52,040 nt of DNA, from NCBI GenBank assembly GCA_016281405.1, contig JAEEIO010000045.1, positions 1-52,040 on the forward strand, read 5' to 3'. Positions 1-52,040 of this stretch are shown here, piece by piece. Within the stretch, counting starts at the first letter, position 1. Each line of letters starts with the position of its first letter. Below the pieces are notes generated by a model. It saw only the letters and a list, made by a program, of their open reading frames with translations. It was not told the DNA's origin and did no database searches. The DNA comes from Clostridiales bacterium. Its GTDB lineage: Bacteria; Bacillota; Clostridia; Oscillospirales; RGIG5299. A program made the translations under genes and the position numbers.

Positions 1-70
1 CGGGACTGTTTGAAGCCCGTGTGCGTGCCGGAGCGGAGCGACGGGCGATCCTCTCCGTCTCCACCACGTC

Positions 71-325
71 GGAGCAAAGTTCGCTTTGCTCCGACGCTTT
101 TTTTGTCAAAAAGCGTCATCCGCCCGCTTCCTTGCTCCTCCTTTTCCCCAAAAAGGCTCGGCGGAGGGCCTCGGCTTTTCGGGGGCCCCAAGGCGAAAGC
201 GAGGCTTTCGCAATGATATCCGTTCCTTTCGGAACGGATGATAATCACTAACGTGAATGATATGCCCTTCGGGCATGATATGCACCTTTCGGCGCATTTT
301 CAGAGCCCCGATAAAAAGGGCTCCC
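71..325. repeat. Hairpin-concatemer repeat, left copy: a chain of short GC-rich stem-loops separated by ATGAT(A)T-like spacers
   Basis: Successive perfect or near-perfect palindromes: ggagcaaag-ttcg-ctttgctcc (71-92), gacgcttttt-ttgtc-aaaaagcgtc (93-117), cgaaagc-gag-gctttcg, atccgttcc-tttc-ggaacggat, atgccc-ttcg-gggcat and gagccc-N9-gggctc. Positions 177-298 are homologous in inverted orientation to 51808-51928. Confidence 0.75.
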
Positions 326-544
326 GACTTTTTCATTGCAATCACGGAGAGGATCGAAAGGGCGGTTTTACCGTAAAAGCTCTGCTCTGATACCGGTTGC
401 AAAAGCATATTTCAGTTTTTGCCTTCTTTGCGGAACAATGCGCTTTTCAAATCCTTAATTATGTATTCCACTCTTTTTTTTCAAATACATTTCACAATGT
501 GATTTTCTGACGCTCAATATCTCCTGAAAAATTCACATTTTCAT

Positions 545-573
545 TTGACATTATGGATTTAACGTGATATAAT
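545..573 (+). promoter_or_regulatory. Sigma-A type promoter for the HTH-GH20 gene
   Basis: TTGACA (545-550), a 17-nt spacer, then TATAAT (568-573), located 40 nt upstream of the GTG start. Confidence 0.6.
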
Positions 574-613
574 CAAATCACAATATAAATATATAGTGTT
601 GGAGTGTGAAAAA

Positions 614-2473
614 GTGAACAAGATTAAAGAGATTCGTGAAAATGAGGGAATGACACAGGACGAGTTCGCCGCCTCCCTCAAGGTCGACCGTTCCACCGTC
701 TCCAAGTGGGAGAACAACTTAAGTCTTCCGCGTCGTGCCATGCTCGAAAAGATAGCGGCTATTTTCAAATGCCAGCTCGACGACCTATTCACAGGCGGAG
801 CCGCCAACGAGAAACTCGTCCGCGAGATAAAGGTCGTGCCGCGCCCGCACTTCGTGAGCGTTCAGACCGAGTCCTCCTATCTTCTCCCGAAAAAAGTGAA
901 ACTTGAGCTGAAAACGCCCCTTGCCGAAATGGGCGCCGACATACTTTCCGAGCTTTTGTGGGAGATAGGCATAAAGACCGAGAAGGTCGCAAGCGGCGGC
1001 GACGTGATTTTCGAAAAAATCAGCTGCAACACCGCCGAGTATTACCGCCTTAAAATTACCGACAAGGGAATATCGGTCCGTTTCTGCGACGCCCTCGGCG
1101 CCCGTAACGCCGTCATGACGCTCTTTTCGATAATTGAAAACGAAAACGGCGCCTATACCGTCCCGACGATAAAAATAAACGACTGGCCCGACAATAAAAT
1201 AAGAGGAATGCTCTTCGACCCCGCGAGGGGCTGTATCCCCGTCCCGAAGCTTAAAAGCTATATCAAGCAGATGGCAAAGGCCAGGATGAATACCCTCGTC
1301 TTCCACTGCTGCGACACCTACGGCCTTTGCTACGAATCCGACATAGAACGCGACCTCACCGACGTCAAAAAAATCGGCCGCTACACCAAGTCCGAGATGA
1401 AGGATATCGTAAACTACTGCCGTTTCTGGGGTATAGAGATCATCCCCGAAATAGACTATCCCGCCCACGCCAACTATATTTTCGACAAAAACCCCGATTT
1501 GCGCTGCGAATCTTTGGACGGCTCGGTTCAGAGCAACTGGGCGCTTTGCGCTACCAACGAAAAAGTCTTCGAATATCTCGAAGAGGTTTATAAAGAGGCT
1601 GTGGAGATTTTCGGCTGCCGCTATCTCTCGATATGCGGCGACGAGCTCGAAATGCTCGACCTCGATTCCTTCGACCTCTGGACCAACTGGGAAAGCTGCA
1701 AGCACTGCCGCGAGGTCATGGACAAATACGGATATAAAGACCAATACGACCTTTACTGTCACGCCGTGAGACGTATTCACGGCATTCTCGCGAAGTTCGG
1801 CGTCCGCATGCTCATAACCAACGACTCCGTCAACATCGCCGAAAACCCCGACCTGCCGAAAGACATAATCATAATATGGTGGCGCGTCGCCATGCCCAAG
1901 AGAGGTCTTACCCGGATGCAGGACATGGAAAACTTCTGCAAGGCGGGCTACGACGTCATAAACATAAATTACGAGGACGCCTACATCTATTTCTATACCG
2001 ACGAAAACAGGCTTTCCGACTGGACGACGACAAACCGTCCCTTCGTCTCGGAGGAGTATCGCCACAAGGTCATCGGCGGCTATTTCTCGGCATGGGGCGA
2101 CGCTCCGATAAATCACTATCCGTGGACGCTCCCCGGCGGGATCATTATGTATGGCGAGCGCCTCTGGAACAACGAGCCGTCGGTCTACGACAAGGCCTAC
2201 AGGCTGGCGCTCACCCAGGCCGTTTTCGGTAAGGACGTCCCCGCTGATTTAGACGTCTTCACGGCTCTCGGCGGCACCCTTTTGCCGCTTACCATCGCCG
2301 AGTTGAGGCGCGGCTACCCCGAAAACCTCAAGAAAGAGGACGCGGCCTATATCGACGTCTGCGCGGAACGGCTCGGAAAGCTTGTAAAGCGTCAGTCGCC
2401 TTACGCCGAATACGCCAAGGAGTTTATCGAATGCCTCAAATGGACGAAAGAGAGGCTCGGCGAGAATAACTGA
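614..2473 (+). CDS. XRE-family helix-turn-helix domain fused to a GH20 beta-N-acetylhexosaminidase-like domain; no signal peptide
   Basis: The N-terminus (NKIKEIRENEGMTQDEFAASLKVDRSTVSKWEN) is a classic Cro/C1 HTH. The rest has GH20b plus a TIM-barrel look (INDWPDNKIRGMLFDPARG, IIPEIDYPAHANY, catalytic-type CGDE). The track ORF opens at 596, but GTG at 614 follows GGAG (601-604) and gives a typical XRE N-terminus. Confidence 0.8.
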   Translation: MNKIKEIRENEGMTQDEFAASLKVDRSTVSKWENNLSLPRRAMLEKIAAIFKCQLDDLFTGGAANEKLVREIKVVPRPHFVSVQTESSYLLPKKVKLELKTPLAEMGADILSELLWEIGIKTEKVASGGDVIFEKISCNTAEYYRLKITDKGISVRFCDALGARNAVMTLFSIIENENGAYTVPTIKINDWPDNKIRGMLFDPARGCIPVPKLKSYIKQMAKARMNTLVFHCCDTYGLCYESDIERDLTDVKKIGRYTKSEMKDIVNYCRFWGIEIIPEIDYPAHANYIFDKNPDLRCESLDGSVQSNWALCATNEKVFEYLEEVYKEAVEIFGCRYLSICGDELEMLDLDSFDLWTNWESCKHCREVMDKYGYKDQYDLYCHAVRRIHGILAKFGVRMLITNDSVNIAENPDLPKDIIIIWWRVAMPKRGLTRMQDMENFCKAGYDVININYEDAYIYFYTDENRLSDWTTTNRPFVSEEYRHKVIGGYFSAWGDAPINHYPWTLPGGIIMYGERLWNNEPSVYDKAYRLALTQAVFGKDVPADLDVFTALGGTLLPLTIAELRRGYPENLKKEDAAYIDVCAERLGKLVKRQSPYAEYAKEFIECLKWTKERLGENN

Positions 2474-2618
2474 TAAAGTCCCGTAAAAGCTTTTGATAGT
2501 ATCCTACTAAAAAATGCGGGTTTTATCAATTGTTTAACGCATTTTTACAGTATATAATATATTCCGAGGCCGGCTTTTCGGCCGACGGATCAGAAAAAAC
2601 GGAGTGGCGGCGAACGAT

Positions 2619-5561
2619 ATGAGTAAAATACTGAAAAGAATCATTGCGACGGCTGCGGCGACTGCTTTGACTCTTGCCGTAACGGCCGCTCTTGCGGGGT
2701 GTAACGGTATGATAAGTATTGAAAACGCGGAAAAAACACTTTATGAGCTCGGACTAACCGACTACGAAAGCGAAGCGGCGCTCACGGCCGACTTCGACAA
2801 GTCCGTCACACGCGAGCGCGCGATTGACGCGGCCGTGCGCCTCACGGGCATGGTCATGGAAAACTACGCGACAAACGAGGACGAACTCAAAAGAGCCTTT
2901 CTTTACTATTCCGACGCCGACGAGGTGTCCGAAAAGTATTACCGCAACGTCGGCATCGGCGCGAAGAAACGCATAACCGACGACGGAAACGCCGAAGCGA
3001 TGCGTCCGCAGGCGGCCGCGACCGGCGAAGAGATTAAATACGTCTTCGCGGCGGCGCTCGGCTACTCGCCCGATAAAAACGGCGCCGATGCCTTCTACAA
3101 GGGCGTTTCGCTCCCGTCCGAGCTCAAAGAGGCCTTAAAGGGCGAAAGCGTGACGGTCAAAGACTTTTTGTCTGTCTCGGCCTACGTCCTCGCGGGGCAT
3201 TTTGAAAACGGCGACACGGTCGTTGAAAAGCTGATTTATCAGCTTGTCGTAGATGAAAACGAGGCCTACAGGAGAGGCCTTGCGGCCGACCTTTTCGTAA
3301 AGCGTCTTTCGGTCAAGACAAAAAAGCTAAGCGCCATATCGACCGATAACATAAACGGCTGCCTCTCGGCTCTTTACGCCGCCGACGAGATCGACGACTA
3401 CGTCAAGGACGCCTCCTTCAGCGGAGGAAATGCCGCGTCGGCAAAGAAAAGCGCCCTTTCGCAGACGGCTAAGGTGAGAGAAAACTGCGGCGCGTTCTTC
3501 GCCAAAGAGGCGGGAGCCGCTCCCGCGGTCGAAAGCAAGGCCGTCACCGTCTACGGCAGAGAGACCGTCGCCTCCGTTCTTACCGAAAAGGCTTTCTCGG
3601 CAATCGACGAGAACGGCGTCATAACGCTCGAAAACGGCTACTATAAAATGACCTTCACGGCGGGCGAAAGCCTCCTTCTCACAAGTTATTACAACGGCGA
3701 GATCGGCGCCGATATGCTCACCGCCGAGTCGGAAGGCGCCTTCGTCTCGATAGAGACCGACGACAAGACGTATTTCGAAAAGGATATGGAGCTTAAGTCT
3801 TACGAGGTCAAGGCCGACGGTCTTTACGCCACCCTTTGGCTTGCGGAAAAGAACCTTTTGCTCGAACTATCCGTGAAGGGCGACAGCTCGCCCAAGGCGA
3901 TATTCTCGCTTTCGGTGAAGAACGAAAGCGGTGACGAGTCTCATTTTACCCCCGTTTTTCCCGCCTTCCGCCGCCTCGAGATAAACGAAAACGTCTCGAA
4001 GCAGTGGTATTTGTATCCGCAATACGGCGGAATTATCTCCAACGTCGACAAGATCTATAACAGAGGCGCCCCGACCCTCTACGGCGGCGGCGTGACCTAT
4101 CCCATAATGTCGCTTTATTCCGAGGACGGCGGCGGACTGTATATAATGCCCCTCTATCAGTTTAACGTCGAAAAGTTCTTCTGCTTCGGCAAAAAGGACG
4201 GCGCCGTCGATATGTCGATAGCCTACAACGAGAGAACCGTAAAGGCGGGCGAGAAGTGGGAGGCCGCAAAGGTCGAGGTCGGCGTCCACGCGGGCGACTG
4301 GTATAACGCCTTCTCGGTTTATAAGGACTATCTCGCCTCGTGGTTCACGCCCATAACCGTCGACACGTTGAAAGGCACGGTAAACTTAGAGACCGCCTAT
4401 TCGTCCATGCCCTCGGTTCCCAAAAGAATACTTTCGGGCTGGACGCCTTCTTTGAAAGTCGAAGAACTCTTCAAAGAGGCCGACCTCCTGTACGGCGGTT
4501 ACGACGTGCTCCACTGGTTCGACTGGTGGAACAACCTCGGCGATTATCAGTACACCATGGGTTACGGCGGTGTGGCCGAGGTCAGAGAGATCGCCGACAT
4601 AACCCACGACAACGGCAAGCTTTTCTCGCTCTACACCGAGTCGGTGCTCGCCAACAACTACAGCGACATAGCGCTGAACACCGGCTTAGACATATACAGA
4701 CGCGACAAGAACGGCAATCTTTACTGCAACACCTATTACGATATGGTCTGCCTCGACTATATGCTTTGGCAGGATCACTACGTTAAAGTCCTTACCGATA
4801 TGGCAAGGTCCGTGCCCGTCAATATGATTTACATGGACCAGTTCGGCATCCACAACGAGACGGGCTGCTACGCGCCCGGACATAACCACGGCGACGTGTG
4901 GTGCGGTCTCGAAGGGCAGATCGAACTTGCCGAAAGGCTTCGCGGCGAATACGACGCGATAAGAAAAGGCATCGCCTACGGCGGCGAATACCCCGTCATC
5001 GACTATATGAGCCAGTACGTCAACTACGTTTACACCTACAACTGCTGCAAGTGGTATACCCACCACACGTCCGGCATAGACCTATACGCCTTTCTCTTCC
5101 CGAACCTGAGGCTTTATGCTCTTGACCTGTATCAGAAAGGAAACGAGGTTTTCGAACTTATTGACGACCTCAAATGCACCTTCTTCAACGGCGAGTGCCG
5201 CAACTGCCTCGAAAACGAGGCGGGCGACTACGAGGTCGTGAGAAAATATACCGAGATAATCTCGGCAAACGAAGACTGCTTCCAGGGGAGCGACAAGACC
5301 CCGCTTCTGAAAACCGACAACGGCGAGTTTTACGTCAACCGCTTCGTAAACGCCGAAAAGAGCAAGACCATATACACCTTCTTGAACAGAAATTCCAAGG
5401 ACGTCAAGGGAGTGATTCTTCCCAAGCCCGAGGGCGAAGTAATATATTACGACCTCTGGAATAACGTCCGTCTCACCCCCGTCGAGACCGAAAGCGGTAT
5501 ATATCTCGACGTCACGGTAGGCACAAACGACGTCGGCGCTGTCGCCGTCATCGTAAAATAG
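2619..5561 (+). CDS. Large secreted lipoprotein of unknown function; the C-terminal half looks like a glycoside-hydrolase TIM barrel
   Basis: A 980-aa ORF with host codon bias, a signal peptide and a lipobox (LTLAVTAALAGC). The ATG at 2619 is preferred over the GTG at 2604. The C-terminal region is rich in W/Y/D/H motifs (HWFDWWNNLGDY, IYMDQFG), but no family was firmly recognised. Confidence 0.65.
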   Translation: MSKILKRIIATAAATALTLAVTAALAGCNGMISIENAEKTLYELGLTDYESEAALTADFDKSVTRERAIDAAVRLTGMVMENYATNEDELKRAFLYYSDADEVSEKYYRNVGIGAKKRITDDGNAEAMRPQAAATGEEIKYVFAAALGYSPDKNGADAFYKGVSLPSELKEALKGESVTVKDFLSVSAYVLAGHFENGDTVVEKLIYQLVVDENEAYRRGLAADLFVKRLSVKTKKLSAISTDNINGCLSALYAADEIDDYVKDASFSGGNAASAKKSALSQTAKVRENCGAFFAKEAGAAPAVESKAVTVYGRETVASVLTEKAFSAIDENGVITLENGYYKMTFTAGESLLLTSYYNGEIGADMLTAESEGAFVSIETDDKTYFEKDMELKSYEVKADGLYATLWLAEKNLLLELSVKGDSSPKAIFSLSVKNESGDESHFTPVFPAFRRLEINENVSKQWYLYPQYGGIISNVDKIYNRGAPTLYGGGVTYPIMSLYSEDGGGLYIMPLYQFNVEKFFCFGKKDGAVDMSIAYNERTVKAGEKWEAAKVEVGVHAGDWYNAFSVYKDYLASWFTPITVDTLKGTVNLETAYSSMPSVPKRILSGWTPSLKVEELFKEADLLYGGYDVLHWFDWWNNLGDYQYTMGYGGVAEVREIADITHDNGKLFSLYTESVLANNYSDIALNTGLDIYRRDKNGNLYCNTYYDMVCLDYMLWQDHYVKVLTDMARSVPVNMIYMDQFGIHNETGCYAPGHNHGDVWCGLEGQIELAERLRGEYDAIRKGIAYGGEYPVIDYMSQYVNYVYTYNCCKWYTHHTSGIDLYAFLFPNLRLYALDLYQKGNEVFELIDDLKCTFFNGECRNCLENEAGDYEVVRKYTEIISANEDCFQGSDKTPLLKTDNGEFYVNRFVNAEKSKTIYTFLNRNSKDVKGVILPKPEGEVIYYDLWNNVRLTPVETESGIYLDVTVGTNDVGAVAVIVK

Positions 5562-5574
5562 AAAGGAGAAAAAC

Positions 5575-7248
5575 ATGAAGAAAATTGCAGCGCTAATCCT
5601 CACCCTGATTATGGTATTGGGCCTGTTTGCCGCCTGCGGAGAGGGCGGCGGAGGCGGCAACAACGATTCCGTCGTCGCAGATCCCTTCGGCGTTTACGAC
5701 CCGAAGATAACCGTCACCTACGCCATGCCCTTCTACGCGGACTGGGTCAACTCGCTTCGTGCGCTCGACCAGAGCATTGAAGACAATGTCTGGACCGATG
5801 CCGCGAAAAAATACCTCGGTATCAAGCTTGTGCTTATCGACGGCACCACCGAGGTCGGCTCCTACTACGAAAGACTTACCTCGCAGATAGCGGCCGGCAG
5901 TTTCCCAGATTTCGCCAACGTCGGCACCGCCGAGATGTCGGTGAGCTACTACGGAGCGCTTTACCGCTCCAACCTGCTCGCAGACCTAACCGAAGTATTT
6001 GAAAAGAGCGGCTCGGCCGACTTCAAGTCGACCCTTGCGGCCGCGGGCGACGCCGTCTTCCTCCCCTGCACCTTCGGCGGCAAGAAGATGGGCCTTCCCA
6101 TGACCGACTCCCTTGGCGGTCAGTCGAACGCCTACTGGTATATCAGAAAGGACTGGCTCGATAACCTCAATATGCAGGCCCCGACCAACCTTGAGGAGCT
6201 TTTCGCGGTCGCGAGAGCCTTCACCGTAAACGACCCCGACGGTAACGGCGCGAACGACACCGTCGGCATCGCCTGCAGCCAGTTCTTCAAGAGCAACCTT
6301 TCGGGTATATTCAACGGCTTCGGCGCCTATCCCGATATGTGGATAGAAGACGGCAGCAATCACCTCGTCTACGGCTCCATCCAGCCTGAGATGAAGGACG
6401 CCGTGGAATATATAAGAGAACTCTTCTCCAACGGCTATATGATGGACTACACCGCGGCCTCCGAGGCCGATATGGACGCCGCCGTCCGCACGGGACGCGC
6501 CGGCATTTTCGGCGGCAGAATATTCAGCGCCTCTTTGGCGTCCAACGCCAAGAAAGTCAACCCCGCGGCGGAATTCGTCGCCGTCCCCGTATTCGGTCAG
6601 TCGAGCTCCGACGAGGTCAAGCTTTCGAGCGCCCTTAACAGCTATTTCTACTACGCGGTCAACGCCGACAGCCGTCATCCCGAGGCGGTCGTCAAGCTCT
6701 GCAATCTCTTCATAAAAGCGGCGACCGATAAGGGCGAGCTTTACGAAGAACTTATAGCGGGCCCCGACGGCACCGACCGTTCGAGCTTCGCGCCCGTCAG
6801 AATGCTTTCCATTACTCCCGAACACGTCGATGGCAAGACCCTTCGTGAAGAGATGATGGACGCCTTCGAAACGAGAAATCCGAGCGGCATAACCACCCCC
6901 TACTACCGCGACACCGTCTATCCGTCGATAATCGATTATCTCGATAACGACAATATAAACGGCTACGCCAACTACCTCATCTTCGGTGAAAACGGCACTG
7001 CGTGGCAGATAGAGAAGTTCAGAGAGAACGTCGACTTCGTCATCAACTCCTATATAGGCGAACAGACCGCCTCGATGAAGCTCTATTCCGATACCCTTTA
7101 CGAGGTCGAATACACCGGCCTCTCGGCCATAATCATAGGCGAAGAACAGCTTGACTACTTCGACGTCTACGTCGACAGCTGGAAGACCGGCGGCGGCGAC
7201 GACATAACGAGAGAAGTCAACGAGTGGTACGCGACCGTTACCGGCTAA
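5575..7248 (+). CDS. ABC transporter extracellular solute-binding lipoprotein (large family-1, LipO/YtcQ-like SBP)
   Basis: Strong RBS (GAAAGGAG). Signal peptide and lipobox (LGLFAACGEGGGGGNN). The length (~557 aa) and sequence character are typical of oligosaccharide-binding SBPs. Confidence 0.8.
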   Translation: MKKIAALILTLIMVLGLFAACGEGGGGGNNDSVVADPFGVYDPKITVTYAMPFYADWVNSLRALDQSIEDNVWTDAAKKYLGIKLVLIDGTTEVGSYYERLTSQIAAGSFPDFANVGTAEMSVSYYGALYRSNLLADLTEVFEKSGSADFKSTLAAAGDAVFLPCTFGGKKMGLPMTDSLGGQSNAYWYIRKDWLDNLNMQAPTNLEELFAVARAFTVNDPDGNGANDTVGIACSQFFKSNLSGIFNGFGAYPDMWIEDGSNHLVYGSIQPEMKDAVEYIRELFSNGYMMDYTAASEADMDAAVRTGRAGIFGGRIFSASLASNAKKVNPAAEFVAVPVFGQSSSDEVKLSSALNSYFYYAVNADSRHPEAVVKLCNLFIKAATDKGELYEELIAGPDGTDRSSFAPVRMLSITPEHVDGKTLREEMMDAFETRNPSGITTPYYRDTVYPSIIDYLDNDNINGYANYLIFGENGTAWQIEKFRENVDFVINSYIGEQTASMKLYSDTLYEVEYTGLSAIIIGEEQLDYFDVYVDSWKTGGGDDITREVNEWYATVTG

Positions 7249-7262
7249 ACCGCATATAAAAA

Positions 7263-7295
7263 CGGCGGCATACGAAGGTATGCCGCCGTTTTTTT
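7263..7295. terminator. Bidirectional rho-independent terminator between convergent genes
   Basis: cggcggcata-cgaagg-tatgccgccg stem-loop followed by a T7 run, with an A-rich stretch on the other side. Confidence 0.75.
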
Positions 7296-7341
7296 GCGTT
7301 CAGTTTTTTCTGTAAATCTCCGGATAGTGTTCAAATCCTTT

Positions 7342-8832
7342 TTATTCTTTTATCGTCCCCGTCGCGTAACCGTTATACTCCCCGAGAATATCCTCGCCGA
7401 AGGCGGTCGCTTTCAGCGCGACCGAGTCGCCGTAAAACTCGAAGACGATGCCGACGCCGCCTATGACGGTATCGCAGACGTCGACGACCAAAAGGAGCCT
7501 GTTTTCGCTCGTCCACGAGCCCGTGACGAGCGCGCGCGGACGCCTGCCCGAAGGCTTTGTTATGACCTTGCCGTAATAATGCGTCTCGGGAAAGAAGGTG
7601 TCCTCATACCTGCCCGCGCCGAAAGGAAGACTTTTTTCCGCGCCGCCTTTGACGTAGCGGAAAACGCCCGTCTCGCCGTTGAAATCGAGCGTGAATTCGC
7701 TTATTCCCATCGGATTATCCGCGAGTATGAACCGCCTGCCGCCGACCTTTTTTTCAAAAGAGGAGCGCGCCTTGCCGAAGGAGTGATCTATTTCAAGGCC
7801 CGCAAGCGCCGACGCGAGGCGGTTATTTCCGTCTTGCTTTATAGGCCCGTCCTTAAGCGACAGATAAAGCCGCGCCGCCGCCTCGTAAAGCTCCGATTGC
7901 CTGTAGCCCGCCGAGTTTTCGGTGTTGGAGTTGCAGACGAAAAGAAAATCTTTATCGGGGAAGCAGAAGGCGAACTGACTGCCGAGACCGTGAAGTCCGT
8001 AACCGAACGGCTCGATCCAGATCTGATAGCCGTAGCCGTAGTTTTTGGGCATCGCGCCGCAGTCGAAGACGGTGTCGATCTGCTTGGACGTCGCCGCCTC
8101 CATATAGTCGCGCGAGATGAGCTGCTCGCCCCTGTAATTGCCTTTTTCGAGGATGAGATACCCGATTTTCGCGAAGTCGCGCATGGTGCAGATAACGCCG
8201 CTCGAGCCCCACTCTACGCCGTCGGGCGAGAGGACGCAGTCAATATCTTCCGAGACGCCTATCTTATCGAAGACGGGCCGCAGATATTCTAAGAAACCCT
8301 TGCCCGTCACGCGCCTTACGAGGTCGCAAAGGACGTAGGAGGTGGCCGAATTATACAAAAACAGCTTTCCCGCGGGTTTGTCCAAACTGAAACGCGACGA
8401 GAAAAACGCCTCCGTCCAGCCGCTGTTCAAAACTATGCTGTTTCCCGGCTCGTCGGGGAGCCTTTTGTAAGACGTCGCCCATTGCGGAACGGTCATGGTC
8501 AAAACGTCCTTTACCGTCACCGCGGCCATTTTCGGGTCGGGATTTCCGATCTCGGGGAAATAGCTTATCATCGGCGCGTCGAGCGAGATAAGGCCGTTAT
8601 CGGACGCGAGGCCCACGGCGAGCGAAACGACCGACTTCGAACAGGAGTAAAGCCGCCTTTTCGTGTCTTTGTCAAACGGCTTGTAATAGGCCTCGGCAAG
8701 AACTCTGCCGTGCCGTAAGAGCATAAACGAGTGAAGATTTATTCTCGTCCGTTTTATGAAATCGATAAACTCTGTTATTTTTTCCGACGCCAGACCCTCT
8801 TCTTCGGGCGGGCAGAATTCAAAGCCGTTCAT
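7342..8832 (-). CDS. Beta-lactamase-family (class C/PBP-like) serine hydrolase with a C-terminal extension
   Basis: SxxK motif (YSCSKSVVSLAVG) and YxN motif (LYNSATSY). 496 aa, no signal peptide. Confidence 0.75.
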   Translation of the reverse strand: MNGFEFCPPEEEGLASEKITEFIDFIKRTRINLHSFMLLRHGRVLAEAYYKPFDKDTKRRLYSCSKSVVSLAVGLASDNGLISLDAPMISYFPEIGNPDPKMAAVTVKDVLTMTVPQWATSYKRLPDEPGNSIVLNSGWTEAFFSSRFSLDKPAGKLFLYNSATSYVLCDLVRRVTGKGFLEYLRPVFDKIGVSEDIDCVLSPDGVEWGSSGVICTMRDFAKIGYLILEKGNYRGEQLISRDYMEAATSKQIDTVFDCGAMPKNYGYGYQIWIEPFGYGLHGLGSQFAFCFPDKDFLFVCNSNTENSAGYRQSELYEAAARLYLSLKDGPIKQDGNNRLASALAGLEIDHSFGKARSSFEKKVGGRRFILADNPMGISEFTLDFNGETGVFRYVKGGAEKSLPFGAGRYEDTFFPETHYYGKVITKPSGRRPRALVTGSWTSENRLLLVVDVCDTVIGGVGIVFEFYGDSVALKATAFGEDILGEYNGYATGTIKE

Positions 8833-8981
8833 ATAAACACACTCCGCGAAAACACAGTTTTTCTGAAAATATTATAAACAAAACGCGGCTTAAAATCAAC
8901 AAAAAAACGATATTTATAATATTGCAATTCCATTTCTTTTACAATATAATTATTATATTGAAAAAATCGGAGGTTTTGGGT

Positions 8982-10190
8982 ATGAAAAAAGTTGTTATCG
9001 TCGGCGCGGGACACAGATGCTACACGGTTTTCGCCGCCAAGCTTTACAAATCTTATTCCGATTTAGTAAAGATAGTCGGCGTCTGCGACGTGAACATCAA
9101 ACGGTGCGAATTTTACCGCGATAATCTCGGCTCCGACATCGAGCTTTTCACCGATTTCGACGCCATGATGGATAAGCTTTCGCCCGACGCGGTCATAGTC
9201 ACCACGGTCGACAGGTTCCACCACGAATACATTATCAAGGCTCTCAAAAGAGGATGCGATGTCTACAGCGAAAAGCCCATAACCATCGACGAGGAAAAGT
9301 GCTTTATGATCCGCGAGGCGGAAAGAGAGTCGGGCAAAAACGTCACCGTCACCTTCAACTGCCGCTTCATGCCCTATTTCGTAAGGCTTAAAGAAATAGT
9401 AAAGTCGGGCGTTATCGGCAAACCTCTGACGATAAATTACGAATACGTTTTAAACACCGTCCACGGCGGCGACTATTTCAAAAGATGGCACAGATTTATG
9501 GCAAACTGCGGCGGCATGCTCGTCCACAAGTCGACCCACCATTTCGACATAGTCAACTGGCTGCTCGAGGACGAGCCCAAGACCGTCTCGGCGCAGGCGG
9601 CGAGACTTTATTACGGCAACGACGACCGTCCGCACGGTGACCGCTGTATGCAGTGCGATTATAAAGATAAATGCGAGTCTTACGCCTTTTTATACGATTC
9701 CGATTTTCTTAAAAAACTGTATTTCGACGCCGAAAAGGAAGACGGCTACATCCGCGACCACTGCGCCTTCAAGGACGACACCGACATCTACGACAGCATG
9801 TCGGTCTCGGTCGCATATAAAAAAGGGACGCTTCTCACCTATTCCTTAAACCTCTACAGCACCGAAGAGGGCTACACCATACATATAATCGGCGAGAAGG
9901 GAAAAATCGAGGCCTCGACCTTATTCGAGGGGGACGAATACAAGATAATCGTAAAATACCGCGACGGCCGCAAGGATACAATAACCTTCCCGAAGGCGGG
10001 CGGCATGCACGCGGGCGGCGACGACAGAATGTTTAATATGCTTTTCGGCGGCCTTAAGGACGACCCGCTCGGTCAGTGCGCGGGGAGCTTCGACGGCTTC
10101 AAGTCGGTCATGGTCGGCGTCGCCGCCAACAGAAGCATTAAAGAGGGTAAAAGAGTCGACGTATCGGAGACTCTCGACAGGTTAAGATGA
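8982..10190 (+). CDS. Gfo/Idh/MocA family NAD(P)-dependent oxidoreductase
   Basis: N-terminal Rossmann motif MKKVVIVGAGHRC and EKP motif (VYSEKPIT). The ATG at 8982 follows GGAGG; the track ORF starting at 8922 is an upstream extension. Confidence 0.85.
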   Translation: MKKVVIVGAGHRCYTVFAAKLYKSYSDLVKIVGVCDVNIKRCEFYRDNLGSDIELFTDFDAMMDKLSPDAVIVTTVDRFHHEYIIKALKRGCDVYSEKPITIDEEKCFMIREAERESGKNVTVTFNCRFMPYFVRLKEIVKSGVIGKPLTINYEYVLNTVHGGDYFKRWHRFMANCGGMLVHKSTHHFDIVNWLLEDEPKTVSAQAARLYYGNDDRPHGDRCMQCDYKDKCESYAFLYDSDFLKKLYFDAEKEDGYIRDHCAFKDDTDIYDSMSVSVAYKKGTLLTYSLNLYSTEEGYTIHIIGEKGKIEASTLFEGDEYKIIVKYRDGRKDTITFPKAGGMHAGGDDRMFNMLFGGLKDDPLGQCAGSFDGFKSVMVGVAANRSIKEGKRVDVSETLDRLR

Positions 10191-11347
10191 AAACCGCGGT
10201 AATAAACGCAAAAATCGTCACGAACGATAAGATAATTGAAAACGGGACGTGTATATTCGAAGACGGCAGGATAGTTTACGTCGGCGCCGAGAAGAAGCCT
10301 TTTGACAAAACGGTCGACGCCCGCGGCGACTATCTTATCCCGGGCTTCGTCGATATTCACTGTCACGGCGGCGACGGCGCCGAGTTTTCGGACGCCACCC
10401 CCGACGAATTCGATAAAATAGCGAAGTATCACCTTCGCCACGGCACGACGTCGATGCTCGCGACGACCCTGACCGAAAGCGAAGACAGAATCCGCGCCTC
10501 GCTCGATAATTTCGGAAAATACCTTGAAAAATACCGTGGCGGAAGCCTCGCGGGCGTTCACATGGAGGGGCCGTGGCTGAACCCCGCGCAGTGCGGAGCG
10601 CAAAACGTGAAATTCATGAAGCTCCCCGACCCCGCGGAGCTTCGCCGTCTCAAAGAAAAATACCCCTATATCCTCCGCGTGAGCGCCGCCCCCGAGCTTC
10701 CGGGCGGACTTGAGTTCGGAAAAACGGGCAAAGAGCTCGGGATACTCATGTCCGTCGCCCACAGCGACGCCGATTTCAATACGGTCGAAAAGGCGATGAA
10801 TTGCGGCTACGCGCTTATGACGCACCTCTATTCGGGCATGAAAGGCGTCACGCGGAAAAACTCCTACAGAACGGCGGGCGCGGTCGAGGCGGGACTTTAT
10901 TTCGACGACCTTTACGTCGAGCTTATCGCCGACGGACGCCACTTGCCGCCCGAACTTCTGAAGTTCGTCTATAAAGTCAAGGGCGCGGGCAAAATTTGCC
11001 TGATAACCGACGCCATCCGCGCAAGCGGCTTAAAAAACGGCGAAAAGTCGGTGATCGGGAGCCTTAAAGGCGGCCTTCCCGTCATAGTCGAGGACGACGT
11101 CGCCAAGACGGCCGACAGGCAGTCCTTCGCGGGAAGCACCGCGACCTTCGACAGGATATTCGCGACCATGGGAAAAGCCGTCGGCTGCGGCATAAAAGAC
11201 CTTGTGAAAATGTCATCTTACAATCCGTCCCGTATCGCGGGACTTACCGACAGGGGCGAAATCGCCGCGGGCAAAAGAGCCGACCTTCTTTTGGCGGACG
11301 GCTCTCTCAGGATAAAAAAAGTTATTTTCGGAGGCAGCGAAATATGA
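10187..11347 (+). CDS. nagA: N-acetylglucosamine-6-phosphate deacetylase
   Basis: Amidohydrolase metal motifs DIHCHGG and HLYSGM plus overall NagA-like sequence. There is a 4-nt overlap with the upstream gene. Confidence 0.9.
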   Translation: MKTAVINAKIVTNDKIIENGTCIFEDGRIVYVGAEKKPFDKTVDARGDYLIPGFVDIHCHGGDGAEFSDATPDEFDKIAKYHLRHGTTSMLATTLTESEDRIRASLDNFGKYLEKYRGGSLAGVHMEGPWLNPAQCGAQNVKFMKLPDPAELRRLKEKYPYILRVSAAPELPGGLEFGKTGKELGILMSVAHSDADFNTVEKAMNCGYALMTHLYSGMKGVTRKNSYRTAGAVEAGLYFDDLYVELIADGRHLPPELLKFVYKVKGAGKICLITDAIRASGLKNGEKSVIGSLKGGLPVIVEDDVAKTADRQSFAGSTATFDRIFATMGKAVGCGIKDLVKMSSYNPSRIAGLTDRGEIAAGKRADLLLADGSLRIKKVIFGGSEI

Positions 11348-12069
11348 AGCTTATAGTCAAAGACACGTCGGATGAAATGGGCGCCCTCGCGGCGGCGCAG
11401 GCGGCGGCGGTCGTAAACGACGCGATCGAAAAGCGGGGAAACGCCCGCATACTTCTCTCGACGGGCGCCTCGCAGTTCCCGTTTTTTAAGTATTTCGTAA
11501 AGGAAAAGATCGATTGGAGCAAGGTCGAAATGTTCCACCTCGACGAATACGTCGGCATAAGCAAGGACCATTTCGCGAGCTTCAACAAATACCTCACCGA
11601 GCGGTTCGTCTCCGTCGTAAAGCCCGGCAAGGCGCACCTTATCGACGGCGAAAGGGACGTAAACGAGACCATAGCGGAGCTTACCGGACTGCTTTCGGAA
11701 AGCCCCGTCGACCTCGGGATGATAGGCATCGGCGAAAACGCCCACATCGCCTTCAACGATCCGCCCGCCGACTTCGAGGACGAAAGCGCCTACAAGGTCG
11801 TGACCCTCGCGAAGACCTGTCTTCAGCAGCAGATACACGAGGGCTGGTTCAAAACGGAGGACGAGGCCTTCAAGCAGGCGATAAGCATGACCTGCAGGCA
11901 GATAATGAAATGCAGGACGATAATCTCGGTCGTGCCCTATAAGTGCAAGGCCGACGCGGTCTATAAGACCATGACGGGCGAGCTTTCTAACGAAGTCCCC
12001 GCCACGCTCCTAAAGACCCACGGCGACTACACCCTCTACTGCGACGCCGACTCGGCGAGCAGACTTTAA
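11344..12069 (+). CDS. nagB: Glucosamine-6-phosphate deaminase/isomerase family protein
   Basis: LDEY and GIGENAHIAFNDP motifs of the NagB/6-phosphogluconolactonase fold. 241 aa, translationally coupled to nagA by an ATGA overlap. Confidence 0.75.
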   Translation: MKLIVKDTSDEMGALAAAQAAAVVNDAIEKRGNARILLSTGASQFPFFKYFVKEKIDWSKVEMFHLDEYVGISKDHFASFNKYLTERFVSVVKPGKAHLIDGERDVNETIAELTGLLSESPVDLGMIGIGENAHIAFNDPPADFEDESAYKVVTLAKTCLQQQIHEGWFKTEDEAFKQAISMTCRQIMKCRTIISVVPYKCKADAVYKTMTGELSNEVPATLLKTHGDYTLYCDADSASRL

Positions 12070-12077
12070 GACGAAAA

Positions 12078-12110
12078 AACGGCGTTTGTAAAAACGCCGT
12101 TTTATTTTTC
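12078..12110 (+). terminator. Rho-independent terminator after nagB
   Basis: aacggcgttt-gta-aaacgccgtt stem followed by a T-rich run. Confidence 0.7.
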
Positions 12111-12114
12111 GCCA

Positions 12115-13908
12115 TTGAAAAGCGATTCGATTTATGATATTATAACCGAGGAAGAGAAAACCCGAAAAGAGGAGAGCCAGACGTCATATCGTAAAAACAG
12201 ACAATATATAAGCGAACTCCCGTTGCTTTTAGCCGAATGGGATTGGAAAAAGAATACGGTTTCGCCTTATGAAATAACTGTCGGAAGCAGTGTGCGTTGC
12301 TTTTGGAAATGCTCCGTTTGCGGCCACTCCTGGTCTGCCGTTGCTAATACAAGAGGGATGAGGGGCGGCGGATGCCCCATGTGCGCCCGAAAAAAGCGCG
12401 GTCTGACAAGGATGAAAACCTTTGCGGAAAAGAACAGTTTTATTATTAACTACCCCGAGATTGCGCGCGAATGGCATCCGACGAAAAACGAAAACGTGAA
12501 AATCGAAAACGTCTCCGCGTGTTCCAATGTAAAAGCATGGTGGAAATGTTCCGTTTGCGGTAAAGAATGGCAGGCCACAGTAAACCATAGAACCGTCGGA
12601 AATACAGGCTGCCCGATTTGTTCAAAAAAGGACAGTGCGGCAAAAAAAGTGAAAACCCACGCTAAGCGAAACAACTTTGCCGATAATTATCCGCTTGTCG
12701 CCGCAGAATGGCACCCCACGAAAAACGGAGAAATGAAGCCCGAAGAATTCTCTTCCGGCAGCAACAAAAGAGTCTGGTGGCTTTGCGGGTTTTGCGGGAA
12801 CGAGTGGGAGGCAACAATAAACAAACGAACCACGGGGAGAGGTTGCCCGATATGCTCAAAAGCAAACACGTCGCTTCCCGAACAGACCGTTTTCTTCTAC
12901 GTGCAAAAGGTTTTTCCTGACGCCCTCAACCGTTTCAAAAAGGACTTTGAATTTGATATTTATATTCCGTCCGTTCAAACGGCAATCGAGTATGACGGTT
13001 CGGCCTACCATAAGACGCCGAAGGCGCTTATTAAAGATAATAACAAAGACCGGTATTGCGCGGCAAACGGCATACGGCTGATTCGCTTTCGCGCTCCGAA
13101 ACTCGCGGACACCGAACACGCCGTTCGCATAACGTGCGAGGATTACCAAATAGAAAAGGGACTAAAAGAGCTTTTCAAAATACTTGAAAAAGACTGCCCC
13201 GATATCGATATCGACCGCGACAGAATAAAAATAATCAACTGTTTCCGCAACGTTCAGAACGAAAATAGTATCGCGGCAAAGTTTCCGCTTATTGTTAAAG
13301 AATGGAATTATCAAAAAAACGGAAAAATAAATCCCGCGGCTGTCGCGGCCATGTCAAACGTGAAGTTCTGGTGGAAATGCCGCGTTTGCGGTTATGAATG
13401 GCAGGCCGCGGCAAATAAAAGATGCGGCGCGGGAAGAGGATGCCCGTTTTGCGCGGGAAAAGTTGTTGTGGCGGGGAAAAACGACTTGGAGACGCTTTAC
13501 CCCGAGATTGCGGCGGAGTGGGACTATGAGAAAAACGCACCTCTACTTCCTGCACAAGTGACTCCGCACAGCAATAAAAAAGTGTGGTGGAAATGTAAAG
13601 AGTTTGGGCATATATGGCAAACAAGTGTTAATGATAGGGTTAATGACAGCACAAAATGTCCGTTTTGCAGAAATAAAAAAGTATTAAAAGGCTTTAATGA
13701 TCTGGCAACCACCAATCCCCGCCTCGCCGAGGAGTGGAGCGAGAAAAACGAAATAAAGCCGACGGAAGTCACCGCAGGCTCCGAGAAAAAAGTTTGGTGG
13801 AAGTGCCGTGCTTGCGGGCACGAATGGCAAGCGGTTATTTACAGTCGAAAAAATAATGGTTGTCCGATTTGCGGAAAGAAAAAAATAAAAAAACCCTTGA
13901 CAAAGTAA
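12115..13908 (+). CDS. Six zinc-ribbon repeats (DUF4379-like) flanking a central Vsr/DUF559-like PD-(D/E)xK nuclease-fold core
   Basis: Six repeats of the type (E/A)EW(H/D)xxKN...(V/A)WW(K/L)CxxCGxxWxAxxxxR......CPxC, three on each side of FEFDIYIPSVQTAIEYDGSAYH...NGIRLIRFR. The start is an apparent TTG, and the true start is uncertain. The gene is visibly lower in GC than its neighbours. Confidence 0.7.
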   Translation: MKSDSIYDIITEEEKTRKEESQTSYRKNRQYISELPLLLAEWDWKKNTVSPYEITVGSSVRCFWKCSVCGHSWSAVANTRGMRGGGCPMCARKKRGLTRMKTFAEKNSFIINYPEIAREWHPTKNENVKIENVSACSNVKAWWKCSVCGKEWQATVNHRTVGNTGCPICSKKDSAAKKVKTHAKRNNFADNYPLVAAEWHPTKNGEMKPEEFSSGSNKRVWWLCGFCGNEWEATINKRTTGRGCPICSKANTSLPEQTVFFYVQKVFPDALNRFKKDFEFDIYIPSVQTAIEYDGSAYHKTPKALIKDNNKDRYCAANGIRLIRFRAPKLADTEHAVRITCEDYQIEKGLKELFKILEKDCPDIDIDRDRIKIINCFRNVQNENSIAAKFPLIVKEWNYQKNGKINPAAVAAMSNVKFWWKCRVCGYEWQAAANKRCGAGRGCPFCAGKVVVAGKNDLETLYPEIAAEWDYEKNAPLLPAQVTPHSNKKVWWKCKEFGHIWQTSVNDRVNDSTKCPFCRNKKVLKGFNDLATTNPRLAEEWSEKNEIKPTEVTAGSEKKVWWKCRACGHEWQAVIYSRKNNGCPICGKKKIKKPLTK

Positions 13909-13958
13909 AATAAATCTGATACAATTAAATTGCATACAATGAAAAGGAGGAGAAAACA

Positions 13959-14498
13959 ATGTCAATCTACGATTTCACCGTCAAAAAGAGAAGAGAAGGG
14001 GAGCTTTCGCTCTCGGATTTAAAAGGCAAGGTCCTGCTTGTCGTCAACACGGCGACCGGCTGCGGCTTCACGCCGCAATACGAGGGCCTCGAAAAGCTCT
14101 ACGCCAAATATAAGGACAAGGGCTTCGAGGTGCTCGATTTCCCCTGCAATCAGTTCGCGGGGCAGGCGCCCGGCACCGACGAGGAGATACACGAATTCTG
14201 CACCTTAAAGTATAAGACGACCTTCGACCAGCTCGCCAAGGTCGAGGTAAACGGCGAAAACGAGGAGCCGCTTTTCACCTTCCTGAAGGCCGCCATACCC
14301 GAGGACGAGATAAAGGGCGTCAAAAACAAGATGATAATGAAGTCCATAAAGGCCATAAGCACGTCCACCAAAAAAGACGGCGACATCAAATGGAACTTCA
14401 CCAAGTTCCTCATAGGCCGCGACGGCGTCCCCGTAAAGCGCTACAGCCCGACCGTCGCCCCCGCCGACATTGAAAAAGACATTGAAGAACTGATCTGA
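13959..14498 (+). CDS. Glutathione peroxidase (Cys-type)
   Basis: All three GPx signatures are present: NTATGCGFTPQY, FPCNQF and WNFTKFL. RBS AGGAGGAG. Confidence 0.9.
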   Translation: MSIYDFTVKKRREGELSLSDLKGKVLLVVNTATGCGFTPQYEGLEKLYAKYKDKGFEVLDFPCNQFAGQAPGTDEEIHEFCTLKYKTTFDQLAKVEVNGENEEPLFTFLKAAIPEDEIKGVKNKMIMKSIKAISTSTKKDGDIKWNFTKFLIGRDGVPVKRYSPTVAPADIEKDIEELI

Positions 14499-14511
14499 AA
14501 GGGTGTTTTTA

Positions 14512-14826
14512 ATGGCAGTATTGAAAGTATCGAAGGACGATTTCGAAAAAGAGGTTTTAGGCTCCGAAAAAACGGTGCTCGCCGACTTTTACGCCGACTG
14601 GTGCGGCCCCTGCCGCGCCCTTAAAGGCATTGTCGAGGAGATCTCGGAGGAGCTCGCCGACGTCAAGACCGTCAAGATAAACATCGACGACGACGAGGAG
14701 CTCGCCGAGACCTACGAGGTATTTTCCATCCCCTGCCTCATAGTCTTCAAGGACGGCGAAGAGGTCGCGAGGAGCGTCGGCCTTCGCCCGAAGGACGCGA
14801 TCGTCTCGATGCTCGAGGGCGTATAA
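14512..14826 (+). CDS. trxA: Thioredoxin
   Basis: WCGPC active site, ~104 aa. The ATG at 14512 is preferred over the GTG at 14503. Confidence 0.9.
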   Translation: MAVLKVSKDDFEKEVLGSEKTVLADFYADWCGPCRALKGIVEEISEELADVKTVKINIDDDEELAETYEVFSIPCLIVFKDGEEVARSVGLRPKDAIVSMLEGV

Positions 14827-15729
14827 ATGTATGACATTATAATAATCGGCGGCGGCCCCGCGGGGCTGACGGCGGCGGTTTACGCCCGCCGCGCCGAAAA
14901 GACGGCGCTGGTGCTCGAGGCCCTTGCCGCGGGCGGCCAGATAATCAAAACGCCGCTTATCGAAAACTACCCCGCCGCGCCGGCCATCTCGGGCGTCGAT
15001 TTCGCCGAAAAGCTTCTTCGGCAGGCGAAAGACCTCGGCGCCGAAATAGTTTACGAAAAAGCGGTCGACATAAAAGACGGCAAGACCTTTACCGTCGTCA
15101 CCCCGAAAAACGAATATTCGGCCAAGGCTGTAATTATCGCGACGGGCTCAGAGAGCCGAAAGCTCGGCCTCGAAAACGAGGACGAACTCATAGGCAGGGG
15201 CGTATCCTACTGCGCCACCTGCGACGGCGGATTTTTCCGTAAAAAGACCGTCGCCGTCGTCGGCGGGGGCAACACCGCGCTCGAGGACGCGCTCTATCTT
15301 TCCGAAGTCGCCGAAAAGGTCTATCTCATCCACCGCCGCGAAGGCTTCAGAGCCGACGAGACGAGCGTGGCGAGGCTCAGGGCGAAAGGCAACGTCGAGT
15401 TCGTTCTTAACAGCCGCGTCACCAAGCTTGTCGCCGAAAAGCGGCTTCAGAGCATAGAAATAACCGATAACGGCGGCGCCGTGCGGGACATCCCCGTAAA
15501 CGGCCTCTTCGTCGCCGTCGGCAGAGTGCCCGAAAACCGGAACTTCGCAAAGCTTATAAAGCTCGACGAGGCGGGCTACGCCGTCGCGGCGGAAAACTGT
15601 CATACCGAAAGGGCGGGCGTTTTCGTCGCGGGCGACAACCGTCAAAAAGAGGTGCGCCAGCTCGTCACGGCCGCGGCCGACGGAGCCGTCGCCGCCACCG
15701 AAGCGGTAAAGTATATCAATTCGCTCTGA
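14827..15729 (+). CDS. trxB: Thioredoxin-disulfide reductase
   Basis: GGGPAG FAD motif, CATCDG redox centre and GGGNTA NADPH motif. It abuts the trxA stop. Confidence 0.92.
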   Translation: MYDIIIIGGGPAGLTAAVYARRAEKTALVLEALAAGGQIIKTPLIENYPAAPAISGVDFAEKLLRQAKDLGAEIVYEKAVDIKDGKTFTVVTPKNEYSAKAVIIATGSESRKLGLENEDELIGRGVSYCATCDGGFFRKKTVAVVGGGNTALEDALYLSEVAEKVYLIHRREGFRADETSVARLRAKGNVEFVLNSRVTKLVAEKRLQSIEITDNGGAVRDIPVNGLFVAVGRVPENRNFAKLIKLDEAGYAVAAENCHTERAGVFVAGDNRQKEVRQLVTAAADGAVAATEAVKYINSL

Positions 15730-15740
15730 TAATTAAAGAA

Positions 15741-15769
15741 AAAGCACGGCTTGACCGTGCTTTTTCTTT
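15741..15769 (+). terminator. Rho-independent terminator after trxB
   Basis: aaagcacgg-cttga-ccgtgcttt followed by a T-run. A TTGACA (15771-15776), 17-nt spacer and TATTAT promoter for the next gene follows immediately. Confidence 0.75.
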
Positions 15770-15828
15770 CTTGACACCGCAATCATAATAAGCTATTATA
15801 ATTATATAATCGTTTAGGGGTTGAGGTC

Positions 15829-17670
15829 ATGAAAAAATCCGCCGCGAAAGTTTTATGCTGTCTTCTCGCCTTGCTTACGGCCGTCTCCGCGCTTGCGGGA
15901 TGCGGCGAAGTCGAAGAGGATTTACCGCCTCTTCCGCTTGAAGACGATCTTTTGCCTCAGTCGCCGTTTTTCTATACCGTCCGCGGCGGCAAAAACGGCG
16001 CCGACGTCCAGGAGACCGCGCTTGCTTTCAACGCGGTCTGTAAGGTCTTCGGCGGCGTTAACGGCGAGCCCTGCAAGGTCTACCGTTTTGGCAACGAGCC
16101 GACCTATTACGAGTGGATGGCGATGAAAATCGCCTGGACGGGCGACGCCGCCTACCTCCGCGAGCTTAAAGACAAAATAGTCGGCTGTCCGCAGACCGAC
16201 AACGGCTATCTCTGGTCGTGGGGCACCTCGACCTATTGGCCGACGGGAGCGGGCGATATGCACTACGACGGACTTTTCCGCTTTGTCGCCGCCGTCGCCG
16301 AGATTTTAAGATACGAAGGCAGCGCGTCCTTCCTTGACGAAAAGGACGCCACCACCTACGGAAGCGATACCGCGAAGGACGCTTCGGCGGGCCGCACCGT
16401 CTACGAAAAGTGCGCCGCAGCCATGGACTACGCCGACAAGCTTCTTTTCGGCGGCACGGGCATTATAACCGTGACCGAACAGTCGGTCTATCTCAAAGAC
16501 GGCGTCACACGCTTCGATATAAACGACAAGGGCGAGACCGTCTGGAACAACACGGGCCGCGCCGGAAGCTCCGGCTCGAATTACTGGGATAACCTCTGCT
16601 TCGGCCACAAGGACGCCTACGAAACCATGCTCTATTATCACGCCCTTCTCGCAATGCGCGACATTGAGACAATGCGCGGCGACTCCGAGGCGGCGAAGCG
16701 TCTGGAAGCCCGCGCCGACACGGTCGGAAAGGCCTTTAACGAGACCTTCTGGAGCGAGGAAACGGGCCGCTATATCGCCTGCATCGACGCCGACGGCAAA
16801 AAATGGGACCCCGGTCTGACGTTCTTAAACACCGAGGCGCTTTCTTACGGCCTCGGCGACGCGAAAAAGGCCGAGTCGGTACTTTCATGGATCGACGGCG
16901 ACCGCATTATCGGGGGCGACACCCTCGGCGGCTATGAAATACTCGACTATTCGGGCGTCCTCATGAGAGCCATGAAGAGAAAGAAAAGGGACGAGCCCCG
17001 AAACTTCGTCCCGATAAGCAATACCGTAAGCATCGAAGATCTTTCCGAGGGAGGCCCCGCGTGGTGGAACAGTCTCGAAGGCGCCATAAACGTCGGCGAG
17101 AACGGCAACGCCGCCTACGGACGCCACCTTGAAAACGGCGGCTACATATTCTATACGGTCTACTACGAGCTTGCCGCCCGCGCGAAATACAGAGGAGCCG
17201 CAGACGTCGTCGCCCGCGCCGAAAATATAGCCGACGTCTACCGCTTCAACGGTCTGGATTCCGACAAGGGCAACTGGGTCGAGGGACTTGTGGACGAATA
17301 CCCCGAAAGCGGTATAGTCGCCCGCGTGTTTATAGACTCTCTTTGCGGCATAACGCCGACCGCCGACGCTCTTACCGTCCGCCCCGATCTCCCGAAGAAC
17401 GCGGCGACGCTCGGCGTCGAAAAGTTCTGTTACGGCGGCGCGGCGATGAGAATTGAAGTCGGCGGAGAGACCCTTTCGCTGCGCTCCGAAACCGCCCTTT
17501 CGGGTAAAATCGTATTCTACCCCGAAAAGTCGGGAGATTACAATATAACGCTCACTCTCGCGGACGGCACGACCGTCGCCGAAAAAATAAAAACCGACCG
17601 GGACGGCGCGGTCACCGCGGCGCTTGCGGGACGGGGCGCGGTATCGGTCGATATTTCGCCGTCGCGATAA
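15829..17670 (+). CDS. Lipoprotein, (alpha/alpha)6 six-hairpin glycosidase-like; function unknown
   Basis: Signal peptide and lipobox (LTAVSALAGC). The central region (YYHALLAMRDIETMRGDSEAAKRLEARADTVGKAFNETFWSEETGRY) resembles six-hairpin glycosidases. The family assignment is tentative. Confidence 0.6.
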   Translation: MKKSAAKVLCCLLALLTAVSALAGCGEVEEDLPPLPLEDDLLPQSPFFYTVRGGKNGADVQETALAFNAVCKVFGGVNGEPCKVYRFGNEPTYYEWMAMKIAWTGDAAYLRELKDKIVGCPQTDNGYLWSWGTSTYWPTGAGDMHYDGLFRFVAAVAEILRYEGSASFLDEKDATTYGSDTAKDASAGRTVYEKCAAAMDYADKLLFGGTGIITVTEQSVYLKDGVTRFDINDKGETVWNNTGRAGSSGSNYWDNLCFGHKDAYETMLYYHALLAMRDIETMRGDSEAAKRLEARADTVGKAFNETFWSEETGRYIACIDADGKKWDPGLTFLNTEALSYGLGDAKKAESVLSWIDGDRIIGGDTLGGYEILDYSGVLMRAMKRKKRDEPRNFVPISNTVSIEDLSEGGPAWWNSLEGAINVGENGNAAYGRHLENGGYIFYTVYYELAARAKYRGAADVVARAENIADVYRFNGLDSDKGNWVEGLVDEYPESGIVARVFIDSLCGITPTADALTVRPDLPKNAATLGVEKFCYGGAAMRIEVGGETLSLRSETALSGKIVFYPEKSGDYNITLTLADGTTVAEKIKTDRDGAVTAALAGRGAVSVDISPSR

Positions 17671-17687
17671 AGATTTTCCGCGTTTTC

Positions 17688-17716
17688 TTGACAAACCACC
17701 CTTAAAATGTTATTAT
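17688..17716 (+). promoter_or_regulatory. Sigma-A type promoter for the SPFH gene
   Basis: TTGACA (17688-17693), a 17-nt spacer, then TATTAT/TATAAT (17711-17719). Confidence 0.6.
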
Positions 17717-17749
17717 AATACCAAATAATAATAACGGAGGTTTACAAAT

Positions 17750-19096
17750 ATGGGACTTATAAAAGCAATCACCGGCGCCGTGGGCGGCGTGCTTGCCGAT
17801 CAGTGGAAGGAATTCTTCTATTGTGAAGCTCTTCCCGCAGACGTTCTCGTCACCAAGGGCGTAAAACGCACCGGAAACCGCACCTCGAACACCAAAGCGA
17901 GCGACAATATCATCAGTAACGGCTCGGGCATCGCGGTTGCCGACGGCCAGTGCATGATCATAGTCGAGCAGGGCAAAATAGTCGAGGTCTGCGCCGAACC
18001 CGGCGAATTCACCTACGACACCTCTACCGAGCCGAGCATCTTCGCCGGAAGCCTCGGCAAGTCGATAATCGAGACCTTCAAGACTATCGGCAAGCGTTTC
18101 ACCTTCGGCGGCGACACCGCGAAGGATCAGCGCGTCTATTACTTCAACACCAAGGAAATCACCGACAACAAGTTCGGCACCGCCAATCCCGTTCCCTTCA
18201 AGGTCGTCATAAACGAGGCCCTCGGCTTCAAGCTTTCCGTAGACCTCCGCATGAACGGCGTCTATTCCTATAAGATAGTCGACCCGCTCCTCTTCTACAC
18301 CAACGTCAGCGGAAACGTCGCGAGCGAATACAGAAGAAGCGAGATCGACGCCATGTTAAAGGGCGAGCTCGTCATGGCCCTTCAGCCCGCTCTTGCAACC
18401 CTTTCGGCGGCCGGCGTCTCCTACGATCAGATACCCGCCCACACCAGAGAAGTCCGCGACGCTCTTAACGTCGAGCTCAAAAACGACTGGGGCAAGCGCG
18501 GCATCGAAGTCTTCTCGATGAATATCGGCGTGCCGTCGATACCCGAGGAGCAGAGAGCCAAGATAACCGAGTGGGAAGAAACCTCCATGACCTTGAATCC
18601 CAACGTCGGCGCCGCCCGTATGGTCGGCGGACAGATCTCGGCCATGAACAAGGCCGCCGAGAACGAAGGCGGAGCTATGACCGGCTTTATGGGTATGGGT
18701 ATGGCGATGAACGCAGGCGGCAACAGCGCCGCTCAGAACCTCTACGCCATGGGCGCCACTCAGCCCGTGCAGCAGCAGGCCCCCGCCGCCCCCGCTCCCG
18801 CGGCCGCGGCAGTCGTCGGTTGGACCTGCCCCAAGTGCGGCAAAGAAGGCCAGACCGGCAAGTTCTGCGCCGACTGCGGCGCGGCCCGTCCCGAAGAGGC
18901 GTCCTACTGGACCTGCCCCAAGTGCGGAGCCAAATGCACCGGCAAGTTCTGCCCCGAGTGCGGCGAGAAGAAGCCCGCCGCGGCGCCCCTCTACAAGTGC
19001 GATAAATGCGGCTACGAACCCGAGGATCCCTACAATCCTCCCAAGTTCTGCCCTGAGTGCGGCGACCCCTTCACCGACGGCGATATAGTTAAATAA
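17750..19096 (+). CDS. SPFH/band-7 family (YdjI / virion-core-protein-like) protein with a low-complexity linker and C-terminal zinc ribbons
   Basis: N-terminus MGLIKAITGAVGGVLADQWKEFFYCEALPADVLV is typical of the COG4260 SPFH family. The C-terminus has repeated CPKCG...KFC(A/P)(D/E)CG ribbons after an A/P/Q-rich linker. Confidence 0.8.
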   Translation: MGLIKAITGAVGGVLADQWKEFFYCEALPADVLVTKGVKRTGNRTSNTKASDNIISNGSGIAVADGQCMIIVEQGKIVEVCAEPGEFTYDTSTEPSIFAGSLGKSIIETFKTIGKRFTFGGDTAKDQRVYYFNTKEITDNKFGTANPVPFKVVINEALGFKLSVDLRMNGVYSYKIVDPLLFYTNVSGNVASEYRRSEIDAMLKGELVMALQPALATLSAAGVSYDQIPAHTREVRDALNVELKNDWGKRGIEVFSMNIGVPSIPEEQRAKITEWEETSMTLNPNVGAARMVGGQISAMNKAAENEGGAMTGFMGMGMAMNAGGNSAAQNLYAMGATQPVQQQAPAAPAPAAAAVVGWTCPKCGKEGQTGKFCADCGAARPEEASYWTCPKCGAKCTGKFCPECGEKKPAAAPLYKCDKCGYEPEDPYNPPKFCPECGDPFTDGDIVK

Positions 19097-19111
19097 TTGC
19101 AAAACGCGCCT

Positions 19112-19142
19112 GCCGCCCGTCTTTTGACGGGCGGCTTTTTTT
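19112..19142. terminator. Bidirectional rho-independent terminator
   Basis: gccgcccgtc-ttttg-acgggcggc stem followed by T7. It lies between the convergent SPFH gene and the small minus-strand peptide gene. Confidence 0.8.
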
Positions 19143-19152
19143 ATGTTTTCGC

Positions 19153-19302
19153 TTAGAAATTGCTGTTGGCGCAATTGCAGCCGCTTCCGAGCGAGTTGCA
19201 GCCGCAGCCCTTATCGCCGTTAAAGAAGAGAAGAACGACTATGGCGGCGATGAAGATCCAGAAGAGAGTGCCGTTGGTGAGGCAGTTGTTATCGGTGCAC
19301 AT
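19153..19302 (-). CDS. 49-aa Cys/Gly/Asn-rich single-pass membrane peptide, possibly similar to YjcZ-like tiny sporulation proteins
   Basis: It is below the track's size cut-off and was translated by hand: MCTDNNCLTNGTLFWIFIAAIVVLLFFNGDKGCGCNSLGSGCNCANSNF. It has a perfect GGAGGT RBS 7 nt upstream of the ATG and a terminator downstream. Confidence 0.6.
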   Translation of the reverse strand: MCTDNNCLTNGTLFWIFIAAIVVLLFFNGDKGCGCNSLGSGCNCANSNF

Positions 19303-19309
19303 CGTGGTG

Positions 19310-19356
19310 ACCTCCTTTCCTTATAGTTCCATTCTATGAGGAAGGAGGTTTTTTTG
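19310..19356. promoter_or_regulatory. Stem-loop plus T-run. It reads as an intrinsic terminator on the + strand and as an RBS-sequestering 5'UTR hairpin for the small peptide on the - strand
   Basis: acctcctttcc (19310-19320) pairs with ggaaggaggt (19340-19349) and is followed by T8. The left arm is the complement of the peptide gene's Shine-Dalgarno sequence. Confidence 0.5.
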
Positions 19357-19429
19357 TTAATCGTTGCAGTTCTTTGCAGTTTGCGGGCGGTAAAATCATG
19401 GTGCAAACGAAAAGGGAAGGAGGATAAAA

Positions 19430-19777
19430 ATGAAAGGTCTTACCAAAAAGGTCGTCGTGAACAGACTGTTACGCTACGTCGCCTCCGTTTCGGGAAACGA
19501 GGACGAGATACCCACGGCGGCGGGTATGGCGAACTACCTCGGCATGACGAAGGAGGAGCTTTTCGCCCTCGAACGCTCGGAGGACGCCGACGTCAGAAAG
19601 GCTTACTGCAAGGCGATGAACGACCTCGAGCATTTTCTGCTGTCGGGCGCGGCTTTCAAGCGGATAAACTCGTCGCTCGCGGCCCTTTGCCTTAAAAATC
19701 TCTTCGGCTACGGCAAGGAGTCCGACGGCGACGACGACCTCGATCTCACTCTCACCGTGGCGGGTGAGAAAAAGTGA
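19430..19777 (+). CDS. Terminase small subunit-like DNA-packaging protein
   Basis: 115 aa with an HTH-like segment (TAAGMANYLGMTKEELFAL) and an acidic C-terminus. It sits directly upstream of TerL and overlaps it. RBS GGAAGGAGG. Confidence 0.65.
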   Translation: MKGLTKKVVVNRLLRYVASVSGNEDEIPTAAGMANYLGMTKEELFALERSEDADVRKAYCKAMNDLEHFLLSGAAFKRINSSLAALCLKNLFGYGKESDGDDDLDLTLTVAGEKK

Positions 19778-21111
19778 AGCGGGAGATAGAGGTCACCGAA
19801 AAACAGGCCGCCTTCATAAAGACCGACGCCGACGAGGTCTTTTTCGGCGGCGCGGCGGGCGGCGGCAAGTCCTGCGCGCAGGTCATAGACGCCCTCTTTT
19901 TCGCGTATTCGCACGCGGGCTCAAGGCAGCTGGTTTTGCGCCGCACCTTTCCCGAGCTTGAGCGGAGCATCGTGCCGTTATGCCGCAGGTTTTATCCGAA
20001 AGAGGCGGGCAAATACATCTCGTCAAAGCACGTCTGGCGTTTCAAAAACGGCTCATTGATAGAGCTCGGCTACCTCGAGGCCGAGGAGGACGTCACGAGG
20101 TATCAGTCGGCCGAATACGACGTCATCCGTTTCGACGAGCTGACGCACTTCACAGAAAGCCAGTATCTCTATATGCTCTCGCGCCTTCGCGGCGCAAACG
20201 GTTTTCCGAAGCAGATGAAGTCGACGGGCAACCCCGGCGGCGTCGGCCACGCCTTCGTCAAAAAGCGGTTTATAGACGATCCCGACGCCGTGGTAAACGG
20301 CAGGCGTTTTCAGTTCATCCCGTCCTTCGTGCGGGATAACCGCTTTCTCACCGAGGCCGACCCCGGCTACGAAAAGCGGCTTTCGGAGCTTCCCGAAAAG
20401 GAGCGCCGCCGCCTTCTCGAAGGCGACTGGAACTTTTTCGACGGCGCCTATTTCTCGGAGTTTTCGCCCGCCGTCCATATCGTAAAGCCTTTCGATCTGA
20501 GCGGCTATACCCGTTTCCGCTCGCTCGACTACGGTCTCGACATGACCGCCTGTCTTTGGTGGGCGGTCGACGCCAAGGGCGACATGTATATTTACCGCGA
20601 GCTTTACGAAAGCGGCCTGACGCTTTCGCAGGCGGCCGAAAGAATAACGGAGCGCACGCCGCCGTTTGAGGATATAGTCTACACCGTCGCCTCGCCCGAC
20701 CTTTGGAACAGAAGGCAGGAAAGCGGCTTTTCGGGCGCCGAGATAATGTATTCGGCGGGTCTTACAGGTCTCATTCCCGCCGACAGCGGCCGCGTGAGAG
20801 GACTTAGGAGGCTACGCGAGCTTTTGCGGTGCGACGGCGGCACCTCGCCGAAGCTTCGCTTTTTCGAGGGATGCTGCCCCAACCTCGTGAGGTGCCTCCC
20901 GCTTCTGCGCCACTCCGACCGCGACCCCGAGGACGTCGCGGGAGAGCCGCACGAGATAACCCACGCGCCCGAATCCCTTCGCTACGGCGCGATGTCGCGC
21001 CCGTCCGTCCCCGAAAAGGGGACGCCCGCTCCCTCGGAGCGAAGCTTCGGCGACCCGTTCGCGAAAGACGCGGACGACGGCGCGCCGAGCTACCAATATC
21101 TTTACTGTTAG
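19774..21111 (+). CDS. Terminase large subunit
   Basis: Walker A GGAAGGGKS, Walker B/coupling YDVIRFDELTHF, and a C-terminal RNase-H-like nuclease segment (SLDYGLDMTACLWWAVDAKGDMYIYRE). Confidence 0.9.
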   Translation: MKREIEVTEKQAAFIKTDADEVFFGGAAGGGKSCAQVIDALFFAYSHAGSRQLVLRRTFPELERSIVPLCRRFYPKEAGKYISSKHVWRFKNGSLIELGYLEAEEDVTRYQSAEYDVIRFDELTHFTESQYLYMLSRLRGANGFPKQMKSTGNPGGVGHAFVKKRFIDDPDAVVNGRRFQFIPSFVRDNRFLTEADPGYEKRLSELPEKERRRLLEGDWNFFDGAYFSEFSPAVHIVKPFDLSGYTRFRSLDYGLDMTACLWWAVDAKGDMYIYRELYESGLTLSQAAERITERTPPFEDIVYTVASPDLWNRRQESGFSGAEIMYSAGLTGLIPADSGRVRGLRRLRELLRCDGGTSPKLRFFEGCCPNLVRCLPLLRHSDRDPEDVAGEPHEITHAPESLRYGAMSRPSVPEKGTPAPSERSFGDPFAKDADDGAPSYQYLYC

Positions 21112-21121
21112 GAGAGAAAAA

Positions 21122-21304
21122 ATGGAACTTTTTTGCATAGGCCTTTCGGCGGGCGTCGCCCTGTCGGCTGTATTCGCCATTTTAAGCGGCTGCCTTTGGC
21201 GTCGCGCCCGGAACAAAAAGGCCGCGAAGGACGCCGACGCATACTATGCCGCCGACGAAGAGATCGAAGCCATAATGAACTATAACGGAGAGGAAACGAA
21301 ATGA
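21122..21304 (+). CDS. Small single-pass membrane protein (60 aa) between TerL and portal
   Basis: One hydrophobic helix (LFCIGLSAGVALSAVFAILSGCLW) followed by a charged tail. It overlaps the portal start by 4 nt. Coding status is plausible but unproven. Confidence 0.45.
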   Translation: MELFCIGLSAGVALSAVFAILSGCLWRRARNKKAAKDADAYYAADEEIEAIMNYNGEETK

Positions 21305-22809
21305 GAAAAATAAAAGACGAAGCCTTCACCCGCGACTGGGGACTTTACGTGAAAGGCGCCGACTGGCTGTCGACGACGGGCTACAGGACGTCCGCCCGTA
21401 AAAACGAGCGTTTTTACAGAGGCGATCAGTGGGCGGGCGTCAAGGCGGGCAATCTCCCGACCCCCGTCTTCAACATTTTCAAGCGCATTACCGACTACGT
21501 CGTCTCCTACGTCGCATCGTCGCCCGTAAAAATCAGCTTCACCGCCGACGACAGGGAAGCGGGCGAGCTCTTGGGTCTCGAGTGCGAAGCCGCGTGGGAA
21601 AAGGACAAGATGGATAAAAAAATAAGAAAAGCTCTTCTTGACGCCGCCATCACGGGCGATATGTGCGCCCACGTCTACTGGGACGGCAAAGAGGGACGTC
21701 CGGGCGGCGCCTTCGGCAATTTCAGGACGGAGATACTTGACGCCGAAAACGTCTTTTTCGGCGACGTGACGACGCCCGAGGTCGAGCGCCAGCCCTATAT
21801 CCTGATAGCGGGCCGCGCCTTTACCTCCGAACTCATCGGCGAGGCGAAGGCGGCGGGCGTCCCCAAAAAAGAGGCCGAAAAGATAGTCCCCGACTCCGAT
21901 ACCTATTCGGTCGAGACCTCCGACGGCACGCCCCGCACAACCTACGTCGTCGTCTACCGCAAGGGTAAGGACGGCTTTATTCATTACAGCAAATCGACCC
22001 GCGAGGCGGTCATAAGAGAGGACGTAAACACGGGCCTTCGCCGCTATCCCGTGGCGTTTGCCAACTGGACGGAGAAGAAGGGGAGCTTCCACGGCGAAAG
22101 CTTCTGCGGCGGCATCGTCCCCAATCAGATATTCATAAACAAAATGTTCGCCATGTCGATGAAGAGCCTCATGGACACCGCCTTCCCCAAGGCCGTCTAC
22201 GACAAGACCAGGGTTTCGGGCTGGACCAACGCCGTCGGCACCGCCATCGGTGTCAACGGCGACGTCTCGGGCGTGGCGAAATACCTCGAGGGCAAGGGCA
22301 TAGACCCCGACGCCATGACCGTCGCCGACAGGACGATAAAATACACCGAGGAGTGCCTCGGCGCGACCGACGTCTTACTCGGACAGAGCATCCGTCCCGA
22401 CAACGCCGCCGCCATAGCGGCCCTCGGCCAGAACGCCGCGATCCCGATGGAGCTTATAAGGCAAAGCCTTTACGATTTCATCGAGGACGTCGCGCTTATC
22501 TGGCTCGACTTCTTGAAGACCAAGTTCACGGCCGAAAAGACGATAACCGTCGAAAAGGACGGCAAGCTCGAAACGCTCCGCTATCTGCCCGAGATAATAA
22601 GAAGGGCGGAGGCGAGAGTAAAGATAGACGTCGGCCCGTCGGCCTACATCTCCGAGCTTTCGTCCGTCGGCGTGCTCGGAAACCTATACTCTTCCGGCGC
22701 CATCAACGCCGTTCAGTATATAGAGCGTTTACCGAAGGGCTACGTCCCCGCGGCAAACGAGCTTATCGAAGAGCTTTCCTCCCACCCCGAGGAAAAAAGC
22801 GATATGTGA
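21301..22809 (+). CDS. Phage portal protein
   Basis: 502 aa, positioned after TerL. The N-terminal ERFYRGDQW motif is typical of SPP1/other portal families. Confidence 0.8.
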   Translation: MRKIKDEAFTRDWGLYVKGADWLSTTGYRTSARKNERFYRGDQWAGVKAGNLPTPVFNIFKRITDYVVSYVASSPVKISFTADDREAGELLGLECEAAWEKDKMDKKIRKALLDAAITGDMCAHVYWDGKEGRPGGAFGNFRTEILDAENVFFGDVTTPEVERQPYILIAGRAFTSELIGEAKAAGVPKKEAEKIVPDSDTYSVETSDGTPRTTYVVVYRKGKDGFIHYSKSTREAVIREDVNTGLRRYPVAFANWTEKKGSFHGESFCGGIVPNQIFINKMFAMSMKSLMDTAFPKAVYDKTRVSGWTNAVGTAIGVNGDVSGVAKYLEGKGIDPDAMTVADRTIKYTEECLGATDVLLGQSIRPDNAAAIAALGQNAAIPMELIRQSLYDFIEDVALIWLDFLKTKFTAEKTITVEKDGKLETLRYLPEIIRRAEARVKIDVGPSAYISELSSVGVLGNLYSSGAINAVQYIERLPKGYVPAANELIEELSSHPEEKSDM

Positions 22810-22823
22810 AAGGAGCGACATAA

Positions 22824-23438
22824 ATGGATGAGAAGATACCCGAAGCTGAGCCCTTCCGCCTCAAAGTGAAATACAACCACGAGGAGATGTATCTCCCCGA
22901 GGACGAGGCGGCGGCCCTCGCGCAAAAGGGCATGAACTACGACAAGCTTCAGAAAAGCTACGAGGAGTTGAAAAACGACAGAAGCGCCGACCTTTTGGAC
23001 GAGCTTACGAAAGAATACGGCTTTGAAAACAGAGCCGAGTTTCTTGAGACGCTTAAGAAAGGGACGTCCGACGACTCCGACGGCGAGCTCAAAGCCTTTC
23101 TTCGGGAAAACCCCGACCTCGACCCCCGCTCCGTCCCCGACGAGGTGATAACCGATTACCTCGGCGGCAAAAGCATATCCGAAAGCTATCTCCGCCACCG
23201 TCTGACCAAAGAAAAGGAGAGTCTGCAGACGGAGATAGAAAGACTCCGCTCTCTTCTCGAAATAAAGGAAGAGAACGCGAGAAACGCCGAAACGGCAAAC
23301 GGGTCTTTGGCCTCCGCGGCGCCCGCGGCGGGAGAGTATTACAGCTCCGACGAGCTTGACGCTCTCTCCGACAGCGAGCTTGAGCATAACCTCGAACGCG
23401 CCGTCAGGTCGATGAGCAGACTTTCCGGAAAACTATAA
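22824..23438 (+). CDS. Capsid scaffolding protein
   Basis: 204 aa, highly charged and helical (E/K/L/D-rich). It lies between the portal and major capsid genes. Confidence 0.65.
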   Translation: MDEKIPEAEPFRLKVKYNHEEMYLPEDEAAALAQKGMNYDKLQKSYEELKNDRSADLLDELTKEYGFENRAEFLETLKKGTSDDSDGELKAFLRENPDLDPRSVPDEVITDYLGGKSISESYLRHRLTKEKESLQTEIERLRSLLEIKEENARNAETANGSLASAAPAAGEYYSSDELDALSDSELEHNLERAVRSMSRLSGKL

Positions 23439-23456
23439 TCAAAGGAGAAAAACAAA

Positions 23457-24284
23457 ATGGCATACACAACTTTCAAACCCAAGATATGGGCCAAGGCGAT
23501 CGAAAGGGAGAGAGACACCCTCTCCGTCGGCGCCGCTCTCTGCAACAGGAGCTATGAGAAGGACGTCGCCAACATGGGCAACTCCATCCAGATAAACTGG
23601 ACCAGGCGTCCCACCGTCAGGAGCTACACCGTCGGCACCGACATCACCGCTCCCGAGGTCCTCGAGGGAATCGGTTCGGCCGTCCTCGAACTCAATCAGC
23701 TCAAATACGTCAACTTTATGGTCGACGACGTCGACGAGCTTCAGTCGGCTCCCGACATAATGGAGAGCTGCATGCACGAGGCCTCCGCGGCCATAGCCGC
23801 CGACGCCGACAAATACGTCTACGGCCTCTACGCCGACGCGGGCTCCAGCATCACCAACTTTGGGGTAAACAACCTCAACATCACCGACGTGATCTCGCAG
23901 GCCGCGCAGACGCTCTACGAGCACGACGTCCCGCAGAACGAGGAAATTTTCCTCGAGGTCTCGCCCGAGATCTATCAGATCATGTGGCAGGCCAAGATAC
24001 TCCGCGAAACCCCCAACGGCGACGCCTTCGGAAGCGGCTTCGTGGGCATGTACGACAACTTTAAGGTCTACATGAGCAACTGCCTCACAAAGGATGCCGC
24101 CGGCGCAACCTACTGCTTCGCCAGAACGAGAAAGGCCATAGCCTTCGTCGGTCAGATGAAGAAGATGGAAGCCTATCGCCCCGAGGGCCTCTTCGCCGAC
24201 GCGGTCAAGGGACTCCACGTCTACGGCGCCAAGGTCGTCCGCCCGGACGAGCTTGTCGTTCTCAAGCTAAAGAAGGCGTCCTAA
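23457..24284 (+). CDS. Major capsid protein (HK97-fold type, small)
   Basis: 275 aa with a strong RBS (AAAGGAG) and a conserved position after the scaffold. The N-terminus MAYTTFKPKIWAKAIERE... resembles podophage/P22-like coat families. A strong stem-loop follows. Confidence 0.75.
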   Translation: MAYTTFKPKIWAKAIERERDTLSVGAALCNRSYEKDVANMGNSIQINWTRRPTVRSYTVGTDITAPEVLEGIGSAVLELNQLKYVNFMVDDVDELQSAPDIMESCMHEASAAIAADADKYVYGLYADAGSSITNFGVNNLNITDVISQAAQTLYEHDVPQNEEIFLEVSPEIYQIMWQAKILRETPNGDAFGSGFVGMYDNFKVYMSNCLTKDAAGATYCFARTRKAIAFVGQMKKMEAYRPEGLFADAVKGLHVYGAKVVRPDELVVLKLKKAS

Positions 24285-24296
24285 CGACGTTAAAAC

Positions 24297-24326
24297 GCCG
24301 CCGTCCTCACTTTTGAGGACGGCGGC
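24297..24326 (+). terminator. 13-bp GC-rich stem-loop just after the capsid gene; a partial terminator or RNA-stabilising element
   Basis: gccgccgtcctca-cttt-tgaggacggcggc with no T-run afterwards. Confidence 0.5.
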
Positions 24327-24352
24327 CAACCCGACAAAAAGAGGTGTAAAAA

Positions 24353-24955
24353 ATGTCAACTACCGTAAACGACGTCTTCCTTCGCGCAATGGCTTTGTGC
24401 GACTGCCTTGACGAAAACGGACAGGTCATAAACGCCGACCACACGGCGATATTTGCCGCCAGGGCGCCGATGCTCTGCGACGCCGCCCAGCGCGGACTTT
24501 TATATTACGCCGCCTACTATAAGACGACTACCTTCGTCTTCACCGCCGAGGGGGCGGGCACCCTCCCCATACCCGACGACTACGTCGCCACGGTGCGCCT
24601 CCTTTGCGACGGCGTCGACGCGACGGGCTTCGGAAGTCCCGTGAGGATCGTCGGCCGCAACTTCGTCAAGGACCGCGGCTACGCGGGCACGGTCACCTTT
24701 CATTATCAGGCTTTTCCCGCCGAGGTGACCGCCCTGTCGAGCCTTTTTTCATATCCCGACGGCGTGATACTCGCCACCCTTCCTTACTATCTCGCCTCGG
24801 TCTTTCTCGAGGACGAAGACCCCTCGCTTTCGAAATATTACGCCGACGCCTACGAAAAGGCGCGCCTCGCGATAAAGACGGCCTCCTTCCAGTCGGAGTT
24901 TTACGAGATAGGCGACGCGGTCGGAACGGAGTGTGGAAGCTGTGGCGCGAACTGA
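24353..24955 (+). CDS. Phage structural protein, possibly a head-to-tail adaptor (in the position of T7 gp11)
   Basis: 200 aa, directly after the MCP. The N-terminal VNDVFLRAMAL...AAQRGLLYY loosely recalls the N-terminus of podovirus adaptor / tail tubular protein A, from memory only. Confidence 0.4.
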   Translation: MSTTVNDVFLRAMALCDCLDENGQVINADHTAIFAARAPMLCDAAQRGLLYYAAYYKTTTFVFTAEGAGTLPIPDDYVATVRLLCDGVDATGFGSPVRIVGRNFVKDRGYAGTVTFHYQAFPAEVTALSSLFSYPDGVILATLPYYLASVFLEDEDPSLSKYYADAYEKARLAIKTASFQSEFYEIGDAVGTECGSCGAN

Positions 24956-26624
24956 TACCGCGGTCGAGATAGACCGCTTTTTAGGCATAAACGACGACGC
25001 CGCAAACTCGGGCAGACAGGGCGAGGCGGCCGCCATGAGCAACTTTTTCATAACACGCGAGGGCAAGCTTCGGAAACGAAACGGCATAAACCGTATTTCG
25101 CGTAACGGCGTGACGGGAAAAGTGCTCGACGTCGTGGAGTTTGCAACGACCACACTCGCGACCTATTCCTTTTTCGTCCTCACCGAGACGGCGCTCTGGG
25201 GTTATAACCTTACGACCCGTTCCTTCGCCGCGGTTTACAACCGTCCCGTGGCGGGGCCGGGCGCCGTCTTCGAAAAAGACGACCGCCTTTACCTTATAGG
25301 CGCGGGCGACTTCGTCCGCTTCGACAGAAACCTCGGCTGCGAGTCCGTCGAGCCCTATATCCCGACGGTAAACATCGGAAAAAACTCTTCGGGCACGGTA
25401 TTCACGCCCTACGAAAAGCCGAACAGGCTGACGTCAACCGTCCGCGAGGAGTTCACGACCGACGACGACGCGACCGTCTACAAAATGAAGTATAAAAACA
25501 TATCCGACGTGTCGGTGACGGGCATGAGTTTATTACCCTCCTACACCGTCAACTCGGAAAACGGATATATCACCTTCGCCTACACTCCCGCCCCGGGCGG
25601 CAGGATAACCGTTACCTACACGACCGCCGATCTCGCGGGACGCGATACCGCGATCAAAAACGCGGCGGGCGCCGTCTTTTTCGGCGGCACGGGCGACGGC
25701 GACCTCTTCGTCTGGAACGGGACCGACAACCTCCGCTATTACACAGAGGGCGGCGACGTCTCCTATTTCCCCGAGGACAACTGCGACACCGTCGGCAACG
25801 GTAAAATCGAGGACATGGTGAGATATTACGGCAAAATGCTCGTCTTCACGACCGACGGCATCTTCTCGAGCGTTTTCGAGGCGTCCCCGGAGGGCGATAT
25901 AAGCTATCCGACGACCCTCATAAACTCAGACTGCCGCTACCTCTCGTCGAAGGTCGTCACGGCGGACAACCACCCCGTGTTTATCAGTATGTCGAAGCTG
26001 AAGCGGGTCGTCTCGACATCGGTCCTGGGCGAGAAAAACGTCGAGACCGTGAGCGGCAGGATCGAAAGGACTTTGATCTCGCTCGGCGCGTCGGACGTCT
26101 TTTCGGTCGAGTCGCGCGGCGAGGTATGGATAACGGCGACGGGCTCCGTCATCGTCTGGAACACGGAGCAAAACGTCTTTTACCGCCTCGACGGCTTCAA
26201 CGCCGCCTACGTTTTCGACCTCGCCGCGGGCGTCCGCTTCATCGACTCGGACGGAAAGCTCTGCGTCTTCACCTACGGATACTCCGACATAGACGGCGAA
26301 GGGAACGAGACTCCCGTCTCGGCCTACTGCTACCTCGCGGGACTCGATTTCGGTCTGCCGTTTTCGGTAAAACGCCTAAACGACGTCTATATCGAAACGG
26401 GCAAGGAGGAGACTGAGGGCGGCGAAATAGCCGTCGTGACGGGCGGCGCGGGCGCGGCCGCGACGGTGAGCATAACCGCGGGCGGAATCTGCCGCAAAAA
26501 GCTTTCGGGCGAGCGCTTCGTTTCGCTCGACCTCATGATAAGGTCGGAAGGCGAAGGCGAGAGTCTGACCGTCAGAAAGACGGCGGTGGGCGCGACCCGC
26601 CTCGGCGGCGTCAAGCGCGGTTAA
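24933..26624 (+). CDS. Phage structural protein, beta-rich, possibly a nozzle / tail tubular protein B analogue
   Basis: A ~560-aa ORF with recurring strand-turn motifs (LYLIGAGDF, LFVWNGTDN, MLVFTTDGIF, VWITATGSVIVWN, KLCVFTYG). The start is uncertain: either GTG at 24933, which overlaps the previous gene, or ATG at 25035. Confidence 0.4.
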   Translation: MEAVARTDTAVEIDRFLGINDDAANSGRQGEAAAMSNFFITREGKLRKRNGINRISRNGVTGKVLDVVEFATTTLATYSFFVLTETALWGYNLTTRSFAAVYNRPVAGPGAVFEKDDRLYLIGAGDFVRFDRNLGCESVEPYIPTVNIGKNSSGTVFTPYEKPNRLTSTVREEFTTDDDATVYKMKYKNISDVSVTGMSLLPSYTVNSENGYITFAYTPAPGGRITVTYTTADLAGRDTAIKNAAGAVFFGGTGDGDLFVWNGTDNLRYYTEGGDVSYFPEDNCDTVGNGKIEDMVRYYGKMLVFTTDGIFSSVFEASPEGDISYPTTLINSDCRYLSSKVVTADNHPVFISMSKLKRVVSTSVLGEKNVETVSGRIERTLISLGASDVFSVESRGEVWITATGSVIVWNTEQNVFYRLDGFNAAYVFDLAAGVRFIDSDGKLCVFTYGYSDIDGEGNETPVSAYCYLAGLDFGLPFSVKRLNDVYIETGKEETEGGEIAVVTGGAGAAATVSITAGGICRKKLSGERFVSLDLMIRSEGEGESLTVRKTAVGATRLGGVKRG

Positions 26625-26655
26625 AATGCCGTAAAGACGGCTGAAAGGAGTAAAA

Positions 26656-27432
26656 ATGGCAACACTTGATTCCATAATAAAGGAGCTTAACGGGCTCATC
26701 CCGAAGAGCGCCGACAGCGCCGCGAAAAACGGCGAATACGTGACTAAAAACGTCGCCGATCTCAACACGGCGTTGAAGAAGCTCCGCAATTCCTACAAGA
26801 TAAAGAAAAAGCGGATAGCCGCCGAGTCGGAGGCGGCGAGGGAGGCCGCCTACCGCGAGAAAGCGGCGAAATTCCGCGATAACGAGCAAAAGAAAAGGGG
26901 AGTTGAAAACGAGTCGCGCGTCCGCGCCCGGAACAAGGAGCTCATAAACTTCTATAAGGGCATAACGGGCGCCGAGTCGGAGGGCGACAAAGAGGACGTC
27001 CTCGAAAAAGCGCTCGCCGAAAAAGGCGTCCTCGACCGCGAGCACCGCGACACGGTATACGACCTCGAGCTGAGGGAGGCGGCGGCCGAGGCCAAGAGGG
27101 AAGCAGAGAAAAAGCTTCTCGACGAGGAACGGAAGTCGGCGGAGCAAAATCTCACCGAGCAAACCAGAAACAAACTCGAGTCGCTCGCGAGAGAGCTCCG
27201 CGAGGAGCAGAGGGTAAGCGACCTCAAAGACCGCGCCGACGGAGAGGGCGGCCTTTCGGACGACGAGCTTTTCGATATATGCAACTACATCCTGACCTCG
27301 TCCTATTACAAGGGCTACCTCTATCGCTCGATGGTAAATCAGCGCTATAAGGAGCTCAAGGAGTCGGGCAACCTCACCGAGAGCGACCTCGCGAGGATCA
27401 GAAAACTCCTCAAGATCAAGGAGGGCTCCTGA
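26656..27432 (+). CDS. Highly charged coiled-coil protein (phage internal, ejection or assembly protein?)
   Basis: 258 aa, E/K/R/A-rich with a heptad-like character. RBS AAAGGAG. Its stop overlaps the holin start (TGATG). Confidence 0.5.
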   Translation: MATLDSIIKELNGLIPKSADSAAKNGEYVTKNVADLNTALKKLRNSYKIKKKRIAAESEAAREAAYREKAAKFRDNEQKKRGVENESRVRARNKELINFYKGITGAESEGDKEDVLEKALAEKGVLDREHRDTVYDLELREAAAEAKREAEKKLLDEERKSAEQNLTEQTRNKLESLARELREEQRVSDLKDRADGEGGLSDDELFDICNYILTSSYYKGYLYRSMVNQRYKELKESGNLTESDLARIRKLLKIKEGS

Positions 27433-27836
27433 TGCTCGGTAAAATGAGCGCCGTCTTCAAGACGGCCTTCGCGGCGGTCGCGACCGCGGCAAATTATCTG
27501 CTCGGCGGCTTCGACGTCTCGCTCATCGCGCTTTTCGTCTTCATGGCGCTCGACTACGCGACGGGCGTTATGTCCGCCGCCCACCGCGGCGAACTGTCGA
27601 GCAAGGCGGGATTTTCGGGGATACTGCGAAAAATCACCGTCGTCGCCTGCGTAATAGTCGCCGTCATGCTCGACCGACTGCTCGGCACCGAGCACGTCTT
27701 CAAAATGATGTTTTGCTATTTTATGATAGCGAACGAAGGACTTTCGGTGCTTGAAAACGCGGGCGAGATGGGCGTGCCGCTCCCCAAAAAGCTTATTGAC
27801 GCCTTAAAGCAACTTCGCGGCGAAAACGACGAATAA
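27432..27836 (+). CDS. Phage holin, Phage_holin_4_1 / TcdE-like family
   Basis: 134 aa with three TM segments. Family-typical sequence: FVFMALDYATGVMSA...GFSGILRKI...FMIANEGLSVLENAGEMGVPLP. Confidence 0.85.
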   Translation: MLGKMSAVFKTAFAAVATAANYLLGGFDVSLIALFVFMALDYATGVMSAAHRGELSSKAGFSGILRKITVVACVIVAVMLDRLLGTEHVFKMMFCYFMIANEGLSVLENAGEMGVPLPKKLIDALKQLRGENDE

Positions 27837-27842
27837 AAACTA

Positions 27843-27872
27843 AAAACACCTTCGGAAACGAAGGTGTTTTTT
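27843..27872. terminator. Bidirectional rho-independent terminator
   Basis: aaaacaccttcg-gaaa-cgaaggtgtttt stem with flanking A/T runs, between the holin and the convergent antiporter gene. Confidence 0.8.
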
Positions 27873-27877
27873 ACGTC

Positions 27878-29128
27878 TTATTTGCTTTCGGTCGGCGCGG
27901 CCGCTTTTTTCTTTTTCGGGGGCTTTTCTATCTCGCCCGCCTTCTGCAGCGCGATCTTGGTGATGACGGGCCCGAAAAGCTCGTAGATAAGCGTGGCGCA
28001 AAGCACCACCGTCGTAATGGTCGAGGCTATTTCGGGGAACTCGTTGGCGACTATCTGCGCCATACCTATCGCGACGCCCGCCTGCGGCAAAAGTGCGAAG
28101 CCGAGATATTTTTTAATGTTCGGGTCGGCCTTGGTGACGGCGGAGCCCAAGAAGGCGCCCGTCCACTTGCCCAAAGACCTCGCGGCGAGGTAAACGATAC
28201 CCACCACGCCCACCGAGGCAATAACTCCGACGTCAAGGTCGGCGCCCGAGAGGACGAAGAAAAGCAAAAACAAAGGAGGCGTCCAACGCTCCGACGACTC
28301 GGTGATGACGTCGGAATCCTTGCGGAGGTTGCAAAACGTCGCGCCCGTCATCATGCAAACCAAAAGCGACGAAAGCGAGACGCCGAGAAACTCGTCGAAG
28401 GCGAGCGACGCTCCGACGCCCGCCAAAACCGCCGTAATAATAAGGCAAAGCTTGTTTGCGCGCGAGTGGAAAAACCTTACGCAAAGGGCAAGCAAAAGTC
28501 CGATAACGAAGCCTATCGCCACCGAGAGAACGATCTCGAGAAGCGGCTCCAAAAGAATGCTTTTGACGCTTACGCCCTCGTTGTTATATAGGGCGATGGC
28601 AAGCGAATTCGATATGGCGAAGACCATAAGTCCCACGGCGTCGTCAAGCGCCACGACGGGTAAAAGCGCGTCGGTGACGGGACCCTTCGCCTTATACTGC
28701 TTCACCACCATAAGAGTCGCGGCGGGAGCCGTCGCCGTCGCTATAGCTCCTAAAACAAGCGCTTCCGAGACGGTGGTAAGTCCGAAAAATGTGAGGGCGA
28801 GCAGGCAGATATCGACGAAAATGACCGTCGTCAGCGCCTGAAACATGGTTATCGTTATGACCTTGCCGCCGATTTTCTTTATGTTCGCGAACTTGAAGGA
28901 GCCGCCTATCGAAAAAGCTATGAAGCCGAGCGCTATAGTCGTGATTATCGAAAAGCTTTCGAGCGTCTCTTTGCTTACGAGATGTCCGACGCAAGGGCCG
29001 ATAAGAAGTCCCGCGACGAGGTAGGCGGTGACGTTCGGAAGTCTTACGAGCTTTGCGAGACGTCCGACCAAAAGCGCCGACGCGATCATTACGGCAAGCG
29101 AAAAAATTATTTTAAGACTTTCGCTCAT
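27878..29128 (-). CDS. Cation:proton antiporter (CPA2 / Na_H_Exchanger family), no RCK domain
   Basis: A 416-aa polytopic membrane protein with an N-terminus typical of Kef/NapA-like antiporters (LPNVTAYLVAGLLIGP). Confidence 0.85.
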   Translation of the reverse strand: MSESLKIIFSLAVMIASALLVGRLAKLVRLPNVTAYLVAGLLIGPCVGHLVSKETLESFSIITTIALGFIAFSIGGSFKFANIKKIGGKVITITMFQALTTVIFVDICLLALTFFGLTTVSEALVLGAIATATAPAATLMVVKQYKAKGPVTDALLPVVALDDAVGLMVFAISNSLAIALYNNEGVSVKSILLEPLLEIVLSVAIGFVIGLLLALCVRFFHSRANKLCLIITAVLAGVGASLAFDEFLGVSLSSLLVCMMTGATFCNLRKDSDVITESSERWTPPLFLLFFVLSGADLDVGVIASVGVVGIVYLAARSLGKWTGAFLGSAVTKADPNIKKYLGFALLPQAGVAIGMAQIVANEFPEIASTITTVVLCATLIYELFGPVITKIALQKAGEIEKPPKKKKAAAPTESK

Positions 29129-29464
29129 TTAATGGCTCAGACCTTCCATATAAGTGACCGGCACGGCGAAAATAATGCCGCTGTCGGGCTTGTCGAGCCC
29201 GCCCGTGACGTCGTTGACGATCTTCGAAATGGCGTGGACCTTCTCGTCCTCCGTCACCATTAAGATCGTCTTGCTCTTCTCCCTTTCGGGGTTTAAGAAA
29301 AGGCGGAAAGCGGAGGTGAAGCTTATCTCGTCTTCCTGACTTAAAGACCGCGCCATGCCCGTCGACTCGAGAATCGTCGCGCCGGTGAAGCCGTGCAGGG
29401 TAAGCTCGTGTAAAAGCGCCTCGAAGCAGTCGGTCTGATTGAGGACAATAGTCACCAATACCAT
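29129..29464 (-). CDS. P-II-like small signalling protein
   Basis: 111 aa with a beta-alpha-beta pattern (MVLVTIVLNQTD...LHGFTGATILESTGM...ILMVTEDEKV). Its stop codon directly abuts the antiporter start codon. Confidence 0.65.
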   Translation of the reverse strand: MVLVTIVLNQTDCFEALLHELTLHGFTGATILESTGMARSLSQEDEISFTSAFRLFLNPEREKSKTILMVTEDEKVHAISKIVNDVTGGLDKPDSGIIFAVPVTYMEGLSH

Positions 29465-29476
29465 AATATTACCTCC

Positions 29477-31297
29477 TTATTTGCTGTGAGCGGCCATACG
29501 CAAACGCTGCGCGTGGTCGAGTATTCTCTTCCTTATTCTTATGTTCTTGGGGGTTATCTCCAAAAGCTCGTCGGGAGCGATGAACTCGAGGCTCTCCTCA
29601 AGACTTAAGTGGGTGCAGGGAGTGAGGCGCAAGGCCTCGTCCTTGCCCGCGGCGCGCATATTGGTCTGATGCTTCTGCTTGCAGACGTTTACCGCGATGT
29701 CGTCGCCCTTCGGCGAGCAGCCGACCACCATGCCCGCGTAGACGGGCACGCCGGGGCCTATGAAGAGCTTTCCGCGCTCCTGGGCGTTAAAAAGTCCGTA
29801 GGTTATCGACTCGCCCGACTCGAAGGCGATGAGCGCGCCCGACGAGCGGGTCGGGATCTCGCCCTTGTAGGGCGCGTATTCGTGGAAGACCGAGTTCATT
29901 ATGCCCTTGCCGCGGGTGTCTGTCAGAAACTCGTTTCTGTAGCCGAAAAGTCCGCGGGAGGGGATGTAAAACGTGAGACGCGTCCTTCCGCCCATGGGCG
30001 CCGAGGCGACCATCTCGCCCTTGCGGCGTCCGAGCTTCTCGATAACGCTTCCGACGTATTCGTCGGGGACGTCAATGGTGACCTCCTCGACGGGCTCGCA
30101 CTTCACACCGTCGATAACTTTTATGATGACCGACGGGTTGGAGACCTGAAACTCGTAGCCCTCGCGCCTCATCGTCTCGATGAGGACGGAAAGGTGCATT
30201 TCGCCCCTGCCCATGACCTTGAAGCACTCGGTCGAGTCGGTGTCGGACACCTTTAAGGAAACGTCCTTAAGCAATTCCTTGTAAAGCCTGTCGCGTAAAT
30301 GCCTCGAGGTGACGTATTTTCCCTCGCGGCCCGCGAAGGGGCTGTCGTTAACCATAAAGTTCATTTCGAGCGTCGGCTCGGATATCTTCACAAAGGTTAT
30401 CGGCGTGACGTCCGACGGGTCGCAGACGGTGTCGCCAATCGTAAGACCCTCTATGCCCGAAAGCGAGACGATGTCGCCCACGGTCGCACTCTCCACTTCG
30501 ACCTTCTGAAGCCCCGAGAACTGATAAAGGGTGTTTATCTTGGCCTTGTAGGGCGCGCTGTCGCCGTGGTAGTTGCAGACCATGACCTCGGCGCCGCTCC
30601 TTATGACGCCGCGGTCGACGCGGCCTATGCCTATACGTCCGACGTAATCGGAGTAGTCGAGCGACGAGATAAGCATCTGCAAGGGCGCGTTTTCGTCGCC
30701 CTCGGGCGGATCTATGTAGTTTATGATAGTCTCGAAAAGGGGCGTCATGTCGGCCGTCTGCTTATCGGGCAGATAAGAGGCGGTGCCGCTTCTTCCCGAG
30801 CAGAATACGAAGGGACTGTCAAGCTGTTCTACGCTCGCGTTAAGCTCCAAGAAAAGCTCCAGAACCTCGTCCCTTACCTCGCTTATCCTCGCGTCGGGCT
30901 TGTCGACCTTGTTTATGACGACTATGACCTTAAGCCCGAGGTCGAGCGCCTTTTGTAAGACGAAGCGGGTCTGGGGCATGGGGCCCTCGGCGGCGTCGAC
31001 CAGAAGCAGCACGCCGTTTACCATTTTGAGCACGCGCTCCACCTCGCCGCCGAAATCGGCGTGACCGGGGGTGTCTATAATGTTTATTTTGATGCCCTTA
31101 TAGACGACCGAGGTGTTTTTCGAGAGGATGGTAATGCCGCGCTCTCTTTCGAGGTCGTTGCTGTCCATAACGCGCTCGGCGACGACCTGGTTGTCGCGGA
31201 AAACGCCCGACTGCTTAAGGAGCACGTCGACGAGCGTCGTCTTGCCGTGGTCGACGTGGGCTATTATTGCGATGTTTCTGATGTCGTTCCTTATCAA
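29477..31297 (-). CDS. typA: Translational GTPase TypA/BipA
   Basis: G1-G4 motifs ([18 protein letters not shown]) and full-length similarity to BipA; 606 aa. Confidence 0.95.
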
Positions 31298-31418
31298 GAG
31301 ATATTTCCCCGTTTCAACTTATTATTTTTTTACAAATATATATTATATCACTTATACTTGCGCCTTGCAAATGTTTTTTCCACCCACGGCGCGGAGAAAT
31401 TGCTCGTATTAAAAATAA

Positions 31419-31447
31419 TTGACAAAATAATAATTTTTTAGTATAAT
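31419..31447 (+). promoter_or_regulatory. Sigma-A type promoter for the secreted 765-aa protein
   Basis: TTGACA (31419-31424), a 17-nt spacer, then TATAAT (31442-31447). Confidence 0.65.
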
Positions 31448-31480
31448 ATTACCAACAAATATAAGAAAGGAAGTACTTTA

Positions 31481-33778
31481 ATGGTAAAACGTGCAATTTC
31501 AGTTGCTGTTTGTTTAATGCTTCTTGCGGCCGCCGTGCCGTTTTCCGCGGTGTCCGCGGAAACGATTCCCGAGACGCCAAAGGCGTTAGCGGCGGAAGAA
31601 CTCCCCGACGCGATGATCGGCAAAATCTCCGAGAAAACGCTTGTCGCGAGAGTGAACGATTTTGAAGACGACCCCTATTCACTCGTCTTCGCAAATGACG
31701 ACGGCACCTATTCTCTCTTTTATTTCAGCGAGCCCGTGAAATACACGGCCGCCGACGGAACGGTCAAAGACAAAAGCACCGCCATTTCGGAACAAAACGG
31801 AGCTTTCCGCTCGGGCGATAACGACTTTTCGGCCGTTTTACCATACGGCGCGGCAGAGGGCGTCACGTTCTCCTACGGCGAATATGCCGTTACCTTCAAG
31901 GCAAACGGCGCGGCCGAAACTTCGCACGCCGTCAAAACGGGCCGCGACTGCGTTATCTATGCAAATATCTTTAAAAACGTTTCTCTCCGTTACACCATGC
32001 TCCTTAACGGCCTGAAGGAAGATATTATTTTGACTTCGCCCGATTGTTCCGAAAGCGTTTCTTTCACGGTTTACACAAACGGACTTTCGCTTTCCGAATA
32101 CGAGGACGGCTATTATTTCGCCTCGGGCGACGAAAAGCTTTTCAAGCTCGGCGAGCTTACGGTCGAGGACAGCTCGGGTATCTTCGACGAAAAGGAATAC
32201 GCACACGAAATGACGGTCGAGACGGTCGAAGACGGCGAAGAATACAAGGTCACGTTAACGGTCGACCGCGCTTATCTCGACGACCCCGCGAGAGTTTATC
32301 CCGTTTACGTCGACCCGACCATTACGCTTAATACCAAGACTCAAATCGAGGACACCACTCTGTTTTCAGGTCAGCCGACCAGCAATTACGGCGGATTTAA
32401 GAATATACGCACGGGGTATTACAACACGACTTATAAACAGAGTTATACCCTGATGAGATTTCCAGGGCTAACGTCGACTTCGTTTAATTTTTGTTATGCC
32501 TCCGAAATAACAAGCGCGGATTTATATCTTTATTCACAGGAAAACCGTTCAACAAGCACTTGGATACAGGCAAACTTTTATTCGGGAACAGACTGGGACG
32601 AGGATTATATAACATATAATACCGCGGTTTATCCTTTTTATTCCTTAGGCATGATGGGGTTGACGGCAGTTCCGTCTAATGCAACCGCAGGGTATATTTC
32701 CGTTGATATTACTTATGCTCTTCAAACATGGAAAGGAGGAACATATTCAAACAGTCCCTTTAATAAAGGCATATGCTTAACAGGGCCAATGTCATCCGGC
32801 AGTTGTCTTAATATAAAATCTACCGAAGCGCCATCAAACAAACCGTATTTAACGGTCGTTATTACGCCGACGCTATCGGAAAGCAGTGTTACAATTGAGT
32901 ATACTACTTCAAAACAGTTGTCATATACGATAGGCGGTAGTGTTCCCTGCGCGTCCGCATGGCTCTCAAGCAATAATTCTGTTGCAACTGTTTCTAACAG
33001 CGGCCTCGTGACGGCGGCAGGGGTTGGCAGTTGTCAAATATATGTATATGGTATTCCAAATAATGCTTTGATTGTTGCGGTTTGCGATGTTAGTGTGGAA
33101 TATATCATTTTTGAAACTCCGATTATTAATATGAATAAGGAAGATCTACAATTTGGGCAAAAAACTAAAAACACTATTCAAAGCATTAATTCCTTAATCA
33201 GTGACTCGTATTTTACAGATTCTGTTACTTCATTAAGACAAAAAATGATTAATACTTGCGAATTTGTAGGAAACACTCCTGCTCCTAATTACGCAATTGA
33301 TATGATTGACTTTTTTATTAACGGTGAAAACAGAAATATTGTGGATTACAGCAATAACGATTTAATAAATGACGTTGAAACCCATAGTTCAACAACAGCT
33401 TTTATAAATGATATAAATACGCAGATAAAAAATCAGCTGTTAAGCGGCAAAACAATGGTCGAGCTCTATGGATTTATTTCCGTCAATAAGCCAGTTTATT
33501 CATTAAATCATCCTTTGGCTTTTTGTATTCATGGCACACAATATGCGAGAGTCTCTATTACTTCGTACTCTGTTACAGGAACAAATTATTCTGCTTCATT
33601 ACATATAGTATTAAAAGATGTATTCGGTTTAGCAACTGATGATATAACACGACCGACAGGATGGCTTGACGGTTTTTTTAGCTGGTACGTATTACAACAC
33701 TATGACGGATATAATGGAGCGCATAAGCCGTTTATTACTGTAATTGAGTTTGATACTATTGTTTCGGGAACGCTTTAG
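31481..33778 (+). CDS. Secreted multidomain protein: signal peptide, DNRLRE-like carbohydrate-binding-type domain, Big_2-like Ig domain, and an unknown C-terminal domain
   Basis: Signal peptide MVKRAISVAVCLMLLAAAVPFSAVSAE. DNRLRE-like segment (VYVDPTI...EDTTLFSGQPTSNYGG...YTLMRFPGL...ITSADLYLY). Big_2-like segment (SNNSVATVSNSGLVTAAGVGSCQIYV). There is a sharp drop in GC from ~32.35 kb onward. Confidence 0.7.
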   Translation: MVKRAISVAVCLMLLAAAVPFSAVSAETIPETPKALAAEELPDAMIGKISEKTLVARVNDFEDDPYSLVFANDDGTYSLFYFSEPVKYTAADGTVKDKSTAISEQNGAFRSGDNDFSAVLPYGAAEGVTFSYGEYAVTFKANGAAETSHAVKTGRDCVIYANIFKNVSLRYTMLLNGLKEDIILTSPDCSESVSFTVYTNGLSLSEYEDGYYFASGDEKLFKLGELTVEDSSGIFDEKEYAHEMTVETVEDGEEYKVTLTVDRAYLDDPARVYPVYVDPTITLNTKTQIEDTTLFSGQPTSNYGGFKNIRTGYYNTTYKQSYTLMRFPGLTSTSFNFCYASEITSADLYLYSQENRSTSTWIQANFYSGTDWDEDYITYNTAVYPFYSLGMMGLTAVPSNATAGYISVDITYALQTWKGGTYSNSPFNKGICLTGPMSSGSCLNIKSTEAPSNKPYLTVVITPTLSESSVTIEYTTSKQLSYTIGGSVPCASAWLSSNNSVATVSNSGLVTAAGVGSCQIYVYGIPNNALIVAVCDVSVEYIIFETPIINMNKEDLQFGQKTKNTIQSINSLISDSYFTDSVTSLRQKMINTCEFVGNTPAPNYAIDMIDFFINGENRNIVDYSNNDLINDVETHSSTTAFINDINTQIKNQLLSGKTMVELYGFISVNKPVYSLNHPLAFCIHGTQYARVSITSYSVTGTNYSASLHIVLKDVFGLATDDITRPTGWLDGFFSWYVLQHYDGYNGAHKPFITVIEFDTIVSGTL

Positions 33779-33802
33779 TTTTAATTACGGAGGGGTATTA
33801 AT

Positions 33803-34384
33803 ATGGCAAAAAAACGGGGCTTTACCTTTGTGCGAATAGTTGCCGCGGCTTGTCTGATATTGTATTCTGCTATATTTGGCTTTTGGCTTATAATAATATC
33901 TTTAGATTATATTATTATTAATCACTATCCTTTCGATATTGAAATTATCTTTTTCACTGTTCACTATTTGGCCATAACAGCTATTGCGACTTCAATGATT
34001 GTTCGGAATAATGTATTAACCTCGATCGGCGCGGCGGTTTGTTGTCCGTTTGCGGTCGGAAGATTGATCACTATGATACGCGAATATCAACACGGTATTA
34101 TGCGCTTATCGGACCCGATTGCGTCTGCGCTTTACTTGGCAATGTGGGTTGCTTTGGCTTTTTTCGGAATTCCAAGAATAAAAAAAGCAGCCGGCATTAT
34201 TGCCGCAATACTGTCTGTAGCATGGTTTGCCGTCACTATGCTCGGAACCCTTGAAAGCGTGGATTTTTCTCCTTTATTGCCTTTTTATGAGAGTTCCCTC
34301 AAAAAATTATTGTTGCCGATAGGGATAATCTTTATTGCAATATCGGCAAGGGAGAAACCTGTGAAGAGGGATAACAAGTTATAA
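33803..34384 (+). CDS. Polytopic membrane protein (about 5-6 TM), unknown function, low GC
   Basis: 193 aa with hydrophobic segments throughout. RBS GGAGGGG. It has the same AT-rich composition as the 3' part of the upstream gene. Confidence 0.65.
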   Translation: MAKKRGFTFVRIVAAACLILYSAIFGFWLIIISLDYIIINHYPFDIEIIFFTVHYLAITAIATSMIVRNNVLTSIGAAVCCPFAVGRLITMIREYQHGIMRLSDPIASALYLAMWVALAFFGIPRIKKAAGIIAAILSVAWFAVTMLGTLESVDFSPLLPFYESSLKKLLLPIGIIFIAISAREKPVKRDNKL

Positions 34385-34448
34385 GCCGTTTGTAACATTG
34401 GCGGTTTTTTGAGCCTTTGAAAAATATGTTGACTAAAGCATAAACCCA

Positions 34449-34486
34449 CGCCCCCGCGCCATCGGCGCGGGGGCGTTCTTTTTTTC
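34449..34486. terminator. Bidirectional terminator between the membrane protein gene and metK
   Basis: cgcccccgcgcc-atc-ggcgcgggggcg GC-rich stem followed by a T-run on the + strand. Confidence 0.75.
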
Positions 34487-35662
34487 TTACTTTATCGCTT
34501 TCAAAAGGGCGTCTTTTTTGGTCACCTTTTCAAAGGAAACGCCGAGGTCCTCTCTACCCATGTGGCCGTAGGCGGCAAGCCCCGAATAGATGGGCTTACG
34601 GAGGTCGTAATAGTCTATTAACGCGCCCGGACGGAGGTCGAAAACCTCCGATACCGCCGCCGCCACGGCTTCGTCGGGAACTTTTCCCGTGCCGAAGCTG
34701 TCGACCGTCACCGAGACGGGTGACGCCACGCCTATGGCGTAGGCTATCTGCACCTGCGCTCTTCTCGCGAGCCCCGCCGCGACAATAGTCTTGGCGATGT
34801 TTCTCGCCGCGTAGGCGCCGCTGCGGTCGACCTTGGTCGGGTCCTTGCCCGAAAACGAGCCGCCGCCGTGGCTCCCCATGCCGCCGTAGGTGTCGACTAT
34901 TATCTTGCGGCCCGTCAGTCCCGAGTCGCCCACGGGGCCGCCTATCACGAACCGCCCCGTCGGGTTTATGTAATATTTCGTTTCGGCGTCGAGCATGCCG
35001 TAAGGGAAGACCTTTTCGATGACCTCGCTTTTCACGGCCTCGACAATCTCGCTCTGGCTCACGTTCCCGTCGTGCTGCGTCGAGACGACCACCGTGTCTA
35101 TCCTCGCGACGCGCCCTTCGCCGTCGTATTCGACGGTCACCTGCGTCTTGCCGTCGGGACGTAAAAACGGCACCGTGCCGTCCTTGCGGACTTTCGCGAG
35201 CCTCTTTGCGAGCTCGTGCGCCTTCTGGATGGGCATCGGCATAAGCTCGGGCGTTTCGTCGCAGGCGAAGCCGAACATCATGCCCTGGTCGCCCGCGCCT
35301 ATAAGATGCTCGCTCCCCGCTCGCCCCTCGAGCGCCTCCGATACGCCCATGGCGATATCGGGCGACTGCTCGTCTATCGACGTCACGACGCCGCAGGTGT
35401 CGGCGGAAAAGCCGTAGGCGAGGTCGTTATAGCCTATGCGGCTTATGACGCGCCTGACGGTCTTGGGGATGTCGACGTAGCAGCTCGTCGTTATCTCGCC
35501 GAAGACGTTTACGAGCCCCGTCGTCGCCGTCGCCTCGCAGGCCACGCGCGCCGCGGGGTCTTTTTCGAGTATTTCGTCGAGCACGGCGTCGGCTATCTGA
35601 TCGCAGATCTTATCGGGGTGACCTTCGGTCACCGATTCCGACGTGAAAAGTCTTCTTTGCAT
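34487..35662 (-). CDS. metK: S-adenosylmethionine synthetase
   Basis: [15 protein letters not shown] and [16 protein letters not shown] motifs. The start was chosen at M38 of the track ORF ([18 protein letters not shown]), preceded by GGAGTG. Confidence 0.95.
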
Positions 35663-35675
35663 AATATCACTCCGT

Positions 35676-35808
35676 AAAAAAGCTCCGTCCGAAAGGACGG
35701 AGCAAATTATCTCATCTCCGGCTTTCGCCTCAGGATTTGGCACCTTACTTTTTTGCAGGTTGCCGGGCTTCACAGGGCCTGTCCCTCTGCCGCTCTTGAT
35801 AAGAAAAT
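35676..35808 (-). promoter_or_regulatory. SAM-I (S-box) riboswitch with terminator expression platform in the metK leader
   Basis: The minus-strand RNA reads ...uucuuaucaagagcggcagagggacaggcccugugaagcccggcaaccugc...ggugccaaauccugaggcg...ggagaugag, matching the S-box core. It is followed by cuccgucc-uuuc-ggacggag and U6. The promoter is TTGACA (35847-35852), 17 nt, TATAAT (35824-29) on the minus strand. Confidence 0.9.
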
Positions 35809-35848
35809 TTTTAATTTGACGATATTATAATACAAAAACAGACCTTTG

Positions 35849-36328
35849 TCAACAGTTTTTCGCGTCCCACTTTTTCGCAAATTCCGTAAGCGCCTTTTTC
35901 CGAAGGTAATAGGTCTGCCGCTCGGAGTAATTAAGCTCCATCGAGACCGCCACCCACGACTTGCCGCGCAAATACCTCGCCCTCATTATCTTTTCGTAGA
36001 CGGGCGGCAGGGAACAGAGTATTTCCTCGGCCCTGTCCCGCTTTTGCAGATTGCCGCTTATGCTTTCCGAGAGCTTTTCGAGTATCGCGCCGTATCGTTC
36101 CGACGCCGCGCGAAGGGCGGCGACGGCGGCCAAGAGATCTTCGCGGTCGCCCGCCGCGGCGGTTATCTCATCGAGCTTCAGCGACTCGATGAAATCGCGG
36201 TTTTTCATTATTCTGTTGATTTCGAAGACCTTCGCATCGTTTCGCGCCGCGGTATTCTTCAGGTCTTTGAGAAAAGCCGCCGCTTCCTTCTCGTTCATGT
36301 CGTCCTCCTTGTCTTGAAAATAAGACAA
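35849..36328 (-). CDS. Sigma-70 region-4-like HTH protein (phage ArpU/RinA/DUF1492-type transcription activator-like)
   Basis: 159 aa. The C-terminus YEKIMRARYLRGKSWVAVSMELNYSERQTYYLRKKALTEFAKKW is a region-4 type HTH, preceded by a helical N-terminal part. The subfamily assignment is tentative. Confidence 0.55.
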   Translation of the reverse strand: MSYFQDKEDDMNEKEAAAFLKDLKNTAARNDAKVFEINRIMKNRDFIESLKLDEITAAAGDREDLLAAVAALRAASERYGAILEKLSESISGNLQKRDRAEEILCSLPPVYEKIMRARYLRGKSWVAVSMELNYSERQTYYLRKKALTEFAKKWDAKNC

Positions 36329-36406
36329 AATACTGAAAATTTCAAGATAAAAATATCAAATATCCCTTATATTTCCAATTATATCCGATATTTTCGGCGA
36401 AAATTG

Positions 36407-36467
36407 TTGACAAATGTCAACGAAATATAAAAAAACGGTTGCAAAAAGCGAAAAAATGTATTATACT
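36407..36467 (+). promoter_or_regulatory. Perfect 14-bp palindrome (putative operator) plus the sigma-A promoter of the XRE gene
   Basis: TTGACAAATGTCAA (36407-36420). Then TTGCAA (36439-36444), a 17-nt spacer and TATACT (36462-36467). Confidence 0.55.
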
Positions 36468-36505
36468 GAAAAAGAGCTCCGTATTTTTCTTACGAAGGTG
36501 ATTTT

Positions 36506-36856
36506 ATGAACGGGATAGCGGAAATACTGCGGTCGCTTCGCGGCGAAATGTCCTTGCGGGAGGTTGAAAACGTCACCTCTGTTTCGCGTTCTTATCTTAG
36601 CAGAGTCGAAAACGGCCTCCGAAAGCCGTCGGCCGAGGTGCTCTCGAAGCTTGCCGACTGCTACGGCGTCGATCCGCTTTTCCTCTACGGCGCCGCGGGT
36701 CTGCTTAAAGACGCCCCCGAAGAAAAGACTCTTTCCGACCTCGCGGCCGTCGTGAACGCGGGCGGCAGGCTCTCATCCGAGCAGGTGAAGCTCCTTCGTC
36801 TCGTCGCCGAAAGCATGCTCTCGGACGCCGAAGGGAAGGACCCTTCGCGACTCTGA
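36506..36856 (+). CDS. XRE-family HTH transcriptional regulator
   Basis: LRGEMSLREVENVTSVSRSYLSRVENGLRKPSAEVLSKLADCYGV is a canonical Cro/C1 HTH; 116 aa. Confidence 0.85.
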   Translation: MNGIAEILRSLRGEMSLREVENVTSVSRSYLSRVENGLRKPSAEVLSKLADCYGVDPLFLYGAAGLLKDAPEEKTLSDLAAVVNAGGRLSSEQVKLLRLVAESMLSDAEGKDPSRL

Positions 36857-36950
36857 AAATATAATATCAGAACATTTGTCCTAATTTTCGGACACCGTCG
36901 CTTCGTAACCGAATAATACCGCAACGCCACTGCAATAAACTGCAAAATAA

Positions 36951-36978
36951 AACGCCTATCCCGAAGGATAGGCGTTTT
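36951..36978. terminator. Bidirectional terminator between the XRE gene and GH20
   Basis: aacgcctatcc-cgaa-ggataggcgtt stem followed by TTTT. Confidence 0.7.
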
Positions 36979-36988
36979 GCGATTTTAA

Positions 36989-38794
36989 TTATTTCACGCA
37001 GGCGGAGGCGCCGACCCACCAGCCCGTCGGCGTGCCGGGGCCGCCCGGATTGAAGGAAAGGTCCTTTTCCTCGAGCTCTTCGAGGCGGTCGGCGTCGCCG
37101 TTCAAATAAGCGGTTATGCGAAGTCCCGCCGCGACGAGCCTTTCCCGAAGGCCGCCCAAGCGGATATCCTGAATTTCAAAGCCGAAGGCCTTGTTAAGCG
37201 TATACCACTGCTTTCTGAAGGCCGAATGATAGCAGTCGAAGAGGGAAATGACCTCGGGGATCCGCTCCGACGCGAGCTTTTTAAGCGCGTCCCTGTCGCC
37301 GCTTCTGTAGGCGGTCTTTATGTCGCGTGAGAGATAGACCTTCGCGGACAAAAACGCCGCGAGCCTCTTTTGCGTCTCGAATAATAGCGAGTATCTGAAT
37401 TCGGGCACCGACGAGAGTGTCAGGGCGTCGGCGGCGTATTTTTTATCGAGGTCGCTTACCGCGAAGCTCTTGTCGAGCCTGCCTATGAGCGGGTCGTTGA
37501 AGAGCGCCGCCTTCTGAATGAACGGCGACTCGCTCTTTCCGAAATACTCGACGGCGTCGATCTTCATAAAGTCTTCGTAACTTATGCCGAAGCAGTCGGG
37601 ACACCTTTCTTCAAGGTCGCCGCCGTAGCATATTTCGGCGTAGAGTAATAGCGTAGGCAAAACGGCGAAGACGGAGCATTCGGCGCCGTCGTCGCCCCAC
37701 GCCGTCGCGACGACGTTTTTAACGCCGTATTTTTCGGCGTATTCAAGCTGTTTGGGAGTGACGTAGGCCGAGAAGACGTTGCGGGGAGTCGCGCCGCTCC
37801 AGCACCAGGCGCCGCCCGCGAACCAGACTTCGCGCCCCGCCCCGGCGTGACAGCGGAACATGTGGTCGAGAAGCTTTTCTTTTTCGGGAGTGGTGTAGTA
37901 ATCCCAGTAGCAAAGCGCGACCTCGGGCGGTATTTTGTCGGTGACCTCCTTCGAGAGCTCGCCCTCTTCGACGTAATATTTGCCGTTAAACTGCATCCTG
38001 AAGAACATATCGCTCCACATTACGGGCTCGAAATCGTATTTTTTGCATATCTTTATGACCTTCGCGAGATGGCGAAGCATGATGTCCGACTTGGCTTCGG
38101 GGCCGTGAATATCCTGATGGCGGCCTCTTCCGAGGTGGTGCGCCTCGTCCATGCCGATATGGATGCGGCGGGTTCTGAAGCACTCCCTTGCCGTCTTTAT
38201 CATCGCCTCGATAAGAGCGTCGACCCTTTCGTCGTCGGTGAGCAGTATGTCGTCGATGTCGCTGTACCCTCCGAAGGCGGGCCACTCGAAAATGGCGTTG
38301 AGGTGCGCGAGGGTCTGTATGCAGGGTATGACCTCTATGCCGAGCGCCGCCGCGTAGGCGTCGATCTCCTTAAGCTCTTTTTTGGTGTATCGGCCGCGAA
38401 GATGGCCGAAATAGGGGTATTCGGTTATCTCGTAGGTGTCCTCGGTGTAGAGCATGAGGGCGTTGAAACCCATCGACGCGAGGTGCAAAAGCAGGTTTTT
38501 AAGGCTTTCGACCTTCGGGACGGCGTTGCGGCTGCAGTCTGCCATAAGGCAAAGGGTGTCGAACTTTGCCGACTGCCTAATCGGCTTTTTCTCTTTGAGA
38601 AAACGCGGGACCATCGAAAGGGCGCGAAGGGCGTCCCTCTCCGAGCCGCAGCCGATGACGACCTTGCCGTCCTTTTCAGTGAGAGTCAGCCCTTCGGCTT
38701 TCTCAAAGGCGACCTCGACGTCGGGAATGGCCAGAAAATCGGCAAGGAGCGAAAGCCCCTTTTCATATTCCTTGGGGACGTTTGTAAATCTCAT
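36989..38794 (-). CDS. GH20 beta-N-acetylhexosaminidase, cytoplasmic (no signal peptide)
   Basis: Catalytic motif HIGMDEAHHLG, TIM-barrel segments (FNALMLYTEDTYE, IEVIPCIQTLAHL); 601 aa. Confidence 0.85.
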   Translation of the reverse strand: MRFTNVPKEYEKGLSLLADFLAIPDVEVAFEKAEGLTLTEKDGKVVIGCGSERDALRALSMVPRFLKEKKPIRQSAKFDTLCLMADCSRNAVPKVESLKNLLLHLASMGFNALMLYTEDTYEITEYPYFGHLRGRYTKKELKEIDAYAAALGIEVIPCIQTLAHLNAIFEWPAFGGYSDIDDILLTDDERVDALIEAMIKTARECFRTRRIHIGMDEAHHLGRGRHQDIHGPEAKSDIMLRHLAKVIKICKKYDFEPVMWSDMFFRMQFNGKYYVEEGELSKEVTDKIPPEVALCYWDYYTTPEKEKLLDHMFRCHAGAGREVWFAGGAWCWSGATPRNVFSAYVTPKQLEYAEKYGVKNVVATAWGDDGAECSVFAVLPTLLLYAEICYGGDLEERCPDCFGISYEDFMKIDAVEYFGKSESPFIQKAALFNDPLIGRLDKSFAVSDLDKKYAADALTLSSVPEFRYSLLFETQKRLAAFLSAKVYLSRDIKTAYRSGDRDALKKLASERIPEVISLFDCYHSAFRKQWYTLNKAFGFEIQDIRLGGLRERLVAAGLRITAYLNGDADRLEELEEKDLSFNPGGPGTPTGWWVGASACVK

Positions 38795-38933
38795 AATACG
38801 AACCTCCGTATTTTTTTATAATTCAATTATAGCACCTTGCGGGCGGCTTGTCACCGTAAAAGCGAAATATTTTGTCCGATATTGAAAAAAACCTCAGGAT
38901 ATGGTAATATAGAATAAAAAGGGAGGGGACTGA

Positions 38934-39119
38934 ATGAAAAAACTTTCCGCGGCGCTGTTTTCGGCGTCTTGCGCTCTTTTCTTTTCCGCCGTCGCCTTCG
39001 CCGAGGGCGAAAACGCCACCGCGCCGGACGGCGTTACCGCCATGATATGGATGTTTTGCATTGGCGCGGCGGCCGCGGCCGTCGCCTTGGCGGTCTTTCT
39101 TATCGGCCGAAAGAAGTAA
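38934..39119 (+). CDS. Small secreted, membrane-anchored peptide (61 aa)
   Basis: N-terminal signal peptide (…AVAFAEGEN), a C-terminal TM helix and a basic tail (FLIGRKK). RBS GGGAGGGG. Confidence 0.5.
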   Translation: MKKLSAALFSASCALFFSAVAFAEGENATAPDGVTAMIWMFCIGAAAAAVALAVFLIGRKK

Positions 39120-39225
39120 ATAGCGCGTTTTTTTTCACTTTTTTCGGATAAATGCTTGAAATTATGATATTTTAGTGTATAATTAAAATAAGCACTTTAA
39201 ATAAAGAAAAGGAGAAAATGAAAAA

Positions 39226-39618
39226 ATGGCAGATATCAACAACGTAATGAACACTCCCGACACCACCGCCGAATACACCCAGGAGGACATCAACAACAAT
39301 AAGATCATGGCCGTCCTCGCCTACTTAGGCATTCTCGTGCTTATCCCGATTTTTGCCGCGAAGGATTCCAAGTTCGCCCGCTTCCACTCCAATCAGGGCC
39401 TCGTGCTTCTCATTTGCGATATTGTCGTTTCGATAGTCCTCGGAATAGTTACGGCAATTATTGCCTTTATCCCCTATGTTGGCCCGATTCTCTCCGGCAT
39501 TATTTGGGCGGTTATCCCGATAGTTTTGCTTGTGTTCGCCATCCTCGGCATAGTCAACGCCGTCCAGGGCAAAGCGAAGGAACTCCCCATCATCGGCAAA
39601 TTCAAGATACTCAAGTAA
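39226..39618 (+). CDS. DUF4870-family membrane protein
   Basis: KIMAVLAYLGILVLIPIFAAKDSKFARFHSNQGLVLL is the family signature; 130 aa, 3 TM. Confidence 0.8.
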   Translation: MADINNVMNTPDTTAEYTQEDINNNKIMAVLAYLGILVLIPIFAAKDSKFARFHSNQGLVLLICDIVVSIVLGIVTAIIAFIPYVGPILSGIIWAVIPIVLLVFAILGIVNAVQGKAKELPIIGKFKILK

Positions 39619-39697
39619 TCGCGGTCAAAAGCCGTTTTACGGCGCACTTCCCTTGGAAGTGCGCCGTAATAATGTTTTAAGCAAGAAGGAAACCCGT

Positions 39698-40414
39698 ATG
39701 AAAAGGATTATCTGTTTCGCACTCGCGCTGCTTTCTGTCATAGCGCTCGTTTCGTGCGCCGCAAGACCTTCCGACGACGAGCTTTACGCCTCCGCCGTGC
39801 GCGACGCCGTCTTTGCCGACGAAGACGAGATAATGCCCCTCGTAAACATAACGAAAGACGATGAAAACGTCATATGGAGCGAAGACGGCAAAAGCGTTCT
39901 CGTCGCCTTTATGCACAAATACCCCGACAGCTATCCGGCGGGCGAGGAGATAGAACTCAAATGGGGAAACGTCTGGTGCGTTTCCGCGGGCGAGTTTGTC
40001 GCCTGGATGAAGAAAAACGGCGAAAAGGTCGAAAACTGGACCGAACGTCTCCATCAGGTCATGGGTATGCCCTATTCGAAAAACTATACGACCGTAACGG
40101 CCCTCTGGGTCGACGCCTCTTTGATTTACCGCCCCGCCTATGTGACCGACGCCGCGGCGCCGATGAAAAACACTCTCGAGCCGACGGGCGACGAGGCCTT
40201 CGACGCCATGTATAAGGAATGGTTCGACGGCAATATCGTCTGGTCGTATTTCGACAGCGCCTTCCCCTGGACCCGCCTCGGCTACACCTACGACTGGGCC
40301 GATAACGGCACGGAATACGGTCTTTCCGAGTTTCTCGTTTTCTCGGGGGCAAAGGCCAAGGTCGAATATACTTACACCGTTTCCGAATTCGTGAGCTTCA
40401 CGAAAGAAAAATAA
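39698..40414 (+). CDS. Lipoprotein of unknown function
   Basis: MKRIICFALALLSVIALVSCAARP has a signal peptide and lipobox. The ATG at 39698 follows AAGGA; the track ORF starting at 39653 is an extension. Confidence 0.7.
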   Translation: MKRIICFALALLSVIALVSCAARPSDDELYASAVRDAVFADEDEIMPLVNITKDDENVIWSEDGKSVLVAFMHKYPDSYPAGEEIELKWGNVWCVSAGEFVAWMKKNGEKVENWTERLHQVMGMPYSKNYTTVTALWVDASLIYRPAYVTDAAAPMKNTLEPTGDEAFDAMYKEWFDGNIVWSYFDSAFPWTRLGYTYDWADNGTEYGLSEFLVFSGAKAKVEYTYTVSEFVSFTKEK

Positions 40415-40431
40415 AAAGAGAGGAGAAGACC

Positions 40432-42453
40432 ATGAAAAAGTTACTTAAAGTCATCAGCGTAATTCTTTCCATTACTCTTGTTTTCGGCGCTTTCGGCGCC
40501 CTTGCCGTCCATGCCGACGCGGTAATCACCGAGAGAGAGATAGATTTATTATTATTCTCTTTAAGCCCGTATAGAATCCATTGTTTCTTTACGGAAACTC
40601 TCCCGAACGTCCCTTATTTGGACGTCGAAGAATATCTTCAGTATATTTATAACGGTGATTTTGATACAGCCTCGGACGACTTTGAAACATACACCGTTAC
40701 GAACCCCTACGGCGAGACCATGGTCGTCGACACGGTGAACGATACCGTGACCTTTGAAAACTTCGACGCCTTTATGGCCGTTGAAGTCAACGAGGAGGGC
40801 AGTTCGATAGAGATCAATTATGTGCAATACTTAAATGACTCCGTCATTAACGAGCCCTCCGCCATAACCGTCGATCTCGGCGCTTACGGCATAGACGCGA
40901 TAGCTTACGGCACCCAGGTTATTTTGCCGCTCCCCGTCCTCGGCGCCATGTTCTCCTCCAGCTACAACAACGCGGTTTATTACAACAACGGAGAGATGGA
41001 AGCCATCTGCTTCGTCCACACCTTCGACCCCGAGTCCTATTACGACGAATTCGACCAGAGCCACCGCTTACAGAGCCTTACCCGCACCGCGGCCGAAGCC
41101 GAATTCAACTATAACACCCTCTGCCTCTATTTCGACTGGTTCTTCGGCAGACCCTCGAATACTGTTCTTGCCGAAAGCATGGAGACCATGTGCTTTGACG
41201 AGGCGCTCGATAACTACAGCGAACACACCCAGCTCGCCAAACAGCTCCTTCTTTCCGAAAGCATGGTCGACTATTTCAACGGCATGTTAATCTTAGGCTA
41301 TTACGTCTTCGACGGCGGCCATACCGTCATGATGAACACCCTGCTCAACTATTGCACCGAATATATTACCACGCCTCTTATCAGTGAGTGGCTCGATAAC
41401 TACGCAGGCGACAGCGACGAAGCTCATATCGCCCGCGACCACTATGAAACGCTATTCGAAAGCTTAGTACTCGTGGACGTTGTTGCGAACACCCGCGCGA
41501 CCGAATACGAACAGTATAAAGACGAAATAGTCGCCGAATACGACAGCGGCGCCTACCTCATCATCCACGGCGATCTCGCGGTCTTCGTTTTCGACAGCTT
41601 CGAGACCGACACCCCCTACGAACTTCTCGACGCCCTGCAGACCGCCTCGGAGGCGGGCGTCAAGAACTTCCTCCTTGACGACTCCTGCAACGGCGGCGGC
41701 TACGTCATGGCCTACCAGTATATCGCCACCCTTATCACCAATAAGCAGAACCGGTCCAACAAGCATGCCGGCGCCGAACTTTCCGTCCCCACCGGCGGCG
41801 TTTACAGCGTGGTTTACGAGTTTGACCTTGACCTCGACGGCGACTTTGACGAAGACGACGAGACCTTCTGCTTCGACTTCAATTTCGCCATACTCACCTC
41901 GCAGGCCTCTTTCTCCTGCGGCAACTCGCTGCCTGTCGACGCCGCCTCCCAGGGCGTTATGATACTCGGCGAAAACAGCGGCGGCGGCTCCTGCTACGTC
42001 ACCAACCGCTACTTATCCGACGGCTTCGATTTCCCGATATCCGACATCCTTAAGTTGGTTATCTCAGATCTCGACGTCGACCTCGGCGCCCCCGTTGACG
42101 AATACCTCATCGAAGAGACCGCCGACGGCAAGAACTACGCCCCGCTTTACGATCTCGACAACATAAACGGACTCATCACCGCCTTCTACGCCTGCGACGA
42201 GCACGTCCCCGGCGATACGGTCATTGAGAACGAAGTTCCCGCGACCGTCGAAGAGGGCGGCTCCTACGACGAAGTCGTTTACTGCGCCGTCTGCGGCGAA
42301 GAGATAAGCCGCGAGACCGTATACACCGATCCGCTCGAGCCCTCTCCCGAGGTTGCCGACAGCATCGACGCAAACGTCGTTACAGCGATAGTTCTCATCT
42401 CCCTCGCCGGCGCCTGCGTAGTCCTTCAGAGGAAAAAGAACATAGTAAGATAA
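40432..42453 (+). CDS. Secreted, C-terminally membrane-anchored protein with an S41 (tail-specific protease)-like core
   Basis: Signal peptide present. LLDDSCNGGGY resembles the S41 DLRxNxGG motif and ILTSQASFSCGNS resembles the Ser-nucleophile region. C-terminal TM plus RKK anchor. The family call is tentative. Confidence 0.5.
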   Translation: MKKLLKVISVILSITLVFGAFGALAVHADAVITEREIDLLLFSLSPYRIHCFFTETLPNVPYLDVEEYLQYIYNGDFDTASDDFETYTVTNPYGETMVVDTVNDTVTFENFDAFMAVEVNEEGSSIEINYVQYLNDSVINEPSAITVDLGAYGIDAIAYGTQVILPLPVLGAMFSSSYNNAVYYNNGEMEAICFVHTFDPESYYDEFDQSHRLQSLTRTAAEAEFNYNTLCLYFDWFFGRPSNTVLAESMETMCFDEALDNYSEHTQLAKQLLLSESMVDYFNGMLILGYYVFDGGHTVMMNTLLNYCTEYITTPLISEWLDNYAGDSDEAHIARDHYETLFESLVLVDVVANTRATEYEQYKDEIVAEYDSGAYLIIHGDLAVFVFDSFETDTPYELLDALQTASEAGVKNFLLDDSCNGGGYVMAYQYIATLITNKQNRSNKHAGAELSVPTGGVYSVVYEFDLDLDGDFDEDDETFCFDFNFAILTSQASFSCGNSLPVDAASQGVMILGENSGGGSCYVTNRYLSDGFDFPISDILKLVISDLDVDLGAPVDEYLIEETADGKNYAPLYDLDNINGLITAFYACDEHVPGDTVIENEVPATVEEGGSYDEVVYCAVCGEEISRETVYTDPLEPSPEVADSIDANVVTAIVLISLAGACVVLQRKKNIVR

Positions 42454-42463
42454 CCCCGAAACA

Positions 42464-42499
42464 AATAACGGCAACACGAAAGTGTTGCCGTTATTTTAT
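42464..42499. terminator. Bidirectional rho-independent terminator
   Basis: aataacggcaacac-gaaa-gtgttgccgttatt, a 14-bp stem. Confidence 0.8.
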
Positions 42500-42505
42500 A
42501 CTCTC

Positions 42506-42943
42506 TTAAAGCTCCAATTCCATATCCACGTGGACTACGCCCTCCTCGAGGTATTCCCCCGAGACCGTCGCAAACCCCAGCTTTTTGTAAAACCCCTCGG
42601 CCTGCTTCTGGGCGTCGACGTGTATCCTCTCGCAGCCGTAAAACTCCTTCGCGGCCGCCATGCTTTTTTTCATAAGCTCCGTCCCTACGCCCTTTCCCCG
42701 CTCGAGGACGAGCACCCGCCCGATTTTGACCGTCTTGTCGCGGCTCTCGTCGGGGTAGGCGCGTAAGTATGCCGTCACCCTGCCGTTTTCGTAAAAAAAG
42801 CAGTGAAGGCTTTTATAGTCGACGTCGTCCTCGTCGACGCAGATTATCCGCTGTCCCACCGCGAAGACCTCGCAGCGCGACTTGAGTATCTCGTATAATT
42901 CCGCCGTAGTGAGACGGTCGAAGGTTTTGACAAGTAGCTCCAC
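42506..42943 (-). CDS. GNAT family N-acetyltransferase (ElaA-like)
   Basis: FDRLTTAELYEILKSRCEVFAVGQ at the N-terminus and RGKGVGTELM acetyl-CoA motif; 145 aa. Confidence 0.85.
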   Translation of the reverse strand: MELLVKTFDRLTTAELYEILKSRCEVFAVGQRIICVDEDDVDYKSLHCFFYENGRVTAYLRAYPDESRDKTVKIGRVLVLERGKGVGTELMKKSMAAAKEFYGCERIHVDAQKQAEGFYKKLGFATVSGEYLEEGVVHVDMELEL

Positions 42944-43090
42944 GTCGGCCCTCCGTCTGATAGATTTACGCTAATATTCTATCATAAACGCCGCGCTTTT
43001 GCAAGCGGCTCCGCCCCGATAAAAACCGATTGAAAAATCCGCCGTTTTGTGATATACTGACAGGGTAAACAAAGTAAAGGAAAAACCGAA

Positions 43091-43615
43091 ATGAAACTTA
43101 TAGAAAGCTTTTCAGTCGACCATAACCGCATCGTTCCGGGCATCTTCGTAAGCCGTAAAGACAGGGTGGGTAGCGGCGTCGTCACGACCTACGACGTCCG
43201 CCTCAAAAGACCCAACGTCGAGCCCGTTATAGACGTCGCGGCCATGCACTCTCTCGAGCATCTGATAGCCACAACCCTCCGCAACGACCCCGTCTGGAAG
43301 GACGAAGTCGTCTACTGGGGCCCGATGGGCTGTCTCACGGGCTTTTATCTCATCTTAAAGGGAGACCGCCCGTCAAAAGAGCTTTACGGACTTATACTTT
43401 CCGCCTTCAAAGCGGTCGCCGACGCCGAGGCCGTCCCGGGAGCCGCGCCGCAAAACTGCGGACGTTATATAATGCACGACCTGACGCTAGCTAAATACTA
43501 CGCCGCCGAGTTCGTCGCATACCTGACGGAAAACGCCGATAAGCCAGAGACGTTCGAATACCCGCGCCGGGGACGTCCCGTCACCAGGGACGGACTTAAA
43601 TTCTACGATTCATAA
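43091..43615 (+). CDS. luxS: S-ribosylhomocysteine lyase
   Basis: Metal-binding HSLEHL and the conserved GC(L)TG Cys region. Promoter TTGAAA, 17 nt, TATACT upstream. Confidence 0.9.
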   Translation: MKLIESFSVDHNRIVPGIFVSRKDRVGSGVVTTYDVRLKRPNVEPVIDVAAMHSLEHLIATTLRNDPVWKDEVVYWGPMGCLTGFYLILKGDRPSKELYGLILSAFKAVADAEAVPGAAPQNCGRYIMHDLTLAKYYAAEFVAYLTENADKPETFEYPRRGRPVTRDGLKFYDS

Positions 43616-43620
43616 ATAAA

Positions 43621-43650
43621 AAAACGCCGCCTCCCACGGCGTTTTTATTT
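43621..43650. terminator. Terminator between luxS and the AraC-family gene
   Basis: aaaacgccg-cctccca-cggcgtttt followed by T-rich sequence. Confidence 0.7.
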
Positions 43651-44464
43651 AGCCTTTTCGCATATTTATTGCGAACTGAAGCGGCGTTATGCCGTAATGC
43701 TTTTTGAAATCGCAGATAAAGTAATTGCTGTTGTTGAAGCCGCAGGCAAGGGCGATGTCGGTTATTGAGCCCGTCTTGTTGAGAAGCAGTTTTTCGGCAG
43801 CGCGAAGACGGGTCAGCTTGATATACTGCGCCACGCCTATCCCCGTGTATTCCTTGAAGGTGCGGGAAAAATGGCTGTCGCTCATCGAAAACTTCCGAGC
43901 GAGGTCGCCGAGGCTCAAAGGCTCGGCGTAGTGAACGGACACGAACTGCGCCGCGTCCTGAACTATTCTCTCGTTCTGTCCGACGTCGGCCTGCCTTTGA
44001 AGCTCGGGCTGACGGCAAAGGCAGATAATTATCTGCCGCAGAAGATTCTGACACTGCAAAAGATGATAATCTTCCTTCTTACTATACTCGCCCCGCATGG
44101 CGTAAAAAAGGCTTTTGACGTATTCGAACGCCTCGGGAAGAAGTCTTAAGTGCCGCTGATTTTTAAGCTCCCTTAACATCGGGAGATACTCGTCTCCTAT
44201 GAAGGCGGTCGTAAAATAGACGAGCAGACGGCGCGAGCGCTGCTTCCGATTATAGGTCATCTTGTGGATATATCCCTGCCACACGAAGGCGATCTCGCCC
44301 TCCTCGACGTTGTAGATCTCGTTGTTTATAAAACAGCGGGCGTGGCCGTCGAGAAGCAGATAAAGCTCGTGAAAGGAATGACGGTGGTCGTCCCTTATGC
44401 TTGTCTCGTCGTCCTTTATCGTGGTTTCTTCGACCTTTAGGTAGGATTTTTCGTTCTGAACCAT
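43649..44464 (-). CDS. AraC-family transcriptional regulator (cupin sensor plus HTH)
   Basis: C-terminal AraC HTHs (LGDLARKFSMSDSHFSRTFKEYTGIGVAQYI..., ITDIALACGFNNSNYFICDFKKHYGITP). It is divergent from the uronate operon. Confidence 0.9.
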   Translation of the reverse strand: MVQNEKSYLKVEETTIKDDETSIRDDHRHSFHELYLLLDGHARCFINNEIYNVEEGEIAFVWQGYIHKMTYNRKQRSRRLLVYFTTAFIGDEYLPMLRELKNQRHLRLLPEAFEYVKSLFYAMRGEYSKKEDYHLLQCQNLLRQIIICLCRQPELQRQADVGQNERIVQDAAQFVSVHYAEPLSLGDLARKFSMSDSHFSRTFKEYTGIGVAQYIKLTRLRAAEKLLLNKTGSITDIALACGFNNSNYFICDFKKHYGITPLQFAINMRKG

Positions 44465-44751
44465 TTTCCGTCCCTCCGCCGCGGCAAAACCGCGGGTTTT
44501 ATAAAAGTCTGCTCGATTTGCAATTTACATCAAACGGGAAATAATATATAATATATCATATAGTTTTTACGTTTAAATGTCAACAATTATTCGGAGTTTT
44601 TCAGGCATCAGAGCCGAAAAATTATAGAAAAACGACGGACATTGTGCTAAAATAATACCGTCGGGACGCGGACTGCGGGGGCAGTCTGCGCCGCCAATCT
44701 GAAACCGTATTATCGTTTTTAACTATAGACTAACGCTGGAGGATTACTAAA

Positions 44752-45381
44752 ATGGAAAAGGAACAGATCATCGGCAGAATCAAAGAAGGCGGGCTCGTCG
44801 CCGTAGTGCGCGCCGAGAACGCCGAGAAGGCGATAAGCATCACCGAGGCCTGCATCGAAGGCGGCGTCGCCGCCATAGAGCTTACCTTCACCGTCCCCTT
44901 CGCCCATCAGGTCATCGAAACGCTCGCCAAAAGATACGATAAGGGCGAGATAATAATAGGCGCGGGCACGGTGCTTGACGGCGAGACCGCCCGGATAGCC
45001 ATGCTTTCGGGAGCGCGCTTTATCGTCTCCCCCTGCTTTAAGGAGGATATTGTTCGCCTTTGCAACCGCTACCGCGCGCCCGTAATGCCCGGCGTTATGA
45101 CGGTCACCGAGGCGGTCGCCGCCATGGAGGCGGGAGCCGACGTCTTAAAGGTCTTCCCGGGCGAGCTTTTGGGCCCCTCGTTCATCAAAGCCCTTCGCGG
45201 CCCGCTCCCCTACGCGCAGATCATGCCGACGGGCGGCGTCAGCGAGGAAAACGCGGCCGAGTGGATAAAGGCGGGCGCGGTGGCGCTCGGAGTCGGCGGC
45301 GCTCTCACCAAGGGGACGCCCGAGGAGATAAAGGCTCGCGCCGAACGCTTTATAAAGATAATAGGAGAGGCAAGAAAATGA
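44752..45381 (+). CDS. eda: 2-dehydro-3-deoxyphosphogluconate / 4-hydroxy-2-oxoglutarate aldolase
   Basis: IELTF, GAGTVL, PGVMTVTE and LKVFP motifs of KDPG aldolase; 209 aa. Confidence 0.9.
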   Translation: MEKEQIIGRIKEGGLVAVVRAENAEKAISITEACIEGGVAAIELTFTVPFAHQVIETLAKRYDKGEIIIGAGTVLDGETARIAMLSGARFIVSPCFKEDIVRLCNRYRAPVMPGVMTVTEAVAAMEAGADVLKVFPGELLGPSFIKALRGPLPYAQIMPTGGVSEENAAEWIKAGAVALGVGGALTKGTPEEIKARAERFIKIIGEARK

Positions 45382-46469
45382 AAATAAGACCGAGAGAAAA
45401 CTCCGCTTTCGACTGCGTCTCGCTCGGCGAGGTCATGCTCCGTCTTGACCCCGGCGACAGCCGCATCCGCTGCGCCCGCTCCTTCACGGTATGGGAGGGC
45501 GGCGGCGAGTATAACGTCGCGAGAGGCCTCGCCCGCTGCTTCGGCATGCGGACGGCCGTGGTCACGGCCTTAGCCGAAAACGACGTCGGCTATCTTATCG
45601 AAGACTTTATCCGTCAGGGCGGCGTCGACACCTCGTTTATTCATTGGACGGAATACGACGGCGTCGGCCGCGCCGTAAGAAACGGACTCAATTTCACCGA
45701 ACGCGGCTTCGGCGTGCGCGGAGCGCTCGGCGTCTCCGACCGCGGCAACTCGGCCGCCTCAAAGCTCGAGCCCGAAGACGTCGATTGGGAATATCTTTTC
45801 GGGACGTTGGGCGTCCGCTGGCTCCACACGGGCGGCATTTACGCGGCGCTTTCCGAGTCGTCGGCCCGCGTCGTCAAGGCGGCGGTCGAGGCGGCGAAAA
45901 AACACGGAACGATCGTCTCTTACGACTTGAACTACCGCCCGTCGCTCTGGAAGGCGCAGGGCGGCATCGAGCGCGCCCGCGAGGTCAATAAGGCCGTCGC
46001 GCCCTACGTCGACGTCATGATAGGCAACGAGGAGGACTTTACCGCCTGCCTCGGACTTGAAGTCCCCGGCAACGACGAAAACCTTCAAAAGCTCGCCGTC
46101 GACGGCTACGCCTCGATGATAGAGACGGCCAAAAAGGAATACCCGAATTTTCAGGCGATAGCGACGACGCTTCGCGCCGTCAAGACCGCCTCCGTAAACG
46201 ACTGGTCGGCGTTATGCTGGCTCGACGGAAAAATATATAAATCCCGTCAGTATGAAAACCTCGAGATATTCGACCGCGTCGGCGGCGGCGACAGCTTCGC
46301 GAGCGGCCTCATATACGGACTTATGACGACGGGCGACGGACAGAAAGCCGTCGACTACGGCGCGGCGCACGGAGCGCTCGCCATGACCACCCCGGGCGAT
46401 ACCTCGATGGCGCGTCTTTCCGAGGTCGAGGCCCTTATGAACGGCAAGGGCGCCCGCGTCAAGCGCTGA
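45378..46469 (+). CDS. kdgK: 2-dehydro-3-deoxygluconokinase (PfkB family)
   Basis: The start ATG at 45378 overlaps the eda stop (ATGA). GGGDSFASG PfkB signature. The track ORF from 45060 is an out-of-context extension across eda. Confidence 0.85.
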   Translation: MKIRPRENSAFDCVSLGEVMLRLDPGDSRIRCARSFTVWEGGGEYNVARGLARCFGMRTAVVTALAENDVGYLIEDFIRQGGVDTSFIHWTEYDGVGRAVRNGLNFTERGFGVRGALGVSDRGNSAASKLEPEDVDWEYLFGTLGVRWLHTGGIYAALSESSARVVKAAVEAAKKHGTIVSYDLNYRPSLWKAQGGIERAREVNKAVAPYVDVMIGNEEDFTACLGLEVPGNDENLQKLAVDGYASMIETAKKEYPNFQAIATTLRAVKTASVNDWSALCWLDGKIYKSRQYENLEIFDRVGGGDSFASGLIYGLMTTGDGQKAVDYGAAHGALAMTTPGDTSMARLSEVEALMNGKGARVKR

Positions 46470-46497
46470 TTATTTTAGCGAGGGGAGCGTTATCCCG

Positions 46498-47778
46498 ATG
46501 AGAAAAGAAAAAATCATCCAGTTCGGCGAGGGCGGCTTTTTACGCGGCTTTTTCGACTGGATGCTCCAGATAATCGACGAAACGACCGATTTCGGCGCCT
46601 CCGCCGTTATCGTTCAGCCGATAGAGAAGGGGACGTGCGACCTGCTCGAAGCGCAAAACTGCCGCTACTCGCACGTCATGAGGGGACTTAAAAACGGCGA
46701 ACCGACGGTCGAGATAAAGGCGATAGACGTCGTCTCACGAACCGTAAAGCCCTATCGGAACTTCGGGGACTATCTCGCCCTCGCGGAAAACCCCGACTTT
46801 CGCTTCGTGGTCTCCAACACCACCGAGGCGGGCATCGCCTACGACCCCGACGACAGGCCCGAAAAAGCGCCCTTCGTCACCTTTCCCGCAAAGGTCGCCC
46901 TGCTCCTTAAAAGGCGGTTCGACCTCGGCCTTCGCGGCTTTATTTTCCTCCCCTGCGAGCTGATAGAGAAAAACGGAAAGACTCTTAAAGAGTTCGTTCT
47001 GAAATACGCGCGCGATTGGAACTTCGGCGACGCCTTTTGCGATTGGCTCGACGCCGAAAACGTCTTTTGCGACACCCTCGTCGACCGCATCGTGACGGGC
47101 TACCCGAAGGACGAATACGACGATCTCAAGGCAAACGACCGCCTTCTCGACACGAGCGAGCTTTTTCACCTCTGGGTCATCGAAACCGATTACGACTTAC
47201 TAAAAGAGATCCCCTTTGACAAAACCGACCTCAACGTGATAATAACGGATAATCTGGAACGCTACCGCACCCGCAAGGTGCGGATACTGAACGGCGCCCA
47301 TACCGCTATGATACCCTACGCGATGCTTCGCGGCATCGAAACGGTGAAGGAGTGCATGGAGGACGAGAGCATGAGCCGCTTCGTCCGTTCCTGCGTCTTC
47401 GACGAGATCATCCCCACCCTCGACCTGCCGAAGGAAGAGCTTATCTCCTACGCCAACGACGTTTTCGAACGCTTCGAAAACCCCTATATCCGCCATCTCT
47501 GCGCCTCGATCTCCTTGAATTCCGTCAGCAAATTCAAGGTCCGCGTCCTGCCGTCGATACTCGAATACGTAAAGCGGACGGGGAGGATGCCCGACAAACT
47601 GCTCACGTCGTTTGCGAAGCTTATAGACTTTTACAAAACCGATATGCCAAACGACGACCCCGCGGTCATGAAATTCATGAAGGAAAGCGACGTTGCGCGG
47701 ATTTTATCCGAAACGAAGCTGTGGGGGACCGATCTATCGTTTCTGACGAAAGAGGTTGAAAAACGATGCGGACGTTAA
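46498..47778 (+). CDS. uxaB: Tagaturonate reductase (altronate oxidoreductase)
   Basis: Mannitol-dehydrogenase family N-terminus IIQFGEGGFLRGFFDWM. Operon context with uxaA and uxaC. Confidence 0.8.
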   Translation: MRKEKIIQFGEGGFLRGFFDWMLQIIDETTDFGASAVIVQPIEKGTCDLLEAQNCRYSHVMRGLKNGEPTVEIKAIDVVSRTVKPYRNFGDYLALAENPDFRFVVSNTTEAGIAYDPDDRPEKAPFVTFPAKVALLLKRRFDLGLRGFIFLPCELIEKNGKTLKEFVLKYARDWNFGDAFCDWLDAENVFCDTLVDRIVTGYPKDEYDDLKANDRLLDTSELFHLWVIETDYDLLKEIPFDKTDLNVIITDNLERYRTRKVRILNGAHTAMIPYAMLRGIETVKECMEDESMSRFVRSCVFDEIIPTLDLPKEELISYANDVFERFENPYIRHLCASISLNSVSKFKVRVLPSILEYVKRTGRMPDKLLTSFAKLIDFYKTDMPNDDPAVMKFMKESDVARILSETKLWGTDLSFLTKEVEKRCGR

Positions 47779-49151
47779 AACTCAACCCCGCCGACAACGT
47801 CGCGGTAAATCTCGAAAACGGTCATAAATACGCCGTCCGCGCGATCTCAGAAGGGGAAAACGTCATAAAATACGGTTACCCCATCGGCCGCGCCACGCGC
47901 GACGTGGCGGAGGGCGAGCACGTCCACACCCACAATATGCGGACGAACCTCGACGTCCGCCCGCGCTACGAATACGAGCCCGATTTTTACCCGACCGCGT
48001 CGGAAACGCCCCTTACCTTCAAAGGCTACTTACGCAAAAACGGCGAGGCGGGCGTCAGAAACGAAATATGGATAATAAACACCGTCGGATGCGTCAACAA
48101 GACGGCGGCGCGGCTTTCGGAGCTGACGGGCGCATACTGCTTCGAACATCCCTTCGGATGCTCCCAGCTCGGCGACGATATGACGACGACGCAGTATATT
48201 CTGCGGGGCCTTGTCAACCATCCCAACGCCGCGGGCGTCCTCGTCCTCGGCCTCGGCTGCGAAAACAACAATATCGCCGTTTTCAAAAAGACGCTCGGCG
48301 AGTGGGACGGCGAGCGGGTGAAATTTCTCAATATTCAGGACGTTGACGACGAAATCTCCGTCGGCGCGGGTCTTATAAACGAACTCCGTAATTACGCGGA
48401 CCGTTTCGGGCGGACGGACTTGCCGGTCTCAAAACTAAGAATAGGACTCAAATGCGGCGGGAGCGACGGCTTCAGCGGCATAACCGCCAATCCGCTCGTC
48501 GGAGCCTTTTCCGACAGGATGGCGGCCATGGGCGCCCGCCTCATTATGACCGAGGTGCCCGAGATGTTCGGCGCCGAGCGGCTCTTAATGAAACGCTGTC
48601 CCACAAGGGAACTTTTCGACAAAACCGTCGACCTCATAAACGGCTTCAAGGACTATTTCGAGCGCCACGGACAGACGGTCTACGAAAACCCGTCCCCGGG
48701 CAACAAGGAGGGCGGAATAACGACGCTCGAGGAAAAGTCGCTCGGCTGTATTCTCAAAGGCGGCATGGGCCCCGTCGCCGACGTGCTCGATTACGGCGAC
48801 GTCGCCGAAAAAAGCGGCTTAAACCTCCTAAACGGTCCCGGCAACGACCTCGTATCCTCCACCAATCTCACGGCCGCGGGCGCGCATTTGATCCTCTTCA
48901 CGACGGGCCGCGGCACCCCCTTCGGCGCCCCCGTCCCCACGGTAAAAATCGCCACCAACGCCGCGCTGGCGAACAAAAAGAAAAACTGGATAGACTTCGA
49001 CGCCTCGCCCATACTTGACGGCGTCCCGACCGAAAGCCTGGCCTCGTCGCTCACCGAAACGGTTCTCAAAATCGCCTCGGGCGAGCGGACGAAAAACGAG
49101 CAAAACGGCTATCGCGAAATCTCTGTATTCAAGGACGGTATCGTGCTATGA
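47766..49151 (+). CDS. uxaA: Altronate dehydratase
   Basis: N-terminal SAF domain (LKLNPADNVAVNL...) and a GD_AH_C-like C-terminus. It overlaps uxaB and uxaC. Confidence 0.85.
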   Translation: MRTLKLNPADNVAVNLENGHKYAVRAISEGENVIKYGYPIGRATRDVAEGEHVHTHNMRTNLDVRPRYEYEPDFYPTASETPLTFKGYLRKNGEAGVRNEIWIINTVGCVNKTAARLSELTGAYCFEHPFGCSQLGDDMTTTQYILRGLVNHPNAAGVLVLGLGCENNNIAVFKKTLGEWDGERVKFLNIQDVDDEISVGAGLINELRNYADRFGRTDLPVSKLRIGLKCGGSDGFSGITANPLVGAFSDRMAAMGARLIMTEVPEMFGAERLLMKRCPTRELFDKTVDLINGFKDYFERHGQTVYENPSPGNKEGGITTLEEKSLGCILKGGMGPVADVLDYGDVAEKSGLNLLNGPGNDLVSSTNLTAAGAHLILFTTGRGTPFGAPVPTVKIATNAALANKKKNWIDFDASPILDGVPTESLASSLTETVLKIASGERTKNEQNGYREISVFKDGIVL

Positions 49152-50506
49152 TCACTGAAGATTTTCTCTTGAAAAGCGACACGGCGAAGGAGCTTTACGC
49201 CTCCGTCAAAGACCTGCCGATAATCGACTACCATTGCCACCTGTCCCCGAAGATGATAGCGGAGGACTACCGCTTCCGTGACGCCTGCGACCTCTTTTTA
49301 GGCGGCGACCACTACAAATGGCGTCAGCTCCGCTCCTTCGGCATAGACGAAAAATATATCACGGGCGACGCCGACGGCCGCGAAAAATGGCTCCGCTTCG
49401 CGAAAGCCTATCCCTATATGATAGGGAACCCGATATATCATTGGACGGCGCTCGAATTAAAGCGCTATTTCGGCGTCGACGAGCCTCTTTCCGAGGATAC
49501 CGCCGAAGAAATATGGGAAAAGTGCGGGAGACTCCTTGCGTCGGAGGGATACGGCGCCCGCGGACTTATCCTTCGTTCCGGCGTCGAGGTGATCTGCACC
49601 ACCGACGACCCCGCCGACAGCCTCGAATACCATAAGGCTCTGCGGGAAAGCGGCTTTCCCGTCAAGGTTTTGCCGACCTTCCGCCCCGACAGGCTTTTAA
49701 GCATTGAAAAGCCCGACTTTACCGATTACGTAAAGGCGGCCTCCCTCGACGGTCTGGAGTCCGTCGCCGCCTGGATAGACGAAAAAACCGCCTTTTTCCA
49801 CCAAAACGGCTGCCGCCTTTCCGACCAGGCCCTGGGTTATGTCCCCTACGCCGTCGGCGACGCCGACGCGGCGCTTAAAAAACGCCTCGCGGGCGAAACG
49901 CTCTCGCGCGAAGAGACGGACGTCTACAAAACCGCCGTTTTAAGCCTTCTCGCGAAGCGCTACGCCGAGCTCGGCTGGGCGATGCAGATACATATCGGCG
50001 CCCTTCGGAACAATAATACCGAAATGTTCGGCCGCCTCGGCGCCGACACGGGCTTCGACTCGATAAACGACCGCGAGGTCGCCGAAAATCTCTCGGCGTT
50101 TTTAGACAGCCTCGATAAAATAGACCGTCTCCCGAAGACGATTTTGTATAACCTCAACCCGAAGGATAATTACGTCCTCGCCTCGATGATCGGCAATTTC
50201 CAGAAAGGGCCGCAAAAGGGCAAACTGCAGTTCGGCTCGGGATGGTGGTTCAACGACAACATAAGCGGCATGACAGCCCAGCTCGAAGCTCTCGCGAACC
50301 TCGGCGTTTTGGGGACCTTCGTCGGAATGCTCACCGACTCCCGAAGCTTCGTCTCCTACACCCGCCACGAGTATTTCAGAAGGATCTTCTGCAATTTACT
50401 CGGCTCATGGGTCGAGGACGGCCTCTACCCGCGCGATACGGCGCGTCTCAAAGAGATAGCCGCCGACGTCTGCTACCGTAACGCGAAATCCTATTTCGGA
50501 TTTTGA
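49148..50506 (+). CDS. uxaC: Glucuronate isomerase
   Basis: N-terminus LPIIDYHCHLSPKMIAED and full-length UxaC-like sequence; 452 aa. Confidence 0.9.
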   Translation: MITEDFLLKSDTAKELYASVKDLPIIDYHCHLSPKMIAEDYRFRDACDLFLGGDHYKWRQLRSFGIDEKYITGDADGREKWLRFAKAYPYMIGNPIYHWTALELKRYFGVDEPLSEDTAEEIWEKCGRLLASEGYGARGLILRSGVEVICTTDDPADSLEYHKALRESGFPVKVLPTFRPDRLLSIEKPDFTDYVKAASLDGLESVAAWIDEKTAFFHQNGCRLSDQALGYVPYAVGDADAALKKRLAGETLSREETDVYKTAVLSLLAKRYAELGWAMQIHIGALRNNNTEMFGRLGADTGFDSINDREVAENLSAFLDSLDKIDRLPKTILYNLNPKDNYVLASMIGNFQKGPQKGKLQFGSGWWFNDNISGMTAQLEALANLGVLGTFVGMLTDSRSFVSYTRHEYFRRIFCNLLGSWVEDGLYPRDTARLKEIAADVCYRNAKSYFGF

Positions 50507-50569
50507 TTTGCCGAAAAAGCCGTCCGAAAAACCGTTTTTCCCGAGAACCCCGCTTCATACAAATAACGA

Positions 50570-50593
50570 TTCCGCGGCCAAAAGGCCGCGGAA
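50570..50593. terminator. Stem-loop between convergent genes (probable terminator)
   Basis: ttccgcggcc-aaaa-ggccgcggaa, a 10-bp stem with weak T-runs. Confidence 0.5.
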
Positions 50594-50615
50594 CTCATTA
50601 TATAACAAAAAACCG

Positions 50616-51611
50616 TTACCAAACCTTTTCACTCGCGGCGAGCGCGATAAACCGTTCGTTTTTACTGTTGACCGCGCAGTAGAAATGGTAAAGAACGCCG
50701 CCGCGACGGATGAGAGCGGATTTATGCGCGTAAACGTCTTCCCATTGATATTCGCTCTCTATAAGCGGTTTCCCTTCCCAACGCGTCCAGTTGACAAGAT
50801 CGTATGACGCCGCAAACGTATTATAAGTCACGCCGTTTTTCAAAACGAAGTAAATCATGATATAAAGACCGTCATAGCGCAAAATCAGGGGGTCTCCCGT
50901 AATTTTTGCGTCCGGCTCCGCAAAAACCGCCCTGTCGAGATATCGCGTCCAATGCTCTCCGTCGTCCGAAACCGCCAGAAAAACGGTTTCGACGTCGTCG
51001 CCGTCCTTAGCGTTGTAAACGTTGACGTAGCGGTGACCAAGCGTTTCGGCGTCGTCGATGAAGAGATTGCTCTTGAAGAGGGTTTTCCGCTCGCCGGGAC
51101 GGCTGTCCGCGTCAAAAGGGGAAAGGATCGGCCGTTCAAAGCGCTCATACGAAGCGGGATCCGTTATATTCCCGACGCGGCATTCTCCCATTTGCAGCGG
51201 ATCCGTCTCGTAGCCGTTCAGATTGCCGCCCAGATAAGAGAAGCAGAAATGCCCGTTGACGCGACGTATCTCGTAATTACCGAACAAATCGTTGTCGACA
51301 AACGCGGCGTAGGCCGCCCGCTGTTTGGAGTCCCAGCAACCGTCCTCCGTTCGCTCCATTATCGGAAACAGAATTTCCCAGTGAAGCAGATCGTCGCTTT
51401 TCGCGAGATAGGATTCGTATCCCGAATCGGACGTATTCCGATTTATTTGGATAAAGGACAGATAATAGACGCCGCCTTGGCAAAAAAGAGAAGGGAAATC
51501 GCAAAACCGATCTTCAAACTTCATTACCGCGCCGTATTTATACGGCGTTTTCAGCTTCTCATAGATTTCCCGCATAATTCTTGCCGCGACGGTCGTTTTC
51601 CGCTTTTTCAT
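50616..51611 (-). CDS. Beta-propeller glycosidase-like protein (GH43/GH130/GH32-clan-like), cytoplasmic
   Basis: A 331-aa ORF with host codon bias and repeated blade-like motifs (GGVYYLSF, LLHWE, GHFCFSYLGG, VFLAVSDDGEHW, DGLYIMIYF, LVNWTRW, GVLYHFYC). The family was not firmly recognised. Confidence 0.5.
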   Translation of the reverse strand: MKKRKTTVAARIMREIYEKLKTPYKYGAVMKFEDRFCDFPSLFCQGGVYYLSFIQINRNTSDSGYESYLAKSDDLLHWEILFPIMERTEDGCWDSKQRAAYAAFVDNDLFGNYEIRRVNGHFCFSYLGGNLNGYETDPLQMGECRVGNITDPASYERFERPILSPFDADSRPGERKTLFKSNLFIDDAETLGHRYVNVYNAKDGDDVETVFLAVSDDGEHWTRYLDRAVFAEPDAKITGDPLILRYDGLYIMIYFVLKNGVTYNTFAASYDLVNWTRWEGKPLIESEYQWEDVYAHKSALIRRGGVLYHFYCAVNSKNERFIALAASEKVW

Positions 51612-51795
51612 ATCCGGTTTCTCCGTTTCCTCCGCGCTCCGCTAAATTACGGACGTCGTCGTATCTTTGATTGAGTCCGACGGCTTTGCTATCAGCATTT
51701 TTATGTGTTTCATAATAATTCTAACACAACGGACGATTAAATAAAACCCCCCAATACGGACATTTTGAAAAAAGTCTGTAGAGGACATAGCATTT

Positions 51796-51927
51796 CTCGG
51801 GCCCGAGAATGCGCCGAAGGCGTATTTCATGCCCGAAGGGCATATCATGTGCCTTGGCACATATCATCCGTTCCGCAAGGAACGGATATCATTGCGAAAG
51901 CCTCGCTTTCGCCTCGGGGACCCCGAA
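51796..51927. repeat. Hairpin-concatemer repeat, right copy (inverted relative to 177-298)
   Basis: Chain of palindromes: ctcggg/cccgag, atgcgcc-gaag-gcgtat, atgccc-gaag-ggcat, atgtgc-cttg-gcacat, atccgttcc-gcaa-ggaacggat, gcgaaagc-ctc-gctttcgc and cgggg-a-ccccg. The reverse complement matches 178-243 with about 3 mismatches in 66 nt by eye. Confidence 0.8.
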
Positions 51928-51954
51928 ACAAAAAGGAGCAGGAAAACCTGCTCC
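51928..51954 (-). terminator. Rho-independent terminator of the truncated minus-strand gene at the window edge
   Basis: The minus strand reads ggagcagg-uuuu-ccugcucc followed by UUUUUG. Confidence 0.65.
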
Positions 51955-51966
51955 GATACATAAGGA

Positions 51967-52040
51967 TCATTCGTTAAAATCGCTTTTATATTCAGGTGAT
52001 ATGATAAAATCGTTCCACGCTTCTTGTTCTGTTCCGAACA
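51967..52040 (-). CDS. 3' end of an unidentified gene, truncated by the window edge
   Basis: The open frame on the minus strand reads ...FGTEQEAWNDFIISPEYKSDFNE-stop, with the stop (TGA) at 51967-51969 and a terminator downstream. It is too short to assign. Confidence 0.4.
   Translation of the reverse strand, partial: FGTEQEAWNDFIISPEYKSDFNE

Follow-up and report, generated by a model that had tools for sequence, protein, structure and literature searches.

The FpGTA element of Faecalibacterium prausnitzii, published in January 2026 (Borodovich et al., Nat Commun 2026; PMC12946183), occurs almost throughout its host genus and forms particles of 40 nm that each carry ~8.5 kb of host DNA. It encodes TerS, TerL, a portal, a small protein, the major capsid protein (MCP), an adaptor, a nozzle, and a terminal charged protein annotated as “TolA” (PMC12946183). 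FpGTA is supported by electron microscopy, proteomics, and packaged-DNA evidence (PMC12946183), whereas the element described here is known from sequence. In Gram-positive phages, terS operons are switched on by Ltr/ArpU/RinA proteins, which bind to short direct repeats located upstream of the late promoter; these activators are themselves under cI control (PMC3753634; PMC3152322).

The stretch of DNA analyzed here, 52,040 nucleotides in length (the window), comes from an uncultured gut Clostridia organism known only from MAGs. It contains a block of ten co-directional plus-strand ORFs (19430–27836, 8.4 kb), encoding, in order, TerS, TerL, a 60-aa membrane protein, the portal, a scaffold, the MCP, an adaptor, a nozzle, a charged 258-aa protein, and a holin. 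The first-pass annotation had described this block as a head, packaging, short-tail, and holin module with intact frames; all ten ORFs were present and open, and their families were matched by profile searches. We consider that the block probably derives from a P22/T7-style podovirus, has been domesticated and passed on vertically in a form reduced to one late operon, and now serves as a GTA-like (viriform) particle factory. This explanation, already put forward as a candidate in the first-pass annotation, is the most likely one because a selected operon at a fixed locus codes for nothing beyond a phage head, the motor that packages DNA, a stub tail, and a pore for lysis.

The overlapping junctions and host-like base composition noted earlier were both observed: junctions between the block ORFs range from −23 to +68 nt, with overlaps at four, and the GC content of the block (0.55–0.60) equals that of the flanks. 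Host genes and terminators bracket the block on both sides, also as described. The left boundary is the intrinsic terminator of the upstream SPFH gene (19112–19135, plus strand; a 10-bp stem, 9 GC, then a T-run), and the right boundary is a bidirectional hairpin terminator (27842–27871; a 13-bp stem with T-runs on both sides) common to the convergent antiporter gene. In agreement with the earlier reading, neither an att-like direct repeat spanning the block boundaries nor, by family and ORF searches, integrase, excision, replication, fibre, or endolysin genes were found in the 52 kb window, and no tRNA gene was found there. Apart from a regulator pair discussed below, the remaining large ORFs of the window are host metabolic or housekeeping genes.

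TerS (115 aa; 19430–19777) matches PF16677 GP3_package (1.4e-7, above cutoff), and its stop overlaps by 4 nt the start of TerL (445 aa; 19774–21111), which matches phrog_979 (3e-51), PF04466 (Terminase_3), and PF03237 (Terminase_6N). The Walker A (G25–S33), Walker B (D121–E122), and nuclease (D252/D309/D387) residues of TerL, previously reported as intact, were invariant in an alignment of nine homologues. The ORF for the 60-aa single-pass membrane protein (21122–21304) lies between TerL and the portal, and an ORF of 55–60 aa occupies the matching position in other strains and species. The portal (502 aa; 21301–22809) matches PF16510 P22_portal (4e-13) and phrog_156 (1.2e-35). The next protein (204 aa; 22824–23438; phrog_14606, 1e-9) is acidic, with 37% charged residues and a net charge of −18, and is considered scaffold-like from its composition and its position between the portal and the MCP. 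The MCP (275 aa; 23457–24284) matches phrog_267 (5e-45), PF25209, and PDB 8e16, “Major capsid protein gp6” (3.4e-44); by sequence similarity, it is an HK97-fold protein of the P22/Bxb1-gp6-like family PF25209.

The 200-aa protein (24353–24955) between the MCP and the nozzle occupies the position of T7 gp11 and P22 gp4. It is the probable portal–tail adaptor, with a match to PF24175 SU10_adaptor (1.9e-4) that is below the Pfam cutoff; a PDB sequence search with this protein gave no match. The 563-aa protein (24933–26624; translation may really begin a few codons further downstream) had been listed as an unknown structural protein. Its AF2 model (pLDDT 90, pTM 0.87) was compared with the PDB using Foldseek, and the best 26 matches were all podovirus nozzle/hub chains (E 3e-20 to 1e-11), including those of Pa223, T7 gp12, SU10, P22 gp10 (8eap), and Sf6 gp8. 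Matches in BFVD were annotated as “Stabilization protein / P22 Gp10”, and the homologue in the Bacillus megaterium podophage Page is Page_15. The predicted fold thus identifies a tail nozzle of the P22 gp10/T7 gp12 type, in line with the T7-type order 8-9-10-11-12 proposed earlier. The 258-aa protein (26656–27432; 41% charged residues) had no match in Pfam, PHROGs, or NCBIfam, and it is kept in all orthologous loci at 36–39% identity, with a within-species dN/dS of 0.09. It is probably a coiled-coil virion protein, and its position suggests that it may be a needle/plug or internal protein. The last gene encodes a TcdE/UviB-type holin (134 aa; 27432–27836; PF05105, 8.6e-40; TIGR01593, 1.9e-27).

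The same gene set could serve a domesticated particle with another role, such as a PBSX-like packager that does not deliver DNA, a device for programmed lysis or for the release of DNA, or a killer particle. We regard this as unlikely, although the operon and its surroundings lack a fibre or receptor-binding gene, the holin belongs to a toxin-secretion family, purifying selection shows function but not which function, and the authors of the FpGTA study leave the PBSX-like option open (PMC12946183). TerS and TerL are both intact and the ATPase and nuclease residues do not vary, which indicates that selection acts on DNA packaging itself, and a spikeless stub tail would be a poor killing device. 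Furthermore, the operon of one further species (L005) holds a tail-collar-domain gene inside, which suggests that receptor binding is kept in some lineages.

A predicted late-promoter motif, TGCAGT-N3-TTGCAG-N11-TAAAAT (19365–19396, plus strand), lies 34 nt upstream of terS; its TTGCAG direct repeats are spaced at 10 bp and precede a −10 box. It occurs exactly once, upstream of TerS, in each of the window, L002–L006, L093, and L094, with 0 chance matches expected from shuffled sequence, and it is kept in six species. The window carries a second copy with one mismatch, TGCAGTTTATTGCAG-N11-TATTAT (36913–36944, minus strand), for which 0 matches are likewise expected by chance. This copy, identical in L129–L134, lies just past the GH20 terminator (36948–36979) and runs antisense through an XRE gene towards an activator gene. 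The conserved motif upstream of terS and its second copy beside the regulators are additions to the first-pass annotation.

The activator gene (149 aa; 35849–36298, minus strand) encodes an ArpU/RinA-like (Ltr-type) late activator (phrog_36, 4.8e-13; phrog_248 “transcriptional activator”, 6.6e-12), with NCBIfam matches to TIGR01637 ArpU (4.9e-7) and TIGR01636 RinA (1.6e-3) that are both below the curated cutoffs. The divergent gene encodes an XRE/cI-type HTH regulator (116 aa; 36506–36856, plus strand; PF01381 HTH_3, 2.8e-12, and phage repressor PHROGs) that is 100% identical in 13 contigs. The two are kept together in six same-species contigs, and in the window they lie 8 kb downstream of the block, between metK and a GH20 gene. 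The earlier statement that a regulatory switch is absent therefore holds for the immediate surroundings of the block but not for the window. As in Ltr (RinA/ArpU/LtrA-C) activators, the 149-aa protein's C-terminal domain matches ArpU/RinA and sigma-70-region-4-type profiles; as in Gram-positive phage Ltr systems, short direct repeats lie right upstream of the terS promoter and a cI/XRE-type repressor gene adjoins the activator gene. In contrast to phage ltr, which is directly upstream of terS, the activator gene here is on the opposite strand, and between it and the terS operon lie five host genes plus two ORFs that belong to a low-GC insertion. The pair is likely a trans-encoded switch for the operon, and we propose that the activator acts on the operon motif. 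In L003-type species, no such pair turned up less than 10 kb from typA; the evidence for this link is therefore the doubled motif of a single species.

The locus of the block is fixed. Five other same-species contigs from different samples (L087–L089, L093, and L094) carry the whole block at the identical locus, between GH613-SPFH and NaH-PII-typA, and 17.2 kb of the region align colinearly with L093 (96.8% nucleotide identity). Among GTDB species representatives (L002–L006), the whole block is present in the same order in at least four further species (L002–L005), and in L006 the order matches from TerS up to where the nozzle gene begins, the limit of its short contig. The block adjoins the NaH-antiporter/PII/typA genes in three of these further species; these neighbours accompany it in L002, L003, and L135–L137, while typA and metK lie near the block in L005, and the small gene upstream of the block is also found in L002–L004. 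Integrase, replication, and extra tail genes were not found at the same-species loci or at those of the four other species, which argues against the possibility, raised earlier, that the block is the edge of a normal prophage.

Divergence of the block tracks that of the host: identities of L002 to L003, L005, and the window are 95, 90, and 87% for typA and 82, 79, and 74% for TerL. In comparisons of the window with strain L087/L088, dN/dS was 0.01–0.35 for all module genes, and module dS was 0.05–0.18 versus 0.11–0.17 for the flanking NaH, PII, and typA genes; between species, dN/dS was ≤0.3 wherever dS was measurable. The block is under purifying selection while resident, contrary to the neutral evolution that the first-pass annotation had named as an alternative outcome, and the sequence evidence argues strongly for domestication. 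These values also make it improbable that the block is a cryptic prophage remnant, unusually clean but functionless at present, that persists because it has yet to be deleted. Such a remnant would fit a structural set that is incomplete by phage standards, a nozzle frameshift in one MAG (L003), and the rapid divergence of the adaptor, nozzle, and 258-aa protein (~50% identity where typA is 95%), which could reflect, instead of function, relaxed constraint or the replacement of alleles. However, the nozzle gene is intact in three contigs closely related to L003, every one of the ten ORFs is intact in the window, L002, L004, L005, L087–L089, L093, and L135–L137, the promoter motif is retained between species, and neutral frames would not stay open where dS is saturated.

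A capsid-forming satellite (cf-PICI-like) or other mobile island that relies on a helper phage for its missing parts and travels from genome to genome is very improbable: small size, its own TerS, TerL, portal, and capsid, a phage-type activator/repressor pair in the genome, and a 2026 preprint likening similar clusters to such satellites favor it, but the window yielded no integrase, excisionase, primase/replicase, or att repeats, the block sits at one chromosomal site in every strain and several species with host-like divergence, and it has its own adaptor and nozzle with no connector for borrowed long tails.

For the favored GTA-like particle, the genes suggest the following sequence of events. 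The XRE/cI-type repressor and the ArpU/RinA-type activator would form the switch; once made, the activator would bind the TTGCAG-N4-TTGCAG repeats, which overlap the −35 region, and turn on the ten-gene operon, with possible positive feedback through the second site. The portal, scaffold, and capsid protein would assemble a small procapsid, into which TerS/TerL would package DNA by a headful mechanism. Since integrase, excision, and replication genes are absent, the packageable DNA would be the host chromosome. The adaptor and nozzle, perhaps with the 258-aa protein as a plug or internal protein, would close the portal and form a short fibre-less tail, and the holin, with an unlinked endolysin or a host autolysin, would release particles from a lysing subpopulation. 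No receptor-binding or endolysin gene was found in the 52 kb window, so that delivery to recipients, and even lysis, are putative steps.

The gene order of the element matches those of P22 (3-2-1-8-5-4-10(-26)) and T7 (8-9-10-11-12), with Pfam matches to P22 gp3, the P22 portal, and the SU10 adaptor and a nozzle fold common to podoviruses, and IMG/VR podovirus contigs (L008, L018, L019, and L037) share the order TerL-portal-scaffold-MCP-...-adaptor-nozzle. In contrast, these phages have genomes of 30–45 kb that also encode ejection proteins, an endolysin, tailspikes or fibres, and replication and regulatory functions, as well as two extra genes between the MCP and the adaptor; the block has none of these. 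Like cf-PICIs, the element is a small chromosomal island with its own terminase, portal, and capsid; however, cf-PICIs have an integrase, regulatory and replication modules, att sites, and helper-phage tails, whereas the element has none of these and has its own nozzle. RcGTA of Alphaproteobacteria is likewise a vertically inherited, phage-derived head-tail cluster under purifying selection, without integration or replication genes and with regulators, and also lysis genes, elsewhere in the genome. It differs in being siphovirus-like, with a protease-processed HK97-type head and a long tail encoded in ~15 kb and multiple loci, in that host CtrA/GafA, not a phage Ltr-type activator, controls it, and in its phylum.

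FpGTA is also a ten-ORF stand-alone podovirus-like operon of the same layout, without integrase or replication genes, in a gut Clostridia lineage. Its nozzle was matched to PDB 8eap, which is also a strong match (rank 12 in our Foldseek search) for the nozzle here. This precedent makes the kind of element less novel than the first-pass annotation assumed. However, FpGTA is 10.5 kb and carries a Prp-like gene at the place, between portal and MCP, where the present element has the acidic scaffold-like protein. A second operon, at a distance of 125 kb, supplies the FpGTA holin, endolysin, and fibres, whereas the holin here ends the main operon. The FpGTA MCP belongs to the “N4-gp56 family” per NCBI; the MCP here, PF25209/Bxb1-gp6-like, is not of that family, because a profile search of NCBIfam gave no match. 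Set apart by these annotations, the element appears to be a lineage distinct from FpGTA, built on another capsid family.

The ten genes at 19430-27836 (+), an 8.4 kb operon running from terS to a holin gene, most likely constitute a domesticated particle system resembling a gene transfer agent (GTA). This reading had been put forward in the first-pass annotation, and it is supported as far as sequence reaches. ORF calling confirmed the ten co-directional ORFs, and profile searches supplied their identities. TerS (19430-19777) belongs to the P22 gp3 family, scoring over the Pfam cutoff, and is followed by TerL (19774-21111; phrog_979, 3e-51), whose motifs are intact as first described: Walker A, Walker B and the three nuclease aspartates are invariant among nine homologues. 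A 60-aa membrane protein (21122-21304), the portal protein (21301-22809; P22_portal) and a scaffold-like acidic protein (22824-23438) precede the major capsid protein (MCP; 23457-24284), which matches phrog_267 (5e-45) and PDB 8e16, a solved MCP of the mycobacteriophage type (3e-44). The last four genes encode a 200-aa protein (24353-24955), a 563-aa protein (24933-26624), a charged protein of 258 aa, p258 (26656-27432; charged residues 41%), and a TcdE/UviB-type holin (27432-27836; PF05105, 8.6e-40). A cellular genome thus carries structural and packaging genes of caudovirus origin (TerS, TerL, portal, MCP, adaptor, nozzle and holin), one of the marks of a GTA under the GTA/viriform definitions applied here (PMC9662315).

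The gene junctions of the operon are close or overlapping, strong terminator hairpins at 19112-19135 and 27842-27871 bracket it, its base composition is that of its flanks, and no direct repeats span its boundaries, all of which agrees with the earlier description. Host genes make up all the rest of the larger ORFs in the window, among them those for glycoside hydrolases, sugar-acid catabolism, thioredoxin reductase, glutathione peroxidase, an SPFH protein, a Na+/H+ antiporter, a PII-like protein, typA, metK with its SAM riboswitch, and luxS. The window contains no tRNA gene and no receptor-binding protein gene that we could find. Integration, excision and replication genes are absent from the 52 kb window and from the flanks of six related loci (L002-L005, L093 and L135), and att-like repeats were not found. 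An element without integration, excision and replication genes is therefore unable to propagate itself.

Several other features of the window were observed. The SPFH/Band-7 protein (17750-19096) ends in five zinc-ribbon repeats (CPKCG/FCxxCG), which correspond to a 24-nt direct-repeat family at 18820-19065. Between it and the operon, at 19153-19302 (-), comes a small divergent Cys/Gly-rich membrane ORF of 49 aa, which has a promoter of its own and directly adjoins the operon on the upstream side; it gave no family match, and it is 77-81% identical in three loci from other species (L002-L004), where two lipoprotein beta-helix genes stand between it and terS. A stretch of about 6.7 kb at ~7290-13910 is missing from two same-species contigs (L093 and L094), in which a 557-aa ORF is directly followed by the glutathione peroxidase gene; this strain-specific insertion encodes a beta-lactamase-fold protein, a GFO/IDH/MocA oxidoreductase, an amidohydrolase, a NagB-like protein and, last, a 597-aa protein with six DUF4379 treble-clef zinc fingers (GC 0.45-0.47). 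The region 31481-34384 separates typA from metK, two genes that are neighbours in L005 and L135, and encodes a 765-aa protein (DNRLRE/CBM96, Big_2 and a C-terminal DUF3289/YPO3983-family domain) and then a 193-aa ORF without matches. Its GC content falls to 0.34, and it looks like a horizontally acquired insertion of the toxin/immunity type; in the same-species contig L087, the ORFs after typA differ in length (318 and 278 aa). Rfam searches placed the SAM riboswitch at 35709-35805 (-), in the metK leader, and a Gut-1 sRNA at 51819-51894 (-), near the window end (54.9 bits).

Three of the operon products had been described as structural proteins of unknown kind. For the 563-aa protein this has changed, since a structure search now identifies it. 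Its only sequence relatives among cultured phages, and weak ones, are Page_15, annotated as a “virion structural protein”, and the homologues of Page_15 in podophages of Bacillus megaterium. Word-indexed protein searches returned two close relatives only, both times, and an exhaustive HMMER profile search gave 542 representatives of the family. An AlphaFold model built from a 61-sequence alignment reached pLDDT 90 and pTM 0.87 (pLDDT 35 from 3 sequences). The best 26 structural matches of this model in the PDB were all podovirus tail nozzle or hub chains, including those of Pa223, Carin-1, cyanophage A4, VP1, SU10, T7 gp12, P22 gp10 (8eap) and Sf6 gp8, with E-values of 3e-20 to 1e-11 and TM-scores up to 0.67. 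Predicted viral structures agree (“Stabilization protein / P22 Gp10”). By sequence, a narrow nozzle profile had no match in the PDB, and a broader family profile matched weakly only 26fb_K, a “Structural protein” (E = 1e-4). The predicted fold thus indicates that the 563-aa protein is a podovirus tail nozzle.

Once the nozzle is placed, the 200-aa protein, encoded between the capsid and nozzle genes, falls in the position of the adaptor (T7 gp11, P22 gp4). A sub-threshold SU10_adaptor match agrees with its assignment as a probable adaptor, and by sequence it matched nothing in the PDB. The operon order is therefore TerS-TerL-portal-scaffold-MCP-adaptor-nozzle-X-holin, which is the order of the P22 late operon (3-2-1-8-5-4-10-26) and of T7 (8-9-10-11-12). 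The analogy to T7-type gene order drawn in the annotation is borne out by the nozzle fold. The third protein, p258, is placed by position and composition only: its place is that of the coiled-coil needle in P22 and of an abundant charged protein in FpGTA, the gene transfer agent of Faecalibacterium, and we infer its role from this.

Within the species, five more contigs, recovered from different metagenomes (L087-L089, L093 and L094), show the identical arrangement, so that the element is present at a fixed locus in every sampled strain. The left flank, with GH613, the SPFH gene and the small 49-aa minus-strand gene, is covered by L093 and L094, and the right flank, with the antiporter, PII and typA genes, by L087-L089 and L093. 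The window and L093 are colinear across 17.2 kb with 96.8% identity and five gaps. Compared with L087/L088, all ten module genes have dN/dS of 0.01-0.35, at dS values (0.05-0.18) that resemble those of flanking host genes (0.11-0.17). The possibility raised at the outset that the ORFs evolve neutrally fails on these values, which show the genes to be maintained by purifying selection, as in a GTA. Within the operon, the MCP is 91% identical within the species, versus 96-100% for the other module proteins present in full. Nucleotide identity in its gene falls to 89-94% at 23500-24100, versus 97-99% elsewhere, and dS is raised (0.18) at a dN/dS of 0.27; this patch looks like recombination rather than positive selection.

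When one genome from each GTDB species was scanned, five more loci came to light (L002-L006). Four of them (L002-L005) carry the whole block in the same order, with every ORF open except a frameshifted nozzle gene in L003, and the fifth, a 6.5 kb contig (L006), breaks off at the start of the nozzle gene, with the order unchanged from TerS up to that point. The antiporter-PII-typA neighbours are kept in L002, L003 and three contigs near the latter (L135-L137), the small upstream gene is kept in L002-L004, and L005 has typA and metK on the other side of the block. No integrase, replication genes or further tail genes were found at the other-species loci (L002-L006 and L135-L137). The suggestion that the block is the edge of a fuller prophage in relatives therefore fails, since the relatives' loci are without such genes. 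Identity of L002 to L003, L005 and the window is 95, 90 and 87% for typA and 82, 79 and 74% for TerL, so that by this rank order the divergence of the block appears to follow that of the host. The same locus in five same-species contigs and in several species, together with divergence that ranks like typA, argues for vertical inheritance with the host lineage. Between species dS is saturated, and dN/dS is at most 0.3 where measurable.

Some features of these loci were considered separately. A disruption of TerL in L006 was ruled out, as one single-frame HSP spans residues 4-410. The nozzle frameshift in L003 (~12020-12110; sheep-colon MAG JAFVQJ010000011) is not general: the gene is intact in L135-L137, which share the 90%-identity typA cluster of L003, and the frameshift therefore reflects either an error of assembly or a pseudogene peculiar to that strain. 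Between L002 and L003, the homologues of adaptor, nozzle and p258 are only about 50% identical, versus 95% for typA and 89% for the MCP; the tail-end genes of the operon turn over far faster than the head genes, which could be due to diversifying selection or allele replacement. In L005, a 126-aa gene with a phage tail-collar domain lies between the nozzle and charged-protein genes (13269-13649), and it may encode a small fibre or receptor-binding protein. At 5131-5820, the L005 operon adjoins sigK, for the sporulation sigma factor, and a SpoVD-like PBP gene; this sigma factor was rejected as a regulator of the element because it is host SigK. The two beta-helix/pectate-lyase-like genes directly 5' of the operon in L002-L004 match PHROG “tail spike” families. 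They were rejected as tailspikes, since both products bear lipoprotein signal peptides, and are therefore host enzymes, and show no similarity to the phage Page tailspike.

The region upstream of terS provides a candidate for control of the operon. Alignment of about 150 nt from five species revealed one conserved island, TGCAGT-N3-TTGCAG-N11-TAnAAT, in which two TTGCAG repeats lie 10 bp apart and a -10 box follows 11 nt further on. Exactly one copy stands upstream of terS at each orthologous locus, and it is kept in six species. A second copy with one mismatch occurs in the window at 36913-36944 (-), and shuffled sequence gives none. The whole JGI metagenome collection gave only 31 exact matches, all in unrelated sequences, and IMG/VR gave 2, one of them just upstream of TerL in a sipho-like contig and perhaps there by chance. 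An exact copy at 14406-14437 (-) of L096 (IMGVR_UViG_3300020046_003733), an unrelated long-tailed viral contig with a 1266-aa ORF of tape-measure size, lies just upstream of TerS/TerL; it could reflect chance or a common late promoter of the Ltr type.

The second copy adjoins two divergent genes located between metK and a GH20 gene. One gene (35849-36298, -) encodes a 149-aa protein whose C-terminal domain matches the late-activator profiles phrog_36 (4.8e-13) and phrog_248 (6.6e-12), with a match to ArpU TIGR01637 at 4.9e-7, under its cutoff, and weaker matches to RinA and sigma-70 region 4; a perfect metK promoter (TTGACA-17-TATAAT) overlaps its 3' end. The other (36506-36856, +) encodes a 116-aa HTH protein of the XRE/cI type. 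The pair and the motif are kept in six same-species contigs. Homologues were not found in the covered parts of the other species' loci or near typA in L003-type species, and a tblastn search of 50,697 phage genomes with the activator as query found nothing. The annotation had seen no repressor switch adjacent to the block; none is adjacent, but this pair lies in the window, 8 kb off. In phages of Gram-positive bacteria, the operon running from terS to the lysis genes is turned on by Ltr proteins (RinA, ArpU and LtrA-C), which bind short direct repeats immediately 5' of the late promoter and are in turn kept inactive by a cI-type repressor (PMC3753634; PMC3152322). The simplest reading is that the pair represents the surviving late activator and repressor of the ancestral phage, now split from the operon by five host genes and the two-ORF low-GC insertion. 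The second site is predicted to fire antisense through the repressor gene toward the activator gene, which would make feedback possible.

Three other explanations of the locus were weighed against a domesticated system. An inert remnant is disfavored, because the block has kept its frames open and its promoter conserved and evolves under purifying selection. A capsid-forming satellite such as a PICI is also disfavored, because the block has no integration or replication genes, is fixed at one locus in all sampled strains and brings its own adaptor and nozzle. A functional or recently inactivated prophage is contradicted by the lack, in the window, of an integrase, att sites, replication genes, an adjacent lysogeny module and a complete tail and lysis cassette; the only regulator pair is 8 kb away.

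Related modules were found both in phages and in another cellular genome. True phage relatives are four IMG/VR contigs (L008, L018, L019 and L037), with MCPs 37-42% identical to that of the window; they share the gene order and have, in addition, two extra head-tail genes and further tail and early genes. A second, more distant stand-alone head module lies at 4297-11230 of L090, a 117 kb contig of an Oscillospiraceae MAG (JGI 3300029305). It comprises a 142-aa ORF, TerL, a 582-aa nozzle-like protein before the portal, the portal, a 184-aa ORF, an MCP 42% identical to that of the window and a 128-aa ORF. Its neighbours are host genes (GFO oxidoreductase, AP endonuclease, HPr kinase, SpoVG and MurC) without an integrase, and the pattern of a stand-alone head module among host genes therefore recurs.

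The closest known system is FpGTA, described by Borodovich et al. (Nat Commun, January 2026; PMC12946183). That study found GTA-like packaging of 4.6-8.9 kb host DNA fragments to be common in gut Ruminococcaceae, Oscillospiraceae and Christensenellaceae; the responsible cluster was pinned down only in Faecalibacterium, and none was identified for other taxa (PMC12946183). A preprint of July 2026 adds candidate clusters from Coprocola and Butyricicoccaceae. FpGTA I is a ten-ORF, 10.5 kb operon encoding TerS, TerL, portal, a Prp-like protein, MCP, a small protein, adaptor, nozzle (matched to PDB 8eap), an ORF undetected in the particle proteome and an abundant “TolA”-annotated protein (PMC12946183). 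A distant second operon of 5.5 kb supplies fibres, a receptor-binding protein, holin and endolysin, and the particles are 40 nm, tail-less-looking and loaded with ~8.5-9 kb of DNA (PMC12946183).

We tentatively propose, with the whole more doubtful than probable, that the window element is a second, independently domesticated podovirus-derived GTA, conserved in several species of a clade of uncultured Clostridia from gut and rumen, and driven by a captured Ltr/cI switch that was relocated 8 kb off and in which a duplicated activator site provides a positive-feedback, antisense-to-repressor circuit. The element would then be the missing cluster type for some of the GTA-like packaging in gut Oscillospiraceae and other Clostridia that lack an identified cluster. 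Apart from this proposal, the element shows that the minimal head/nozzle/holin design of FpGTA, with an apparently different capsid family, is under selection in another, uncultured Clostridia clade. The operon and the TTGCAG-N4-TTGCAG late promoter together offer a sequence signature for searches of MAGs, in which prophage predictors will wrongly call such loci satellites or defective prophages. A regulatory model open to test follows from the promoter motif and the candidate activator/repressor pair, and the locus makes a case for asking if podovirus-type GTAs arose once or repeatedly.

The window element resembles FpGTA in its ten-gene podovirus-type operon with an adaptor and a P22-gp10-like nozzle, 8eap being matched by both, and its 8.4 kb is close to the DNA load of FpGTA-type capsids. 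In contrast, the FpGTA MCP is named “N4-gp56 family”, while the window MCP has no NCBIfam match (E<=0.01). FpGTA has a Prp-like gene between portal and MCP, where the window has an acidic scaffold-like protein and no Prp match; moreover, the window holin lies within the main operon, and the host of the element belongs to an unplaced “Clostridia bacterium” clade. These differences, judged indirectly from annotation and family matches, point to a lineage separate from FpGTA. We rate the promoter motif and the candidate trans-encoded Ltr/XRE pair as the new elements. FpGTA established the podovirus-type kind of GTA in 2026, and the window element may represent an independent domestication.
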